Source of the DNA: a virus
IMG/VR virus record: IMGVR_UViG_3300036985_007703
Coordinates: 104,533-168,532 of that record
Length of the DNA: 64,000 bases
Reading direction: 5' to 3' (one strand)
Position numbers and translations under genes: made by a program. Below, piece after piece: positions 1-64,000 of the stretch. Position 1 is the first letter of the stretch; each line of letters starts with the position of its first letter. The notes beneath the pieces were generated by a model. It saw only the letters and a program-made list of their open reading frames with translations, had not been told where the DNA came from and did not search any database.

Positions 1-141
1 CAGCTCCACGCTGACCGTCTTCGTGGGCTTCGCCACCAGCTTCACGTCCGGGCCAAAGCTCGCGTTGCCCAGCTTTTCCGGCTTGAAGATGAACCGATAG
101 CGCCCCGTGAGGCGCTCTAGCAACATGCGCATGGTGCCCAT
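1..141 (-). CDS. Hypothetical protein, N-terminal part (runs off window); degenerate MRMLLERL leader
   Basis: Manual translation MGTMRMLLERLTGRYRFIFKPEK..., directly after the stop of the upstream gene. Confidence 0.6.
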   Translation of the reverse strand, partial: MGTMRMLLERLTGRYRFIFKPEKLGNASFGPDVKLVAKPTKTVSVEL

Positions 142-143
142 GG

Positions 144-716
144 TCACGCCCCTTCGATCCGCTGCGCGGCGACCACCTGCTCCTCGGCCGTCTCCAGATC
201 GCCCGCCCGCAACGCCTTGAGCGCCACGAGGGCCGCCCCCTGCGCCTTGGGGCTCCACTCAGCCATCCAGTTGTCCCCCGCGGCCACGTGCCCATGGAAC
301 TTCCGCATCGCGTTGAGCGCCTTAGCGTCCGCCGCCGTGAGGACCCATGCCTTATCCGCTGGCCCCATCCGGCCGCCCCACTTATTCCCCTCTGCCTCAA
401 TCATCGCGCGCATGCCAGCATAGTCCTGGCTCTCGCCGAAGGCCCGCGCAAGCCCCTTTGAGGAGTGCCGCTGGGCCGCGGGGACCTTCACCAAGATCCC
501 CTTGGGGGACCGCATGACCTTGAACTTCGGCTTTTCCGCTGCAGCCTGCCGCTTGATCCGCTTGCGCATGCCCTTGCTGGTCTTTACCCACTTGCCAAAG
601 ACCATCTTCTCGTCTGCGCCATGCTGCGCCAGCTCCTCGGGCGCGTGCTTCTGCGCCACGTCCCGCAGGGTCATGGCCTCTTGGAGATCCTCGATCAATC
701 GCCTCATGCTTCGCAT
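144..716 (-). CDS. Putative internal head protein (leader MRRLIEDLQE)
   Basis: ORF with AGGAG RBS, Lys-rich, shared leader. Confidence 0.6.
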   Translation of the reverse strand: MRSMRRLIEDLQEAMTLRDVAQKHAPEELAQHGADEKMVFGKWVKTSKGMRKRIKRQAAAEKPKFKVMRSPKGILVKVPAAQRHSSKGLARAFGESQDYAGMRAMIEAEGNKWGGRMGPADKAWVLTAADAKALNAMRKFHGHVAAGDNWMAEWSPKAQGAALVALKALRAGDLETAEEQVVAAQRIEGA

Positions 717-729
717 CGTCGTCTCCTGC

Positions 730-1185
730 TCACACGGCCTTGAGGCCGCTCGCAAAGGCGCGGTCCCGCGCCGGTTGTACCCGCTCCGTCCGGTAGGCCC
801 GGTTGAGGCTCTTGCGGATCACGCTCCGGTCCACGCTGCGCCCCACGTCCGCGAGGGCCGCGCGCATCCGGCCGTCGTCCGCCAGGGCCTCCGCGTCCCG
901 CAGGCGCCAGCGCGCCGTCCACCAGTAGCCCAGGGGGCTGCGCGTCCACCGCAGGAGGACCCACGGGGTCCCGCCCGCCCAGCGGGGGGCCCGCACCGTG
1001 AGGCGCACCTCGCCCCCGCCCAGGCGCCCCCGGATCGGGGCCCGCAGCCGCCCCTGCACCCAGCCCGCCGTGCGCTCCAGGGGCGCCGTCCACCGCGCAG
1101 GCGCATTGGGCCGCACACGCCCCCCGTGCGTCAGCACGGTCAGCACGTGGTCCAGGGCCAGCTGCACGGCGTCATCGGGGGTCAT
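730..1185 (-). CDS. Hypothetical protein
   Basis: ORF coupled by ATGA overlap. Confidence 0.55.
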   Translation of the reverse strand: MTPDDAVQLALDHVLTVLTHGGRVRPNAPARWTAPLERTAGWVQGRLRAPIRGRLGGGEVRLTVRAPRWAGGTPWVLLRWTRSPLGYWWTARWRLRDAEALADDGRMRAALADVGRSVDRSVIRKSLNRAYRTERVQPARDRAFASGLKAV

Positions 1186-1586
1186 CGGCGGCGCTTGTCC
1201 CGCATGCTATCCGGTGGCCAGTCCATGCGATCCGCCGGGTCGCTCGGCTGCTTGGGCTCCTCATGGCGCACGTCCACCGTGAGGCCGTCGCGCCCCGGCA
1301 GCGTGATGCGCTTGCCCAGCTTCCCGGCCAGCATCTTCTGGACCTTGGCCGCGGGGACGTCCGCGCGCTCCAGCGCGGCGCGGAGGTCATCCTCGTCTAC
1401 CGGCCACTGCTCGATGGCGCCCTCGCTGACATCGTAGATCTCCTCGTCGCTCAGGTCGGCCACCCACCCCTCGTCCGGGTCCAGCACGAAGGCCGTGACC
1501 TTGACCCGCGTGTGGCTCGTGACCGTCTCCATGCGCCCCGCGCGCCCCTCGACCAGCGCCCGCAGGCGGCTGCTCAGCGTGCCCAT
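1182..1586 (-). CDS. Putative internal head protein (leader ...RLRALVE-G)
   Basis: AGGAGG RBS, leader motif. Confidence 0.55.
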   Translation of the reverse strand: MGTLSSRLRALVEGRAGRMETVTSHTRVKVTAFVLDPDEGWVADLSDEEIYDVSEGAIEQWPVDEDDLRAALERADVPAAKVQKMLAGKLGKRITLPGRDGLTVDVRHEEPKQPSDPADRMDWPPDSMRDKRRR

Positions 1587-1599
1587 CGTCGCCTCCTTG

Positions 1600-2208
1600 C
1601 TACATCCCGCGGCGGTCGCCCGCTGCGTTCTTGCCCGCCGTCGTCAGGCTCAGCGCCCCCGCCTTGTTCTTAGCCAACATCTTCTTGGCCACCAGGGCAT
1701 CGATCTCGTCCGAGGTCACCTTGTTGTCCGCCAACAGCTCCTTCCGGTACGCCGACGTGAAGCCCATCATGGCCAGGATGCGCGCCTCGCGCTCCGTCAC
1801 GTCCGCGTTGCCCGGCAGCAGGGGCGCCAGCGCGCTCGGGTGCACGTAGATGCTCGCCGAGGTCCCGTGGTAGCCCGTGGTCCCCACGATCGCCGCCCCG
1901 TCCGGCGGCAAGGGATAGCGCTCCTGCACGGTGTCGATCGACCGGCTCGTAAACATGTTGGCCCCGCCCCAGGAGCCCTCGGAGGCCTTGTAAACCCCGG
2001 TCGCCAGGTTGACGACCACAGCAAAGCCCTTCTGGCCGTCCCCCGCGTAGGGGTTCAGGTCGACATCCGTGCGCGCCGACACGTGGATGTCCCGGCGCCC
2101 GTAGCCCACGCTCTTCAGGGCCTTCTGCAGGGGCGCCGGCAGCTCCTTCACCGCCACCGCCGTGCCGCCGCTAAGCCCCTCTTCCAGTCGCTCCAACAAC
2201 GCTCTCAT
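1600..2208 (-). CDS. Putative internal head protein (MRALLERLEE-G), possible C-terminal winged helix
   Basis: Start reassigned to ATG at 2208 (ATGA overlap). C-terminus EIDALVAKKMLAK..GALSLTTAG is wHTH-like. Confidence 0.6.
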   Translation of the reverse strand: MRALLERLEEGLSGGTAVAVKELPAPLQKALKSVGYGRRDIHVSARTDVDLNPYAGDGQKGFAVVVNLATGVYKASEGSWGGANMFTSRSIDTVQERYPLPPDGAAIVGTTGYHGTSASIYVHPSALAPLLPGNADVTEREARILAMMGFTSAYRKELLADNKVTSDEIDALVAKKMLAKNKAGALSLTTAGKNAAGDRRGM

Positions 2209-2441
2209 GGCTTCCTCACCACGCGGTCCATCCGGCCGCGCCGCTCCAGCTCCGCCAGCATCTCGTCCTTCGCCGCCCCCACCCAGACCTGGCCCGTGCT
2301 CGGCGACCACAGGATCTCCTCGCCCGCCGCGTAGGCCCCGCCGATCCCCGTGCCCGCGCGGGGCGCCGGTTTTAGCTCCATGGGCAGGCCCTCGCGGCGG
2401 ACCCGGAAACCCTCCTCCAAGCGGGTCAGCAGGGCGCGCAT
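2205..2441 (-). CDS. Putative internal head protein (MRALLTRLEE-G), paralog of 2447..2713
   Basis: Leader motif, shared AGT..G.AY..GEE.L..P...GA.KD core. Confidence 0.6.
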   Translation of the reverse strand: MRALLTRLEEGFRVRREGLPMELKPAPRAGTGIGGAYAAGEEILWSPSTGQVWVGAAKDEMLAELERRGRMDRVVRKP

Positions 2442-2446
2442 CGCCC

Positions 2447-2713
2447 TCAGTAGCCCCCGCCCATGAAGGCCTCGTCGTCCCGCGCCGCCTGGAACTCGCG
2501 CCACGCCTTGTCCTTGTTGGCGCCCGCCAGGATGAGCTTGTCGTTGGGGTAGTAGAGGACCTCCTCGCCCTTCTTGTAGGCCAGGCCCTTGGCATCGGTC
2601 CCCGCGGCCTTCGCCTTCATCAGGTAGGGGTCACGCCCGCGCCCGCCGCTGCGCCCCCCCCACTCCACGATCGTCCGCAGGTCCGCCGCCAAGGCCCGTA
2701 GGTTCCGTGCCAT
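2447..2713 (-). CDS. Putative internal head protein, paralog of 2205..2441
   Basis: AGGAG RBS at 2722-2726, leader LRALAADLRTIVE. Confidence 0.6.
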   Translation of the reverse strand: MARNLRALAADLRTIVEWGGRSGGRGRDPYLMKAKAAGTDAKGLAYKKGEEVLYYPNDKLILAGANKDKAWREFQAARDDEAFMGGGY

Positions 2714-2753
2714 CGTCATCGCTCCTTGCGCATGCGCATACGCAGCGCCGTTG

Positions 2754-3185
2754 TCACTTGTCCTCGACCAGCAGCCCCGGCTTGGGGCCGTCGACCACCG
2801 TGCGGTCCGCCGAGGGGCTGTCCTCACGGTCGGCCGCCTCCTGGTCCGCCACGTCCATGGCGCTCGTGTCCGCCCACTGGGGCTGCGCCGCATCGGGGTC
2901 CCCCGCCGGCGCCGCCACCGGCGCCCGGCTGAGGGCCGCCGTGACCGCCATGGCCACGGCCTCGCCCTGCTTGGCCGCCCGGCGCACCGCGATGGCCGCG
3001 CCCTGTTGCCCGTGGTCCGCGATGCCCTGCGCGAGGAGCCACGCCCCGACGAGCCCAAGGACCGTCAGCATGGTCTCCTCGTCGATGCGCTTTCCCGTCA
3101 GCGCGTTGGTCAGGTACGCCGCCACGCTGATGAGCATCACGATCAACTTCCGGCTCTCGATCTTCAGCTTCGCCAGCCACGTCAT
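2754..3185 (-). CDS. Holin-like membrane protein
   Basis: N-terminal KIESRKL followed by two hydrophobic segments and an acidic tail. Confidence 0.55.
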   Translation of the reverse strand: MTWLAKLKIESRKLIVMLISVAAYLTNALTGKRIDEETMLTVLGLVGAWLLAQGIADHGQQGAAIAVRRAAKQGEAVAMAVTAALSRAPVAAPAGDPDAAQPQWADTSAMDVADQEAADREDSPSADRTVVDGPKPGLLVEDK

Positions 3186-3193
3186 GGATCACC

Positions 3194-3850
3194 TCACGCA
3201 GTCTTGACCAACGCCGCGATGCCCAACCCGATGGGCGCCGCTGCCGCCATCATATCCGACTTGCTGGCCCCCAGCACGATCTCCTCGATCGCGTGGGGCT
3301 GCAGCTCCAGCTCCATCATGCTCACCTCGGCGCTGTTCGCGTCGAAGTCCGTCCCCGCCTTGTACCGCGTGGGGAGGCAGTCCCAGAGGACCCAGACGCG
3401 CCCCGGCACGAACGAGGCGCCCTCCCAGGTCTCCAGGGGGGCCGGGAGGTCGAGGTTGTAGCCCCCCGCCTCCTGGAAGGCGTTCACGCCCGTGTAGTGG
3501 ATGAGGAGCAGGGTGCGCTGCACCATGTCGGAGCCGCGCATCGCCCGCTTCACCCAGTCGTACAGCGTGTCGTCGTTCATGCGGGCCCCGCGCGTCAGCG
3601 AGATCGGCCCGCAGCCGCCCCCCTCGTAGGCCACCGTGGTCCACATGGAGTTGAGCTGCTTGATCTCCCGCGTCTGCAGGGTGATCTCCGGGGCCGTGAT
3701 GCTCGCGAACCCGTACATGGGCGAGCCCAACACGAAGAAGGGGAAGGTCGTCGAGGGGATCAGGTCCAGCAGCCAGAAGCGGTGCGCCTGCAGCAGGTCG
3801 AACATGCGACTCTTGCTGACCGCCTTGAGCGTGTTCCGCACATCGACCAC
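3194..3850 (-). CDS. T4 gp19-like tail tube paralog (minor tube/initiator)
   Basis: GFASITAPEIT, ISLTRG, LYDW, P.RYKAGTDFDANSAEVSMMELEL. Confidence 0.75.
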   Translation of the reverse strand: MVDVRNTLKAVSKSRMFDLLQAHRFWLLDLIPSTTFPFFVLGSPMYGFASITAPEITLQTREIKQLNSMWTTVAYEGGGCGPISLTRGARMNDDTLYDWVKRAMRGSDMVQRTLLLIHYTGVNAFQEAGGYNLDLPAPLETWEGASFVPGRVWVLWDCLPTRYKAGTDFDANSAEVSMMELELQPHAIEEIVLGASKSDMMAAAAPIGLGIAALVKTA

Positions 3851-3898
3851 TGCCTACCTCATGGCCCCGCGCCCCCCGCCGCGGGGAGGCCGCAGGGA

Positions 3899-4417
3899 TC
3901 AGACCGTCTCACCGTTGATCTTCAGCTCGACCGACTCGACCGCGAGGCCGAACTCGGCGATCGACACGTCGCCGCTCGTCGCGTCCATGTCCGCCGCGAG
4001 CTTCACGCGGATCGGCACGCACTCCCGGCAGATGTACTCGCGCGTCGCGCCGCTGGCCGCCACGAGGTTGGCGCCGAAGGCGTCCTCGCGGCTGAAGTGC
4101 AGGATCTGGAGGTCGGCGCGGTACTCGCCGCCCTTCGCCGCGCTCTGGCCCCAGCGCCAGAAGTCGCTATCCAGGGCCGTGATGCCGCGGGTCAGGGTGA
4201 CCTCGCTGAACGTCGGGATGCCGCTGAGCTTCTTCGTGAAGATCGTCGTGCCCTCACGGTACTCCACGGCGTCCATCGTCAGCTCGGGGATGCTCAGCGT
4301 GTTGAAGCCCGCCTGGACCTTGAACACGTCCCCCTGCGACCCGATGGGCGAGCCGTCGATGACCCGCGCGTGGTAGCGGAAATTCTGAAAGAAGTCGGTC
4401 GTGATTGCCCGTGCCAT
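3899..4417 (-). CDS. Tail tube protein (T4 gp19 family)
   Basis: NFRY, AGF, VEYREG, KLSG..FSEVTLTRG, DATSGDVSIAE; downstream of sheath. Confidence 0.88.
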   Translation of the reverse strand: MARAITTDFFQNFRYHARVIDGSPIGSQGDVFKVQAGFNTLSIPELTMDAVEYREGTTIFTKKLSGIPTFSEVTLTRGITALDSDFWRWGQSAAKGGEYRADLQILHFSREDAFGANLVAASGATREYICRECVPIRVKLAADMDATSGDVSIAEFGLAVESVELKINGETV

Positions 4418-4448
4418 ATCTGCTCCTTTTGTCCTTCTAGCCCGGCCC

Positions 4449-4904
4449 TCAGCCCGGCAGCGTTTCCGTCCCGATGACGCCCGGCAGCGTCTGCGGCCAG
4501 CCCCTGAACGCGCACACCACCACGCGCCCCAGCGCGGTGCAGGCGAGCGAACTCTCCACCTTGAGCTTCCACCCCGGCGGCACGAGGACCCCGTTGCTGC
4601 CGAAGCGCAAGGAGCCCGTCCCCGCCGCGAGGCTCTCGACCTTGTAGACGTTGTTGGTGCCGTCCACGAGGCTCACCGTGATCGTCGGGGATCCCCCCGT
4701 GGGGAGGTTCCACGCCACGTACTCCACCCGCATGCCGACGCGCGCGTGGGCCGGGAAGAGCCCACCCTTGGTCCCCGCCGTGAAGACCTGGATGCGCCCG
4801 CGCTCGATCGTCTCCTCCGAGCTGACGCCATCCGTGGCCGTCCCATCGATGTGGCCCGAGGTCGCCACCTCATGGATTTTCATCACCGCAAATACATCCG
4901 TCAT
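4449..4904 (-). CDS. Hypothetical virion protein
   Basis: ORF between sheath and tube, GAGGAGG RBS. Confidence 0.6.
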   Translation of the reverse strand: MTDVFAVMKIHEVATSGHIDGTATDGVSSEETIERGRIQVFTAGTKGGLFPAHARVGMRVEYVAWNLPTGGSPTITVSLVDGTNNVYKVESLAAGTGSLRFGSNGVLVPPGWKLKVESSLACTALGRVVVCAFRGWPQTLPGVIGTETLPG

Positions 4905-4945
4905 CGCCGCCTCCTCTGGCTGCGCCTACCGCCCGCCGCGCTCGC

Positions 4946-7495
4946 TCACACCAGGGCCTTCTGCGAGAAACGGAACACTATGAACTCCGCGGGCTTGTTC
5001 GACGCGAGGCCCACGTCAACGAACATGAGGCCCTGGTCCACGGTGTTCTGCGGGTTGTTGGTCTTGTCGCAGATCACGAAGAAGGCCTCCTTGGGCGAGG
5101 TCCCCGCGAAGTACCCTTGCTGGAAGAGGCCGAGCAGGAACGTGTCGAGCTGGAGCTTCACGCGGCCCCACAACTGGGGCCCATTGTTCTCGAAGACATG
5201 CACGTGAGTCGCGTTGAACACGCTCTTCTCCACGAACTGGAACAAGCGCGTCATCTGGATGTAAGGCCAATCGCCGCCCGCGATGTCGAGGGTCTTGGCG
5301 CCCCAGATCACGCGGCCCGTCTGCGGCCAGCTCACGAGGCAGTTGAGCTTGTCCTGGTAGCAGATGCCCACCTGCAGCGGGGTGAGGTCGCGCTCCAGGC
5401 CGATCTGCCAGCTCAGCGCGCCGTCGCCCGTGCCGGCCGGCGCCTTGCCGACGTTCTTGTTGATGTCGGTCGTCGCGTAGCGTCCCGCCACGTGGCCGCC
5501 GCAGGGCAGGTTGATGGCCGCCTGGGTCACGGGGTCGATCACGCGCACGTGCGGGTAGTACACCGCGGCGTACTTCGTGAAGCGGCCCAGGGTGAACTTC
5601 TTCCAGTTCACGGCCTCTTGCGGTTCCAGGCCCTCCGGCGCGGTGAAGATCGCGAACTTGTCCTTGCGGAGCATGGCGTAGTCGATGACGTCCGTGCAGA
5701 CCAGCTCGTCGGTTTGGAAGTCGGCGACCACGACGCTCATCATCGCGTCCACTTGGTCGAGGGCGTAGAGGCCCTTGTAGTCCGCGACGAGCGTGGCGCC
5801 CGTCACGTCGCTGCGGTCGAGGGCCGAGCCGTCGGCGCCGTCGAAGAACTGCACGACCACGGCCGCGCCGGGCTGCGTGTAGTAGGTCGCGGTCTGCGGC
5901 TTCGTGATCGGGGCCTGGGCGGGGTAGGTGTCCGCCGTGGGGCCCGCGGCCGGGTTGCCCGCGATCTTCCACGTCAGCGTGCAGGCGCCCGTGGTGTAGT
6001 CCACGCGGTTCGTGCCGTTGCTGTTGAGGGCGTAGGCGCCGCAGGGGCGCTGCAGGCTGAGGTTGCCGTTGCCGTCGTCGATCACGACGGGCCCGTAGTA
6101 AAGCTGCGTGATGCGCACCGCCGCCACCCCGTCGAACGTGTCGGCGAGCCCGCTCACATCGAGGGCCAGGGCCCCTGTCAGGTAGTTCACGGTGCCCACG
6201 GTGGTGCCCGTGCAGTTGCCGGCCACGACCAGCTTGAGGTTGCCCGCGCCGTCGTCGCCCGCGATCTTGGCGCCGTCCCCGTCCAGGGTAAAGCTCACGA
6301 GCACGCCCGCGGCCACCGAGGTCTTCGCGGTCGAGGTGTTGGGGTGGAGCTGGGTCGGCGTCGCCGGGGTCCATGCCCACGTGGTGTCCGTGACGAGCGG
6401 GATCGTCGTGATGATCGGCAGCGGGCTGTGCTTGAAGCCGAACTGCATCGCCAGGGTGGTCTTCGCCACCGATGTGCCGATCTGGTACACGAACTCCTTG
6501 TTGGCGCCGTTGTAGGCCGGGGAGTTGCTGACGTCCCTGGACGCGTAGTGCGTGCCCGCCAGCTCGGGGGGCAGCTCGCGGTTGAAGGCCACGACCGCGG
6601 CGATGTCGGAACCCGCGTTGAGGTCGTTCAGCACCGTGGCGATGAACTGCGGGCTGCTCGCGTCATCGAGCACCACGCCCTGATAGGTCTCGAACGTGTT
6701 CCAGCCCTGGATTTTCTCGATGTACTCATCGATGGTCACGTCGAAGCGCGTGTAGCTCGCCGTGGCGGCCACGTAGTAGTCGGGGGTCCCGCTGACCACG
6801 GCGCGGTAGTTGTTGCCCGCGAGGCCCGGCCACTTCAGGTCGAAGCGGAAGGTCTCGTAGACCCAGCTTGCCGTGAGGAACTGGCCCGCCGGGAAGTCGG
6901 CCGGCGTGCCGAAGGTGAGGTGCACCTCGCCGGTCTCGTAGTCGATCGAGCCCGTGGTGTCCACGCCATCGTCGAACCCGCCCGTGCCCGTGACGGTGAA
7001 GGTCCCATCGCCGTTGTCGGTGAAGGTGCCGATCTTCGGCACGACCTCGCCATCCGTCGTCGTCAGCACCAAGGAGGCGGCCAGCGTGTAGGGGCTGGGG
7101 CCGTAGCTGCCGTGCGGGACCACCGGGGTCTTGGGCAGGCTGAAGCTGTAGCTCGCCGCGCTGTCGCCCTCCACCACGTCCATGCCCTGGACGTCTTTGG
7201 TGAGGAAGCAGCGCGCCTTCACGGCGTCGACCTCGTGGACCACGCGCACGAAGTACAAAGTGGTGCCGCCGTTCTGGAAGAACGCGTAGGCCTCGGTCGG
7301 GGCCAGCGAGGCCGCGGTGAAGTCGCCGAACTTGGCCGTGAACTCCTGGAAGGAGGTCACGATAGTCGGCTTGTTCGTCGGGCCTTTCTTGGAGAACCCG
7401 ATCAGGCCGAGGTTGCTGGTGCTCACGCCCTGGATGGGGCCCGGCCCGCTGCTGCGCTCCTCGATGTACACGCCCGGATAGTTACGCTCTGGCAT
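4946..7495 (-). CDS. Contractile tail sheath protein with large insertion
   Basis: YPGVYIEE, GPTNKPT.VTSFQEF..KFG, AAVYYP, KAPAG, IWGAKTL, VFENNGP.LW, KPAEFIVFRF. Confidence 0.95.
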   Translation of the reverse strand: MPERNYPGVYIEERSSGPGPIQGVSTSNLGLIGFSKKGPTNKPTIVTSFQEFTAKFGDFTAASLAPTEAYAFFQNGGTTLYFVRVVHEVDAVKARCFLTKDVQGMDVVEGDSAASYSFSLPKTPVVPHGSYGPSPYTLAASLVLTTTDGEVVPKIGTFTDNGDGTFTVTGTGGFDDGVDTTGSIDYETGEVHLTFGTPADFPAGQFLTASWVYETFRFDLKWPGLAGNNYRAVVSGTPDYYVAATASYTRFDVTIDEYIEKIQGWNTFETYQGVVLDDASSPQFIATVLNDLNAGSDIAAVVAFNRELPPELAGTHYASRDVSNSPAYNGANKEFVYQIGTSVAKTTLAMQFGFKHSPLPIITTIPLVTDTTWAWTPATPTQLHPNTSTAKTSVAAGVLVSFTLDGDGAKIAGDDGAGNLKLVVAGNCTGTTVGTVNYLTGALALDVSGLADTFDGVAAVRITQLYYGPVVIDDGNGNLSLQRPCGAYALNSNGTNRVDYTTGACTLTWKIAGNPAAGPTADTYPAQAPITKPQTATYYTQPGAAVVVQFFDGADGSALDRSDVTGATLVADYKGLYALDQVDAMMSVVVADFQTDELVCTDVIDYAMLRKDKFAIFTAPEGLEPQEAVNWKKFTLGRFTKYAAVYYPHVRVIDPVTQAAINLPCGGHVAGRYATTDINKNVGKAPAGTGDGALSWQIGLERDLTPLQVGICYQDKLNCLVSWPQTGRVIWGAKTLDIAGGDWPYIQMTRLFQFVEKSVFNATHVHVFENNGPQLWGRVKLQLDTFLLGLFQQGYFAGTSPKEAFFVICDKTNNPQNTVDQGLMFVDVGLASNKPAEFIVFRFSQKALV

Positions 7496-7580
7496 CTGTC
7501 GATCCTCCCGTCGCCCGCGCCATCCGGGCGGGCCGTCTTGCTAGTTCCCCGCGCCTCACGCGCGCGCTGTTGCCCGTCGT

Positions 7581-8024
7581 CTACCGCTTGCGCCGCCGCC
7601 CCCCCTCGGGGCTCTCCGCAGCGTCCCCCGCCTCCGCTGGCTGCTCCTGGTCCACCGTATCACCGGACGGCGGGGCGATCACCTTTTCCCCCGCCGCCAC
7701 GGCCCGCTCCAGGGCCGTGGGCTCGACCACGCCCACACTCACGGGGGGAAGATCGGGGTTGCGCGTGACGCCGCGCTCCGAGAAGTAACCCGCGAACTTC
7801 GTGGGGGTCAGCGCCGTGCCGCCCCCCTCCACCTGCATGGGGTGCACGCCGGGCTTCGCGTCCGCGGGCCGCCCGCAAGGGCGCAGGACTCCGCGCTTCA
7901 CCATGGACTCCGTGCTGGGCACGAGCTGGTGGACCTCCACCTTGCCGTACGGCGGCACCGCCACCGTGTTGCCCATGCCCGTTGCGACCGACTGCACCCG
8001 ACTGCCCGTATAGAGGTACCACAT
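7581..8024 (-). CDS. Hypothetical protein
   Basis: ATG overlapping the upstream TAA (MWYLYTG...). Confidence 0.55.
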   Translation of the reverse strand: MWYLYTGSRVQSVATGMGNTVAVPPYGKVEVHQLVPSTESMVKRGVLRPCGRPADAKPGVHPMQVEGGGTALTPTKFAGYFSERGVTRNPDLPPVSVGVVEPTALERAVAAGEKVIAPPSGDTVDQEQPAEAGDAAESPEGGRRRKR

Positions 8025-8740
8025 TAGAACTTCGCTCCTTGCCCGCCCACCGCAGGCCGGTAGTTGTACATCGCCAAATCCACGACCTGCAGCGCCGGCC
8101 AATTCTCCGACTCGCAGAGGTCGATCTCCGCCCGCACCGTCCACGACACCGTGAAGCCCACCGAGCGGTTCGCGATGTCCGTGAGGTCGGACACGTCCGA
8201 GATGTTCAGGTCGCCCGTGTCGTAATGCCGCACGTCCCCCTTGCTGTCGGTGACGGCCAGGGGGAACCACGGCGGCTTGCACGCCCGCAGGATCTGCATG
8301 AGCATCCGCGTGGAGTCCGTGCGCAGGCGCGCGAAGCCCTGCACGTCATAGGCGAAATTGAAGGGGTGCGCGTTCCAGCGCTCCGCATACTGGTCATAGC
8401 CGCGCTCGCCCGTGGGGAGGACCACGGGGCGCGCCCCCGGCGCCGCGATGCGCTCGGTGCCGTACCACGGCGCCCGGTCGTAGGCCACGTCCAGGCTGTT
8501 CCGCTTGATCACGTACGCCGGCAGGATGTGGTGCTGGTAGGCGTCGTCCGGCGCGCCCCAGAAGATGGGCACGCGCCCCCCGAGGTGGGCGAGGTCCGTG
8601 GGGAGGTCGCGCACGGTCACCGCATAGGCCTGGCGCTGCGTGCCGTCCACGGCGTAGCTCACCAGCTCGCCGCCGAAGGCCCGCATCACGCCCTCATCAA
8701 AGGCGCGGATGCCCACGGTGCTAAACGCGCTCTCGACCAC
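8024..8740 (-). CDS. Putative tail completion/terminator protein
   Basis: Position upstream of sheath, LPAYVI.R and PFNFAYDV pattern. Confidence 0.5.
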   Translation of the reverse strand: MVESAFSTVGIRAFDEGVMRAFGGELVSYAVDGTQRQAYAVTVRDLPTDLAHLGGRVPIFWGAPDDAYQHHILPAYVIKRNSLDVAYDRAPWYGTERIAAPGARPVVLPTGERGYDQYAERWNAHPFNFAYDVQGFARLRTDSTRMLMQILRACKPPWFPLAVTDSKGDVRHYDTGDLNISDVSDLTDIANRSVGFTVSWTVRAEIDLCESENWPALQVVDLAMYNYRPAVGGQGAKF

Positions 8741-8780
8741 CTCGGCTCCTCACCGCGGGCTGCGCATGCGCATGCGCGGC

Positions 8781-8963
8781 CTACTCGTCGTCGTCATCGG
8801 GGGCATCGTCCCCCTCGTCGTCATCGTCGTCGTCGTCATCCTCGTCCCCCTCCTCGCCGGTCGCCACCGCGAGCGCCGTCTGCAGCGCGCCGTTCTGGCG
8901 CCGCAGCAACTCCGTCTCGATGTCCCCGAGCGTGCGATTCAACTGATCCAGCTTGTTCGGCAT
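8781..8963 (-). CDS. Small acidic protein
   Basis: AGGAG RBS, poly-Asp tail. Confidence 0.5.
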   Translation of the reverse strand: MPNKLDQLNRTLGDIETELLRRQNGALQTALAVATGEEGDEDDDDDDDDEGDDAPDDDDE

Positions 8964-9002
8964 GATGCTCTCCTTGGCTGTGCAACCCGACAACAGTCCG
9001 CA

Positions 9003-9929
9003 TTAGAACTTCCGACGCGGCGCAAACGGCGCGATGCGCCTGGTGAAGGCCTCCGCCGCCCCGCCCAGATCACTTATACCGAGGGAATCCGCCTCCGGCA
9101 ACGAATGGCCCGTCCAACGCCCCGTTTCTACATAGCGCACGTAGGCCTTCAGCAGCTTCGGGATGGCCTTCCCCAGGGCCTCCAGCGCGGGGCGCCAGTG
9201 GGCCTTGCCCTCGCCCCCGCCCAGCCCGAACTCGGCCCGCAGGACGGCCCACGCCACGTCCTGGTGCACCTCGGCCCCCACGCCCTCGCCCGGCGGCGCC
9301 ACCTGCGCGTTGATCACCCCCATCGCGCGCAAGCTCGACTCGATGAGGTCGGCCTCGCGCCGGCGCTCCGCCACGAAGTACGCCACCTCGTCGGGGCGCG
9401 CGGCCCGCGCCACGAGCGTCGCATCCTGGGGGTCCGGCCGGATCGGCAGCCAGTCCGGCGGCCACGGGCTGTACCGCGCCAGCACCTCGACGAAGGGCCG
9501 CGCGCCGGGCCGCGGCACCACGAACAGCAGCGTGGTCCCCACCTGCTGCTCCGTGAGCCCCTCGGGCTGCCCCTCGAAGTACACCGCGACGCCCTCCCCC
9601 GCGTCGACGCCCTCCAGCAGGGCGATCTGGAGCTGCTCCGCATAGGGGATCGTCCCGAGGCTCGGCGCACGGGCGCGCACCTCCTCGCGCAGCACGTCGG
9701 CCAGCGCCAGCAGGAACAGCTCGCGCCCCTTCGCCATGCGCTTGGGGTAGAGCGTGAAGAACCGCTTGATGTCCCGCCCCGTCTGGGGGGCCCACCCGAA
9801 GACCGGCACCGGCGAGGCCTGCGCGCGCGGGGCGTTCCCCGCCTTGGTCCCCGCCGGGGGGCGGACGCGCTTCAGGGGGACGTTGCGCCCCTTGAACCGC
9901 TGTCCCGTGCCCGTGAACGCCTTGCCCAC
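9003..9929 (-). CDS. Hypothetical virion morphogenesis protein
   Basis: Long ORF in structural operon. Confidence 0.6.
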   Translation of the reverse strand: MGKAFTGTGQRFKGRNVPLKRVRPPAGTKAGNAPRAQASPVPVFGWAPQTGRDIKRFFTLYPKRMAKGRELFLLALADVLREEVRARAPSLGTIPYAEQLQIALLEGVDAGEGVAVYFEGQPEGLTEQQVGTTLLFVVPRPGARPFVEVLARYSPWPPDWLPIRPDPQDATLVARAARPDEVAYFVAERRREADLIESSLRAMGVINAQVAPPGEGVGAEVHQDVAWAVLRAEFGLGGGEGKAHWRPALEALGKAIPKLLKAYVRYVETGRWTGHSLPEADSLGISDLGGAAEAFTRRIAPFAPRRKF

Positions 9930-9930
9930 G

Positions 9931-10623
9931 CTAGGCGCCCTGGGCCTGCCCCTGGGGCTTGCGCTTGGTGGGCACCTGGGCCTGCGCCTTCAGCGCCCGC
10001 CGCGTCTCGTGCCCCTTCTTTGCCGCCGCGCTGCGCTTGGCCGCCACCTGCTGCACCGCCAAGGCCTTGGCCGCCTTCTTCTGCGTGCGCTGCGCGCTGA
10101 TCAGCTTCGCCGCCATCGTGACGCGGCCCTCGCGCTGCTTCTCGGCCGGCTTCAACCGCTCCATCCCCATACGCCGCGAGGCGCCCTTGAGGTGCTGGCG
10201 GATGCCCTCCATCATGCTCTGGCGCTTGGTGCGCTTGGGCCGGAAGCCGTAGTGGCGCTTCACCTGGTTCTTCCAGAAGCGCATGGCCTGCTCGTAGTTC
10301 GGCTTGCCCTTGGCCACGATCCGCCCCTCGGTCGCCATGCGCGCCACCGCGCTCCACCAGAAGGCCGCGGAGTCTGGGAACGGGATCTGCGCGGGGTCGA
10401 TCAGGTACCACGGCGGCTGCAGGTAGCGCCCGTACTTGGCCTTGGCCTGCTCCATCGTCAGCTTCTCGGGCCGCGGGTTGCGCGTCGGCATGCGGGGCTG
10501 GATCGCGCGCTCCTCCAGCAGGGCCGCAAGGCGCCCCGCCAGCCCCTCGTTGCGTACGCGCATACGCAGGGGAGAGCCCGTGATCGCCCGCAGGGCCCCC
10601 GCGAGTTGCCCCGCCGTCCTCAC
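9931..10623 (-). CDS. Basic protein, possible DNA-binding internal core protein
   Basis: GTGA-coupled start, LAALLEE motif, Lys/Arg-rich C-terminus. Confidence 0.5.
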   Translation of the reverse strand: MRTAGQLAGALRAITGSPLRMRVRNEGLAGRLAALLEERAIQPRMPTRNPRPEKLTMEQAKAKYGRYLQPPWYLIDPAQIPFPDSAAFWWSAVARMATEGRIVAKGKPNYEQAMRFWKNQVKRHYGFRPKRTKRQSMMEGIRQHLKGASRRMGMERLKPAEKQREGRVTMAAKLISAQRTQKKAAKALAVQQVAAKRSAAAKKGHETRRALKAQAQVPTKRKPQGQAQGA

Positions 10624-10994
10624 AACTGCACCGCCGGCATCGGCACGTGCGCGAGGGCCGGGCGGCCGTCCGCCATCCCCTTGGGCACGTACTGGTGCAC
10701 GAGGGGCTCGTGCCCCGCGCAGACCCCGATGAGGCCGGGCTGGCCCGCCACGCGGATCCCCGCATGCGAGGCCGCCCCGCACAGGAAGCAGTAGCCCGCG
10801 AGGTGCCCGAGGAGCGGCCCCTTATACCAGGGGTAGGTGCCCCCGCCCCAGGGCCCGCAGCAGGCCTCCCCGCGCGCCGTGGCCTCGCAGTAGGGGAGGC
10901 CGCGCTCGCGCCCCCACCAGTAGCGGTCGCACATCGCGCACGCCCAGACGACGCCCTCCCGGAGCGCCGCCCCCACGTCCCGCGCCGCGCTCAC
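10620..10994 (-). CDS. Cys-rich (Zn-binding) hypothetical protein
   Basis: CAMC, CFLC, CxxH motifs; GTGA coupling. Confidence 0.55.
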   Translation of the reverse strand: MSAARDVGAALREGVVWACAMCDRYWWGRERGLPYCEATARGEACCGPWGGGTYPWYKGPLLGHLAGYCFLCGAASHAGIRVAGQPGLIGVCAGHEPLVHQYVPKGMADGRPALAHVPMPAVQL

Positions 10995-11293
10995 GCGAAC
11001 CTCGCGCTCACGCGGAACCGCGTGGTGTCCCCGTGCCCCCGCCAGCCCGCCATCTCCACGTAGGCCTGCACGCGGTAGTCCCCGGCCTGATCCCAGTCCC
11101 CCGCCTGCACGAAGTAGGCGATGCTCGTGGTGCCCTCCAGGGCCCCCACCCACGTCACCAGCGTGCCGTCCGGCTTCTGCACGTGCAGCTCGCGCGTGGT
11201 CGCCGCCGTGATGTCCACGCAGGCGTCCACGACGATCTTCGTGCCGATGTCGCCGACGTAATACTTCGAGATGCCATCGCAACAGTCAGCCAT
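10991..11293 (-). CDS. BppU-N-like Ig-fold virion protein
   Basis: GDIGT, QKPDGT, GDWDQAGDYRVQAYV pattern. Confidence 0.6.
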   Translation of the reverse strand: MADCCDGISKYYVGDIGTKIVVDACVDITAATTRELHVQKPDGTLVTWVGALEGTTSIAYFVQAGDWDQAGDYRVQAYVEMAGWRGHGDTTRFRVSARFA

Positions 11294-11474
11294 CGGCCGG
11301 ATCCTCCTCTAGCCCGAGCTTCGAGCACATCGCCAGCGTGCGCGCCACGCACCCCACCAGCGCCAGCCCCGGCGCCGCGGGCCCCCGCAGCGCCACCAGC
11401 GTAGCGCAGGGCGAGCACGCGGCCAAGGTTTGCGCCACGCACGAGGTCAGGCACAGGCGGTCCTCGTCAGCCAT
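11286..11474 (-). CDS. Hypothetical protein
   Basis: Small coupled ORF. Confidence 0.4.
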   Translation of the reverse strand: MADEDRLCLTSCVAQTLAACSPCATLVALRGPAAPGLALVGCVARTLAMCSKLGLEEDPADG

Positions 11475-11475
11475 C

Positions 11476-11640
11476 CTAGCAGTCCTCCGTCCGCTTGGGC
11501 GCGCTGATCAGGCCCAAGCGCAGCGCGATCCGCGAGCACAGGCGCACGATCTCCCGCAGGTGCCCCACCCAGGCCCCCGCGTAGCCCTGCGTCGCCATCA
11601 AGCTCTTGGGCCCGAGCCCGCGCGTCACGATGCGGTTCAC
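11476..11640 (-). CDS. Hypothetical protein
   Basis: GTG start coupled to upstream stop (MNRIVTRGLG). Confidence 0.45.
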   Translation of the reverse strand: MNRIVTRGLGPKSLMATQGYAGAWVGHLREIVRLCSRIALRLGLISAPKRTEDC

Positions 11641-12110
11641 GCGGGCACCCGCTCGAAGACGTTCTCCATCGTGGGGAGCCCCGCCTGGTCCTTCAAATCG
11701 AACGTCAAGATCGGCGTGGTGTCGTCCGCCCCGTAGAAGATCATCTGGTCGCCGATGATGCGCCAGCGCCCCGTCTCCACCTGCCGCACGAGCGCGAGGT
11801 CCGCCTGGAGCGCGAGGTCGTGCACCGTCACGTCCTCGACCACCACGCACAGCACGCCATTGGCGTCGACGAGCTGGTACTCCGCCACGTACTGCTCCAC
11901 GGGGAGCGCCGGGGGGAGCCACACGAGGCGCCACGTGCTCGATGCCCCCACCTGCGCGAGGTCCGTCAGGGGGAGGTCCTCGACCTCGCCGCCCCCCGCC
12001 ACGTGGTATACGCGCACCGCGGCCCCCGCCACGTCGAGCTTGGGCGTCCCGTCCAGGTCCACCGCGAGCACCTGGAGCACCACCTGCGCCGGGTTCGGCC
12101 GTAGCAGCAT
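11637..12110 (-). CDS. Hypothetical virion protein
   Basis: GGAGG RBS, beta-rich, GRWRI...QMIFY..D.TT. Confidence 0.6.
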   Translation of the reverse strand: MLLRPNPAQVVLQVLAVDLDGTPKLDVAGAAVRVYHVAGGGEVEDLPLTDLAQVGASSTWRLVWLPPALPVEQYVAEYQLVDANGVLCVVVEDVTVHDLALQADLALVRQVETGRWRIIGDQMIFYGADDTTPILTFDLKDQAGLPTMENVFERVPA

Positions 12111-12119
12111 CCCGCCTCC

Positions 12120-12602
12120 TCAGCGCGTCAGCGCCAGCCCCGTGACGATCGCCCCGAGCACCACGGCGGCCCCCGCCGCGACGCCCGCAAGGATGCCCAT
12201 GCGCTTGGCCCGCGCGCGCTCCGCCTCCGTCTTCCCCAGCGCCTCGCGCGCCCGCTCCTCCGCCAGCGCCTCGCGCGCGAGGGCCGCGTCCGTGGCGCCC
12301 TTCTGCACCTCTGCCTGCGCCTCGTTCAGCGCGGTCCGCGCCACCTGCGTGGCGTACAACGTCTCCGCACGGGCCGCCCAGTCGAGCAAGGCGCGGTAGT
12401 CGAGCACGATGTGCCCGAGGTCCCGCCACTCATCGAGCGTGAAGCACTTCTGGTCCGCGCTACCGATGTGGCAGATCGCCCCCGGCGGGAGCGCGCGCTC
12501 CACCATCGGCCGCGGGGGCAGCTCCTCCGCCCACGCCGGCATGCTCACGGCCATACAGCACAGCATCCACAGCCCCAAGGCTCGTCGCGCCATCAATCGC
12601 AT
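12120..12602 (-). CDS. Exported coiled-coil protein with C-terminal TM helix (spanin-like)
   Basis: Signal peptide ending AWA, coiled coil, hydrophobic C-terminus, GGAGG RBS. Confidence 0.5.
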   Translation of the reverse strand: MRLMARRALGLWMLCCMAVSMPAWAEELPPRPMVERALPPGAICHIGSADQKCFTLDEWRDLGHIVLDYRALLDWAARAETLYATQVARTALNEAQAEVQKGATDAALAREALAEERAREALGKTEAERARAKRMGILAGVAAGAAVVLGAIVTGLALTR

Positions 12603-12864
12603 CGTGTCCTCCCTGCGTGTCCGCCGCCACCGCCGCGCCCCCCGCCCGCGTCGCCGCGTCCGCGGCGTCCAGCGCCCCCTCCGCGACCTTGATCGGCCCC
12701 AGGGCCGGCGTGGGGTCGGGTAGGGGCCCCGGCGCGGGCTGAGGTGCCACGGGCACCTTGGTGCGCCGCACGCGCACCGCGATCAGGATGCCCATCACCA
12801 GCCCCATGACTGCCGAGGTGAGCACCTGCCAGTGGTCCTTCGCCCAATCCCATACCGCGCTCAT
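12460..12864 (-). CDS. N-terminally anchored membrane protein (i-spanin-like)
   Basis: TM segment then Pro-rich linker; overlaps the next gene out of frame. Confidence 0.45.
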   Translation of the reverse strand: MSAVWDWAKDHWQVLTSAVMGLVMGILIAVRVRRTKVPVAPQPAPGPLPDPTPALGPIKVAEGALDAADAATRAGGAAVAADTQGGHDAIDGATSLGAVDAVLYGREHAGVGGGAAPAADGGARAPAGGDLPHR

Positions 12865-13223
12865 GCGTGTCTCTTTCTGGGGGGGATCGGCCCGGTCTGC
12901 CCCACGTTCCCCCGCCTGCGTAGCAGCCACCAGATCGCGAGCCCCCCGAGGGTGTTGGCGATCATGTCGCGCCAGCTCGCCCCGTACCGGAAGCACCCGT
13001 CCCAGAGGACCTCCCAGAGCCCCATCATCGCGGCCCACGCCACGAGAGGCCCCCACCACTTGCCAAGCCAGCGGCTCAGCAGCCAACCGAGGAAGAACAC
13101 GATGAGGAAGTGCATCAGCTTGTCGGGCAGCGCCACGTTCCACGCCTCTGGGAGCCCCAGCTCGTCGAGCCGCAGCATCTCCCACCAATAGTCCTCCCCC
13201 TCCCAGCGAAATTGCATCGTCAC
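12861..13223 (-). CDS. VanZ-like membrane protein
   Basis: DKLMHF ... E ... ASWRDMIANTLGG signature. Confidence 0.7.
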   Translation of the reverse strand: MTMQFRWEGEDYWWEMLRLDELGLPEAWNVALPDKLMHFLIVFFLGWLLSRWLGKWWGPLVAWAAMMGLWEVLWDGCFRYGASWRDMIANTLGGLAIWWLLRRRGNVGQTGPIPPRKRHA

Positions 13224-13726
13224 GCCTCCTTGCCCATCGCCTCAAAGTCCGCCCCGTGCGCGCGACAGAAATCCCGGATGTCCTCGGGAGTCGTCAGCTC
13301 GGGCGGCAACTCCCCCTCCACCGCCACCCCGGCCGCCCGCAGGAAGATCGCGATCAGCTCGGAGCACTTCACCGACGAGGTCTGCCACCGGATCCGCGTC
13401 ACCTTCACGCGGAACCACTCCTTGAGCATGAGCGCCCACGCGATCACGAGGAGGCCCTCGTAGTCGTAGCGCGCCCCCATCTCGTCGGAGATCGCCGCGA
13501 GCCCCGCCCGCGCCCCAAACTTGCACCGATACTCCGCCACGACGTGGTGCCGCGCCCGGATCGACGGCACCATGCGCACGCCCCCGATGCGCGCCTCCGC
13601 CACCATGCGGCGCCCCCACACCGGGAACTCGATCATGCAGTGCGAGACCGGGCTACGGGTGATCCACCGGATCACCGCACCCAGCGGCGTCTTGGAGGCA
13701 GTCAGCACGATGCGCACGTCGTCCAT
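13220..13726 (-). CDS. Permuted papain-like NlpC/P60 amidase (YiiX/YebB-like)
   Basis: IRWITRSPVSH, G.RYDY, CSELIA, TPED. Confidence 0.8.
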   Translation of the reverse strand: MDDVRIVLTASKTPLGAVIRWITRSPVSHCMIEFPVWGRRMVAEARIGGVRMVPSIRARHHVVAEYRCKFGARAGLAAISDEMGARYDYEGLLVIAWALMLKEWFRVKVTRIRWQTSSVKCSELIAIFLRAAGVAVEGELPPELTTPEDIRDFCRAHGADFEAMGKEA

Positions 13727-13734
13727 GCCACTCC

Positions 13735-14682
13735 CTAGTTAAGCGCGTTGGCCCGCGCCCGGTAGAGCGTCGCCGCCACCTGGATCAGCTTCGCGCTTGT
13801 GTTGTGCAACGTCACCTTGAACCGCCAGTGCGCGAGCACGCGGATCGGCTTCACGGCGGGCACGATCAGGGGGTAGTGGTCCGTTCCGAGCAGCGGCAAC
13901 TTGGTGACGAACTCGTTGAGGGCCACATCCGCATCGAAGAGGTGATACCCCCCCGTGCCCGCCGCGTTGAGCGTCACGGCCTCGGTCACGGGATCCCAGT
14001 CAAAGTAGCCGTGCCCCCCCGGCGCGGGCACCGGCCGCACCTTAGTGAACGCCACGTTCGCGTTCTCCTTGGCGGTCAAATCGAGGTCCCAGTTGCCCGT
14101 CCCTGGGGTCGCCGGGACGAACACATGCGCCCCGCCCCCCACCGCCACCTTGTTGTAATTGCCCGCCCCCAGATGCTCCGTCCCCGCCGTTGCAGGGCAG
14201 TACACCGTGAGCGAAACATGATCGCCGAGCGCGAACCCCGTGTGGCCGAGGTGCCCGCCCGCGAGGTACGACCACTGCACGAACTGGAACTCCTGCACGT
14301 CGGCCCCCTGGGCGTCCGCCTCGAACGCCAACAGCTCCGTGCCGATGGTCCCTGCCGCCACGTCATCGCTGGCCCCGCAGAAGTTCGTCAGCACGCCGAG
14401 CGGGAAGAGGTTGGGCGCCGTGTACTTGCGCCCGTCCACGTCCTGGGGCTCCACGAGCGCCGCCAACGGCACCCCGCTGTGCGCCGCCACCAACGCGGCC
14501 AGCACGCCGACTTCCCCCTCGCTGAGCGTCGCCTTGAACCACAGATCGCAGGCATCTCCCGCGGTGTCGATCCGCGCTAACGCCACCGTGATCGCGCTGG
14601 TCCCCACCTCTTGGGCAAGCCGATCGGGCGCCACGCAGTGATTAAGGAAATCGCCTGAAATAGAAAACTCGTACTTCTGCAT
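13735..14682 (-). CDS. Hypothetical virion structural protein
   Basis: Long beta/Gly-rich ORF in fibre cluster. Confidence 0.6.
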   Translation of the reverse strand: MQKYEFSISGDFLNHCVAPDRLAQEVGTSAITVALARIDTAGDACDLWFKATLSEGEVGVLAALVAAHSGVPLAALVEPQDVDGRKYTAPNLFPLGVLTNFCGASDDVAAGTIGTELLAFEADAQGADVQEFQFVQWSYLAGGHLGHTGFALGDHVSLTVYCPATAGTEHLGAGNYNKVAVGGGAHVFVPATPGTGNWDLDLTAKENANVAFTKVRPVPAPGGHGYFDWDPVTEAVTLNAAGTGGYHLFDADVALNEFVTKLPLLGTDHYPLIVPAVKPIRVLAHWRFKVTLHNTSAKLIQVAATLYRARANALN

Positions 14683-14713
14683 GAATACGCTCCCTCTGCC
14701 CCACCGGAACCGA

Positions 14714-15346
14714 TCAGATCTTGCGATCTTCCACCAACAGCGACCCGTGATAGATCGCTGGATTCGTCACCGCCGAGATGCGCGCCGTCCCGCCCGTGGT
14801 CTTCCACTGGATCTTCACCGTGTGCGAAGCCGCCGTCGCACTACGCCGCAACACAATCGACCCCGACTGGAGCTGTCCCGTTGTGACACGCATCTGGATG
14901 CCCCGCTGCACCGCCCCATCAATCAACACCTGGAAGGCGATGTCCTGGAGCGCCGAGGCATCCGCACCTACCGAGAACCAGATGTGCAGGTATCCCGCTG
15001 TCGCCACCGTCAACGTCACGCTGAGCGCCGTCAAATCTACGAACGACGTGGAAGTCGTCGTGACATCCGTCGTTACCTCGGCGAACCCCACCTGCCGGAT
15101 CTCCGGCGCCGCGAGGTGGGCGTCGATCTGGGCGTGCGTGTTCGTCCCCCGATCGGCGATGTTCAGATGCGAGAGCTGATCCGATGCCCCCTGGGAGTGG
15201 CTCGCCGCATGCGCCGTCGCCAGCGTCTCCTCGGTCCCGTCGTCCTTCTTCGAGTACCAGACGCCATCCAGCTTGGGATAGAGCTTCTGGAACCCCGTCG
15301 AAGGCGTGGCGTGCGTGTCGCTCTTGCTGATATTCAACTCACCCAT
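14714..15346 (-). CDS. Fibre-like protein with C-terminal beta-sandwich
   Basis: GTNTHAQIDAHL, TTTSTSFVDL, HTVKIQWK; AGGAGG RBS. Confidence 0.6.
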   Translation of the reverse strand: MGELNISKSDTHATPSTGFQKLYPKLDGVWYSKKDDGTEETLATAHAASHSQGASDQLSHLNIADRGTNTHAQIDAHLAAPEIRQVGFAEVTTDVTTTSTSFVDLTALSVTLTVATAGYLHIWFSVGADASALQDIAFQVLIDGAVQRGIQMRVTTGQLQSGSIVLRRSATAASHTVKIQWKTTGGTARISAVTNPAIYHGSLLVEDRKI

Positions 15347-15357
15347 CGTGCCGCCTC

Positions 15358-15738
15358 CTACAGGATGAACACGCGCCCCTCGACGCGTAGTTCCCCCTCC
15401 AACGTCAACTGATCCGCGATGATGAACTGATACGGAATCCGCACCCACGCCACTTCATCCGCATAGACCCACTCGCGCATGTAGGCGAGCCCCGTCCCCC
15501 CGTGCGCCAGCTCCTTGAGCGTCATGGGCTCGGGCACCGCCACGTCCTGGAACGTCAGGTTGTCGTCCGCATCCCGCGTGACGAGCACCTGGGCATCGTT
15601 CGAGATGTCGCTCTGGATCGCCACGCCCCGGCAATCGAGGAAGTCCTCGTGCACGTCGATCTCGGACGGCGACAGATCCGTCTCTGTCCCCCCGTGGGTC
15701 GGATCCTCCCACTTCAGCGCCTGTGTACGATCTACCAT
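15358..15738 (-). CDS. Hypothetical virion protein
   Basis: ORF, C-terminal LTLEGELRVEG. Confidence 0.55.
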   Translation of the reverse strand: MVDRTQALKWEDPTHGGTETDLSPSEIDVHEDFLDCRGVAIQSDISNDAQVLVTRDADDNLTFQDVAVPEPMTLKELAHGGTGLAYMREWVYADEVAWVRIPYQFIIADQLTLEGELRVEGRVFIL

Positions 15739-15777
15739 AGGCCCAGCCTATCACCGGGCGGGGATCAACTCCAAGGT

Positions 15778-16662
15778 TCAGGCGAGGGATGATGTCGACT
15801 CATCCGCGATGTGCTGGTGCGTGCGACGGTTGATGACGTTATAAATAGTCACCGTCGTCACCCCAAAGATTTGCGCCAACTCGACCACGGAATGGGAATC
15901 GCAAAGTCTAGCTTTTCGGATAAACAGAACATCCCCGTCATCAAAAATTGAATTTCTCGCTCTAAATTTAACGACCATGTCCCGTGCATTGTCCACGTGC
16001 GTTCCCAAAAACAGATGTTCTGGGTTCACACACGCCGGATTGTCACACCGATGCAGGACGTTCTGTCCCTCTAGGATCGCCCCGTGATGGATCTCCCAAG
16101 ACACACGGTGTGCCATCACCTTCTCCTTGTGCGCCACATCGTAGATCCGCCCATACGTCACCCCCTCCACCGCCCCCTTCCATAGCCAACACCCATCCGT
16201 CTTCTCCACATACTTCCAAAACCGCTCCTCTATCGGCACCGGCACCGGGCCATTACGCGACCCCATCCTAATCTTGGATGCCTGTGTCTTCTGAATACGC
16301 TCCTCAGACTGCCTAACCCCCGTGTTCCAGTGCCGATCCCCACTGTAGGTCCGATGCTCCTCGTAGATCCCCTGACGCCGCAACTGCGACACAATGCGCC
16401 GCTGTGTGGTCCCAAAGTGCTCCGCCAACAATTGCGGAGATCCCCCCGCTTGATACACTGCCGCCAACTCCTTGGCATCCACCTCCTGCTCACGCGCAAC
16501 AAGCAACTGTGCCTCCCCTCGTGACCGCACTGGGATCCCCACCTTGGCCAACCGAGCCCGTATTGTGTTTGGCTTCAACCCCACCTCGTTGGCAATCTCC
16601 ACCGAGGTCTTCTTTTCCACCACATACCGCATCCACAAAAACTCACGCGTCAACTCCAGCAT
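15778..16662 (-). CDS. Free-standing HNH homing endonuclease with N- and C-terminal HTH domains
   Basis: RFWKYV..TDGCWLW.G, AHRVSW, VLHRCDNPACVNPEHL.LGT..DN; visibly lower GC. Confidence 0.92.
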   Translation of the reverse strand: MLELTREFLWMRYVVEKKTSVEIANEVGLKPNTIRARLAKVGIPVRSRGEAQLLVAREQEVDAKELAAVYQAGGSPQLLAEHFGTTQRRIVSQLRRQGIYEEHRTYSGDRHWNTGVRQSEERIQKTQASKIRMGSRNGPVPVPIEERFWKYVEKTDGCWLWKGAVEGVTYGRIYDVAHKEKVMAHRVSWEIHHGAILEGQNVLHRCDNPACVNPEHLFLGTHVDNARDMVVKFRARNSIFDDGDVLFIRKARLCDSHSVVELAQIFGVTTVTIYNVINRRTHQHIADESTSSLA

Positions 16663-16736
16663 CGCTTCCTCCTTGGGTTCGTTGCCGGATCCGCCGTATC
16701 AATTTTTGTGTGTAAAGTAAAGGCTGGATTTAAACC

Positions 16737-18134
16737 TTACGCCAATTTTCGCCCATAATCCGCGATGGCCACGTCGAGGTCCGTCGCGTTCTTGGCGTAG
16801 CCCACGCGGATGACCTGCCCCGGCTTGGGCACGTTCGCGTAGGTCACGAGGGCGCCCGTGGTGCCGAGGTAGTAGGGCTCGCCCACGGTCGCGCCGGTCA
16901 GGCAGCCCGTGCACACGCCGCTCTTCACGACCTCGGAGGTGCCGGGGTTCGCCGCGCCGCCCGTGCGGGCCACGCCGATCGCGCGCCCGTGCGGGGCCGT
17001 GTCGTTGTCGGCGACGGCGATCTCGTTATTGGTGCCCGCCCAGCGGACCACCTTGCCCGTCGCCACGACCTCGGTGTTGAGGTGCGTGTCCTCGACGCGC
17101 TTCGCCTCGTCGACCGCCGTCACGGAGTGCGTGTGCAAGGCATCCGCGTTCGAGCTGCTGCCCGCCGTGAGGGTGCCGAGGTTGGTCGCCGTCACGTTCG
17201 CCGACACCGCGCTGTCGTTGATCTTGAACAGCGAGGGGAGACCCACGACTCGGAGGCCATCGCCGTCCACGTCGAGGGTGTCCGGCGTGTCGTCGATCTT
17301 GACCGAGACACCCGCTGCGACCACTTGCAGGCCGCCCAACGGCGCCGCGAGCACCGACACGACCTTCGTCGGCGAGGTACCCGTAAGCTGGAGGCCCGGA
17401 TCGGTCCCGAGCGCCAAGCTGATCGCATCCGACGCAATCGCGATACCGTCACCCGCGCCCACGCCGATGAGGTTGCCGTCCTTGTAGAGGCCGGGCCCCG
17501 CGTTGATCTGGCCCGCACCGGAGAACTGGACCCACGTCGTGTTATTGTAGGTCCACGCGGTATCCGCCCACATCCCCGCATCGCCGTTGATGAGCGCGGC
17601 CCACCCGTCCGTGGGCACCTCGAACGACCATGTGTTCAACGTGGCATTATAGGTCGCGATCTGGTTGGCCTTCGCACTGAAGGACCCCGTGGCGCCCGAC
17701 GCCTTCACGATCACGCGCGTCCCGTTGGCGGGCTCGCCCGCCGTGTTCACCTGCACGATGGTCCACGCGGTGCCCGACCACTCCACGATGTCGCCATCGG
17801 TGTAACCCACGCCCCACGTGTTCACCACATAGCAGTCACCCTTTGTCGGCGTAGCTGGTGGGGCTCCAGATGGCGTGGGAACCGCATCGCTGACCATATT
17901 GAGGACGAGGGCAGGCGCCCGCCACGTGAGCCCGCTGACCGCGTTGTCGAGGTACTGCTTGGTCACCGCGTCCTGCGGATTGTCAGGATTCCCCAGACCC
18001 GTGATCTTGTGGGTGGCCATGGCGATGTTGCCGCCCATGGTGAGGCCGAACAGCGTCATGGTGTCGGAGAGGGTGTCCTGCTCCTCGTGGTAGCCGTAGG
18101 TCGGGTTGAAGAAGATGAATTTACGCTCGGTCAT
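16737..18134 (-). CDS. Head or tail fibre protein
   Basis: ITGLGNP..PQDAVTKQYLD, WVQFSGAG..AG.GL, C-terminal GLT.G..YYL module. Confidence 0.7.
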   Translation of the reverse strand: MTERKFIFFNPTYGYHEEQDTLSDTMTLFGLTMGGNIAMATHKITGLGNPDNPQDAVTKQYLDNAVSGLTWRAPALVLNMVSDAVPTPSGAPPATPTKGDCYVVNTWGVGYTDGDIVEWSGTAWTIVQVNTAGEPANGTRVIVKASGATGSFSAKANQIATYNATLNTWSFEVPTDGWAALINGDAGMWADTAWTYNNTTWVQFSGAGQINAGPGLYKDGNLIGVGAGDGIAIASDAISLALGTDPGLQLTGTSPTKVVSVLAAPLGGLQVVAAGVSVKIDDTPDTLDVDGDGLRVVGLPSLFKINDSAVSANVTATNLGTLTAGSSSNADALHTHSVTAVDEAKRVEDTHLNTEVVATGKVVRWAGTNNEIAVADNDTAPHGRAIGVARTGGAANPGTSEVVKSGVCTGCLTGATVGEPYYLGTTGALVTYANVPKPGQVIRVGYAKNATDLDVAIADYGRKLA

Positions 18135-18188
18135 CGTGATCCTCCTGGGTTGGCCCGTCGCACGCGGCGTGGGCCTCTAGCGCCGGCC

Positions 18189-18668
18189 TCAGCCGACGAG
18201 CGTGCCCTCTACCGTGATCATCACGCGCGCCGTCGCGGTGGTGTCCGCACTGGTCACCGTGCCGTGCAGCGTCGCGTTGCCCGCGATAGCCGGCATGACG
18301 CCGCTCACCGGCGCCAGGGGCAGGCTCTTGCCCGCCGCCGTGACGCCCGTCAGCGCCGTCGCCGCGAGGAGGTCCACCCCGCTGACCGTGGTGCCCACGG
18401 AGACCTCGGCATCGCCCGTCCCCGCGGTCAGGCCCGTGGCCACGATGCGGCTCGGCACGAACTTGCGCGTGCCCTCGCCCTTGAGGGTGAGCGTGAAGGC
18501 CCCGGTGCCGCCCGTGAGGACGCTGGCCGCGACGGCCGCGACCTCGATGGCCATCTTGCCGCCCACGCTGGGGACCTCGAACAGCAGCTTCTCCGCCGCC
18601 GCCGTGGGGTCCGCGTCGTCGCTGAAGTGGTGCGTCGGGTTGAAGAAATTAAACTGCTTGTCTGGCAT
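18189..18668 (-). CDS. Putative virion decoration protein
   Basis: Ala/Thr/Gly-rich beta protein sharing N-terminal FxFFNPT with the fibre. Confidence 0.55.
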   Translation of the reverse strand: MPDKQFNFFNPTHHFSDDADPTAAAEKLLFEVPSVGGKMAIEVAAVAASVLTGGTGAFTLTLKGEGTRKFVPSRIVATGLTAGTGDAEVSVGTTVSGVDLLAATALTGVTAAGKSLPLAPVSGVMPAIAGNATLHGTVTSADTTATARVMITVEGTLVG

Positions 18669-18705
18669 GGATGCCTCCTTCGCCCCCGACGCCCGCGACG
18701 CCGGG

Positions 18706-19107
18706 TCAGTTGTTCGTAGGGGCCGGCACGAGCCGCCCCGAATCCTGCACCAAATACTCGTCCAGGCTCACGCCCAGGCGCCCTTGGATGCGCTCCCGCA
18801 GCGCGTTGTACTCGCCTCGGATCCGCTCGATCGACGCCGTGTTCTCCGTCTGCTGCTTGCGGAACTGGTCGCGCTTGGCCTGGTACTCGATCATGAGCAG
18901 CTGCTCCTGCACCGCCAGCTTGTCCCGCACCGCCACGTTCATCTCGATGCGCGCCGTGTGCAGCTCCAACAGGGCTATCTCCTCGCCCGTCATGTACAAG
19001 GCATCCGCTTCTGGGCCCTCAGGAGCCGCGGGGGCCGCCGCTGCCGTCACTGCCTTCAACGCCTTCGCCGCCCGCCGCACGCCTTTTTTCATCTCGTCGC
19101 TCATCAC
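18706..19107 (-). CDS. Coiled-coil hypothetical protein (possible fibre chaperone)
   Basis: AGGAG RBS, helical heptads. Confidence 0.55.
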   Translation of the reverse strand: MMSDEMKKGVRRAAKALKAVTAAAAPAAPEGPEADALYMTGEEIALLELHTARIEMNVAVRDKLAVQEQLLMIEYQAKRDQFRKQQTENTASIERIRGEYNALRERIQGRLGVSLDEYLVQDSGRLVPAPTNN

Positions 19108-19127
19108 AGCTCTCCTCCTTCAGCTCG

Positions 19128-19559
19128 TCACGTCTCAGCCATGGCCCGCTTCGTTAAGGGGCCGATTTCACCCGTCAAAAATAGCACATCAGCCGCGATC
19201 GGCGCACCAAATCGCTGGATAATTACCGCGCCAGCGTCAGACCAGGGGCAGGTCTGCGTGGGCCGCCCATCGAGCCCCACCCACACGGGGCGCGCCGGGT
19301 TCAGCCCCGCGAAGAGCCCGCGCACGAGCCCCACGCGCTGCATCAGCCCCGTAGTCGGGGTGTCCTTGCGCACGAGCACGCCCAGGGCCGGCATCCGCGC
19401 GTCCAGCGCGGGGTCCGCCCGCGTCACGCGCCAGCGCCCGGTCCCCGTCGCCCCGTCGCGCAGCGCCAGGCAGTCCCCCACAGCGTCGCCCGCGAGGCAC
19501 GCCACTGGGATGGCCTCCTCCGCGTCGGTCCCGAAGCCGAAGCGCGCAACAACCGCCAC
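19128..19559 (-). CDS. Capsid cement/decoration-like protein
   Basis: AVGD, ALGV, GLNPARPVWVG; resembles C-terminus of 16737..18134. Confidence 0.5.
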   Translation of the reverse strand: MAVVARFGFGTDAEEAIPVACLAGDAVGDCLALRDGATGTGRWRVTRADPALDARMPALGVLVRKDTPTTGLMQRVGLVRGLFAGLNPARPVWVGLDGRPTQTCPWSDAGAVIIQRFGAPIAADVLFLTGEIGPLTKRAMAET

Positions 19560-19583
19560 ACTGCGCCCCTATCCGCGCCCGCC

Positions 19584-20087
19584 CTACGGCAGGCGGCGCT
19601 CCGGCGCGAAGTGCTCGCGCCGCTTTACGTTGATCGTCCACGCCACCGTCGTGGGGGTGTCCAGGACGTTCCCACTCCGTCCCACCTTCACGACGTCCCA
19701 GTAGTGCTCGAACACCGCCACCACGTCGTCCTCCTTGGGGACCGCGCCCGCGGGGGCCGCCTGCTCCCACGCGAGGGCCGCCACGCGCATGATCGCGTCG
19801 TACTCGACCTCCTGGCCCTCCTCGCGCACGCTGGGCTCGCGGTTCTCGCTCTCCTGGTACTCGATCAGGCACACCACGTCGAAGGGCGCGAACCAGCCCC
19901 AGGCCTCGCGGCCCGGCGCGGGCCCCCCGCCGTACACGGGGTCGCTCGGCTCGTTGTAGAGCGCGTCCACGTTGGCCCCGCGGTTCAGGCGGTAGTACTC
20001 CGCCGTCGGGCCCACCATGGCCTGCCGCTCGGCCTCCAGCCGCTTGAGGTAGGCCGCGTCCTCTGCGCCCCTGCACTTGATCGGCAC
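19584..20087 (-). CDS. Head closure/neck protein (T4 gp14-like)
   Basis: G....YY.L....DALYNE, PKEDDV; near gp13-like gene. Confidence 0.6.
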   Translation of the reverse strand: MPIKCRGAEDAAYLKRLEAERQAMVGPTAEYYRLNRGANVDALYNEPSDPVYGGGPAPGREAWGWFAPFDVVCLIEYQESENREPSVREEGQEVEYDAIMRVAALAWEQAAPAGAVPKEDDVVAVFEHYWDVVKVGRSGNVLDTPTTVAWTINVKRREHFAPERRLP

Positions 20088-20096
20088 GCCGGCCCC

Positions 20097-20552
20097 CTAT
20101 GCGTCGATCAGGTCTTTGGCCAACCCGGTCAGGCGCTGCACCACGTCGGGGCGGTCCCGCAGCACCGCCGGCATCACGTGGACCGAGTACTGCTCGCTCT
20201 CCGGCACCAGCGACAGCTGCACCTCGCCCGGCAGCAGCCAGATCAGGGCCGTGCTGTAAAGGGTCTCGGCCTGCACCGCCGCGGGGAAGCGGAAGACCAA
20301 TTCGCCGTCCGCCCACTTGCCCTGCAAGTTCGGCATCGGCTTGGCCTGCACGAGCTTGTTGTCGCCGTGCCAGAACTGGTCGCTCTGGGGGGCATCTGCC
20401 ACCTCCTGCAGGAGGCGCCCCGGCCCCCCGCGCTCCGCACGCGCCTCGGGGGCCCCGCTCCCGCCCAGCGCCGCCCGGACGTCCGGGGGCAGCGCCGCGT
20501 AGGTGGCCTCCACGTCGCCCATCCAATCATGCACCGGCAATACCATGGTCAC
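20097..20552 (-). CDS. Hypothetical protein
   Basis: ORF with GAGGTG RBS. Confidence 0.55.
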   Translation of the reverse strand: MTMVLPVHDWMGDVEATYAALPPDVRAALGGSGAPEARAERGGPGRLLQEVADAPQSDQFWHGDNKLVQAKPMPNLQGKWADGELVFRFPAAVQAETLYSTALIWLLPGEVQLSLVPESEQYSVHVMPAVLRDRPDVVQRLTGLAKDLIDA

Positions 20553-20585
20553 ACCTCGCTCTGCGCATGCGCATGCGCAGCGTCG

Positions 20586-21296
20586 TCATCCCATAAAGAG
20601 CGGGATCGGCGGGGCCAGCTGGCGCGCCTTCTCCTCGCACTTGTCCATGAGCTGCTGCGCGTTGCTCAGCAGCGTGTCGCCGTTCATGCTCGTGGTCCCG
20701 CTCGCCGTCGGGATCTCCGCGAACTTCGTGCGGATGTACCCGAGCGTCTCCATGCACTGCGCCAGCGCGTAGTCCAGGAGCAGCTGCTGCTCGTAGCCCT
20801 TGAGGTAGCTCAGCGCGATCGTCGTGGCGAGGTAGAACACCATCACGCGCTCCCCGCTCGCCGGGGCCGGGCTCACGATCAGCTTGCGCCGCGCCCGGTC
20901 GTAGTCCCACGCGCGCTCCGCGCTCAGTAGCCGCTTGCCCAGCTCCAGGTACTGCATGCGCTGCGCGATGTCGACGTAGCCCTGGTTGGGGGACAGCGCC
21001 ATGAGGTCTGTCGCGTTCACCTCCACCCCCGCCCACCTAAACATATCGAACAGGCTGTCGCTCTGCGCCTCGAACACGACCTCCACGGGGACCTCGCAGT
21101 CCGCGGGGAGGTCCACCTCCGACCCGTTGGTGAAGGTGATCACCGTCGCCTTCTGGTGCCCCACCCACTGCTGGAGCCACAGGGAGGCGCGCATCACGGC
21201 GTCCGCGAGCTGGTCGTCGGTCAGCTCCACGCAGACCACGCCGTCGCCGAGCTTGCGCTTGATGTAGTCGTGTACGGCCTGCTCGGTGAGTGCCAT
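20586..21296 (-). CDS. Neck/head-tail adaptor protein (T4 gp13-like)
   Basis: YIKRKLG..V.VELTDDQL, YALA....LG.IR.KF..IP...G..MNGD.L, PP..FMG. Confidence 0.85.
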   Translation of the reverse strand: MALTEQAVHDYIKRKLGDGVVCVELTDDQLADAVMRASLWLQQWVGHQKATVITFTNGSEVDLPADCEVPVEVVFEAQSDSLFDMFRWAGVEVNATDLMALSPNQGYVDIAQRMQYLELGKRLLSAERAWDYDRARRKLIVSPAPASGERVMVFYLATTIALSYLKGYEQQLLLDYALAQCMETLGYIRTKFAEIPTASGTTSMNGDTLLSNAQQLMDKCEEKARQLAPPIPLFMG

Positions 21297-21308
21297 GGCG
21301 GCTCCTTG

Positions 21309-21965
21309 TTACTGGGCGCCCAGCGCGTCCATCGCTGCGGCGGCATCGGCCACGGCGCCCTCGGCATCCGTGTCCTCCGCATCGCTCGCCTCTTCGGCAT
21401 CCGCCTCCTCGTCCCCGGCCGCATCCGCCGCGGCCTGCGCCGCCTCGTCCGCGACCTTGGCCGCCTCGTCCGCGTACTTGCCCACGACGCCCATCACGGC
21501 CTGCTGGATGGCGTCCACGATGCCGTAGAGGTCCTCGGCCGGCGCGCCGCCCCGCTTGAGGGCGCTCATCGCCGCCTCGCCCACGGCCGCGAGCACGAGC
21601 TGCACGCCATCCGCGCCGAACTGCGCCTGCGGGGAGACCGCCTGCTGGATGTCGGGGGGGAGGTCCTCCGCCGACACGGGGCTATCCCCCGGCAGCGTGT
21701 CCTTCGCGGCCTGCTCGCGCAGCACCGCGCGGTCCACCCAGAGGTGGCGCGGGACCTCGCCCTCGGGCGCGCGCGGCAAGAACAAGTAGACGTCCTCCCG
21801 GAAGAAGGCCGCCCCGTTGCCGCCCCGCACCACGAGGCCCACGGGCGAGGACATCTCGACGATGCCCTCCGCCACGGGGTGCCCGAGGCGCGTCACCACG
21901 GTCACGCGCTCGCCCGCGCCCAGCGTGGCCGCCGCCGCCGCGCCATCCATGCGCCTGCGCCCCAT
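21309..21965 (-). CDS. Hypothetical protein with acidic C-terminus
   Basis: ORF. Confidence 0.55.
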   Translation of the reverse strand: MGRRRMDGAAAAATLGAGERVTVVTRLGHPVAEGIVEMSSPVGLVVRGGNGAAFFREDVYLFLPRAPEGEVPRHLWVDRAVLREQAAKDTLPGDSPVSAEDLPPDIQQAVSPQAQFGADGVQLVLAAVGEAAMSALKRGGAPAEDLYGIVDAIQQAVMGVVGKYADEAAKVADEAAQAAADAAGDEEADAEEASDAEDTDAEGAVADAAAAMDALGAQ

Positions 21966-21968
21966 CGG

Positions 21969-22337
21969 TCAGCGCCCGCGCCGCGCGGCCCGCGCCGCCG
22001 CCTTCGCCAGGGGGGCCGCATCGCCGCCCTCGCCGGAGGCCTCGGGCTCCGCGCTCGGGGCCTCGGGCTCCTCAGCCGGCCCCGGCTCCGGGACGGGCGC
22101 CGGCAGGGGCTCCGCCACCGGGAGCGCCGCCTTGAACTTCGCCGCCGCGTCGAAGACCTCGACCACAAGGCCCTCCTTGATCCACGGACTCAGGTCGAGG
22201 TCCGTGTCCACCACCTCGCCGGGGCGGATGAGCACGTCCTTGCGTACCGTCACCGCATACGGGAGCCCCGGCCGCCGCTCCGGCACGTGCACCGCGAGCG
22301 ACTGCATCTTCACCCCCTCCGCCAGCTTGTACCTCAT
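21969..22337 (-). CDS. Hypothetical protein
   Basis: GGAGGAG RBS, downstream of promoter. Confidence 0.55.
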   Translation of the reverse strand: MRYKLAEGVKMQSLAVHVPERRPGLPYAVTVRKDVLIRPGEVVDTDLDLSPWIKEGLVVEVFDAAAKFKAALPVAEPLPAPVPEPGPAEEPEAPSAEPEASGEGGDAAPLAKAAARAARRGR

Positions 22338-22384
22338 CGCTGCTCCTCCTCCGTGCGGCCCGCATGGGGCCTGCGTCTCGCCCC

Positions 22385-22413
22385 ACTATAGCCGCCCCCG
22401 CGCGCCTTGTCTA
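22385..22413 (-). promoter_or_regulatory. Sigma70-type promoter TAGACA-N17-TATAGT
   Basis: Read directly in the intergenic gap after the MCP gene. Confidence 0.65.
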
Positions 22414-22433
22414 ACAAGCACACAGCGCTGCCG

Positions 22434-22451
22434 CGCCCCCTCGCGGGGGCG
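22434..22451 (-). terminator. GC hairpin with GCGA tetraloop after MCP
   Basis: CGCCCCC-GCGA-GGGGGCG, no strong U tract. Confidence 0.35.
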
Positions 22452-22508
22452 GGCTCTCAGGCTGGATCGATCGGGGAGGGGGTCACGCCGCTAGGGCGTG
22501 GGGATGGC

Positions 22509-24101
22509 TCAGAAGGTCGAGGAGACGCTCGGGAGCCCGCTGACGGTCACGACGCCGTAGTACTCCGGGCGGAGCAGCTTGGTGGCGAAGCGCGACGCGA
22601 AGCCCTTCTTGAAGGTGAAGGTGTGCGGGTCCTGCCAGGTCGGGGTGACCTGCAGCGGGATGTACGGGGCGAACACGTAGCCCGCGTCGAGGAAGTTCGA
22701 GCCGCGGAGCCCGACGAGCACCTTGTTGTCGTCCAGGAACGGATCCTGGTAGACGGTGAACTTCCGCATCATGGTGCCGACCATCTGGATGCCGTAGTCG
22801 CTCGTGAGCGGGCCGTAGCTCGGGGGCACGACCTGGCTGGCGCCCATGTCGAAGTCCTTGTGGCTCGTGAGCTGGCTGAGCAGCGACACGACGGCCGGGC
22901 TGGCGACGATGAAGTTCGCCGGGGCGCGCAGCGTGGTCTTGTGGATCTTCGCGGCCACCGCGTCGATCTGGGTCAGCAGCTCGCGGATGCTCTCGATCTC
23001 GCCCGGCACCGTCGGGCTGTAGCTGTAGGTCGCCTGGTGCGCAGCGCCGGCCACGAGGTCCGTGATGACCTTGCGGTCGATTTCGAGGGCGATCTCGTTG
23101 GAGAGGCCGGCGACCAGCTCGGCCTCCATGTTGAGGCCGTGGAGGGCGCGGAGGTCGTCCATGGCCTCCTGCGACCACGAGGCGCGCAGCTTGTAGGGCT
23201 CGGCCGTCACGGTCGACATGGCCATGTCCATGCTGATGCCCGGCACCGCGGCGCCGGAGGTCGTGTTCACGAGTTCCCAGTTCACATAGTACTGGGCGTA
23301 CACGACGTGGTTCGCGCTGAAGTTGCAGGGAGCGCCCGCAGCGGTCTGGGGCGTCAGGGTCCAGGCGCCCGTGGAGGCGGTGAAGGTGCCCACGGCGTGA
23401 CCGTGGTTGTCCGTGAGGGTCGTGGTGGCGCCCGTCGGATCGAGCGTGGCGACCTTGTTCTCGGAGCCCGCCTCGACCGTGCGGTAGTAGAGCTTCACCG
23501 AGAAGGTGCGCTGGCCGCTGGTGCCCGGCGTGCGGATCGGCTTCCAGGCCGGGATGCGGCAGTTGCCGGCGCCCTGGTTCAGGGTGCCGGTGGCCGCGCC
23601 GGTGTCCGTGCAGAGCACGTCGTAGTCGACGTACTCGGAGGCGTAGTTCTTCGCGAAGTTGCGGATGAGGGCGTCGCCCGCGCTCAGTTCGCCGTCGTAG
23701 CCCTGGCTGTAGGGGTAGTCCGTGATGCCGTTGGCCGGGATCTTGACGCCCTTGCGGCCCTCGTACTTGTAATCCCAGGTGAAGACCGCGCCGACCGGGG
23801 CCGACAGCGGCTGGACCGACGTGATCTGGTTGGCGATCAGGTTGGGGAACACGCGGCGGAGCACCGGGAAGATGTACTTGGTGAACGAGCCGACGTTCGT
23901 GCTCAGCGCATCCTCGCTGAGGTTCTTCATGTACGTGGCCTGGTTCTCCAGGAGGATGGCGGCGACGCCCTTGGTGTAGGCGTGGCGCACGCCGTCGGTG
24001 CCCTCCAGCAGTTGGCCCCACTTGCGGCTGAGCTGGGAGACGTAGGACTTGTCGGCGACGGTCTTCGCGCCGCTCTCGGTCAGGATGTTGCGAGCTTCCA
24101 T
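22509..24101 (-). CDS. Major capsid protein (T4 gp23 family)
   Basis: LRRVFPNLIANQI.SVQPL.APVG.VF, VTA..KLRA.WS.EA..DL.A.HG...EAEL, EI..EIDR, APYIPL. Confidence 0.96.
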   Translation of the reverse strand: MEARNILTESGAKTVADKSYVSQLSRKWGQLLEGTDGVRHAYTKGVAAILLENQATYMKNLSEDALSTNVGSFTKYIFPVLRRVFPNLIANQITSVQPLSAPVGAVFTWDYKYEGRKGVKIPANGITDYPYSQGYDGELSAGDALIRNFAKNYASEYVDYDVLCTDTGAATGTLNQGAGNCRIPAWKPIRTPGTSGQRTFSVKLYYRTVEAGSENKVATLDPTGATTTLTDNHGHAVGTFTASTGAWTLTPQTAAGAPCNFSANHVVYAQYYVNWELVNTTSGAAVPGISMDMAMSTVTAEPYKLRASWSQEAMDDLRALHGLNMEAELVAGLSNEIALEIDRKVITDLVAGAAHQATYSYSPTVPGEIESIRELLTQIDAVAAKIHKTTLRAPANFIVASPAVVSLLSQLTSHKDFDMGASQVVPPSYGPLTSDYGIQMVGTMMRKFTVYQDPFLDDNKVLVGLRGSNFLDAGYVFAPYIPLQVTPTWQDPHTFTFKKGFASRFATKLLRPEYYGVVTVSGLPSVSSTF

Positions 24102-24162
24102 GGGTCAGTTCCTCTCGTTGCGATCAAGGTCGTTGTTGTGATGCCGCGCCCCGCGCCTGCCC

Positions 24163-25767
24163 TCATGACAGACCGGAGAGCTGCCGCATCATTGCGGGGT
24201 CCAGGCCGAACTCGGCCAAGTCGCCCGCGCCCGCCGTGCCTGCCCCGCGTGGGGCCACGGCCTCCTCCTCCAGCGTCGACGGCCGCGCCTGGGCCCGCGT
24301 CAGCTGCGCGCGCATGCGCTCCAGCTGCCCGTCGCCCATCGTCGTCCGCCCCCGCTGCCGCACCAGCCGATCGACCTCATCTGTGTTCGCAACGCCCTCT
24401 AGCAACCCAATCAACTCGCGCCCGTTCGTCAACCCTGCGACGCTCTCGGCCTTGTACGCCGCGAGGTCCGCCGCGGCCCGCGCCTCGGCTAGATCCCGCT
24501 GTAGCGTGGCGACGCGCTGCTCGGATCCCCGTGCGCGCGCCTCCAGGCCCTCGCCGCCTTCAACAGCCAGCTTCAACTGCATCTGCTTCTCGGCCAGTCT
24601 CTCGTGCAATTCCTGCGACTCCGCGAGGAGCCGCTTGCGCTCGCCCTCCCACCGCCGCGTGGCCTCGGCCAGCGGGTTGGGGGCAGGGGGGAGCTTCTCT
24701 AGCTGCCGCAGCACGCCGCGCACGCGCGTGCGCACCTCGGCCTCGTCCTCCAATAGCCCGGCGTCGGCCAGCAGCTCGCGCGCCATCGCCGCGTGGGGGT
24801 GCCCCGCCACGAGGCGCTCCGCGAGGAGCTGGTAGCCCGCCTCGCGGGCCACCCCGCGATAGGCCTCCGCCTGCTCGCGCAGGCCCGTGATCTCCGTGCG
24901 CTGCGCCTGCAGGGCCGCCGCCACGTGGTCCTCAGGGACCGCCGGCAGGTAGGGCCGCAGGAGCTGCGCCACCGTGGCCAGCACCGCGCCCGCGCCGTCC
25001 GCCTCGGCCTCCTCGCGCAGCTCCGCGCGCACCTCGGCCCGCAGCCCCTGCAGGGCCTCGACGAGCCCGCGCTCGAAGCGCTCGCGCTCCTCCTCGCGGG
25101 CCGCCGCCACGGCCGCCTCGACGTCCGTGCTCGCCGCCGCCTGGAGTTGCGCCTGCGCCCGCGCCATCGCCTTGTCCATCAGGCCCTCCTCCAGGGCCGC
25201 GAGGGCCTCGGGGATCTGCGCCTGCAGGGCGTCGGTCGCGTAGGGCGTGTTCACATCCTCGTTGAAGATCTCGGGGTACGCCGACTTCATCGCGGGGTCC
25301 GCCACGAAGTCCCAGGTCTTGAGGTTGTAGTCCTCGCACACGTCCTCGCCGTCCCCGCTCTCGCTCGGCTTCGTGCTCCCGAAGCCCCGCGAGCTGACGC
25401 CGATCTCCACCCCGTGGCGGATCAGCGCCGCGAGCGTGCGGCCGTTCGGCGTGTCGAGGATCTCGGCGGCCCCCAGCACGCGCCCATCGTCGGCGATGGA
25501 CGCCTCGGTGATCAGCGCCGCCGCGCGCGTCAGCTTGGTCTTCCCGTCGTCCGGGTGGTCCAGCTCGGCCAGCACGCGCCGCCGCTTGATGTCCTCCTGG
25601 AGCTTCTTGACCTCGCGCTCATAGATCGCGCGGGGATAGCGCCGGCCGTTCTGCGTCGGGGTGTCGTAGCGCCCAAACTCGCCGCGGGCCACGAGCTTGC
25701 CCGTGCCCTTGTCCTCGGTCAGGGTGAACGTCGTGGTGATCGTCTCAGTCAGCAGCTTGCCGCTCAT
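24163..25767 (-). CDS. Prohead protease (T4 gp21 type) fused to coiled-coil scaffold
   Basis: NGRRYP, ELDHP, ILDTPNG, GVSSRGFGS, DFVADPA, then long helical C-terminus. Confidence 0.92.
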   Translation of the reverse strand: MSGKLLTETITTTFTLTEDKGTGKLVARGEFGRYDTPTQNGRRYPRAIYEREVKKLQEDIKRRRVLAELDHPDDGKTKLTRAAALITEASIADDGRVLGAAEILDTPNGRTLAALIRHGVEIGVSSRGFGSTKPSESGDGEDVCEDYNLKTWDFVADPAMKSAYPEIFNEDVNTPYATDALQAQIPEALAALEEGLMDKAMARAQAQLQAAASTDVEAAVAAAREEERERFERGLVEALQGLRAEVRAELREEAEADGAGAVLATVAQLLRPYLPAVPEDHVAAALQAQRTEITGLREQAEAYRGVAREAGYQLLAERLVAGHPHAAMARELLADAGLLEDEAEVRTRVRGVLRQLEKLPPAPNPLAEATRRWEGERKRLLAESQELHERLAEKQMQLKLAVEGGEGLEARARGSEQRVATLQRDLAEARAAADLAAYKAESVAGLTNGRELIGLLEGVANTDEVDRLVRQRGRTTMGDGQLERMRAQLTRAQARPSTLEEEAVAPRGAGTAGAGDLAEFGLDPAMMRQLSGLS

Positions 25768-25910
25768 CGCGTCCCCTTCTTCAGCCCGGCCTCGCGCCGG
25801 AGCGCCATCCGTACCACCTGCCCGAACCGCACCCGCCGGCTGGTCTTACGCGGCCCGCGGTCGGTCAAGCGAAGGGCACGGTCAGCAGGCCGCACTCCCA
25901 TGAGCGCCAT
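25764..25910 (-). CDS. Small basic protein
   Basis: Short Arg-rich ORF with ATGA overlap; start uncertain. Confidence 0.3.
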   Translation of the reverse strand: MALMGVRPADRALRLTDRGPRKTSRRVRFGQVVRMALRREAGLKKGTR

Positions 25911-25966
25911 CCGCTGACCGGCCGTCCGTCCCTTCCACTGCGGGCCCTCTAACAGGCCAGCCCGCG

Positions 25967-27034
25967 TCAGTTTCCCGACTCGTCCTCGTCGTCCTCGTCG
26001 TCCTCGTCGATGTCCTCGCCGAGGTAATCGAAGTCGATCTCGCCGTCCTCGATCGACTCCATGATGCGCGTCACGAGGTTGAAGCACGGGGCCAGCGTGG
26101 CCACGAACTCGTCCTCGTTCAGGGCGTCCTCGACCAGGGTGCCCGCGTTGGCGCGATCGATCACGGGGATCAGGGCCTCTTCGAGCACGGCGTCAACCTC
26201 GGGGGAGCCGTACATCTCGCTCATGAGGGCGAAGATGTTGTTCAGGCGCTCGACGATCTCCGCCCGGCTGCCGGCCTGCACGCGGCTCTCGTGGAGCACG
26301 CTGCGGAGGTCGTTCGCGATCTCGCTGTCGGCCGAGGCCCCGAGGCTGCTGAAGCCACGGACGGGCCCGCGATTGCCGGCGCCGAGGAGCTTGCGGATCG
26401 GCTTGGCCGCGATCCGGGCCGCGAGCTTGTTGCCCTTCGCGCCCATCTTGGCCGCGCGGACCTTCTGCACCTTCTTGTACCAGGCCTTGGCCTGCATCTT
26501 CTTGGTCGAGCGCTTGATCTGGCTCTTGTGCGTGCGGCGGTACTGCTTCGCTAGGAGGCGGGCCTTGCGCCCCTTGGTGTCCGTGCGGCGGTGCTTCGTG
26601 ACCATCTTGCCGCTCTTCGCCCCGAAGGTGCGGAAGGCCGAGCCCTCTTCGAGCCGGCCCTTGGCCCGCAGGAGCATCTCCACGACCTCCTGCGCACGCG
26701 CGGTCAGCGCGGCGTCGCCCTCGGGGAGGTCCTTCTTGCCCAGCTCCTCGAGGAGGGCGTCGATGTCCCCGGCGTCCATGCTCTCGAAGGGGAGGGCCGC
26801 GATCCGGTTGAACAGCTCGCGCGTCACCACGGGGCCGTCGATCGGGTCATGGTCCTCGGTCTGCGTTGTGCCGCTCACCGCGATGGTGTCGAGGCGCTTG
26901 ACGCCGCCGCCCACCACGCTGTCCTCGGTGAGGACGTTCATCCCCGCGAGGGTGCGCTGGTCCTCGACCATCGTCGAGAGCCCCAGGGCCGCCATATCCT
27001 GCTCGAACGTGCTGTCAATGATCCGCTGTGCCAT
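25967..27034 (-). CDS. Prohead core protein (T4 gp67/gp68-like)
   Basis: Between portal and protease, central Lys/Arg-rich block, acidic ends, many L-x-E sites. Confidence 0.6.
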   Translation of the reverse strand: MAQRIIDSTFEQDMAALGLSTMVEDQRTLAGMNVLTEDSVVGGGVKRLDTIAVSGTTQTEDHDPIDGPVVTRELFNRIAALPFESMDAGDIDALLEELGKKDLPEGDAALTARAQEVVEMLLRAKGRLEEGSAFRTFGAKSGKMVTKHRRTDTKGRKARLLAKQYRRTHKSQIKRSTKKMQAKAWYKKVQKVRAAKMGAKGNKLAARIAAKPIRKLLGAGNRGPVRGFSSLGASADSEIANDLRSVLHESRVQAGSRAEIVERLNNIFALMSEMYGSPEVDAVLEEALIPVIDRANAGTLVEDALNEDEFVATLAPCFNLVTRIMESIEDGEIDFDYLGEDIDEDDEDDEDESGN

Positions 27035-27902
27035 CGTCGCCGTCTCCTTGTTCGTTGGGGTCGCGGCCCCGCAGTGCGAGGTAGCCCGCGACGATCACCA
27101 TGTGCCTGGCCCGCTCCGCGCACGTCCCATGCGCCCTTGCCATCCGCGCGACATCCCGTGGGACGTCCTCCAGCATCAACCGTTCGGCACGTGTGAGCGC
27201 GGCCACCATGGCCTCCGCCTCGCCGATCAACGAACTCCTGATGGCGTCCAGGTCCGCTTCGCCCTTATCAAATCGCACGGATCGGCCCTCGTCAAGGATT
27301 TGGGCGTACGCCGCCTTGAGCCCCTCGACGGCCATCCGCAATTCGCCCACTGGGATCCCCGTGTCGGGGCGCCCCGCGAAGGTCGCGGGATCGGGGACGC
27401 GCGCCTCGCGCGCCCGCACCTCGCCCCACATGCGCCGGCGGATGCGCTCCGCGTCCGCCAGGTACCAGCGCTGCCACGCCGCGTCCTGCGCGGCCTCGAT
27501 CTCCGCCACCGCGTCCACGAGCCAATAGCGCTCGCCCGCCTCGATCAGGTGGGCGAGGTTGCGCATGCGCATGCGCGAGGCCTCCCCCGCGCACCGCCCC
27601 TCCGCGACGTCCCGCACGAGGGCCCGCACCTGCCCCGCCACGTAGCGCGGGACCTCGGCCTCGCCGATCGCCGCCACCGCGTAGGGCCCGTGCCCCTGCA
27701 GGGCCACCGCGCCGCCCACGCAGTCGTAGTCCACGCGCTCGAAGCGCTCCTCGTCGTCGACCACCACCGCGCGGTCCACCCACGTCGCGACGGCCCGCAC
27801 GGGGCGCTGGAGCGCCGCGCTCGCCGCCCGCTCGATCTGGTCGATCAGCGCCTCGTAGCTCCCCGCCCGCATCTCCGCGAGCTGCGCCTCGGTGATGTAC
27901 AT
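27015..27902 (-). CDS. Hypothetical head-assembly protein
   Basis: ORF directly after portal. Confidence 0.6.
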   Translation of the reverse strand: MYITEAQLAEMRAGSYEALIDQIERAASAALQRPVRAVATWVDRAVVVDDEERFERVDYDCVGGAVALQGHGPYAVAAIGEAEVPRYVAGQVRALVRDVAEGRCAGEASRMRMRNLAHLIEAGERYWLVDAVAEIEAAQDAAWQRWYLADAERIRRRMWGEVRAREARVPDPATFAGRPDTGIPVGELRMAVEGLKAAYAQILDEGRSVRFDKGEADLDAIRSSLIGEAEAMVAALTRAERLMLEDVPRDVARMARAHGTCAERARHMVIVAGYLALRGRDPNEQGDGDDGTADH

Positions 27903-27905
27903 CGC

Positions 27906-29762
27906 TTAATCCCTCCGCCCATGGCCCGCCGCCCGCCGATCCCGGCGCGCTTGCCGAGCCTGTGCCTCTAGCGTCCGATCGATCCCTTCGACCCGCGCCG
28001 CCATGCGCTCCGTGAGCCGCGTGACGCGCCCGTGCTCGCTCAGCAAGCGGTCCAGCCGCGCCTTCACCGCCGCGTCGCCCTCCAGGGCGCGCCCGCGGGG
28101 CTCCTCCGCCTCGGGGACCGCCCCCTCGGCCGCCCCCATCTCCGGTGGGAGCCCGCCCTCGGCGCCCATCGGCCCCATCACGGTCTCCGGGTACTCCCGG
28201 ATGATCTCCGCCTGCGTCGCCGCGTCGCCCTTCATGGCCCCGCGCTTGTCCTTGCGCGCCTCGTCCGTCACGTAGATGGCCTCGTCCTGCGAGAAGCCGA
28301 ACACGTGCTGGAGGATCCAGGGCTGCGGCACCAACTCGCCGAGGCCCTGCGCGAGCTGCGCCTGCTGCAGCCGCACCTCCAGCTGTGCCAGCTCGAAGAT
28401 GTAGCTCGGCACCGTCATGTGGAGATCGAAGGCCACCGCGTCGGGGTCGATCCCCAGCGCCGCGAGGTGGACCCGGCAGATCTGCTTCACACCGTTGCGC
28501 ACCTCGCGCTGCACCCGCATGGCCGCCCGCGCGAACCGCACGTCGTCCCCGCTCGCGATGCGCCCCGTGGTCTCCTCCATCCCGAGGAGGCGCTTGGGGG
28601 TCTGCGCCGCGGCGAGCACCTTGTTGCGGAAATACTCCAGAATGTCGAGGTCCTGCGAGTCCACGCCCTGCAGCACGTCGACGCGCGTCGAGTCCTTGCC
28701 CCCGCGCGTCGGCAGCCAGAGGTCCTCCAGCTGCCCCTGCACGTTGTAGCGGAAGTCCAGCTGCCCCGTGCTCGGGTTGAAGACCTTCTTGCGCGTGTAC
28801 TGCTGCTGGATCTTCTTGACGTGCGCCCAACCCTCGGTTGGGGGCATGTCCCCGGTATCAATATAGAATGCGTTGCGCGAGGGCCCGCGCGTCAGCTTGG
28901 TGACCAGCGCGGTGTCCTCCATCATCATGAGCCGCTTCCAGGCCCAGCGCCCGCCGTCCAGCACGCTCACGCCGTAGACCGCCGTGGTGTCCTTCTGCCG
29001 CAACCGCCAGTGGACGATCTCCCAGGGCTCGAACACCACGCACCCGTTGACGGGCTTGCGCTGGTCGCGCGCCACCTTCAACGCCGCGTCGAACTCGCGC
29101 TGCGTGAGCTTGAACTGCCCCGTGGGGTCCTGGATGAAGCCGAGGGTCGTCCCGTGGTTGTCCTGCACGCGCCGCATCGTGGGGGGCGCCAGGAAGTTGA
29201 TCCCGACGACGCCCATCTTGCCCACGAGGACCTCGCCGAAGCGGTTGCCGTACTTGCCCAGCGTGCGGGCGAGCCCGTGGACGTCGTCCTCCAGGCGCAG
29301 GCGCCGCGTGAGGAGGTCCTCCAGCACGTCGCGCACCAGCTTGTCCTTCGAGGAGGCCCAGATGCTGCGCCCCGTGTTGCTGTCCGGGATCGAGGCGTCG
29401 TCCGCGTAGAGCGTGAAGATCGACGAGGTGAGGTCGTAGTCGTCCATGTCCTCGGCGTCGCGGTACCGCTGCATGAGGTCGTCGGAGAGCTGGAGGGCCT
29501 GCGCGACGGGGCTGTTCGCGTCGAAGTTGCCGCCGGTCTGCAGGGCCAGGGCCCCCACGTAGCCGTCCTTGGCAAGGAGCGGGTTGTCCTGGTGCTTGCC
29601 CGCGATCTCGGCGCCCTGGGTCACGCCGCGGGGCGCCGTGGGGCCCTCGTGGGCCGGTCCGCTCCCGCGCCCCAGCCATCCCCGGATCTTGTCCCAGAGG
29701 CCCCCGCCCTTGTCCCCGGCTCCGGTCGGCTGCTGCTGTTGCTGCTGCTTGGGATCCGCCAT
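27906..29762 (-). CDS. Portal protein (T4 gp20 family)
   Basis: YR..EDMD, KYGN.F, IVHWRL, YG.SVL, L.MMED...R.P.R.AFYIDTG.MP, EDLWLPTRGG, YFR.K...A...PK. Confidence 0.93.
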   Translation of the reverse strand: MADPKQQQQQQPTGAGDKGGGLWDKIRGWLGRGSGPAHEGPTAPRGVTQGAEIAGKHQDNPLLAKDGYVGALALQTGGNFDANSPVAQALQLSDDLMQRYRDAEDMDDYDLTSSIFTLYADDASIPDSNTGRSIWASSKDKLVRDVLEDLLTRRLRLEDDVHGLARTLGKYGNRFGEVLVGKMGVVGINFLAPPTMRRVQDNHGTTLGFIQDPTGQFKLTQREFDAALKVARDQRKPVNGCVVFEPWEIVHWRLRQKDTTAVYGVSVLDGGRWAWKRLMMMEDTALVTKLTRGPSRNAFYIDTGDMPPTEGWAHVKKIQQQYTRKKVFNPSTGQLDFRYNVQGQLEDLWLPTRGGKDSTRVDVLQGVDSQDLDILEYFRNKVLAAAQTPKRLLGMEETTGRIASGDDVRFARAAMRVQREVRNGVKQICRVHLAALGIDPDAVAFDLHMTVPSYIFELAQLEVRLQQAQLAQGLGELVPQPWILQHVFGFSQDEAIYVTDEARKDKRGAMKGDAATQAEIIREYPETVMGPMGAEGGLPPEMGAAEGAVPEAEEPRGRALEGDAAVKARLDRLLSEHGRVTRLTERMAARVEGIDRTLEAQARQARRDRRAAGHGRRD

Positions 29763-29781
29763 GCCGTCACGCTCCTCGCGC

Positions 29782-32736
29782 CTAACCCATCAGGAAGGGC
29801 AACATGGGGACCTCGGCCTCGCCCTCGGGGCCCGGCTGCCCGGTCACCCACGCGAAATCCTCGGCCTCGGCGCGCCCCTCGCCTGGTTGTAGCACCCCGA
29901 GGGGCACCCTCGGAACTTTTTTCAGGAGCCCCGCCACGACGCCCGCCACGGCGTCCGCGCAGTCCTTGGAATTGTGCACAAACACGCCCGCAGACAACGC
30001 AAAATTGTTCCACACGTCGACCTCCAGGTCGTACACCGGCACAGGATCGGCCAACTGCACGGGGATGACAGCACGCACCTTGTGGTTCAAACCGTGGCGC
30101 GCCAGCAGGTCACTCCATGAGGAAAACCCATGTTCGCGCAGCACCCGCATCACGGTATTGCGACCACATCCGATAGCACGGGACGCGGCATTGGCATTGT
30201 CTACAGATGGATTACGGGCGGCCTCCAACACAACACCAAGATCCACGTCAGATCGGAACGCGCCACTCTTCCGAGCACGGGCACGTCGCTGCTCAGGCGT
30301 CATAGAAGCTATCATGCGGCTCATCGCCTCGGCATGGATGGCTCGCCCACGCGCACTCAAATTAAACGCCTGCAGACCATCGCGCACATGCTGCTCATAC
30401 ACAGCATCCTCTAGGTGCCGTTGGATCGTGTGCTCTCGCGAGTGGTCCTCTCGTCGAATGATCTCAATGTTGTCTGGCCTATTGTCGGTCTTTACCCCGT
30501 TGCGATGATGCACGATCTCATCCTCGCACACAGGACGCTGGAAGTGCTCAGCCACAAGATAGTGGGTGAGTGTCCTGTGACCGTGCGCATCGGTCAGGCG
30601 CTCATACCCACCATTGACAGGCCAAACCTGACTGATAGGCATCAGACGATCTACCCCAGGCACAAGATCGCTTGCTGGCTTGTAAGATCCATCCCGAAGC
30701 ATCCACGGATGCTCTGGCGTGCAACGGACGACGGCCCCGCTGTCAAGCACAACATCCAATAGGGCACTCGTCGTTTTCGTAAGGCGCCCCCGCGCCAGCC
30801 CCGGCACAATCGTCCCATCATTCCGCGCAGAATAAACCCACACCTCGCGCCCGCATAGCTCCGCTATCGTAGGCCGCGTGCCATCCATCAAAGGAATGCG
30901 CGTCTCCCCCACAAAACATCCCGCCATCGGGTGGTCAATTTTTCCTCGCATACGATCGTGCTCCAGGGCCCGCAGCTCCCCGAGCAGGGGCGCGTGGTCG
31001 TACAGCTCGATGCGCCGCTCGTAGATCGCCGAGCGCAGGGCCTCGTAGGGCACCATCGTGACGTCCACGCTGAGGATCTCCGAGGCCACGCCGCGCCGGC
31101 GCATCGCCTGCAGGGTGTCGGCGCTCTGGTACTGGTCGCACGAGAACCCGATCAGCGAGAACCCGTGCGCCTGGAGGTCGTAGACCACGGCCCGGATGTC
31201 GGCGAGCTGGATCTGCTCCCCCGGCGGGGGCCGCACCTGCAGCACGAGGTCGAGCACGAAGGCCGGGGCGAGGTCCGTGTAGTGATCGCCCTCAGGCGTC
31301 CGCCGCACGACCTCCACCCAGCGCTCGATGTGCCCCATGGCGATCCCCGTGCAGTCCCCCGACAGCGAGGTGTCGATGTGGACGTAGCGGAAGGCCTTGG
31401 GGTTGCGGAGGGGCGTCCAGGCCTCCTCCTCGAACCCGCCCGGCAGGCGCCGCACCGAGGACTTGGCCAGCTGGTGCCAGTGGATCACGAGGGGCTCCCC
31501 GTACTGCCAGGTCTGGCGGTGCGCGGGGTGGCGCCGCGCGGGGTCCACGGCCTCCTGGATCTTCTCCGTGCGCTGGATGAACACGCTGATGGCCGTCGTG
31601 GGGACGCCCGCGATGTCGCGGATCGCATCCTCCAGGTTGGACTCGAAGTCCACGCGGTACTCCTCGGGGACCGCGATCACGCGCGCCTCGTCGGGGAGGG
31701 TCGCGAGGTTCACCTCCTCGCCGGGGGGCAGGATGCGACTGCGCAGGGAGCTTCCCCCGCAGAGCACTTGGAAGGTGCGCCCGCTGAAGCTCCCCGGCGG
31801 CTTGACCTCCCACGTGGCCATCTCCATCGCGTAGATCGAGGGGTCGTGGTGGGCCGCCGCGAGGCGCCGGTCGATGAACGACCCCACCGTGTTTGCGCTC
31901 GACACCATCACGATCATGCCGGGGAGGTCCCCGCTCGCCTGCACGAAGCGCGACTTGATGCGGCGCTCCAGGGAGCGGTACGTGACCTCGGCGTGGTCGT
32001 AGTGCGCGAGGCTCTTCTGCTGGCCGTCCGCCGTGCGGATCTTCTGCTTGGTGGAGCGCACGAAGTTGGTCTCGTCGAGGGCCGCGGCGAAGGCGTTGGT
32101 GCCCATGGAGCGCTCGGCGAGGTAGCTCGCGACGATCATCTGCACGTTGTAGGGGAAGTACGTCGCCTCGGTGTGGACGTCGGGCTTGAAGTGCTCCTGG
32201 AAGTACGGGCTGATCGCGAGCTTGTTGTCGATGGCCGACTTGAGGACCTGGCGCGCAAGGACCAGGTTGCGGCTCACGAGCACGATGCTCATCTCGGAGC
32301 CCGGCGACATGCCGTAGGAGGCCTGCGGGTTCACGAGGCAGCTCAGCTCGTAGAGGAGGCGGCACATGGCGATCGAGAGGGCCGTTGTCTTCCCCCACCC
32401 CGTGCTGCCCCCCAGGATGACCTCGCGGTAGTGCGCGCCCGGCTCGAAGATCTCGATGAGCTTGCGCCGCAGGACCGGGTAGAGCGTCTGGCAGGATTCC
32501 CCCAGGTAGTAGGGATCATCGATAAAGGTCGCCATGTCGACAGGGGCCACGCGGTACCGCTTCGCGTAGCACTCGTTGGCGATCTCGGGGCGCCCCGCCT
32601 GCTCCTCGTACAGGAGGGCCTCGAAGAGGCGCCGCTCGTCGGGGGGCAGCGCGCCCAGGCGCCGCAGGAGGGCGGCCCGGCGCTCGGCCGGCGTGCGGAC
32701 GGTCCGCGTGCGCCCCTCGGGGGTGCGGATGATCAC
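29782..32736 (-). CDS. terL: Terminase large subunit, intein-containing
   Basis: Walker A GSTGWGKT, Walker B ALDE, nuclease HIDTS..GD.TG, DQYQS, DHP...SKDCADA. Confidence 0.93.
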   Translation of the reverse strand: MIIRTPEGRTRTVRTPAERRAALLRRLGALPPDERRLFEALLYEEQAGRPEIANECYAKRYRVAPVDMATFIDDPYYLGESCQTLYPVLRRKLIEIFEPGAHYREVILGGSTGWGKTTALSIAMCRLLYELSCLVNPQASYGMSPGSEMSIVLVSRNLVLARQVLKSAIDNKLAISPYFQEHFKPDVHTEATYFPYNVQMIVASYLAERSMGTNAFAAALDETNFVRSTKQKIRTADGQQKSLAHYDHAEVTYRSLERRIKSRFVQASGDLPGMIVMVSSANTVGSFIDRRLAAAHHDPSIYAMEMATWEVKPPGSFSGRTFQVLCGGSSLRSRILPPGEEVNLATLPDEARVIAVPEEYRVDFESNLEDAIRDIAGVPTTAISVFIQRTEKIQEAVDPARRHPAHRQTWQYGEPLVIHWHQLAKSSVRRLPGGFEEEAWTPLRNPKAFRYVHIDTSLSGDCTGIAMGHIERWVEVVRRTPEGDHYTDLAPAFVLDLVLQVRPPPGEQIQLADIRAVVYDLQAHGFSLIGFSCDQYQSADTLQAMRRRGVASEILSVDVTMVPYEALRSAIYERRIELYDHAPLLGELRALEHDRMRGKIDHPMAGCFVGETRIPLMDGTRPTIAELCGREVWVYSARNDGTIVPGLARGRLTKTTSALLDVVLDSGAVVRCTPEHPWMLRDGSYKPASDLVPGVDRLMPISQVWPVNGGYERLTDAHGHRTLTHYLVAEHFQRPVCEDEIVHHRNGVKTDNRPDNIEIIRREDHSREHTIQRHLEDAVYEQHVRDGLQAFNLSARGRAIHAEAMSRMIASMTPEQRRARARKSGAFRSDVDLGVVLEAARNPSVDNANAASRAIGCGRNTVMRVLREHGFSSWSDLLARHGLNHKVRAVIPVQLADPVPVYDLEVDVWNNFALSAGVFVHNSKDCADAVAGVVAGLLKKVPRVPLGVLQPGEGRAEAEDFAWVTGQPGPEGEAEVPMLPFLMG
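29971..30918 (-). mobile_element. Intein (316 aa) with internal HNH endonuclease
   Basis: Starts CFVGETRI, CTPEHPW block B, VYDLEV...NF...GVFVHN end, +1 Ser; VHHRNG.K.DNR..N; lower GC. Confidence 0.93.
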
Positions 32737-33503
32737 GGGGCGGGGGCCTCAGCCTGCCCCTCAGCCCCCGTGATGTCGATGGTCTCGCTCCCGTAGAGGT
32801 CCCCGTCGTCGTCCGTGGCCAGGGTCTTGAACTCCTCCAACAGGGCGAGCACGCGCCCCCGCGCCGCGGGCCGCTGCAGCACGGCCGCCACCTCGTCCCC
32901 GAAGCGCTGCTGCACGTTGACCACGACGCTCTGGTTCATGACCACGCTGGCGCCCTTGCTGCCGTGGTTGAAGCCGTAGGCCTCCTTGACCATGTGCATG
33001 CGGCAGATGGTGTCGACCACCTGCTGGGCCGCCTGCCCCACGGCCGGGATGGGGACGCCCACCTGCTGCTCGTAGGCGAGGCCCATGTCCACCCGGCTCT
33101 TCAAGATGCGGTACATCTCCTCCAGCCGGCTGAACTCCAGCTCCTCGTCCTCCATGCGCTTGCGCAGCCACCCCGCCATGCGGAGCTGCGCGGCCCCCAC
33201 GAACATCGCGCTCGGCATGTAGTTGGTGCGATAGGACAGGAGCTGGTTCTCCAGGACCCCGCGCGTGATCTCCGTGCGCTCCTGCGCCTCATTCTGGATA
33301 AAGGCCGCCGTCGCCGCACAGGAGTAGCCCTCCGACAGCATGTCCCGCACCTGGGGCCAGCACGTCAGGGACTCCAGCTTGCGCGCCACCGCCGTCTTCG
33401 TCTTCCACCCGCTCTGGGGGGGCAACGTCGGCTTGTTGCGCTTCGAGATTGTAGGTTTGGGCTTCTGAGCCCCCTTCTTACCAACCACTCCGCCTGTCCG
33501 CAT
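32733..33503 (-). CDS. Putative terminase small subunit
   Basis: Immediately upstream of terL, helical. Confidence 0.55.
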   Translation of the reverse strand: MRTGGVVGKKGAQKPKPTISKRNKPTLPPQSGWKTKTAVARKLESLTCWPQVRDMLSEGYSCAATAAFIQNEAQERTEITRGVLENQLLSYRTNYMPSAMFVGAAQLRMAGWLRKRMEDEELEFSRLEEMYRILKSRVDMGLAYEQQVGVPIPAVGQAAQQVVDTICRMHMVKEAYGFNHGSKGASVVMNQSVVVNVQQRFGDEVAAVLQRPAARGRVLALLEEFKTLATDDDGDLYGSETIDITGAEGQAEAPAP

Positions 33504-33578
33504 CGCTCCGCTCCGCTCGCAACATCAGCTGTCTGCCATCAACCGGGCTGCGCATGCGCATGCGCAACGCGCTCCTCG

Positions 33579-34133
33579 CTACTCGCCACGCCCCCCCGCG
33601 ATCCCGAGCTTCTCCCGGATCGCCGCGAGGTCCGAGCGCAGCCCGCTGAGCTGCTCCCGCAGCCCATCCAACTGCGGCTGGATGCGGTCGCCCGCCAGCC
33701 GCAGGGCCGTCACGTGCTCCTGCATCACCCGCGCATCCGAGGCCATCGCGCTCACGCGATCCGACACGAGGCGCACCTGGTCTTCCAGGGCGTCTTGCCG
33801 CGCCACCGTCGCCTGCAAGTTGAAATACAGGGTCCCTGCCATGAAGACCAAGGGCACGATCCAGATAATGATCCGCACCCAGGTGTCCCGCGTGAGCCCC
33901 CCCGGCGTCGCGGGCGGGGGGGGCGGCGGGGGGGCATAGCCCTGCACCGGCCCATAGTACGCGGGCCCCTCGGGCAGCGTGAACTGCCCCGTCACGTCCT
34001 CGTAGGCCCCCACCTGGCCGGGCCGCCCCGCGGGGTGATCGGGCCCACCCGAGTTGGCAGGGCCCGGCCCGTAGCCGCCCGGACTTGGGGGCGGGGCCAT
34101 GTGCGGGGGACGGGGGTTGCGGCGGTCCATCAT
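33579..34133 (-). CDS. Single-TM coiled-coil membrane protein
   Basis: Pro-rich N-terminus, TM WVRIIIWIVPLVFMAGTLY, coiled coil. Confidence 0.6.
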   Translation of the reverse strand: MMDRRNPRPPHMAPPPSPGGYGPGPANSGGPDHPAGRPGQVGAYEDVTGQFTLPEGPAYYGPVQGYAPPPPPPPATPGGLTRDTWVRIIIWIVPLVFMAGTLYFNLQATVARQDALEDQVRLVSDRVSAMASDARVMQEHVTALRLAGDRIQPQLDGLREQLSGLRSDLAAIREKLGIAGGRGE

Positions 34134-34201
34134 GCCGCCAGCGTACCGAACGCCCTGCACATCTGCAAGGATCGCGTCGATCGCGCCGCGCGGACGCGGG
34201 C

Positions 34202-34290
34202 AAAAAAAAGGGGCCGGCGACAAGCTAGGACCAGGGGGGGTGGTCGCGTCGCTCAAGTCGCCGGCCCCACAAGCCATAATGGGAGCCAAC
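34202..34290 (-). ncRNA. Putative small RNA or attenuator: long hairpin, C7 loop, U8 tail
   Basis: GGGGCCGGCGAC/GTCGCCGGCCCC stem followed by T8, promoter directly upstream. Confidence 0.55.
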
Positions 34291-34296
34291 GCCATC

Positions 34297-34326
34297 ACCG
34301 TAGCGGGCCACCCCCGCTGCTGTCAA
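34297..34326 (-). promoter_or_regulatory. Sigma70-type promoter TTGACA-N18-TACGGT
   Basis: Intergenic, perfect -35. Confidence 0.6.
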
Positions 34327-34336
34327 GGGAGAAGCG

Positions 34337-35365
34337 TTAGGGCTTCGCGTTGCCGATGTCGGCCAGGGTGGTCTCGCCGAAGAGAATCTCCGGGGCGCCC
34401 CCCGCGAAGGCCACGATGCGGACCTGCGTGAGGTCCTGCAGGGCCTTGAGGTGCCCCGCCAGATCCAGCGTGGGATCGGGCAGCGCCGCGGCCGGGGCCT
34501 CCGGGGCCTCCGCGCCGGCCTGCTCCGCCGCCTCCAGCAGGGCCCCGCCGTAGAGCACCTTGCCATCCTTGGGGTCGACCGCCACGATGCGCCAGCCCGT
34601 CGCGTGCTCCACCTGCGCGAGGTACTCCGCGGGCTCGTTGCGGTTCATGTTCGTCGCCAGGAACTCCGTGCAGATCATCGCCAGGGCGTGCGGCTCGCTC
34701 TCCGAGGCCGCCATGTCGCACGCCTTCTTGATCGCCCGCTCCACCGTGTCGACTTGCGACCGCATGAGGTTCCGGCTCCACTTGACGGGCTTCTGCTGGA
34801 TCTGGAGCTTCTCCTCGTCCTCGTCCGCCGCCGCGCCAGTCGGGAGGCCGTTGAGGCGCTCTTGCTCCGCGTCGACCTCACCCCGCACGAGCTTCTGCAC
34901 GTCGCGCGTGCTCAGGCCCTCCACGCGGCCCAGCCAGTGCTCCGCGTTCTCCGCCGTGACCACCGGCGCGAGGTCGCGCGCCTTCGAGGCCCCCAGGCGG
35001 TCGATGCGCTCCTGCAAGGGCGCCGGGAGGCTGCGCCGCCACGCCCAGATCTGCACGAGGTACTGGGCCTTGCGCAGCTCGAAGTCGACCTCCGATTCCA
35101 CGTACTCCTTCCACGAGGCGAACCCCCACGTCTGGTACAGCACCTTGTCGTACACGTGCCAGAGGGCCTCGCTCAGCTTCCAATAGTTGCTCTCGACGTT
35201 CGCCCGCAGGCGCTTCACGTCCTTGCGCACCTTCTCGGGCGCCCACTCGGCGAGGCGATCCTCGATCCCCACCTCCGCCGCGGGTTCCCCCACGCACGCC
35301 AGCTCCGTGTGCAGCCGCTCCGTCAAGACCTCCGGCACCGCCAACTCATCCTGCTTCTTCGCCAT
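34337..35365 (-). CDS. Putative DNA-binding protein (DUF3102-like N-terminal helical/HTH region)
   Basis: LYQTWGFASWKEYVESE.....RKAQYL motif; palindrome upstream. Confidence 0.55.
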   Translation of the reverse strand: MAKKQDELAVPEVLTERLHTELACVGEPAAEVGIEDRLAEWAPEKVRKDVKRLRANVESNYWKLSEALWHVYDKVLYQTWGFASWKEYVESEVDFELRKAQYLVQIWAWRRSLPAPLQERIDRLGASKARDLAPVVTAENAEHWLGRVEGLSTRDVQKLVRGEVDAEQERLNGLPTGAAADEDEEKLQIQQKPVKWSRNLMRSQVDTVERAIKKACDMAASESEPHALAMICTEFLATNMNRNEPAEYLAQVEHATGWRIVAVDPKDGKVLYGGALLEAAEQAGAEAPEAPAAALPDPTLDLAGHLKALQDLTQVRIVAFAGGAPEILFGETTLADIGNAKP

Positions 35366-35420
35366 CGTTCTGCTCGCTTTCCCTGCGCACGCGCGTGCGC
35401 AGCCCGCCGTCTGCGTTCTG

Positions 35421-35969
35421 CTAGAACAGCTTCTCTTGCTTCCACTCAAACGATCCTACGTCGACCGCCCCGCCCGTCAACCTGTGAAGGTGGAGGGCCG
35501 CCACCGCCCAGGCGTCCGCCTGATTGTGGTCCGCCACGGGCACCCCCAGCTTTATCACGTGGGGCAGGATCTTGTCCTTCTTGAGGTTCCCCTTGCCGAA
35601 GATCTCCTTGCGGATCTGGCTCACGATGTAGAGCGCGGGCTCCACCCGGCACGCCAGCCACAGTTGCGTCTTCACGACCCCATGCAGCTCCCCGAGGTCG
35701 TTCTGCGCCCCACGCGCCCCCCAGGCGAACTGCTCGATGGCCACCCCGCAGGGGGCCGGTGCCGCCCGGTAGGCCCGCACCACCGCCGTCGCGATGTCGA
35801 GCATGCGCTCCACACGCTCCCGCGTCGTGGCCGTGCGCTTCAGCGCGTACCCCACGGTCTCCGCCGCCCAGACAGAGCCCGTGGCCCCGTCAAGCGTTAC
35901 AAGTCCGGCCCCCCGATCCGAGAGATCGAGGCCGAGCACGCTCCCGAGATCTATTTTATGCTCCTCCAC
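35421..35969 (-). CDS. ruvC: RuvC-like Holliday junction resolvase
   Basis: VLGLDLS, VAIE, LGELHGVVK, GKGN..K, DHNQADA.AVA. Confidence 0.85.
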   Translation of the reverse strand: MEEHKIDLGSVLGLDLSDRGAGLVTLDGATGSVWAAETVGYALKRTATTRERVERMLDIATAVVRAYRAAPAPCGVAIEQFAWGARGAQNDLGELHGVVKTQLWLACRVEPALYIVSQIRKEIFGKGNLKKDKILPHVIKLGVPVADHNQADAWAVAALHLHRLTGGAVDVGSFEWKQEKLF

Positions 35970-36026
35970 GAATACTTCCTCCGGTGGATTTCGCCCAGAC
36001 CGCCCCCTGGGGACCACTTTCCATGT

Positions 36027-37037
36027 TCATGGCGATGGTTTCTGCATAGATCCATCACCCGCGCACGCCTTGGCGATGTCCCGCGCGAAGCACGCCGCGC
36101 GCTGCGGGCACAACTTGGCCTTCCGATCCCCCTTGTAGCGGCACCCCGGCACGCAGCGCGCGGGCCACGGGGGGCGCTCCCCCGCGCATCCCACCGCCCA
36201 CCAGGCCTCATGCCCGGCCAGAGCGGCCCGCACATCCGCCACCGTCGCGTGCACCTCGGCCACCACGTTAGGGTCCGGGCGCACGAGGTGCTCCGCGAGG
36301 GCCCCCACCGCTGCGTCGGCCTCCTTGCGCACGTAGATGAGGCGCCCGCGCGCGAGCCCCGCCCAGTGCATGTACATCTGCACCTGCAGCGTGTGCTCGC
36401 GGAACGGGGCCCCGCCCACGGCCGGGTCGATCATGGCGAAGGCGCGGGGGCTCACCGTCTTCAGCTCCACAACCTCTAGGGCCCCATCCGCCCACCGCAG
36501 GACCCCATCGCAGTGCCCCGTAAGGCCGTGGACGCGGTCCTGGAAGGCCAGCTCCACGTAGCGCCACCCCTCCCCCGCCGGCCGGGGGATCCAGCCATGG
36601 GCTAGGGCGGGCACCGGGGCCCTAGCGCCCACCACCCGCTCGACCGCGCGGTATTCTGGGCCCCCCTTGACGATGGGCACGTCCCGCTCCCACCACCCCA
36701 ACAGGGTGACCCCCGGCAGCAGGGGCAGCAGCTCCTCCTGCCACGCGCGGTGGTAGGCCGTGCCCACCGCCGTCGCCCACACGTCCTTGGCGTCGTCCTC
36801 GCGGACCACCATGGGGGGCTCATCGGGCAGCAACACGGCGTGCGCCCGCCGCGCCCCCTCGGCCGCGATCACGGCCCCGCGCGGGCAGAGCCGCCCCAGG
36901 CCGCTCGCGCGGAAGGGCCCGTCGCTCGTGGGGATGGGGTGCCGCTCGCGCCGCACGACCCCCGCGAGGGCGCGCTGCACGGCGTCATCGGGGGTCGTGG
37001 GGCGGGCCCACGCGTGGTCGGTGAAGGTCGCGAGCAT
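36027..37037 (-). CDS. Cas4-like PD-(D/E)xK exonuclease
   Basis: RASGLG.LCPR, GT..H, GHCDG, ELKT, Q...Y, C-terminal Cys cluster. Confidence 0.8.
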   Translation of the reverse strand: MLATFTDHAWARPTTPDDAVQRALAGVVRRERHPIPTSDGPFRASGLGRLCPRGAVIAAEGARRAHAVLLPDEPPMVVREDDAKDVWATAVGTAYHRAWQEELLPLLPGVTLLGWWERDVPIVKGGPEYRAVERVVGARAPVPALAHGWIPRPAGEGWRYVELAFQDRVHGLTGHCDGVLRWADGALEVVELKTVSPRAFAMIDPAVGGAPFREHTLQVQMYMHWAGLARGRLIYVRKEADAAVGALAEHLVRPDPNVVAEVHATVADVRAALAGHEAWWAVGCAGERPPWPARCVPGCRYKGDRKAKLCPQRAACFARDIAKACAGDGSMQKPSP

Positions 37038-37051
37038 GGCCTCCCCCCCGC

Positions 37052-37426
37052 CTAGCGCTTGAAGACCTCGTCGATGCGCATGGTGAGGCGGTGGACGGGC
37101 GTCATGTCGTTCATGGGGCCGTACATCTGCTGGAAGTGCACGTACCAGGCCTTGGCGTTCTCGAACCCCTCCAGGATGGCCTTGCGGTCGTCCTGGCGGC
37201 GCTCCCCGAGGCCGGACTTGTCCACGGTGGTGATGGTGGCGCGGGCGATGGGGTGGTCGGGCCCGAAGGTGACGCCCGGCACGGGGCTCGCGTGGGGGCT
37301 CGCCAGCATGACGACGGTCCCCGGCGTGTGGGGGCAACCGTTGTCTTTGTCGTAAAGGCGTGAGAGCGCGGTGGCTTCGCCGGCGAGGATCTTGCCGGTC
37401 TCAAAGCGGTCGAGGGTCACGGGCAT
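37052..37426 (-). CDS. ASCH-domain protein
   Basis: ILAG.....R, IT.V, A..EGF.....F...YG. Confidence 0.65.
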   Translation of the reverse strand: MPVTLDRFETGKILAGEATALSRLYDKDNGCPHTPGTVVMLASPHASPVPGVTFGPDHPIARATITTVDKSGLGERRQDDRKAILEGFENAKAWYVHFQQMYGPMNDMTPVHRLTMRIDEVFKR

Positions 37427-37530
37427 TGGGGGCTCCTGCGGGGGGAGGGGATCTGGGGGCGGCGCGGTCCTGGGCTCCCCCCGTGGGGCCGCGGGCCCGC
37501 CCGCCGCGCGCCATGCGCGGGGGCACGGGG

Positions 37531-37560
37531 ACCATAGCGCGCCCGCGGGGGATTTGTCAA
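37531..37560 (-). promoter_or_regulatory. Sigma70-type promoter TTGACA-N18-TATGGT
   Basis: Upstream of the ASCH-Cas4-RuvC operon. Confidence 0.65.
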
Positions 37561-37847
37561 CCGTTTGCGAGGGCGCGGCGGAGGGCGGCGACGGTGGCGT
37601 CCCAGGCGGCGCCGTGGAGGTCCAGGGGGACGGCCACGGCATCCGCGGGGGTCAGGGGGTGGACGCGGACCCCGCCGGGGGCCTCCGCCACGAGGGCGGC
37701 GCGGCCGTCGAGAGTGACGAGGGCGGTGGCGTGGCCGTCCATGGGGCCGCTCCACTGGACGGTGGCCCCGGCGGCCTTGAGGACGCTGGCGAGGGTGGGG
37801 GCGTGCAGGGCGCGCTCCGTGAGGGCCTGGATCGAGGGGATCGTCAT
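37557..37847 (-). CDS. Hypothetical protein (leader ...IQALTE)
   Basis: ATGA-coupled ORF. Confidence 0.5.
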   Translation of the reverse strand: MTIPSIQALTERALHAPTLASVLKAAGATVQWSGPMDGHATALVTLDGRAALVAEAPGGVRVHPLTPADAVAVPLDLHGAAWDATVAALRRALANG

Positions 37848-38491
37848 GGGGGAGCCTCCGTCTTGATGGTCTGTGCAACCTCTGCGAGCCACGCACCGAG
37901 GGCCGCGCCGACCGCCGACGGGGCCAGGGGCCAGCGGTCCACACCCGGCAGGGCCGCGGGCGCCGGCTGGGGCAGGGCCGCCCCGTCGATGCTCACCTTG
38001 AGCTTGGGCGCGCCGCTCCCCGTGCGGGGCAGCGCGAGGGCTGCGTCGACGCGGATGCGGGCGGCCCCCGCGTACCACGCGGCCATCACGCTGAGGCGCC
38101 GGGTCAGGTCGTCCTTGCCCAGCTCGACCTCGCCGACCACGCGCACAGCGCCGCGCGGCCCGACGGCGGCCTCCAGGACCCGCCCGGCGACGGCCGCCGC
38201 GACCTCCATCTGCCCGTCGTCCCACTCGCGGGCCATCCCCGCCTGCAGGGCCGCCTCGGCCGCCTGCGCCTCGGGGTGCTGATGGCGCCACGCCGCGTTG
38301 CCCTGGCGGTCCGCCTGCTCGCCCCCGAGATCCGCTACGCGATCGAGGTAGCTGGTGTAATAGAAGTCCCCGCGCACGGGGTCGGTGGGCGCCTTGGCCG
38401 CCGCCGCCACGAGGGCGCGGGCCACGGCGCGCTCCACGCTCCGCCGCATGCGGTAGGCCTCCTCCAGACGCTGCAAGAGCGTGCGCATCAT
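37844..38491 (-). CDS. Putative internal head protein (MRTLLQRLEE-A)
   Basis: Leader motif. Confidence 0.55.
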   Translation of the reverse strand: MMRTLLQRLEEAYRMRRSVERAVARALVAAAAKAPTDPVRGDFYYTSYLDRVADLGGEQADRQGNAAWRHQHPEAQAAEAALQAGMAREWDDGQMEVAAAVAGRVLEAAVGPRGAVRVVGEVELGKDDLTRRLSVMAAWYAGAARIRVDAALALPRTGSGAPKLKVSIDGAALPQPAPAALPGVDRWPLAPSAVGAALGAWLAEVAQTIKTEAPP

Positions 38492-38892
38492 GCGGCCTCA
38501 AAGCCTTTCTGCGCGGCCTGCGCGAGGGCCTGCTGCACCGCCGCCCGCACCGCGTCGGCCGCCGCCTGGGGCGCCACCGGCCACCCATCCCCCACCGGCA
38601 CGCGCGCCATCAGCGGCGCGGGACGCACCCCGTAGCGGCCCACCCACGCCTCGGCCACCCATGGCCCGTCCGGGGCCATGCGCACCTGCACCACGAGGGT
38701 CGAGCGCTCCCCGCGCGAGCGCGCCAGGCGCGTCCCCACCTCGCCGCCCGCCCGCGCCTTGATCTCCACGCGCACCTTGCACAGCGCGGGCTCGTCGACC
38801 ACCACCTCCACCGCCCCCACCGGGACAGCGCGCTGCAGCGCCGCCTCGATCCCCATCGCCTCCTCTAGCCGTCGCAGCAAGGTGCGCATCAT
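38488..38892 (-). CDS. Putative internal head protein (MRTLLRRLEE-A)
   Basis: GGAGG RBS, leader motif. Confidence 0.55.
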   Translation of the reverse strand: MMRTLLRRLEEAMGIEAALQRAVPVGAVEVVVDEPALCKVRVEIKARAGGEVGTRLARSRGERSTLVVQVRMAPDGPWVAEAWVGRYGVRPAPLMARVPVGDGWPVAPQAAADAVRAAVQQALAQAAQKGFEAA

Positions 38893-38900
38893 GTCCTCCG

Positions 38901-39122
38901 TCACTCGCCGCGCGGGGCGGCCTCGATGTCCACCTCGGTGTACCAGCACGCGCAGAGCCGCTGCCCGTTCGGGGCCGTCCCCACCGGGGCACTCCCCGTC
39001 AGGGTGGGGTGCGCCCGCGCGCAGGCCACCCGGCATTGATCCGCCCCGCGCGGGGGAGGCATCGCCCCGCAGGCCCCCGCCAGCAGCCCCCCCGCGAGCA
39101 GGAGCCCCCAGCGCTCACGCAT
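38901..39122 (-). CDS. Small Cys-rich lipoprotein
   Basis: MRERWGLLLAGGLLAGA-C lipobox. Confidence 0.55.
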   Translation of the reverse strand: MRERWGLLLAGGLLAGACGAMPPPRGADQCRVACARAHPTLTGSAPVGTAPNGQRLCACWYTEVDIEAAPRGE

Positions 39123-39462
39123 GCGGGATCCCCTCCTCGACGGTCGCCAGGGCGCTCTCCGCCGCCATGAGCGCCTTGGCCAACCGCCCCGCCTCGGGGT
39201 TCGCGAGGAACCCGTTGTCGCACACCGGGCAGATCGGCTCGCAGAGGCGACACCGGGGATCGTGGACCTGCGGGGGGCCCTCCACGCACTCCATGCACCC
39301 CACGCACCCATGCGAGGCGTCCCGCAGGGGGCCCGTGTAGCCGCACTCCTGGCAGGTCCCCGGCTCCGTGGTCTGCCCATCGGGCTCCTCGCCCCGCAGG
39401 TGGCCGATCACCTCCCGCAGCGCGCACCCCACGATCGCCAGGCGGTTCGTCGCGTCGTCCAT
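39115..39462 (-). CDS. Cys-rich Zn-finger protein
   Basis: Multiple CxxC. Confidence 0.55.
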   Translation of the reverse strand: MDDATNRLAIVGCALREVIGHLRGEEPDGQTTEPGTCQECGYTGPLRDASHGCVGCMECVEGPPQVHDPRCRLCEPICPVCDNGFLANPEAGRLAKALMAAESALATVEEGIPHA

Positions 39463-39469
39463 CCGGCCC

Positions 39470-39763
39470 TCAGCGCCGCTTCCCGTCGTGCGGCTCGATG
39501 ATCGCCTGGACCCGCGCCTGGAGCTGCCGCTCCTCGGCCGGGGTCCACCCGCTGGCCCGCGCGACCGGCGTCGGGGGGGGCGCCTTGCGTACGCGCGTAC
39601 GCAGCTCCGCGTCGCAGGCCTGCTCCTGGTGCAGGCGCCGCGTCAGCTCCGCCGCGACCCCCATGGCCTCGTGGCTCACCACCACGAGGAGGGTCGCCAG
39701 CAGCACGACGAGGCCGCTCATCACCGCGATCCAGATGCTCCGCACGTACACGCTCGTGTTCAT
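39470..39763 (-). CDS. Membrane protein
   Basis: N-terminal TM segment. Confidence 0.5.
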   Translation of the reverse strand: MNTSVYVRSIWIAVMSGLVVLLATLLVVVSHEAMGVAAELTRRLHQEQACDAELRTRVRKAPPPTPVARASGWTPAEERQLQARVQAIIEPHDGKRR

Positions 39764-40128
39764 GGCCGGGGCACCCCCTCGATCGTGGCGTAAAAGGCCG
39801 CCACGCCGCGGTGCGCCGTGCAGGCGAGCCCCCACCCCGGTATCTGCACCACCTTGTCGTCGCCCACCTGCGGGGCGTCCGTGGTATCTCCTAGCCGCAC
39901 CACGCGCCCGCAGATCCGGCAGGCCCCCACCCGCATCGCGGGGTCCGCGGGCCGCGGCGCGTAGGCCTGGTCCTCCCAGAAGGTCGCCCCGCAGGGGCAT
40001 CGGTAGGCCAGCGTGGTGTTCCCGTTGGCCAGCAGGGACTGCCCCACGTCCGCCGGGATCGCCCAGCGCCCCGTGTCGGGATCCCGCACGGGGATCCCGC
40101 AGACGCTGCAGGTGCAGGGCTCCGTCAT
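39760..40128 (-). CDS. Zn-finger hypothetical protein
   Basis: CxxC motifs, ATGA coupling. Confidence 0.5.
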   Translation of the reverse strand: MTEPCTCSVCGIPVRDPDTGRWAIPADVGQSLLANGNTTLAYRCPCGATFWEDQAYAPRPADPAMRVGACRICGRVVRLGDTTDAPQVGDDKVVQIPGWGLACTAHRGVAAFYATIEGVPRP

Positions 40129-40613
40129 GGCGCCGGGGGCATCCAGGAGCCCGTCTCCAGGCGCGCCCCGAGGTAGCGCGCCACCGCGTCCAGGGGGCTG
40201 CTCACGATCCCCGCGACCTGGGGGCAGACCCCCGAGGGCTCGAACTTGGTGCCCCGCCACGCCGCCGTGAGGTCGTCGAGGCCCCACGCCCCGAGCTGCA
40301 GGAGCGTGCTCGCCTGCCGGCAGATCACCTCCAGCTGCGCCCGCGCGTCGTCCACGATCTGCGTCGCCAGCTCGTCCGCCACGGGGTCCGCGTAGCCCTC
40401 CGCGTGGGCCCCCCGGCTGATCGTGATGTTGATGTAAATGGGGCGATCCCCCGAGAACGCCACCTTGGTATAGAGGTCGTGCGCGCCGATCGTCAGCTTC
40501 GCAGTGCGCCCCACCGCCCCCTTCCCCAGACAGGCCTCGCCCTGCGCCCAGACATCGCGATGTGGATACGCTTCCATGCGGGCAGTTCTACCACGGATCG
40601 CCGCCCAACTCAC
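40125..40613 (-). CDS. Stand-alone TSCPD/NrdJb-like domain (class II RNR C-terminal part)
   Basis: G.T.K..IG...LY..V, G.P, RGTKFEPSG, SSPLDAVARYL. Confidence 0.7.
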   Translation of the reverse strand: MSWAAIRGRTARMEAYPHRDVWAQGEACLGKGAVGRTAKLTIGAHDLYTKVAFSGDRPIYINITISRGAHAEGYADPVADELATQIVDDARAQLEVICRQASTLLQLGAWGLDDLTAAWRGTKFEPSGVCPQVAGIVSSPLDAVARYLGARLETGSWMPPAP

Positions 40614-40633
40614 GCTTCACCACGCCCCATCGC

Positions 40634-40885
40634 TCACTCGACCGACACGGCCCCCACGGTCCACCGGAGGTCCGCACAGTCCGCGTGAGGGCGCTCGCTC
40701 GCGTCATCGGTCGCCAGGAACTCCACGGCCCCATCGGGCTGCTCATTCCAACGCACGGGAGCCCCCGTGTCGCCCTCCCACATCCGAAAGCGATCCCCCC
40801 GCCGGATGTCCCGCAGCTCCACCTCTGCCCACTGCCCATCCGCCCCCAACCGCTCGATGCGCCGCAGCAGTTTATCAGTCGCCAT
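40634..40885 (-). CDS. Hypothetical protein
   Basis: GGAGG RBS, DIRRGDRFRMWE. Confidence 0.5.
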   Translation of the reverse strand: MATDKLLRRIERLGADGQWAEVELRDIRRGDRFRMWEGDTGAPVRWNEQPDGAVEFLATDDASERPHADCADLRWTVGAVSVE

Positions 40886-41246
40886 GGGGATCCTCCGCCG
40901 TGATCTCCGACGCCACGCCGATCCGCGTCTTCTGCAGCTCCGCCCGGATCGCCATCAACTCCTGGAGCGTCCCGTGGAGCACCAACTGCCCCCGCCGATC
41001 CTTGTTGTGGTGGTCCGCAACGGTCATCTTTAACTTGAGGATCGCCGCCTGCCACCCCTCCTGAAACGCCTGCGCGACGAAATCCCGAGCCTCCTCCTCG
41101 GTCTTGCGGGTGATGTCGGCCTGGTAATGATTCACATACACCCCCGCCGCCCGCTTGGCAGCCATGGCGACGGTGTAGTCGATGCTCTGCGAGGCGGCCT
41201 CTGCGGCCACCCAGCGCACGTCCTCGGGGGTCATCACCTTGCCCAT
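40875..41246 (-). CDS. Hypothetical protein
   Basis: ORF with GGAGG RBS. Confidence 0.5.
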   Translation of the reverse strand: MGKVMTPEDVRWVAAEAASQSIDYTVAMAAKRAAGVYVNHYQADITRKTEEEARDFVAQAFQEGWQAAILKLKMTVADHHNKDRRGQLVLHGTLQELMAIRAELQKTRIGVASEITAEDPHGD

Positions 41247-41247
41247 G

Positions 41248-42756
41248 TCAATCCTCCTTGCCCAACAAGACCGCCAGGTACTCGTCCGCAATCGCGCGGT
41301 CGCTGGCCTGCTCCGCCGCGGGCAGCTCCGCATACGGGGTCTTGGCCTGGCGGTACCACCGCGCGATGGCCTCGTGCCCCCGCGCGAGCCCCGCCCCACC
41401 CTCGGCGTCGGTCGTCAGCGCGATGAGCCCCGCGTGCTCCCCCTGCCACGCCATCCAGCGCGCCCACACCATGTGGACGTGATCCGCGAGGGCCTCCCGC
41501 CGCTCGCGCATGCGCATACGCAGGGCCGCGTCCGCATCGGTCAGGATCCCGATGGCCCACCCCACGTCCGCCCGCAGGAGGGATTCCAAGATCCGCTGCG
41601 CCCACGCCTCTATCTGCTCCGGGGCCACCCGCAGCCCCGCCTCGCCGGTCAACAGGCACAGCGCATCGAACACGGCGAAGGCCGCGGTCTCCTGCGCATC
41701 GGCCCGCAGCGCCTCGGCCGGCGGGGCCCCCGCCGTCAGCTGGGCCCGCTCCGCCTCGCGCTCCTGCCGCTGCTTCGTCAGCAGGAAGTCGTGCATGGCC
41801 ATCATGGCGTTGGCGAACCAGCCCCGCATGAGGTCGAGGTCCGCCGTGGGATAGTGCGCGCAGTAGAGGCGCGCCCAGGCGTCCGCATCCGGGTTGAAGT
41901 GGATGCTGTGGTCGTAGTCGGCCACATCGACCGCGTCCTCGGGCTGGCCCTCGGCGGGCTGGTCGGGCGTGTCGTCACAATACGGCGCCACGGGGCCCAG
42001 GCACCGCGCGGCCAGCCCCTGCGTCACGCGCACCCCGTGCCCGCCCTCGTCGGTCCAGAGGCCCCCGCTGCCGTCCCGCACCACGCGGCGCACCACGCGC
42101 TTCTCGGCGCCATCCGCGCAGTCCTCCTCGAACCAGAAGTACCCCTCCACGCCCGGCTGCACGCCCTCGAACGTGGCCAGCAGGGCCCGGTCCACGGCCG
42201 CCGAGATCGCATCGCTCAGCGCATCGTCATGGTAGCTCCGCGAGCCATCCGGGTGCGTCGTCCACCCCTCCGCGGGGCCCAGGGCGTCGATCGTCCGGTC
42301 CAGCTGCTCGGAGAACGCCTCCAGGGCCTCCGCCACCTGCGCCCCGGCCGCCGTCACGCTGCCCCGCACGCGCAGGTCCTCGATCGGCTCGGGGGCCTGC
42401 GTCAGCACCACGTCCACCCCCAGCACGTCGCCCTCCTTCATCTCGATCCTCGCAATCTCGGCCGCCATGCTCGCCGCGGCGACCGCCTCGTTGTGGCGCA
42501 CCATCCGGTCCGCCGTCTCACGATCGCACACCATCGGGGACGCCGGGGGCATCAGCTGCACGTCGATGATCCGGGGCGCTACCGCCACGTAGTCCACGCG
42601 CCCCAGCGCCGCCCGCGCCCAAGGCGCCAAGATCCCCCGCGGCGCCTGGTAGGTCGGCGCCTCGGCCTGCATGCGCCGGATGCGCTGCCGGACCGCCTCG
42701 GGGTCCCACTGGAACGCGTCCCCGTTGGCGTTCCCCTTGGGATCGTCGTCACCCAT
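41248..42756 (-). CDS. Mosaic multidomain protein with C-terminal RyR-like helical motif
   Basis: H..W..W ... PYAELP..EQ.SDR; internal IIDVQLM and WFANAMM modules. Confidence 0.55.
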   Translation of the reverse strand: MGDDDPKGNANGDAFQWDPEAVRQRIRRMQAEAPTYQAPRGILAPWARAALGRVDYVAVAPRIIDVQLMPPASPMVCDRETADRMVRHNEAVAAASMAAEIARIEMKEGDVLGVDVVLTQAPEPIEDLRVRGSVTAAGAQVAEALEAFSEQLDRTIDALGPAEGWTTHPDGSRSYHDDALSDAISAAVDRALLATFEGVQPGVEGYFWFEEDCADGAEKRVVRRVVRDGSGGLWTDEGGHGVRVTQGLAARCLGPVAPYCDDTPDQPAEGQPEDAVDVADYDHSIHFNPDADAWARLYCAHYPTADLDLMRGWFANAMMAMHDFLLTKQRQEREAERAQLTAGAPPAEALRADAQETAAFAVFDALCLLTGEAGLRVAPEQIEAWAQRILESLLRADVGWAIGILTDADAALRMRMRERREALADHVHMVWARWMAWQGEHAGLIALTTDAEGGAGLARGHEAIARWYRQAKTPYAELPAAEQASDRAIADEYLAVLLGKED

Positions 42757-42758
42757 CG

Positions 42759-43166
42759 TCAGTCCTCCTGATAGGTCTCGTACCACTCCAACTGGTCCGC
42801 CGCCGGCCAACAGATGCACGTGTCCGCAGGCAGGGCCACCCCGCCCCGTGCATCGCCCCGGATCTGCTTGGCCAGCTCCGCCGCCAGCTCGTTCGCCGCA
42901 TCCTCGTCCGGCGCCTCGACCCGGAACTCCAGGTCCACCGTCGCCGTCGCGCGCACCTTAAATTTCGCCATGATCCGCTCCTTCTGTGGCGTCCTCGCCA
43001 CGTAGCACTCGCAGTCCGCCGCGCCGGGGTCCGAGGCCCGCTGAAAACGGGCATACCCAGCGTGCTTCTCAAACGCCCAAAATGGCGCTGTTGCCCGGCA
43101 CTCGCCATGGTTGGCATCCGTGGGGAGACACCGCCGCCAGTGCCCGCACGTCCCGCACGTCCTCAT
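42759..43166 (-). CDS. Hypothetical protein(s); internal start possible at 42971
   Basis: CGTCGHW N-terminus, in frame with MAKFKV. Confidence 0.4.
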   Translation of the reverse strand: MRTCGTCGHWRRCLPTDANHGECRATAPFWAFEKHAGYARFQRASDPGAADCECYVARTPQKERIMAKFKVRATATVDLEFRVEAPDEDAANELAAELAKQIRGDARGGVALPADTCICWPAADQLEWYETYQED

Positions 43167-43786
43167 CGCGTCACCCCATGCCACGCTACCGCGATGGCGT
43201 CGTAGATCACCTTCCGCTGGGCATCGGTGAAGGCCCACCGCACCCCCACGTTTGCGTCCGCCCACTCCACCGGAGACCCTCCACGCTCCTCGCTCACCGC
43301 GCACCAGTCCGCGACCATCTCGTACAGGTAGAGGTCGAGCATCCGCGTCGCATCCACGATCTTGGCGGGCGGCGCATCTCGGTCCTGCAGGTTGATGCAC
43401 GCCGCGCGGATCCGCACGTCGGGATCCCAGTGCTCGGGGTGGTGCGGGTTGACCCGCACGTGCAGCTCCGTCGCTGCCCGCATCCGCCCCTCCATTCCCG
43501 GAGGCGGATCGAAGGGCACCCCGAGGTCCCGGCAGCGGTACTGCCACGTCACCCAGATATAGGGCTCGCGCTCGGGCTCGCGCAGCTTGCTCTGGTCGTG
43601 CACCTCCATCCGGCATATCAGCTGCCCCGCCATTATGTCGGAAAGCGCATCCGCCAGCCGCCGGCAATACTTCTGCACGAGGTCGATGTGCCGGTAGGTG
43701 CGCCGCTCGAAGTGCGCCACCATCTCGTCCACCCGCTGCTGCCACGCCAGCGTCGGCACGTTCACGCCATTCACGTCAATCGGCAT
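43163..43786 (-). CDS. DUF5662-like HD-superfamily protein
   Basis: HI..V, HDQSK, H...NPHHPEHW, EMVADW. Confidence 0.75.
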   Translation of the reverse strand: MPIDVNGVNVPTLAWQQRVDEMVAHFERRTYRHIDLVQKYCRRLADALSDIMAGQLICRMEVHDQSKLREPEREPYIWVTWQYRCRDLGVPFDPPPGMEGRMRAATELHVRVNPHHPEHWDPDVRIRAACINLQDRDAPPAKIVDATRMLDLYLYEMVADWCAVSEERGGSPVEWADANVGVRWAFTDAQRKVIYDAIAVAWHGVTR

Positions 43787-44381
43787 CACGCTTCTCCTCC
43801 GCGTAGGCCAGGGCCTGCACCAGCGCCCGTCGCCGCACATAGCGGAAGTCCGGCTGTTGGTATCCTTTGTCGTGCGTCCTCAAGACCACGAACCCGTAGC
43901 AGCGCAGGTTCATAAAAATCGCGCCATCCCAGCCCGCCATGGGCTCGCAGCAGGCGTTGCGCACCGCCACCCGCACATACCACGCGATCTCATGCTCCGG
44001 CACCGCCGCCGTGGCCTCCCGCACCGCCTCGCGCACCTCCCGCAGGCGATCCGCCGACGCCTCCCCCTCCGCATAGGCCCGCACCACCCGCAGCGCCTCG
44101 GCACAGGCGGGGTGCTCGTCTTTCGCGCTCTCCCGCGTCCACTGCGCGAGGTCGGCCGCCAGGTGGCGCCGCCGCCGCTCATCCAACACGTGCTCCACGA
44201 GCAGCCACGTGAGGTCACGGATGTCCACGTCGGGGTCCTTCGCGAGGGCCGCCACCTCGGCGGGGGCCAACTCCACGCGCCCCCGCCAGAGCTTGGCCAC
44301 CCGCTTGGGGGTCCATACCCCGCTGGGCCGGCGGGCCAGCACCATCGCCTCCGTGAGGCCCGTCGGGCGCTCCGCGCTCAT
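43776..44381 (-). CDS. Helical hypothetical protein (Imm5-like phage family)
   Basis: AL.VVRAYAEGEAS...L pattern. Confidence 0.45.
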   Translation of the reverse strand: MSAERPTGLTEAMVLARRPSGVWTPKRVAKLWRGRVELAPAEVAALAKDPDVDIRDLTWLLVEHVLDERRRRHLAADLAQWTRESAKDEHPACAEALRVVRAYAEGEASADRLREVREAVREATAAVPEHEIAWYVRVAVRNACCEPMAGWDGAIFMNLRCYGFVVLRTHDKGYQQPDFRYVRRRALVQALAYAEEKRDAD

Positions 44382-47300
44382 CGCGGCTCCCCCGCCTGCT
44401 GCGCCCCCGCCTGCCAACGCTTTTCCATGCAGTGTACGCAGGGATGCAGTTCAAGGATGACCTTGCTCTTCCACTCCTCGCGCCGGGCCACCATCAGGGG
44501 CGCCCCACAGCTTGCGCACTTCGCCTCAATCTCCTTCGACTTCATGCTGCCCCTCCCAGCGGAACGCCGGTTCGCGCACGGCCCACTCGTGGCCAGCCGC
44601 GCATGTTGCAATCAGGCGCTCAGTCAGCCCCTTGTCGGCCTCGATAAACCCAGCATGCCGCGCGTCGACCACCCCTCCAGCACAGTGCGGACATGTCCCC
44701 CGCTGCAAGGCATCCTCGATGTCCGCCACCTTCTTCGCCTCAATCTTGCCCATGACTGCGCTGATCTCGCCCAAGAGATCCTTAATCTCGCTCATCCCTC
44801 GTGCTCCTTCCCCAACAACGGGGGCGCCCCGCACCCCGGATAGCGGTACGCGACCATCCGCTCGATGTACTCGTCGCTCGTCCAGGCCTTGTCCTCAAAC
44901 AGCCCAGGGCACTCGCGCAGGGCGATGTGCGAGGCCCGGAGAAACCGCTCGCGCGGGGTGGCGGGCCGGGTGCTCTTGCCCACGCCCTTGTGCATGTTGA
45001 CCGCCCGCCGCAGCTCCGTGCGGTAGGCCTTCGCGCCATCCCAGTCGATCATGGCGTCACCCCCACCATCCTGCCAAAACACGGCATGGAGCACGCGGGA
45101 TGCACCCCGCTCCAGTGCGCCTCGATCTCGGGCACCTGCCGCCCGCACTGCTCGCAGACCACGCACTCCCCCAACGGCACGTAGTCCCCGTGCCCCTGCG
45201 TGGGGAACTGCGCCGCGGTCGGGTCATCGACCGTCCCGTCCGGGCGCACGCACCACCAGTGGGGTTGTTGGCCCCACGCGGCGTCATGGTAGTGGCCCCG
45301 CACAAGCCGCAAGGTAGGATCCGCCTGGCACCGCGCCTCGGCCAACTCCCGGCAGCGCCCGCGCAACGCCCGATCAACTGAGGTCATGGCTTGATCCTCT
45401 TGAGCTGCTCGACGATCCACCGCGCCGTCGTGGCCGTGTCTTCGGACATACGATCCCCGTGAGCAAAGTTGTTCTCCACCATGTCCACCGCCTCGACGAT
45501 GGCCGCCGCCCGCCCCGAGGCGATCCCCTCTGTTCGCGCCACCGCTTTTTGCGCATACGCCGTCCGCAGGATCGCGACTAACGCCGTGATCTTCTCGGCC
45601 AAGGTATCGCCCGCTGGGCCGCGCGGGACCATCTCGTTCGCGGCCTCTAGCGCCCGATACGCCGCGTCAATGCGCTCCCGCAAGGCCCCCGCCTCCCGCC
45701 GCGCCGCATCCCGCTCCATGAGCAGCTTCTCCACCGCCCCCGGCAGCAGCTTCTCATCGAGCTTGTCGAACTCGACATGCTTGGCCGCCGCGTGGATGAG
45801 CTGCCACCGCTCGTTCGACCGCTTCCGCTCTCGTTCGAACCCCTCGCGCAGGGCCTCCACCTCCCGCTTCCACCGATCCAGCGCCACCTCCAGGTCCCGG
45901 CGCTGCCCCAGGAGCGACTCCGCGAAGGTCCCCAGCCGCTTTGGCAGGGTCTCCAGGTCCCCCATCTCCCCGCCGTACCCGAGCGCCCGGAACGCCTCGC
46001 ACACGGCGTGGACGATGCCCTTGTAGGCATGGGCCTTCGCCCACCAGTAGTCGACCGAGTTGCCCTTGTAGATCATCGACCGCGCGAGCGGTTCCATCTG
46101 CGCCTCGACCGCCTCCAACTCCTCGCGCACCGCGTCCCGCTCGGCGGTCAACCGCGCGACCACCGTCCGGTGCAACAACTGGGGGACCGTGGGCGCAGGG
46201 GGATCGAGCGGCCGGGCCACCGGCAAATCCGCCGCATGCAGGTGGTGCCCGCAGTCGAAGCACACTTCTTGCGAGATGTTCACATGCCCCGACCCGCAGA
46301 TCGGACACGTCACCCAGGCACTTGTGCTCATTGCGTGGCCTCCTCCTCCAGCAGCGCCACCACCCACCCGAACAGGGCGAGCTGCTCGTCGAGGTCCGCC
46401 TCGCCGTACCAGTCGGCCAGCACCTCGGAGTGCGCCCGCAGGGCCGCCTCGAACCCCACCAGCGCCGCGTAGTGCCCCTGCTCGGCCTCGTGCGCCTGGA
46501 TCCAGCGGTCAATCACCGTCGACATCGCGCGCCTCCTTGGGATCCAGGCCGTACCGCCCCAGGATCTCCCGGCGCAGGGCCCGCGCCTCCCGGATCTGCC
46601 GGTTGACCTCGACCAGGACCGCCCAGTCCGCCGCCTCTGCGCGGGGTGGATCCTCCACCTCATCTGGTGGGCAGATGCAGTAGGAGTCCCGGCGCGTCCC
46701 CTCAGGCCACCGATCCCGGCAGGCGGGGCACTGGCGCTCGTAGGGCCACCCCACCGCGCAGAAGCACCTGGAGACGTGCTTATGGCAGTACGCCCCCTCC
46801 GCGGCCAGCCGCTCGTCAATCTCTACCGTCATAACGTCACCTCGCGCTCCAAGTAGGCCGCATCGCTCTCGATGTGTTCCGCCCGGTAGCGGTCGTGTCC
46901 CTCCTCGTGCCCCACGTAGCGCTGCGCCCGGTCCCGCAGGGCCGCCGCGCACGCCGCGAGGGCCTCTGCCCGCCCCGCCCGGCGCTCCCGTTGGCACGCC
47001 GCCTCCAGGGCCTCGCTGCGCGCCCGCTCCTCGGTCAGGGACTCGCACTGCTCAGCCCACTGCCGGTTCTGGCTCTCCGCCGCGCGCTGCCACCCCGCCG
47101 CGCTCGCCCACACCTCCTCCAACTCGACCTTTAGGCGCGCGTTCTCCAACTTCAGGTTCTCAAGCTCGCGCATCATCACTCCTCCCCCGAAAACAGCAGA
47201 TCGCATCCGCTGGCCGACATGCTCAGGCCCACTAGCGTCGCCAGGTCGCGCCGGCGGTTCTGCCGATGCCGCTCCGTGCGCCGCACCGACTCCCGCTGCT

Positions 47301-50300
47301 CCTCGGTGAGGCCCTCCCACCAGGCCGCCCGCTCGATCGCGTTGCGCTCCCGCAGCGCCTCCTGCTGCGCCCGCAGGGCGGCATCCCGCTCGAACGCCTG
47401 CGCCCGCCGCTGCCCGAGGTCGCCCCGTCGCCGTGCCTCGCCCATCAGGGGTGCTCCTTCCAAAACCGCCGCAGCTCATCGCTCACCGTGGCGAGCCCCC
47501 AGCGCTCCCCCTCGTACACCTCGGGGCGCTGGGTGGCCTCAGCCATGCGTGCCTTCAACCATGTCCGCACCTCATCGCGTGCCACCGCCCGTCCCTTCTG
47601 CTCTGCCGCACGCAGCGCCGCCGCCACGTCCATGCACATCTCCTTGGCTGTCGTGTCCTTGTTCACTTCAACCTCCCCATCGATCCTATCGAAGCCGTAT
47701 AGCTCTCGTCATATCGCCCACGCAGGTATGCATCGCGCAACGCCGCCGCCACCCGCATCGCCACCGTCTCCACGGGCGGTTCCTCCTCGGCGGTCGTGCG
47801 ATCGTTCGTCCGTAGCGCGACCTCCACCCCGTCCAACCACGCCGACAGCGCCCGCACCCGATCCCGCATCTCCCGCCATTCCGCATGCAGATCCCGGATC
47901 TTGTGCCGCAGGGCCGCGACCTCCGCCGCCTCCCAGCAGCGCTCCCCGCAGGGGAACCCCGCCAGCACCGGCAGCGGCAGCTCCCCGACCTGCACCCAGA
48001 GCGCCCCGTCCTGCGCGCGGGTCACCTGGTAGGCGATCCGCGTGTTGTCCGACAGGCCCTGGATCCCCTCGGGGGGACAATGCCAGTACCAAGCCCGCTG
48101 CCCCGGCGCGAGGTCCGCATACTTCTCCTGCCAGGCGTCCATCTCGATGCTCATGGCTTCTCCCCGCGCCGCACGCTCATCCGCTCGGGCGGCAGCTTGA
48201 ACCCCCATCTGGCCGCCTCCGCCTTCAGGGGGCCCCAATGGTGGTGGTTGTCGCACCGCTCCCAGAGGTCCAGCATGCGCGCGTAAAGCACCTCGACGGG
48301 CTCCTCGATCATCTCGACCGTCACGCGCCACCGCCGCACGCTCACCTCACCGCTGCAGCAAGAGGGCAACTCCTGCCGGAGCTGATCCAGAACGTGCTTC
48401 GAGGGGCGGTGGTAGGTCTCGAACATCACCAGATCCGGCACTCTCGTCATGACAACCCCTCGTCCGTATCCACCAGCGCCCGCCACCCCCACACGGTGAT
48501 CGCGAACGCCGGCCCCTCGTGGGTCTGCGCACACGTCTGGCAGTCCGCCCAGTCGTTGCACTTATCGACCAGCTGCTCCCGCTCTAGCCGGCGGATCGCC
48601 GTCCAGTCAGCGGACCCATGGGGCATAATCCCCTCCCATGTTTCGAACGCCTTCGCCGCCGCCTGGAGCACCCGCCGGTCGTTCACCGTCAACCGCATGG
48701 ATCCCCCGGCGGATCGAACAGCAGCTTGCCCCGTGGCTCGATGTACATGTCCGACCCGCGCTCGTAGTACATCTCGCACCCCTGGTGCAGATACTCGACG
48801 CCGTCCGGGTGCTGGACCTCCACGGCTGTCATCTCCTTGATCTTGTCCCCGCACCCCGGCGCCGAGCAGCGCCACGTGCGGACCGTCGGATCCCCCAGAC
48901 TCGTATTGGGCACGATCCGCGCCCGGCAGGTGGGCACGGCGAAGGAATCGATCCACGCCTGCTCGCGCCGCCGGCTCTCCTCCTCGTGCTTCGAGGTGGA
49001 GTGGGGCACCCAAATCACGTCCAACCCTGCTGGTGTCTTCTCGCTCATGGCCGCACCACCCCGTGCTCCCGCGCCGTCCGCTCGTGGACCGCGTCCCCCG
49101 TCACGTCCTCGCAGAGGGGGTCGCCGGGGTCCTCACCCGCCAGGCGCCAGAAGTAACAGTCGCTCTCGGGGTGCAGCCACAGCCGGTACGCCCCAGAGAT
49201 TACGACCTCCCACCCGCGCTCCCGCAGGTCGTCCTTAATTTTCGCGATCAGCTTGCTGTGATCCATCGGTCATCCTCGCTTGCTCGTTCAGGGGGTAGAT
49301 GCACTTGGCGACCGCCCACGAGAGGTGCCAGTCCATGCGGATGCTCTCGTACGGGCGCCAAACGATGCTCGCGAACAACCGCAGGCGCTTGAGCCACTCG
49401 GGTTGCAGGTTCCACCAGTCGATCATGGCTTCACCACCATCTCGGCGAGGCGGTCCATGGCCTCCCCGACCACGTCCGCGGGGCCGAACTTCCCGAGCAC
49501 GCGGTAGGCCTCCGCGCGCTTCTGCAGCACGGCCAGGGCCTCGGCCAGCAGGGCCTCGCGCCCCCGCTGAAAGGCCCCTTGGACCACCGCCTCGTGCAAC
49601 GCGAGGGGCACCCACCCCGCCTCCAGGAAGGCCGCCGTGCGGGCCGAGCGCCGGAGGGCCCCCAGCTCACGGCAGACCTGCGCGTCCAGGTCCTCCCGCG
49701 CCTCCGGCACGAGTTCCCCCATGATCCGCGCGTCCACATGCGCCGCCATCGCCCCCACGGTCTGCGCCCACATCACCTCCATGACCCCCGAGCGCGCCCG
49801 CCGCTCCGCGTCCTTGATCAGCAGGCGGCGGCACGTCGCGCAGGTGTGGTCCGGCGTCAGCGTCGGCGCCCCGCCCTCGACGTGGCCCATGCCGCACCAG
49901 CTCCGCGCCGTGAGGTCCTCCGTGCCGTCGAGCCCCACGCGGCGGTCGTGCCAGTGCGCAACCCCATAGCGGTTCACCATCCAAATCCCGGAGGGTGCGC
50001 TCATGGCGCGTCCCCCTCTAGCATCTCGCCCACTAACTCCTCGAGGAGCAGCTTCGTGTTGCTGGACAGCGGCGTGAAGGCCCCCTCCTTGCGCTGCACG
50101 ACCCCCACGCACGCGATGACCCCGCGCGTCCGCCCCCAGAAGGCCCCCTGCACCCAAGCCGTGGCCACCGCCGTGATCGCCTCGCGATCCACCCCCGCCG
50201 GCACCACGACCTCCTCCCCACAGCCCGGCCACACCGGGGCGACCTCCCAGGCGATGGCCCGCGTGGGAGGCAGCGTGGTCTGGCGGATCACCACCGCACA

Positions 50301-50384
50301 CCCCCGCTCCGGCTGCGGCTCCGCCACGAAGACCCCGTGCCGCAGCACCCACGTGATCTCCTCCCCCGGTTCACGGCAGCTCAT
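44378..50384 (-). other. Run of tightly coupled small hypothetical early genes (44378-44545, 44526-44795, 44792-45052, 45049-45387, 45384-46331, 46328-46525, 46509-46832, 46829-47176, 47176-47445, 47445-47666, 47663-48154, 48151-48450, 48447-48698, 48689-49048, 49045-49266, 49235-49426, 49423-50004, 50001-50384)
   Basis: Contiguous tiling with ATGA overlaps and G-rich RBSs; many CxxC motifs. Confidence 0.6.
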
Positions 50385-50721
50385 AGTCAAAGTCCCAGGT
50401 GCCCCGCGCATCCTCCGTGATGTTGCAGAGGACCTTCCCCAGCCGCAGGGCCTCGCCCTGCTCCGCCAGCTGCCCCGCCGTGAGGGCCGCCCCGCGGCGG
50501 AAGATCCACACCTCGTCGCAGGCCCCCACGAGGTCCAGACACAGGGCCATCGCCCGTTCCCGCTCCGTCGCGTCGTCCATGAACTGCGGCAGATAGAGCT
50601 GCGGGGGGACCGGGTTGTGCCCGATGCCCACCACGCGCCGGCAGACCTCCCGGATGGCCCGCACGTTCCCCTCGGGGTCCGCGCTGAAAGGGTGGCAGAT
50701 GTACACGCGCTTCATTTTCAT
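50371..50721 (-). CDS. DUF4406-like / nucleoside deoxyribosyltransferase-fold protein
   Basis: VYICHPF, P..PQLYLPQFMDD, CDEVWIF. Confidence 0.7.
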   Translation of the reverse strand: MKMKRVYICHPFSADPEGNVRAIREVCRRVVGIGHNPVPPQLYLPQFMDDATERERAMALCLDLVGACDEVWIFRRGAALTAGQLAEQGEALRLGKVLCNITEDARGTWDFDYELP

Positions 50722-51233
50722 GGTCCCTCCGCATAGGCGCGCTCGACCTCAGCGCCCATCTCTAATCGCATCTCGCCCGCGAGGCTCTCCAGGAGCCCCC
50801 GCAGGTCGTGAAAGTGCCCCGGCGCGATCCGCGCCGCACGGGCGTCCAGCCACGCCGCGCAGGCGCGCACCGCGTGCCCCGCCGCCGCATGGGAGGCCCC
50901 CTGCACCGCCGCCCGCAGCTCGTTGTCCGTATAGGTCCGCCGCGGCTCCAGCAGCTCCAAGGGGACCCGGCGTTCCCGCGCCGGGGTCAGCGTCACGCGC
51001 CCCGTCTCCTCGCGCCACAGGGCGTGGCAGCGCGGGCAGAGGTCCGCGACCTCCTCGGTGGTGCTCCCGTCGCTATCTTCCAAGGTGAAGGCCACGTGGT
51101 GCGTCGCGGGCGCCACGCACCCGTGCCCCACGGGGTCCCCGTCGATGGTGCGCCCCTGGTCGACCAGGGCGTCGCACACCACGCGGGTGAGGCTCGTGCC
51201 GCCCCCCGGCATCATGACCGTCACGCGGCTCAT
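50718..51233 (-). CDS. Hypothetical protein
   Basis: Coupled ORF. Confidence 0.5.
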   Translation of the reverse strand: MSRVTVMMPGGGTSLTRVVCDALVDQGRTIDGDPVGHGCVAPATHHVAFTLEDSDGSTTEEVADLCPRCHALWREETGRVTLTPARERRVPLELLEPRRTYTDNELRAAVQGASHAAAGHAVRACAAWLDARAARIAPGHFHDLRGLLESLAGEMRLEMGAEVERAYAEGP

Positions 51234-52078
51234 GGCCGCACCACGCGCTCCAGGTAATCCGCGTCGTCCAGCATGATCCCCCCGCCCTCCGTGGGCGCCA
51301 TGGTCCCCCGGCGGCGCAGGGTCGCCACGCACACCGCGATGGCGTCCGCCCGCCCCCGGTCGTAGGCCTCCTGCCGCCCCTGCGCCCCGTCCTCCCGCTG
51401 GTAGCAGGCACACGCGCACTCCGCCGTGTTCAGCGCCCGCGCGAGGCTTCGGATGCGCTCGACGATGGGGCCCGCCGCGACGCCCCGCGCATCCAGGAGG
51501 CAGTGCGCCCTGGCCAGCTCATCGACATGCTGGATGACGTGCTCCGCCTGGCCCACCCCGCGCGCCGTCCACCCCTGCTGGTAGCAGGCATCCGCGAGGG
51601 TCTGGATGTGATCCGCCAGCGCCCCGTCCGGCAAGATCTCCCGGCGCCCCGGCATGGCCATGGCCACCGCCGCGTAGCCCTTCCTGAGGGCCTCCTGCGC
51701 CGCCACCTCCCGCGCCTGCCCCTGGAGGTCCTGCTCCCGCGCCGCCAGCCACCCCGCATCGTAGCCCACCCGCTGGCTGGTCCGCGCCAGGGCGTCGATG
51801 CGCTCCGCGAGGGACAGCGTCGTGTTGGCGTCGGGCTCCGCCCCCGTGGGGAAGTTCCGCGTCACCGCGCGGTGGGCGTCCATCATGCGCTGGTGGTCCG
51901 CCGTGCTCGCCCCGAGCGCGCGCTGGCAGTCCTCCAGGAGGCACGCGAGGCGCTCGGTGAAGGAGGCGTGCTCCCCCACCCCCGCCTCCGAGAGGGCCAA
52001 GTTGGCCTGCAGCAGCACGGCCGCGAGGTCATCGTACTTATCCTTCAGGTCCTCGTACTTATCCTTCCAGTCCGTCAT
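51230..52078 (-). CDS. Hypothetical protein with internal repeats (L.ERI..LA)
   Basis: ORF with AGGAG RBS. Confidence 0.55.
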   Translation of the reverse strand: MTDWKDKYEDLKDKYDDLAAVLLQANLALSEAGVGEHASFTERLACLLEDCQRALGASTADHQRMMDAHRAVTRNFPTGAEPDANTTLSLAERIDALARTSQRVGYDAGWLAAREQDLQGQAREVAAQEALRKGYAAVAMAMPGRREILPDGALADHIQTLADACYQQGWTARGVGQAEHVIQHVDELARAHCLLDARGVAAGPIVERIRSLARALNTAECACACYQREDGAQGRQEAYDRGRADAIAVCVATLRRRGTMAPTEGGGIMLDDADYLERVVRP

Positions 52079-52490
52079 GGCTGACTCCTTCCTTACTCAA
52101 AACGCGCACGCCCCCGATCACCCGCATGAGGCGCTGCTGGACCTCCAGCGGCATGTCCTCCACGCGCGCCGCCGTGAGGCGCGCCAACCACTTGCCCGCC
52201 TCGTGGGCCCGCCGGCAGAGGATCTGCGCCGCGATGGTGGCCCGCACGGCCTCCGTCACGGGCTTCAGCATCCGCTTGTTGTCCCCCACCTCCCACCCCG
52301 TGCGGCGATTGAAGCGCTCGGGGGTCGCCATCTCGTTGAAGGGCTCCAAGATGATCTGCGTATTTGTGAGCCGCGCCACCCGGCGCACGATGATCCCCCC
52401 GTAGGGATACGTGCTATCCGCATAGACCTCGTCGCCCGGCTTCAGCGCGTCCATCCACATCGCATGCTCGTCCTTGCGTAACGGTTCCAT
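52059..52490 (-). CDS. SH3/KOW-like beta-barrel protein
   Basis: LKPGDEV, V.RLT.TQI, RF...TG. Confidence 0.5.
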   Translation of the reverse strand: MEPLRKDEHAMWMDALKPGDEVYADSTYPYGGIIVRRVARLTNTQIILEPFNEMATPERFNRRTGWEVGDNKRMLKPVTEAVRATIAAQILCRRAHEAGKWLARLTAARVEDMPLEVQQRLMRVIGGVRVLSKEGVSHDGLEG

Positions 52491-52505
52491 GCTTCCCCCT
52501 CCTCT

Positions 52506-52769
52506 TCACACAGGGCTGCGGTTCAGCGCCCACAGCATGCGCGCCCCCTCGGTCTCCCCGACCGGGCGCAGGACCTGGATCTCGAACCGCGGCAGGCGCT
52601 TCCGCGTCAGCCACGGGTCGGCCTGGCGCTGGCGCTCCTGATACTCGGCCCGCATGTGCCGCGCGTAGGCCTCGGCCTCCGGCCGCGTCGCGAACGCCTG
52701 CCAGTAGTGGCCCTCGATCGGGGCGTCGTCGTCCCGCCAGCGCACCAAATAGTAGGGCCTACTCGCCAT
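52506..52769 (-). CDS. Hypothetical protein
   Basis: FATRPEAEAYA motif. Confidence 0.5.
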   Translation of the reverse strand: MASRPYYLVRWRDDDAPIEGHYWQAFATRPEAEAYARHMRAEYQERQRQADPWLTRKRLPRFEIQVLRPVGETEGARMLWALNRSPV

Positions 52770-53391
52770 CGGAGGCCCCCTCGGATTCAAAGTCATATAG
52801 CTTGCGCGGCTCGCGCACGGGCAGCACGGCCACCAGGGCCCGCACCGCCGCCTGGATCGCCTCCATCTGCACCAGCGACGCAAACGTATTCCGCATCAGG
52901 GCGCTATGCCCCGCCTCGATCTGGTCCGTCAAAGCCTCCAACACCGCCGACAGATCCGCACGCGCCTGCAGGAGCCCCGCAAGCTCCACGTGCTCCGCGC
53001 TCCCCGGCTGGATCAGCCGCTGCTTGATGTCGTACTCCCACAGACAGCCATGCCCCGTCGCCACATCGAAGTTCCAGCGGTCCCAACGGTCATAGTTGCC
53101 CGTCGTGTAAATCTGCCCCTTGCGCCGACTCGTCATGCGGCGCTCACAGAGCGCGGCGGGATGATGGTCGAAGATGATCACGGGATCCCCTGCCTTGAGC
53201 CCCGCGAGCCACGCCTGGTACTGCGCGTCCCTCATGACGCCACCCTCCGCTCGCTCCCCCGCGGGGATCCGGGGCACCCCCATCTGGCAGAGCACGCACC
53301 GCTCCTCCCCCGCATGCGCCCCCGCGACGAGGGGCCGCGCCGCAACAACGCGGTGCAGGTAGAAGCCGTCAATCTCCGTGGGCTCGCTCAT
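52759..53391 (-). CDS. Paralog of 52059..52490 (internal start possible at 53235)
   Basis: WLAGLKAGDPV ... FDVATG. Confidence 0.5.
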   Translation of the reverse strand: MSEPTEIDGFYLHRVVAARPLVAGAHAGEERCVLCQMGVPRIPAGERAEGGVMRDAQYQAWLAGLKAGDPVIIFDHHPAALCERRMTSRRKGQIYTTGNYDRWDRWNFDVATGHGCLWEYDIKQRLIQPGSAEHVELAGLLQARADLSAVLEALTDQIEAGHSALMRNTFASLVQMEAIQAAVRALVAVLPVREPRKLYDFESEGASDGE

Positions 53392-53714
53392 GCGCGCTCC
53401 CGCTTCTCCATCTCCACGATGGCCGTATCGCGCCGCACCCGCAGGGCCTCCTGCACGGCCCGCTGGCACCCTGGGCAGATGGCCGCGAGGGCCTCCGCCG
53501 TCCACGCGCCCTCCGTGAGCCCCACCGTCGTGTGCATGAAGCCGTGGGCCGTGCCGTAAGGCCACGACACGCAGACCGCCGTCAGCGGGGTCAGCCCCGT
53601 GGCGAGGCGCGGGAGCTGGAAGACCGCCCGCTCGCGCCGCTCGTAGCCCCCCTCCGCGGAGAACTGCTCCCCGCACACGTCGCACAGGTAGGTCGTCGCC
53701 AGGGGGGCGCTCAT
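53388..53714 (-). CDS. Zn-finger hypothetical protein
   Basis: CDVC...CPGC. Confidence 0.5.
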   Translation of the reverse strand: MSAPLATTYLCDVCGEQFSAEGGYERRERAVFQLPRLATGLTPLTAVCVSWPYGTAHGFMHTTVGLTEGAWTAEALAAICPGCQRAVQEALRVRRDTAIVEMEKRERA

Positions 53715-54052
53715 GACGCCACCCGGATACGCGCGGGGCGCCCGTCCACGACGTCCCGCAGGGGGTGCAGGGGGCTCACGTCCACGAGCTTCACGAGGTG
53801 CCCCAGGCCGCCCCGCCGATCCCCATAGTCCCCGTTGGCGAGGTCCACGTGGGCCAAGATGTGGTCGTCAAAGACCACCACCACCGCGCCATCGCAATCG
53901 ACTCGCATGGTGCGCAGCCCCCGCGCGTGCCCGTCCTCCTCCGTAACCCAGACCGCGAACGTCTGGGCCTCCCGCAAGAGAAGGGCCGCCCCGCGCAGCC
54001 GCTCGATGACCATCCGTAGATCCGCCCACGATGCCGTCGTCTGTTGTGTCAT
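53711..54052 (-). CDS. Hypothetical protein
   Basis: First gene after promoter, GGAGG RBS. Confidence 0.55.
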   Translation of the reverse strand: MTQQTTASWADLRMVIERLRGAALLLREAQTFAVWVTEEDGHARGLRTMRVDCDGAVVVVFDDHILAHVDLANGDYGDRRGGLGHLVKLVDVSPLHPLRDVVDGRPARIRVAS

Positions 54053-54114
54053 GTCGTCCTCCGGGCGCAGCGCCCACCGGCCGGGGGCGCGCCATGCGCA
54101 CCGGGCCTCCTGGA

Positions 54115-54144
54115 AACATGCGCACGATCGCCCAGGTTTGTCAA
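54115..54144 (-). promoter_or_regulatory. Sigma70-type promoter TTGACA-N18-CATGTT
   Basis: Intergenic, perfect -35, same spacing as the other two TTGACA promoters. Confidence 0.55.
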
Positions 54145-54154
54145 CACAAAAGCA

Positions 54155-54895
54155 TCACCCCACCCCGTCGATGGGGTGCAGGCGCAGCGCCCGCCCATCC
54201 TGCTCCAGGCGCACCCCCGGCACCTTGCCCTTCTGGATCCACGTCCGCAGGCTGCCGATCGCCGTGGCCTCCGTGCGGTAGTGGTGCTTGATGCCCGCGA
54301 AGCCGATGTCGGTGAGCGTCGGGACCCGCCCCCCGATGGCCTCCTTGAGCGTGCATCCGGGGTGGGCCCGCACCACTTGGGCGAGGTTGCGGCAGGTCTC
54401 CTTGAACGGGGTCCAGCCCCCGCCGCAGGGGCTCCCCGCCGCAAGAAAGGTCTTCTGCTCCTCACAGAGCCACCGCCGCAGGTGGACCGCGCGCCCATGC
54501 CGGTGGAGGCGCGGGGGGTAGTGCGTGTTGTCCACGAGCTTGTCGATCGCGCTGCCCCCGTAGAGGGCATCCAGGGGCCGCACCCCGATGACCCCGAGGC
54601 CCCACGCGCGCACGATGTGGTTGAAGGCCGGCCCCAGGTGCAAGTAGTGGTAGGGCACCGCCACCGAGGCATAGTGCGCGTACTGCCGCCACCACTGGGC
54701 CTGCTCCAGGACCTCGACGTTGAGGCGGACCTTAGCCTCGACCACCCACACGAGGGGGCCCCGCGTGGCCACGATGTCGCAGCTCCGCTCGCCGCCCTTG
54801 CCGTTGCGGACCTCCTGGTACACATCCCAGCCCCCCGCGCGCAGCCAGGCCACCACGGGGGCCGCCACGTCGACCTCGGCGAGCCGGGGCTTCAC
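54155..54895 (-). CDS. PD-(D/E)xK nuclease-family protein (MmcB-like) with C-terminal wHTH
   Basis: VYQEV, CDIVA, VVEAK. Confidence 0.7.
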   Translation of the reverse strand: MKPRLAEVDVAAPVVAWLRAGGWDVYQEVRNGKGGERSCDIVATRGPLVWVVEAKVRLNVEVLEQAQWWRQYAHYASVAVPYHYLHLGPAFNHIVRAWGLGVIGVRPLDALYGGSAIDKLVDNTHYPPRLHRHGRAVHLRRWLCEEQKTFLAAGSPCGGGWTPFKETCRNLAQVVRAHPGCTLKEAIGGRVPTLTDIGFAGIKHHYRTEATAIGSLRTWIQKGKVPGVRLEQDGRALRLHPIDGVG

Positions 54896-56445
54896 GGGCC
54901 ATCCCCGTCGAGACAATCACAGATGTAGTCAAGCCGCCTGGCATCCACTTGGTATCCGTGGGCCCGCGCCTCATCTCGCAGAAGAACCACGCGCTCCCGC
55001 AAGTCCGCCAAGGACCCCGCCCAGCGCCGCACCCGTTCCTCCTCCTGCTCTGCCGCAGACAAGGGCGCCGGAAGGTCGGGAAAGATCACCATCTGCATGC
55101 TCATGGCTGGGCCTCCCAGTGCCCGTGGCTCCCGTCCTCGACGCCCACGTAGCCCCGCCCGCAGTCCGGGCACACCAGGGGCCATCCCGCCCGCACCACG
55201 AGGGGGGCCCGCACGCGCTCCCCGCAGGCGCACTCCATCTGGCCCCACCCGTGGTGGGGACAGGGGTCGTCACAGAAATCATCGCAGGTGCAGCGCCCCG
55301 CGACGGCGAGCGGCACAGGGGCCTCCGGGGGCCGCACCACCCCCGCCAGCGTCCGCCACGCCCCCTCGACCCAAGGCGCAAGCGTCTCCCGGACCGCCAT
55401 GGTCAGCGAGGCCTGGGGGCACGGCACGAAGGCCCCATCGTCGTCGACCTCCCCCGTCACCGCGAGCAGGGCATCCGCCGCCGCGCGCACCCGCACCAGC
55501 TCCGCCCGCAGGGCCTGCTCGCTCATGGGGCCTCCGCCGGCGAGGCCGGCAGGGGTTCCGCCCCGCCCCCGCGCCCCGCGCTGCGCAGCCAGCTCCAGTA
55601 CACCGCCTGCAGGACCTCGCCGGCCTCGGCCAGCAGGTCCGCCCCCTCGCCGCAGCACACGGGGCATGGCTCCACGCCCACCTCGCGCTGCCCCGCGCCC
55701 TCCACGCCCGTCTCGTACTCGACCCCCCCGCGCCCCGCGCAATGCGCGCAGGGGCAAAGGCGCAGGCAGTCCGAGACGTGCAGGCGAAAGCTCACCACCG
55801 GCTTCAGCCCGTCCGGCATCGTCGTGCTCAGCTCACACAGCAGCCACTCCGCCTTGCCGCTGTGGCCCTCCCCCTCATCGTCAAACTTGTACGCGTCCTC
55901 CTCGCGGGAGAACCACTCCCCCTCAAAGAGGATCTGCACATCCAACCGGGGGCGCCGCGGATGCTCCGGCGCCGCCACCATGGCCCAGTCATCGCGATGC
56001 CACTCCAGGGGCTCCGACGGCCGCAGGGCCGCCAGGGCCTGCACCCGCAGGCGCTCGTTCTCCGCCCGCAGGCGCTCCAGCTCCTCCGCTAGCGCCCCCG
56101 CGATGGACCCGTCCTCGACCAGTGCCATCACGCGGTCCACCGCCGGCTGGGCCAGCCACCCGCGCACCACCCGCTCGTGCGTGCTCGTGCTCATGGCTTC
56201 TCTCCTTGCGCACGCGCATGCGCAGCGTGGACCTCGCGGAAGGCCGCCCCCACGCGCCCCATCCACGCCGTCTCGTCCGCATTGAGGGGCCAGACCTTGA
56301 TCTCCACCTGGACGCCCCCCACGCGCTCGATCAACTTGTCGAGGGCCGCCTGGACCTCCGTGATGGCCCCCTCGGGGACCCCCGGCCACGGCGTCACGAC
56401 CCCGTGCGCCGAGCGCCGCTTGTTCCAGCCCCGCTCCTCACTCAT
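54892..56445 (-). other. Four coupled hypothetical genes (54892-55104, 55101-55526, 55523-56194, 56191-56445)
   Basis: ATGA/GTGA tiling; DnaJ-like CxxCxGxG zinc finger in 55523-56194. Confidence 0.55.
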
Positions 56446-57742
56446 GGGGCACCTCGCGGATCGCGCCGTCCTCGATGATCACGGCCCCCGGCCCCCGGTC
56501 GCCGACGACCTCGATCCAGACCTGGGCGTCCGCCTGCTCGGCCATCGCGACCACGGCCGCCAGCGAGGCATCGTCGAGCAGCGCGCCCTCCCGCAGCAGC
56601 ACGACGCGGATCTGGGGGTTGGACGCGAAGCCCAGCCCCACCGCCACGCGGAGCTGCTCCGCCGAGGAGCACTGCGCCAGGGGGATGCCGCCCCACGTGA
56701 CCCCGCGCTCGTCGAGGCCGAGCCCCACGAGCCCCACCTCGGCCACCGCCGCGGCGACCTTGGCCTCCCGCGCCGCGTCCATCGCCGCGAGCTGCGCCGT
56801 GAGGTCCCCGCTCGCGGCCTCCGCCTGGGCGAGGGCCGCCTGGCTCGCCGCCCACGCCGCATGCGCGTCCCGCTTCCGCACCACCTCGTTGGCCGCCCGG
56901 ATCTCGTCCTGGATGTCCCCCACCGTCCGGCGCCCGCGCAACCGCTCCTGCGCCTCTGCGACGGCCAGCTTCTTCTGCTCTGCGACCTCGCGCAGCCGAT
57001 CCGCCTTGGCCCGCGCCTCCCCCAGCTTGGCCTGGAGCTGCGCGATCTCGGCCTCCAGCTCCCGCACGCGCGTGGCCATGGCGTCGGCCTCCCACCGCGT
57101 CCGCCCCGCCTCGGCATCGGCAGCCTTCACCATCTCCGTCGCGGCATCGAACGTCCGCAGCTCGGCCAGGAGGGCCTCCGTGTCGCGCCCCTCCGCGGGC
57201 ACCACGGGCTCCGCCCCGAGCGCCGCCCGCAGCCGCCCGACCTCGCGGTTGACCTCGGTCCGCTGGTCGAAGGCCCGCTTGCGCTCCGCGTCGAGGGCCG
57301 CCACGTTGGTCCCGAGGATGCCCTCCAGCTGCTTGACCTGCCCCTTCACATCCGCCCGCACGAAGTCCAAGGGGTCAAAGGTGAGCGCCCCCACCATGCG
57401 GTCGAGGATCTTCTGGGGCGACTGCAGGGCGTCCCCTTCCGCGTTGCGGACCACCAGCGTGGCCCCGCCGGGCTTGATCACGCGCTCGACGGTGAGTCCC
57501 CCGAGGTCTACGCGGATCGTCGCGCGCTCCTCCCCCGCGCGGATCGGCATCTCGGGCAGCGCCCGGCCCCCGCCCAGGGCGTAAAACAGCGAGTCGAGCA
57601 GGCTGCTCTTCCCCTGCGCGTTGGCCCCCCCAATGATCACCGCGTGCTTGGCGGGGTCGAAGGCGACCGCCCGCAGGCGCTTCACGTTCTCCGCCTCCAG
57701 CCGCACCACGCGAAACGTCTTGTCCGTCTGCTCAGATTCCAC
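56438..57742 (-). CDS. SMC/RecN/SbcC-like ABC ATPase with coiled coil
   Basis: ENVKRL, GANAQGKSS, CSSAEQ signature, LLREGALLD. Confidence 0.85.
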   Translation of the reverse strand: MESEQTDKTFRVVRLEAENVKRLRAVAFDPAKHAVIIGGANAQGKSSLLDSLFYALGGGRALPEMPIRAGEERATIRVDLGGLTVERVIKPGGATLVVRNAEGDALQSPQKILDRMVGALTFDPLDFVRADVKGQVKQLEGILGTNVAALDAERKRAFDQRTEVNREVGRLRAALGAEPVVPAEGRDTEALLAELRTFDAATEMVKAADAEAGRTRWEADAMATRVRELEAEIAQLQAKLGEARAKADRLREVAEQKKLAVAEAQERLRGRRTVGDIQDEIRAANEVVRKRDAHAAWAASQAALAQAEAASGDLTAQLAAMDAAREAKVAAAVAEVGLVGLGLDERGVTWGGIPLAQCSSAEQLRVAVGLGFASNPQIRVVLLREGALLDDASLAAVVAMAEQADAQVWIEVVGDRGPGAVIIEDGAIREVPHE

Positions 57743-57754
57743 GCGCCACTCCTT

Positions 57755-64000: not shown

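What the first reader, a model, noticed from the sequence alone, without database searches (positions are those of the whole stretch)
144..2713. Unrelated small proteins share an MRxLLxRLEE leader: candidate new capsid-targeting/cargo-delivery signal
Seen: N-termini MRRLIEDLQE|A (144..716), SRLRALVE|G (1182..1586), MRALLERLEE|G (1600..2208), MRALLTRLEE|G (2205..2441), LRALAADLRTIVE|W (2447..2713), plus MRTLLQRLEE|A and MRTLLRRLEE|A at 37.8-38.9 kb and a degenerate MRMLLERLTG at 1..141. The protein bodies are mostly unrelated. Known: T4 internal proteins carry a 10-aa capsid-targeting sequence ending in Glu that gp21 removes at (L/I)-x-E, and this phage encodes a gp21-type protease. Inference: this is an independent targeting peptide that loads a variable cargo set (anti-defence or takeover proteins) into heads for injection.
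Basis: partly seen in the sequence, partly recalled or inferred. Interest (0 to 1): 0.85.

Follow-up and report, generated by a model that had tools for sequence, protein, structure and literature searches.

The report
T4-style head-loading tags on phage cargo
An uncultured, GC-rich T4-like phage starts about 29 otherwise unrelated, mostly basic small proteins with one short helical tag that ends in the cut site of its head protease, so they are most likely loaded into the capsid, clipped and injected as in phage T4, though no experiment shows this.

Summary
All eight six-frame matches to the strict motif lie on the coding strand directly after a start Met. Codons differ between copies, so selection acts on the peptide. 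My gene call gives 29 tagged genes in four late-gene clusters, 8.5% of this 168.5-kb IMG/VR record. Two forms occur, M-R-x-L-I-E|G/A and M-R-x-L-L-x-R-L-E-E|G/A.

Bodies are unrelated except one pair and are basic (median pI 9.5 against 5.8). A 176-kb relative with 51% GC and 52% tube identity carries the same tag on a nearly different, also basic, gene set. More distant relatives lack it.

The phage has a T4-type head module: portal, a Peptidase_S77 protease fused to a coiled coil, and a gp23-type capsid protein. The tag has the length and architecture of the T4 capsid-targeting sequence MKTYQEFIAE|A. Similar sites sit at the protease N-terminus, the protease/coiled-coil junction and in genes at the gp67/gp68 position.

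Best reading (0.62): a T4-type capsid-targeting and cleavage leader, not an independent invention. Cargo includes a conserved zincin-like protein and a winged-helix protein that occurs untagged elsewhere. Packaging and cleavage are untested.

The scan has noted similar leader sets in other uncultured T4-like phages. I class this as a new variant of a known kind.

The parts
1..147 (-). 5' end of leader gene B4 (genome 104008-104679, 223 aa; the rest lies before the window). N-terminus is MTMGTMRMLLERLTG, a degenerate long-form tag.
   Evidence: A second tag-like site, GMRAMTE|GV, is at residue 122.
144..716 (-). Leader gene B5, 190 aa, MRSMRRLIEDLQE|AM. The body has pI 10.1. An internal tag-like site GMRAMIE|AE ends at residue 107 (counted from this start).
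   Evidence: No Pfam or PHROG hit.
1182..1586 (-). Leader gene B6, 134 aa, MGTLSSRLRALVE|GR.
   Evidence: No Pfam or PHROG hit.
1600..2208 (-). Leader gene B7, 202 aa, MRALLERLEE|GL. In the model the tag is a helix (residues 2-13), followed by a beta-rich domain and a C-terminal winged helix.
2205..2441 (-). Leader gene B8, 78 aa, MRALLTRLEE|GF. It overlaps B7 by 4 nt.
   Evidence: In the close relative G004 the tag reads MRALLTHLEE.
2447..2719 (-). Leader gene B9, 90 aa, MTMARNLRALAADLRTIVE|WG. Its body is the only one in the set with a BLASTP match at E<=0.01 to another body (B8).
9931..10563 (-). Possible leader gene C1, 210 aa, MRVRNEGLAGRLAALLEE|RA, body pI 11.6. It is the weakest member of the set.
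37844..38491 (-). Leader gene D1, 215 aa, (M)MRTLLQRLEE|AY.
38488..38904 (-). Leader gene D2, MRTLLRRLEE|AM. GGAGG lies just before the ATG ATG pair, so the true start is probably near 38889-38892.
24163..25767 (-). Prohead protease (Peptidase_S77, gp21 type) fused to a coiled-coil, scaffold-like C-terminal half. It carries LLTE|T at residues 5-8, ALAALEE|GL at the domain junction (cut after residue 194) and LIGLLE|GV at residue 457.
22509..24101 (-). gp23-type major capsid protein. The N-terminal extension of about 70 aa holds KWGQLLE|GT (matching T4 KWKPLLE|GEG) and KNLSE|DA near the position of the T4 cut.
25967..27902 (-). Two genes of unknown family between portal and protease, the position of T4 gp67 and gp68: 25967-27034 and 27015-27902. 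They hold internal tag-like sites GRLEE|GS and RMRMRNLAHLIE|AG. The first has a basic middle and an acidic tail.
27906..29762 (-). T4-type portal protein (Portal_T4).

Best explanation
The shared N-terminus is a T4-type capsid-targeting and processing leader.

Proposed mechanism (all steps inferred):
1. Each tagged protein is made late, together with tail and head proteins.
2. Its 8-19-residue amphipathic helix docks onto the prohead core. Hydrophobic residues sit at P10/P7/P6/P3 in the 10-mer, or P6/P3/P2 in the short form. The core here includes a protease-scaffold fusion protein.
3. After the shell closes, the gp21-family serine protease cuts after the final Glu, at [L/I/M]-x-E followed by G or A.
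4. The mostly basic mature proteins stay with the packaged DNA and enter the host with it.

Shown here: the tag, its peptide-level conservation, its cut-site-like end, the matching protease, similar sites in head-core proteins, late-operon position, basic unrelated bodies, and the same tag on a different basic gene set in a distant relative.

Inferred only: docking, cleavage, packaging, injection and what the cargo does.
For: 1. Tag reality. All 8 strict matches sit at ORF starts on the coding strand, with synonymous codon variation and N-terminal enrichment (p down to 7e-11).

2. Cut-site character. The tag ends in L/I/M-x-E, and 21 of 26 have G or A next, against a background of 0.23 (p = 1e-9).

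3. Matching enzyme. Peptidase_S77 scores 66 bits. The ELxHP and GVSSRGxGS motifs align with T4 gp21. The rest of the head module is T4-like.

4. Same site type in head proteins. It occurs at the protease N-terminus (LLTE, aligned with T4 LLIE), at the protease/coiled-coil junction (ALEE|G), in the genes at the gp67/68 position, and in the capsid-protein propeptide.

5. T4 comparison, read from NC_000866. ipII and ipIII begin MKTYQEFIAE|A, gp67 MEGLIE|A, gp21 ..QLLIE|T, gp22 ..QLIAE|A, gp24 ..ELLRE|S. The review PMC9026906 places T4 targeting at tag residues 4 and 7 and processing at residues 8 and 10. In this tag, positions 1, 2, 4, 5, 8 and 10 are the constant ones.

6. Basic bodies. Median pI is 9.5 against 5.8 for other proteins (p = 1.3e-5). 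The relative G001 repeats this: 9.5 against 5.6 (p = 1e-4).

7. Out-of-sample test. The DNA pattern for M-[RK..]-x-[LIM]-[LIM]-E gives 18 hits on the coding strand of G001, none on the other strand and 0 and 1 in the controls. Near the tube gene, relatives with 44-56% tube identity give 49 plus-strand hits and no minus-strand hits. No plus-strand hit (1 on the minus strand) occurs in the loci with 28-39% tube identity.

8. Modularity.
- The B7 body occurs with the tag, with another N-terminal helix, or with none.
- Only 3 of 29 tagged genes have a homologue in G001, against 64 of 213 others (p = 0.027).
- The second module of A6 is a separate tagged gene in relatives and keeps its tag internally here.

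9. Late-operon context. The tagged genes lie between the tube and tape-measure genes and after the baseplate genes, with 4-nt start/stop overlaps.
Against: - There is no direct evidence of packaging, cleavage or injection. No cultured relative exists (capsid protein at most 35% identical to any phage record), so no virion proteomics are available.
- In the relative G001 the residue after L-I-E is usually K or R, not G or A, so the exact cut position is uncertain there.
- Turnover against the close relative G004 is higher for tagged genes (12 of 25 against 64 of 211) but not significantly so (p = 0.11).
- Twenty-nine cargo species is far above T4's handful.
- Some members (C1, B1, B4, A7) fit the consensus poorly, and B1, B4 and A7 lack the final Glu.
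- Homology of a 10-residue tag to the T4 sequence cannot be established.
Confidence: 0.62

Rival explanations
1. The tag is a shared N-terminal amphipathic helix with another common job. It could bind a chaperone or assembly factor, drive oligomerisation, or associate with a membrane. On this reading the late proteins carrying it are not packaged in the head.
For: The tag is predicted helical. In G001 it runs on as M-R-x-L-I-E-K/R-L/K without a small residue after the Glu. The reported block also holds an amidase endolysin and a conserved membrane-like small protein, so a link to lysis or the envelope is conceivable.
Against: This does not explain the G/A preference after the final Glu. It does not explain the same site at the protease N-terminus, at its domain junction and in head-core genes. 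It does not explain the strong basic bias of the bodies in two distant genomes. The tag has no hydrophobic stretch that would suit a secretion signal or membrane anchor.
Confidence: 0.15
2. The tag is only a protease-removable propeptide. It would give zymogen-like control or timing of activity and would carry no targeting information. The proteins would reach the prohead, or not, by other means.
For: The most conserved positions include P3 and P1, which are the processing determinants in T4. One cargo is a zincin-like enzyme for which latency would make sense.
Against: Conservation extends 6-10 residues upstream (M1, R2, L4, L5), beyond what gp21-type cleavage is reported to need. The protease is expected to act inside the closed prohead, so its substrates must already be there. 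That expectation comes from established T4 biology (PMC5694885).
Confidence: 0.1
3. The tag loads cargo into the tail rather than the head, like the N-terminal packing signals of extracellular contractile injection systems.
For: The reported block lies directly after the sheath and tube genes and before the tape-measure gene. The larger block follows the baseplate genes.
Against: The phage has a 1108-aa tape-measure-sized gene, and in tailed phages that protein fills the tube lumen (my own knowledge). The tag ends in the head protease's motif, and the same motif occurs in head proteins. Two tagged genes lie beside the head and packaging module.
Confidence: 0.05
4. The tag is the recognition sequence of a modifying enzyme, RiPP-like, as an earlier scan note proposed for a shared tag in phage RB43.
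Against: No radical-SAM gene was found in this genome, in the complete relative G001 or in G004, while all 14 control genomes scored. The one enzyme whose known specificity fits the tag is the head protease.
Confidence: 0.04

Closest known systems
Phage T4 capsid-targeting sequence of internal proteins IPI, IPII, IPIII and Alt, removed by prohead protease gp21 (Mullaney & Black 1996; reviews PMC3012670, PMC9026906, PMC5694885)
   Same: Both are short N-terminal tags (10 residues in the long form) on otherwise unrelated, mostly basic proteins. Both have Met, then a basic residue at position 2, hydrophobic residues at positions 4 and 8, and Glu at position 10 followed by a small residue. Both go with a gp21-family protease and a T4-type portal and capsid protein. 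The cargo set varies between relatives.
   Different: The sequence differs: MRxLLxRLEE or MRxLIE against MKTYQEFIAE. There are about 29 tagged genes (8.5% of the genome) against a handful in T4. They lie in blocks inside the tail and baseplate operons. The protease is fused to a coiled-coil scaffold-like domain. Nothing is shown experimentally.
N-terminal propeptides of T4 head-core proteins gp67, gp21, gp22 and gp24
   Same: The short form M-R-x-L-I-E|A/G is almost the T4 gp67 N-terminus MEGLIE|A and resembles gp21 ..QLLIE|T. The protease N-terminus here (LLTE) aligns with the T4 LLIE.
   Different: In T4 these are essential assembly proteins. Here the tag sits mainly on accessory proteins with no family match.
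Propeptide-bearing head and ejection proteins of giant phages phiKZ, 201phi2-1 and SPN3US (PMC5694885, PMC9026906)
   Same: Many head-internal proteins are processed after Glu by a gp21-related protease. Propeptides are thought to target the proteins to the prohead, and several cut sites can occur per protein.
   Different: The giant-phage motif is A/S/G-x-E, and propeptides are often over 100 residues and not one shared short tag. Here there is one short consensus tag with L/I/M at P3.

Membership tests
T4-type capsid-targeting sequence / internal-protein system | Short N-terminal peptide (about 10-20 aa) shared by otherwise unrelated proteins | tested here: met
   There are 29 genes with leaders of 8-19 aa. 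Bodies are unrelated by BLASTP apart from one pair.
T4-type capsid-targeting sequence / internal-protein system | Leader ends in the gp21 cleavage motif (L/I-x-E, cut after Glu) | tested here: met
   In the profile, P3 is L or M, P2 is I or E and P1 is E. P1' is G or A in 21 of 26. This is sequence-level evidence only.
T4-type capsid-targeting sequence / internal-protein system | Genome encodes a gp21-family (Peptidase_S77) prohead protease within a T4-type head module | tested here: met
   PF03420 scores 66 bits. The His and Ser motifs align with T4 gp21. Portal_T4 and Gp23 hits are also present.
T4-type capsid-targeting sequence / internal-protein system | Sequence homology of the leader to the T4 sequence MKTYQEFIAE | tested here: inconclusive
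   The length is the same and residue classes match at positions 1, 2, 4, 8 and 10, but only M1 and E10 are identical. Ten residues cannot establish homology.
T4-type capsid-targeting sequence / internal-protein system | Cargo proteins are basic, DNA-associated head-internal proteins | tested here: met
   Median body pI is 9.5 against 5.8 (p = 1.3e-5). G001 repeats this. DNA association itself was not tested.
T4-type capsid-targeting sequence / internal-protein system | Physical incorporation into proheads or virions and removal of the leader | not testable with these tools
   The phage is uncultured and no proteomics exist. No cultured relative has a capsid protein more than 35% identical.
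T4-type capsid-targeting sequence / internal-protein system | Cargo repertoire varies between related phages while the leader is kept | tested here: met
   Three of 29 tagged genes are shared with G001, against 64 of 213 others (p = 0.027), yet G001 has more than 15 tagged genes of its own. Against the close relative G004 the excess turnover is not significant (p = 0.11).
RiPP-like tag read by a radical-SAM enzyme | A radical-SAM/SPASM enzyme encoded with the tagged genes | tested here: not met
   PF04055 is absent from G000, G001 (complete) and G004, and present in all 14 controls.
Sec/Tat signal peptide | Hydrophobic h-region after a basic n-region | tested here: not met
   The leaders are charged and amphipathic (for example MRALLERLEE), with no hydrophobic run. 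This is read directly from the sequence.
M34-like zincin metallopeptidase (for cargo A9, genome 45708-47066) | HExxH plus a downstream Glu ligand on a zincin fold | tested here: inconclusive
   HELGH and EEFAE are invariant in 10 homologues. The model has mean pLDDT 70. Residues 213-424 match the lethal-factor catalytic domain (Z 9.0, rmsd 4.3, 168 aligned) and PPEP-2 (Z 8.3). There was no Pfam hit, no Foldseek hit at E<=0.001, and no PDB sequence match below E 0.44 (one chance-level hit).

The most novel reading that the evidence does not exclude
A whole clade of uncultured T4-like phages uses one short helical address tag to pre-load dozens of exchangeable, mostly basic effector proteins into the capsid. 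The clade is defined here by at least about 44% tube identity and spans 44-68% GC in the loci examined (the window's own genome is about 70%). The cargo would include a conserved zincin-type peptidase and DNA-binding proteins. The same protein families are expressed untagged from early-gene-like arrays in other large mobile elements. On this reading 'inject it ready-made' and 'express it early' are interchangeable delivery routes, and the tag would be a sequence-only marker for finding injected anti-defence or takeover proteins in metagenomes.
Probability: 0.35. Interest if true: 0.75.

Novelty: new variant of a known kind. Interest (0 to 1): 0.58.

Why it matters
If the tag works as in T4, it marks by sequence alone which proteins of an uncultured phage are carried in the capsid and delivered with the DNA. 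These are the first phage proteins the host meets, and they are prime candidates for anti-defence and takeover functions.

Here that set is unusually large, at 29 genes, and consists almost entirely of proteins with no known family. It includes a clade-conserved zincin-like enzyme.

The case also extends the T4 capsid-targeting principle to a deep-branching lineage with a protease-scaffold fusion. It offers a second, different consensus tag that could be tested as a protein-packaging handle.

Tried and rejected
- Pfam and PHROGs gave no family for the 16 tagged proteins scanned (one sub-threshold PriA-like hit for D1); the only clear hit was Amidase_2 for an untagged neighbour.
- A blastn search of the first 8 kb against cultured phages found nothing.
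- A tblastn search with the capsid protein found only distant T4-like phages, at most 35% identical.
- Complex prediction of the protease-scaffold protein with B7 returned no verdict: score 0.00 and the controls were not run. I do not use it either way.
- Foldseek against the PDB gave no match at E<=0.001 for the B7 and A9 models. A PDB sequence-profile search with A9 gave nothing useful.
- A scan of all IMG/VR for the strict 10-residue tag as a DNA pattern found only 11 places, two of them in close relatives. The strict form is therefore rare and lineage-specific and could not be used to map the clade.
- DNA- or RNA-level explanations (a recombination box, a translation-initiation element) are rejected. 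Codons vary, and the amino acids persist in relatives with 44-68% GC.
- A diverged paralogue family is rejected. Bodies range from 68 to 443 aa without similarity, and the B7 body occurs without the tag.
- A radical-SAM tag system is rejected because no such enzyme is present.
- A single-sequence search for relatives with the capsid protein reached only close relatives. An alignment of tube proteins was needed to go further.
Full report
**Setting.** The window is the last 64 kb of a 168,532-bp IMG/VR virus record. The record has about 70% GC, and nearly all genes are on the minus strand. No cultured phage is close. A blastn search found nothing, and the capsid protein is at most 35% identical to any phage record.

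- The strict pattern R.L[LI].[RD]L[EQT][EG] occurs 8 times in the six-frame translation of the whole genome. All 8 are on the coding strand, each directly after Met at the start of an ORF.
- The copies use different codons for Arg, Leu and Glu, and their upstream DNA is unrelated. Selection therefore acts on the peptide.
- GGAGG-type ribosome-binding sites lie 4-10 nt before most of the called starts, so those starts are supported.
- Looser versions of the core are 4-9 times more frequent in the first 18 residues than elsewhere in proteins, with p from 6e-6 to 7e-11.

**Full extent.** My own gene call gives 242 genes. After curation, 29 of them carry the tag.
- 17 lie at genome 41.8-54.7 kb, downstream of the baseplate genes.
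- 9 lie at genome 101.8-107.3 kb, between the tube and tape-measure genes. This is the reported block and reaches window 2719.
- One lies at window 9931-10563.
- Two lie at window 37844-38904.

Together they make up 14.4 kb, or 8.5% of the genome. Many overlap their neighbours by 4 nt, so they are embedded in late structural operons.

Two forms of the tag occur. The short form is M-(x2-3-M)-R/S-x-L/M-I/L-E, followed by G or A. The 10-residue form is M-R-x-L-L-x-R-L-E-E, followed by G or A. In the A9 family both forms occupy the same alignment columns, ahead of an invariant AAPAPGSK, so they are versions of one element. The residue after the last Glu is G or A in 21 of 26 cases, against a background of 0.23 (p = 1e-9).

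**Bodies.**
- BLASTP of the bodies against each other at E<=0.01 finds only one related pair, B8 and B9. A looser module-level search also links A1 to A6.
- None of the 16 tagged proteins scanned has a credible Pfam or PHROG family; the one hit, for D1, is far below the curated cut-off.
- The bodies are strikingly basic. Median pI is 9.5 against 5.8 for the other proteins, and 62% against 17% exceed pI 9 (p = 1.3e-5).

**The head module and the tag.**
- The phage has a T4-type portal (PF07230), a gp23-type capsid protein (PF07068) and a Peptidase_S77 protease.
- The protease aligns with T4 gp21 through the ELxHP and GVSSRGxGS motifs. It is fused to a 340-residue coiled-coil half.
- Tag-like sites occur where a head protease would be expected to act:
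  - at the protease's own N-terminus (LLTE, aligned with T4 LLIE)
  - at the junction of the protease and the coiled coil (ALAALEE|GL)
  - near the C-terminus of the coiled coil (LIGLLE|GV, conserved in G001)
  - in the two unknown genes at the T4 gp67/gp68 position (GRLEE|GS and RNLAHLIE|AG)
  - in the capsid-protein propeptide (KWGQLLE|GT, matching T4 KWKPLLE|GEG)

  These are seen.
- From the T4 record itself I read ipII and ipIII as MKTYQEFIAE|A, gp67 as MEGLIE|A, gp21 as ..QLLIE|T, gp22 as ..QLIAE|A and gp24 as ..ELLRE|S.
- The review PMC9026906 reports that T4 targeting depends mainly on tag residues 4 and 7, and processing on residues 8 and 10. In the present 10-mer the constant positions are 1, 2, 4, 5, 8 and 10.
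- The architecture is therefore the same as in T4, although only M1 and E10 are identical.

**Relatives.**
- A search with the tube protein found close relatives (96-99% identity), a middle group (44-56%, with 44-68% GC) and distant ones (28-39%).
- Within 10 kb of the tube gene, the middle group has 49 plus-strand matches to M[RK]x[LIM][LIVM]E at ORF starts and none on the minus strand. The distant group has no plus-strand match and one on the minus strand.
- In the complete 176-kb relative G001 (51% GC), the corresponding DNA pattern hits 18 times on the coding strand and never on the other strand. The reversed-pattern control gives 0 and 1.
- G001's tagged proteins are again basic, with median pI 9.5 against 5.6 (p = 1e-4).
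- G001 has the same protease-scaffold fusion, which starts MPNLLIE.
- Only 3 of the 29 tagged genes of this phage have a homologue in G001, against 64 of 213 other genes (p = 0.027). The tag is kept while the cargo is almost wholly exchanged.
- Against the close relative G004 (median protein identity 94%), 12 of 25 tagged genes are absent or below 80% identity, against 64 of 211 others. The difference points the same way but is not significant (p = 0.11).

**Modularity.**
- B7 has 68 homologues. In the alignment the same body appears behind the MRxLLERLE tag, behind a different N-terminal helix, or with no extension at all.
- Untagged copies lie in arrays of small genes on contigs of 200-270 kb. 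Their neighbours include DUF7447, DUF932, PcfJ, a helicase and an AcrVA2-like gene.
- The second module of A6 begins after an internal, complete tag (MTKMQSLIRRLEE|AT). It is homologous to stand-alone tagged genes in two relatives.
- Similar internal tags occur in A1, B4, B5 and in the gene at genome 48038-48706.
- Tag plus body therefore behaves as the unit of evolution, and some genes may be two-module precursors.

**Cargo hints.**
- The B7 model has mean pLDDT 86.7. It shows the tag as a helix, then a beta-rich domain without a clear match, then a C-terminal winged helix (Z 7.9 to MarR, rmsd 2.9, 67 aligned).
- A9 is the one tagged protein conserved across G000, G004 and G001. In G001 it starts MGVLIEE. 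It has invariant HELGH and EEFAE motifs.
- In the A9 model (pLDDT 70), the C-terminal domain resembles M34-type zincins (Z 9.0 and 8.3). This is suggestive, not proven.

**Rivals.**
- A DNA- or RNA-level element and a diverged paralogue family are excluded by the points above.
- A radical-SAM recognition tag, raised by an earlier scan note on another phage, has no enzyme to go with it here.
- Tail-lumen loading is hard to reconcile with a tape-measure protein and with the head-protease motif.
- The main surviving alternative is a shared helix with some other binding role. It does not explain the cut-site end, the sites in head proteins or the basic bias.

**Verdict.** This is most likely the T4 capsid-targeting and processing mechanism in a deep-branching, uncultured T4-like clade. 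It has its own consensus tag and a much larger, rapidly exchanged cargo set than T4. It is not an independent invention as far as the data can tell. All mechanistic steps remain inferred. Earlier notes of this scan describe comparable tag sets in other uncultured T4-like phages, so the phenomenon seems to recur.

Noticed in passing
window 29782-32736 (-): The 984-aa ORF next to the portal gene has a weak large-terminase match at its N-terminus and an intein splicing domain with an HNH endonuclease inside (Pfam Intein_splicing and HNH_3). It looks like an intein-interrupted terminase gene.
   Followed up: no
L038 (G004:C1:22940-27325): In the close relative G004 the protease-scaffold gene matches in two pieces, residues 1-73 and 73-534. 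They are separated by about 1.1 kb within one 947-aa open frame. This suggests an intein or other in-frame insertion in the prohead protease gene that this genome lacks.
   Followed up: no
genome 2-570 and 167959-168506 (window 63427-63974): The two ends of the record encode the same proteins (100% and 97% identity). The contig ends therefore overlap by about 0.55 kb. The genome may be closed or terminally redundant, although it is labelled linear and 83% complete.
   Followed up: partly
L011:8342-9007 (genome 103342-104007), just before the window: An Amidase_2 endolysin-like gene sits inside the tagged-gene block. In T4, ipII and ipIII lie directly beside the endolysin gene e (NC_000866 65416-66997). 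This may be coincidence.
   Followed up: partly
window 2754-3185 (-): A 143-aa protein with a hydrophobic N-terminal segment and a conserved GQGI(A/S)DHG(A/Q)QGAA motif lies within the tagged block. It is conserved in distant relatives (L017 11507-11857, L018 13057-13422) and has no family match.
   Followed up: no
window 27015-27902 (-), residues about 109-122; also upstream of A8 and B9: The GCGCATGCGCATGCGC palindrome, noted elsewhere in this genome, lies just before the ribosome-binding sites of two tagged genes. Inside the gene at 27015-27902 it is read as RMRMR, directly ahead of a tag-like NLAHLIE|AG. That gene may be two modules or may have an internal start.
   Followed up: partly
genome 76-90 kb (before the window): There is an array of paralogous genes of about 300-350 aa, and three larger genes share a 150-aa N-terminal domain (all-against-all BLASTP). 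It looks like a diversified fibre or receptor-binding cassette.
   Followed up: no
L022 and L036 (contigs of 219 kb and 212 kb): Untagged homologues of B7 lie in long arrays of small unknown genes with DUF7447, DUF932, PcfJ, a ResIII helicase and an AcrVA2-like gene. This gene company is reminiscent of anti-defence islands of large mobile elements.
   Followed up: partly

Follow-up and report, generated by a model that had tools for sequence, protein, structure and literature searches.

A phage genome carries, at the boundary between its replication/recombination module and its packaging/structural module, a real and conserved structured RNA/terminator unit with its own predicted promoter; the unit is specific to one clade, falls outside the described RNA families, and would function either as a small RNA (sRNA) or as a gate to the late operon. 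The best explanation, for which the chances are judged to be about even, is a self-terminated sRNA whose lower stem would also insulate the late operon and whose C-rich loop would be the effector, by analogy with the bacterial sRNAs 6C and sX13. To our knowledge, hardly any regulatory RNAs have been described from uncultured large phages of high GC content, and this element sits exactly at the switch from DNA metabolism to particle assembly. It is also a clean candidate for study, being single-copy, promoter-bearing and strongly covarying, with an RNA short enough to be synthesized, and its invariant C-run loop is of the kind that serves as effector motif in the best-studied sRNAs of GC-rich bacteria.

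Structure of the element

The window, a stretch of 64,000 nucleotides, is part of a 168.5-kb IMG/VR virus record of 70% G+C that is estimated to be 83% complete. By GC3 analysis the plausible genes of the window are all on the minus strand, and the element is therefore read on that strand. A first-pass annotation of the sequence had described a TTGACA-N18-TACGGT promoter, a 12-bp outer stem, an inner GACCA-C7-TGGTC hairpin, and a U8 tract; all are present on the minus strand (Table 1), and RNAfold recovered the nested hairpin together with an additional 4-bp stem, GAGC/GCUU. Transcription from the promoter, P1, is predicted to start near 34291-34289 (-), and the predicted RNA is ~89 nt in the window phage and ~63 nt in two leaderless lineages (L007 and L032). 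Ten of the pairs in the outer stem are G-C. The 73-nt core has a folding energy of -39.6 kcal/mol (z = -6.6), which none of 200 shuffled sequences equaled (RNAfold).

Table 1. Positions of the element, the second promoter-like site, and neighboring genes in the window.
Feature	Position	Strand	Remarks
P1 -35 hexamer, TTGACA	34321-34326	-	10 nt past stop codon of upstream gene
P1 spacer, 18 nt	34303-34320	-	
P1 -10 hexamer, TACGGT	34297-34302	-	
Leader, 28 nt	34269-34296	-	variable; carries CUCCC motif
Hairpin, 59 nt	34210-34268	-	RNAfold
Outer stem, 12 bp, perfect, GGGGCCGGCGAC / GTCGCCGGCCCC	34268-34257 / 34221-34210	-	
UU bulge		-	between outer and middle stems
Middle stem, 4 bp, GAGC/GCUU	34254-34251 / 34225-34222	-	RNAfold
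Internal loop GAC/UA, then G-C pair and bulged C		-	below apical stem; RNAfold
Apical stem, GACCA/UGGUC (DNA TGGTC)	34245-34241 / 34233-34229	-	
Apical loop, 7 nt, CCCCCCC	34234-34240	-	YCCCCCC in relatives
U8 (T8) tract	34202-34209	-	predicted intrinsic-terminator tail
P2 promoter-like site	34140-34168	-	TTGCAG 34168-34163, N17, TACGCT 34145-34140
Upstream gene, 342 aa, phrog_17202	34337-35365	-	no assigned function; last of DNA-metabolism block; TAA 34339-34337; homologues in relatives 62-91% identical
First gene past unit, 184 aa	33579-34133	-	Pro-rich N-terminus, one TM helix, coiled-coil tail
Packaging genes, whole block	27906-33503	-	
256-aa protein in small-terminase position	32733-33503	-	without family hit
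Large terminase (TerL)	29782-32736	-	with HNH intein
Portal	27906-29789	-	

Conservation among related phages

Relatives were collected by protein-anchored searches of viral and metagenome contigs and by homologue look-ups of both flanking proteins; annotated phage records gave no DNA match. Six lineages carry promoter, hairpin, and U-run: the window phage with L002 (99% amino-acid identity in the upstream protein), L025 (91%), L026/L027 (84%), L003/L011/L012 (83%), L007 (68%), and L032-L036 (62%). The TTGACA hexamer is invariant in all six, as it is in every one of the eight lineages examined, and lies 8-11 nt past the preceding stop codon or overlaps it. The P1 spacer is 17-18 nt long in relatives and its sequence is unconserved, the -10 hexamer varies among TACGGT, TAACGT, TAGGGT, and TATGGT, and the U-tract ranges from T5 to T8 with its arrangement next to the stem kept. 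The leader measures 28, 31, 21, and 32 nt in the close lineages and only 4 nt in L007 and L032, so that it appears dispensable. Since the hairpin of these two lineages starts 4 nt past the -10 hexamer and the RNA would be the hairpin alone, the conserved function is expected to lie in the hairpin. An attenuator with an antiterminator in the leader was rejected as a general mechanism on the same two leaderless lineages.

The same architecture was obtained from independent folds of every element-carrying lineage. A covariance model built from five close sequences, with L007 and the L032 group left out of the building, recovered these divergent lineages at 43.5 and 38.3 bits, respectively; in both the 168.5-kb genome and a 161-kb relative it detected exactly one copy. 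When eight sequences were aligned by fitting to the covariance model, a procedure that favors structure, 99.4% of 174 pair cells were standard pairs and 13 of 22 pairs had compensatory changes on both sides, a result matched by none of 500 shuffles (slid controls gave 0-2). A MAFFT-only alignment of the five close sequences is 100% paired with 5 compensatory pairs and, like the independent folds, agrees with the model-fitted count. G-U or U-G pairs occur at six positions where the opposite strand would have A-C mismatches; because these pairs fit only the sense strand, the fold is selected in sense-strand RNA.

The apical stem covaries at all six pairs (GACCA/UGGUC, AACCA/UGGUU, GAGAA/UUCUC, AGCGGU/ACUGCU), the C6 core of the loop is invariant in the aligned relatives, and the UUGAG...AGCU frame is nearly so. 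An invariant C6 loop over a covarying apical stem exceeds what a terminator alone would need. A coding function was also considered, as in the window one open frame crosses the hairpin and continues into the downstream gene, yet this frame is not conserved in relatives, and it was rejected because L002, L003, and L025 have in-frame stops within or near the hairpin and the length of the T-run varies. The element thus combines covariation with the lack of any conserved reading frame, as is characteristic of structured non-coding RNA.

Promoters and terminators in the genome

Runs of at least six T are rare, with only eight in the whole 168.5-kb genome, and among them only two are canonical hairpin and T-run terminators on the coding strand, the element and a site at genome position 7284. 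Of all T-runs on the coding strand, the U8 of the element is the longest in the genome; the first-pass annotation had described it as the clearest intrinsic terminator-like tail noticed in the window. With a GC-rich stem directly abutting a U-tract on the transcribed strand, it is a predicted intrinsic terminator; a generic terminator scan missed it because only loops of 3-8 nt were allowed. The pattern TTGACN-N16-19-TAnnnT has seven matches in the genome, all on the coding strand and none on the other, where ~1 would be expected on both strands together. The other strict matches sit upstream of genes, and only P1 is followed by a terminator instead of an ORF. P1 is also the sole strict match that is conserved across the 7-kb loci of the relatives. 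Its hexamers, 18 nt apart in the window and within the 16-19 nt of this promoter class, are conserved in position, making it a predicted promoter of the sigma70/SigA type. A separate promoter for the upstream gene was sought in a match at 35480 and rejected, since that match is inside the RuvC coding sequence and is not conserved in relatives. T4-type late promoter words were looked for as well, and no recurrent AT-rich motif was seen among 123 AT-rich clusters. The unit of P1, hairpin, and U8 is not a chance occurrence.

Three of the strict promoters, at genome positions 30365, 21476, and 4590 (-) and outside the window, have a common extended form, GTTGACAAACC...TTACGTT or CTAACTT. Those at 30365 and 21476 are followed by ACAAACC and a GGCGCCTGGCGCC palindrome ahead of the ribosome-binding site, and the one at 4590 by a different GC hairpin. 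This looks like a co-regulated class of promoters with an operator.

P2, the second promoter-like site, starts 33 nt past the U-tract, and an ATG at 34133 follows its -10 hexamer after 6 nt. The pattern TTGCrr-N17/18-TAnnnT with an ATG 5-8 nt further on is kept in all lineages, including L007, L032, and L037, and the intergenic sequence flanking it diverges freely among lineages. The -35 hexamer is weak, with three of six matches to TTGACA. The spacing from the -10 hexamer to the ATG suggests a leaderless mRNA, and the conservation of P2 downstream of the terminator makes it a putative start of their own for the late genes. If P2 is not a promoter, then the late genes must be read through the terminator, which would favor a gate to the late operon. 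Outside the window, genome position 52671 (-) has the same geometry (TTGCGG-N17-TAGGCT, 6 nt, ATG), a hint that leaderless-type promoters form a small class of their own in this phage.

Gene neighborhood

The placement at an early/late boundary, proposed from the single sequence, agrees with the gene content. The DNA-metabolism genes on the upstream side include those for an SbcC-like protein, a Cas4-like exonuclease, and a RuvC-like resolvase, and the packaging genes downstream are followed, past the portal, by head protease, major head protein, and tail sheath. The large terminase has 984 aa, with the HNH intein at approximately residues 615-922 (Pfam Intein_splicing, HNH_3).

In the L032 lineage, a gene for a 518-aa DNA methylase is inserted between the phrog_17202 homologue and the gene for the Pro-rich protein. 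Only 6-11 nt separate the phrog_17202 stop codon from the methylase start, and the P1-hairpin-U8 unit lies past the methylase, with TTGACA overlapping its TGA stop codon. The position of the unit past the inserted gene indicates that it travels with the head of the packaging operon and not with the upstream gene. Insertions of the cytosine DNA methylase were seen at L032:524-1564, in L033-L035, and at L031:3020-3713, and are split into fragments in some assemblies.

The next-closest lineage, L037, keeps the TTGACA past the upstream stop codon and keeps P2; the C-loop hairpin is absent and is replaced by GC hairpins without a U-run. The RNA is therefore not indispensable to this genome layout. 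Ahead of an inserted P22_AR_N/ANT antirepressor-like gene, at L037:1813-1910, lies a module in which TTGACG-N18-TAGGTA is joined by a CU-rich leader and by a simple hairpin of 9 bp with a T-run. The leader of this module is similar to the CU-rich stretch that follows TTGACA upstream of the Pro-rich gene of L037, and the two may be paralogous. More distant homologues of the upstream gene (37-39% identity) are followed by TTGACG or TTGACC words, a hairpin, and a T-run at L017:1797-1870 and also in L018, L019, and L020, where they come directly ahead of a small Cys-rich ORF, next to its ribosome-binding site, and of a ParB-like gene.

Comparison with known RNAs

A search of the whole window against Rfam at gathering thresholds returned no families, so the element has no family match there, and a scan found no tRNA or tmRNA. 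None of 6C, sX13, or pRNA matches the element, and 6C was absent from a 251-nt search even at E<=10. The best Rfam match in a permissive search over the 251 nt was suhB/mmgR (alpha-r8, RF00519), at 23.3 bits and E = 0.007. The likeness consists of the CUCCC motif of the leader and a GC-rich terminator with U8, and the score comes mostly from the terminator; the CUCCC-bearing leader is missing in two of the lineages here. Membership in suhB/mmgR was rejected because the match is weak (the gathering threshold is 41 bits) and was not reproduced in relatives, with no match in L003 or L007.

In the 6C sRNA of Actinobacteria, pairing of the C-rich loops with G-rich sites in mRNAs needs no chaperone (Mai et al. 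2019, PMC6486639), and the sX13 sRNA of Xanthomonas has C-rich apical loops that repress mRNAs with G-rich motifs at the ribosome-binding site, independently of Hfq (Schmidtke et al. 2013, PMC3771888). Like 6C, the element would be a small structured RNA of a GC-rich genome with its own promoter and terminator, both predicted here, and an apical loop of at least six C. However, it has one conserved C-loop where 6C has two or more, it does not match the covariance model, it is nested wholly in its own terminator hairpin, and it is encoded by a phage. With sX13 it shares the C-rich apical loop and a GC-rich organism, but sX13 consists of three stem-loops with 4C/5C motifs, is chromosomal and next to polA, and has no similarity to the element in sequence or model. 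The comparison with 6C and sX13 is one of mechanism by analogy and not of membership.

The element can also be set beside sRNAs from the 3' ends of genes. The position of P1 at or after the end of an upstream ORF, and a single terminator that would serve both the sRNA and the upstream mRNA, are as in DapZ and MicL. These enterobacterial 3'-end sRNAs have their own promoters and share the terminator of the upstream mRNA; sRNAs of this type are Hfq-dependent and have a single-stranded seed upstream of the terminator. In the element, by contrast, conserved unpaired bases are confined to the terminator hairpin, and the unit follows the downstream operon instead of the upstream gene.

Proposed function and alternatives

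According to the preferred explanation, the self-terminated sRNA, a sigma70-like promoter of host type (P1) would start a transcript made up almost entirely of one long hairpin and ending at the U-tract. The GC-rich lower stem with U8 would be a strong intrinsic terminator for transcription from P1 and from the upstream DNA-metabolism operon alike, thereby insulating the packaging/structural operon, which would itself be served by P2. The upper hairpin, comprising the UU bulge, GAGC/GCUU, GAC/UA, the 5-bp stem, and the YC6 loop, would be the conserved effector part. The C-run loop would most likely pair with single-stranded, G-rich stretches of mRNAs from phage or host; alternatively, it may be held by a protein. 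The firing of P1, termination at U8, and contacts made by the loop are inferred from the sequence. The first-pass annotation had called the element a self-contained small RNA, and for this putative RNA that is the reading best supported by comparison, given the conserved P1, the covarying hairpin, the invariant C-loop, and the separate P2; a late leader of the lambda type remains its main rival.

The same annotation had proposed that the RNA acts as an anti-Shine-Dalgarno sequence, which stands as an analogy only. Ribosome-binding sites in the phage and its relatives are mostly of the GGAG type, and the G-run sites of this phage, that of the exonuclease gene at 37049 for example, are not conserved among relatives. 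The sense strand has 178 runs of at least six G, a number that makes target prediction by G-runs meaningless, and a G-run search of the phage sense strand together with a comparison of ribosome-binding sites in relatives found no conserved target of the C-loop. A copy or mimic in hosts was also looked for and rejected: when 185,579 species genomes were scanned for the pattern, 14 matches appeared, which are considered chance since none has the outer stem or U-run and the best covariance-model score among them is 13 bits. Kink-turns and CRISPR repeats (as RNA anti-CRISPR) were rejected by sequence, the required G-A pairs being absent for the former and a repeat-like length for the latter.

A more speculative form of regulation, held to be somewhat unlikely, is that the regulatory RNA consists of nothing but an elaborated terminator hairpin made by the host polymerase from the start of infection. 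Its C6-7 loop and internal loops would titrate either a host factor or ribosome-binding sites rich in G, or would dock a phage antiterminator. In a large GC-rich myovirus, one 60-nt element would in this way act as both barrier and timer for entry into the packaging/structural operon.

The main rival, by our estimate unlikely, is a late-operon gate of the lambda pR'-tR' type, which the first-pass annotation had also raised. P1 would then be the true late promoter, with transcripts stopping at the proximal terminator until a phage factor makes the polymerase terminator-resistant; the short RNA would be functionless, like lambda 6S RNA, and the apical hairpin may be the RNA site of the factor, as N reads boxB. 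The geometry fits, since a strong promoter of constitutive type and a close intrinsic terminator head all packaging and structural genes on one strand and would give a short terminated RNA, as in lambda, and the unit stays with the late operon despite the methylase insertion upstream. The module in the packaging region of L037 is a second case of promoter, leader, and terminator before another gene, and the sequence-conserved apical hairpin could be a protein-binding site. Against the gate, a profile search for the Q families PF06530 and PF03589 found no match at E<=0.1 in the 168.5-kb record (estimated 83% complete), and no phage sigma factor of the sigma70 family (PF04542) was detected in the same genome; a novel antiterminator unrelated to these families may still be encoded. 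The initially transcribed region, which is where a Q-type pause would be located, is unconserved and has weak -10-like words in some leaders only, and it is nearly absent (4 nt) in L007 and L032. A conserved P2 between the terminator and the first late gene, which has no counterpart in the lambda arrangement, would be redundant. The terminator is 60-90 nt from the start here and 194 nt in lambda, and the hairpin here carries a conserved apical domain; a factor site nested in the terminator stem would not obviously block formation of that stem.

It is improbable that the hairpin and U8 are a plain terminator at the end of the DNA-metabolism operon, with the P1 match and the conserved loop having no function of their own. 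Such a terminator would suit the position after the last stop codon of a co-directional gene block, one would be expected at a module boundary in a phage with few canonical terminators, and the distant phages L017-L020 also have a hairpin and T-run past the homologous gene. However, six lineages keep TTGACA and TAnnGT at a spacing of 17-18 nt while the spacer sequence drifts, and the L032 lineage retains the -35 hexamer even where it overlaps the stop codon of an inserted gene; the match at 35480, chance-like and unconserved, shows how P1 differs from a fortuitous promoter word. Nor would termination require the C6 loop to be invariant, or the internal loops above a freely covarying stem to be conserved. 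Were the element only an insulating terminator with a vestigial promoter, it would be of modest interest.

A signal at the level of DNA, replication, or packaging (a pac/terminase site, a protein-bound cruciform, a promoter-primed origin, or a phi29-like pRNA) is very improbable: the terminase genes begin ~700 nt downstream of the element, its linkage to the packaging operon would suit such a signal, and T4-type origins (oriF/oriG) consist of a promoter and a downstream element, but the strand-specific G-U pairs argue for folding of sense-strand RNA and not for a duplex site or cruciform, no AT-rich unwinding element exists beyond T8, the contig ends give no sign of a terminus at the element, and the packaging-associated RNA suggested in the first-pass annotation lost its footing in that no Rfam pRNA model matches and a single, simple 59-nt hairpin is without the multi-helix architecture of the ~120-170-nt pRNA.

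Additional sequence features

A 20-bp palindrome, CTGCGCACGCGCGTGCGCAG, is present at window positions 35383-35402 (-) in the 5' region of the phrog_17202 gene. It recurs at genome positions 7270-7250 (-), right after the other canonical terminator of the genome, and respelled versions, TGCGTACGCGCGTACGCA and GCGCATGCGCATGCGC, are found in relatives at the same junctions. Outside the window, at approximately genome positions 6740-6800 (-), a tRNA-like T-arm (GGTTCGATTCC) occurs together with an AT-rich word resembling an anticodon loop.
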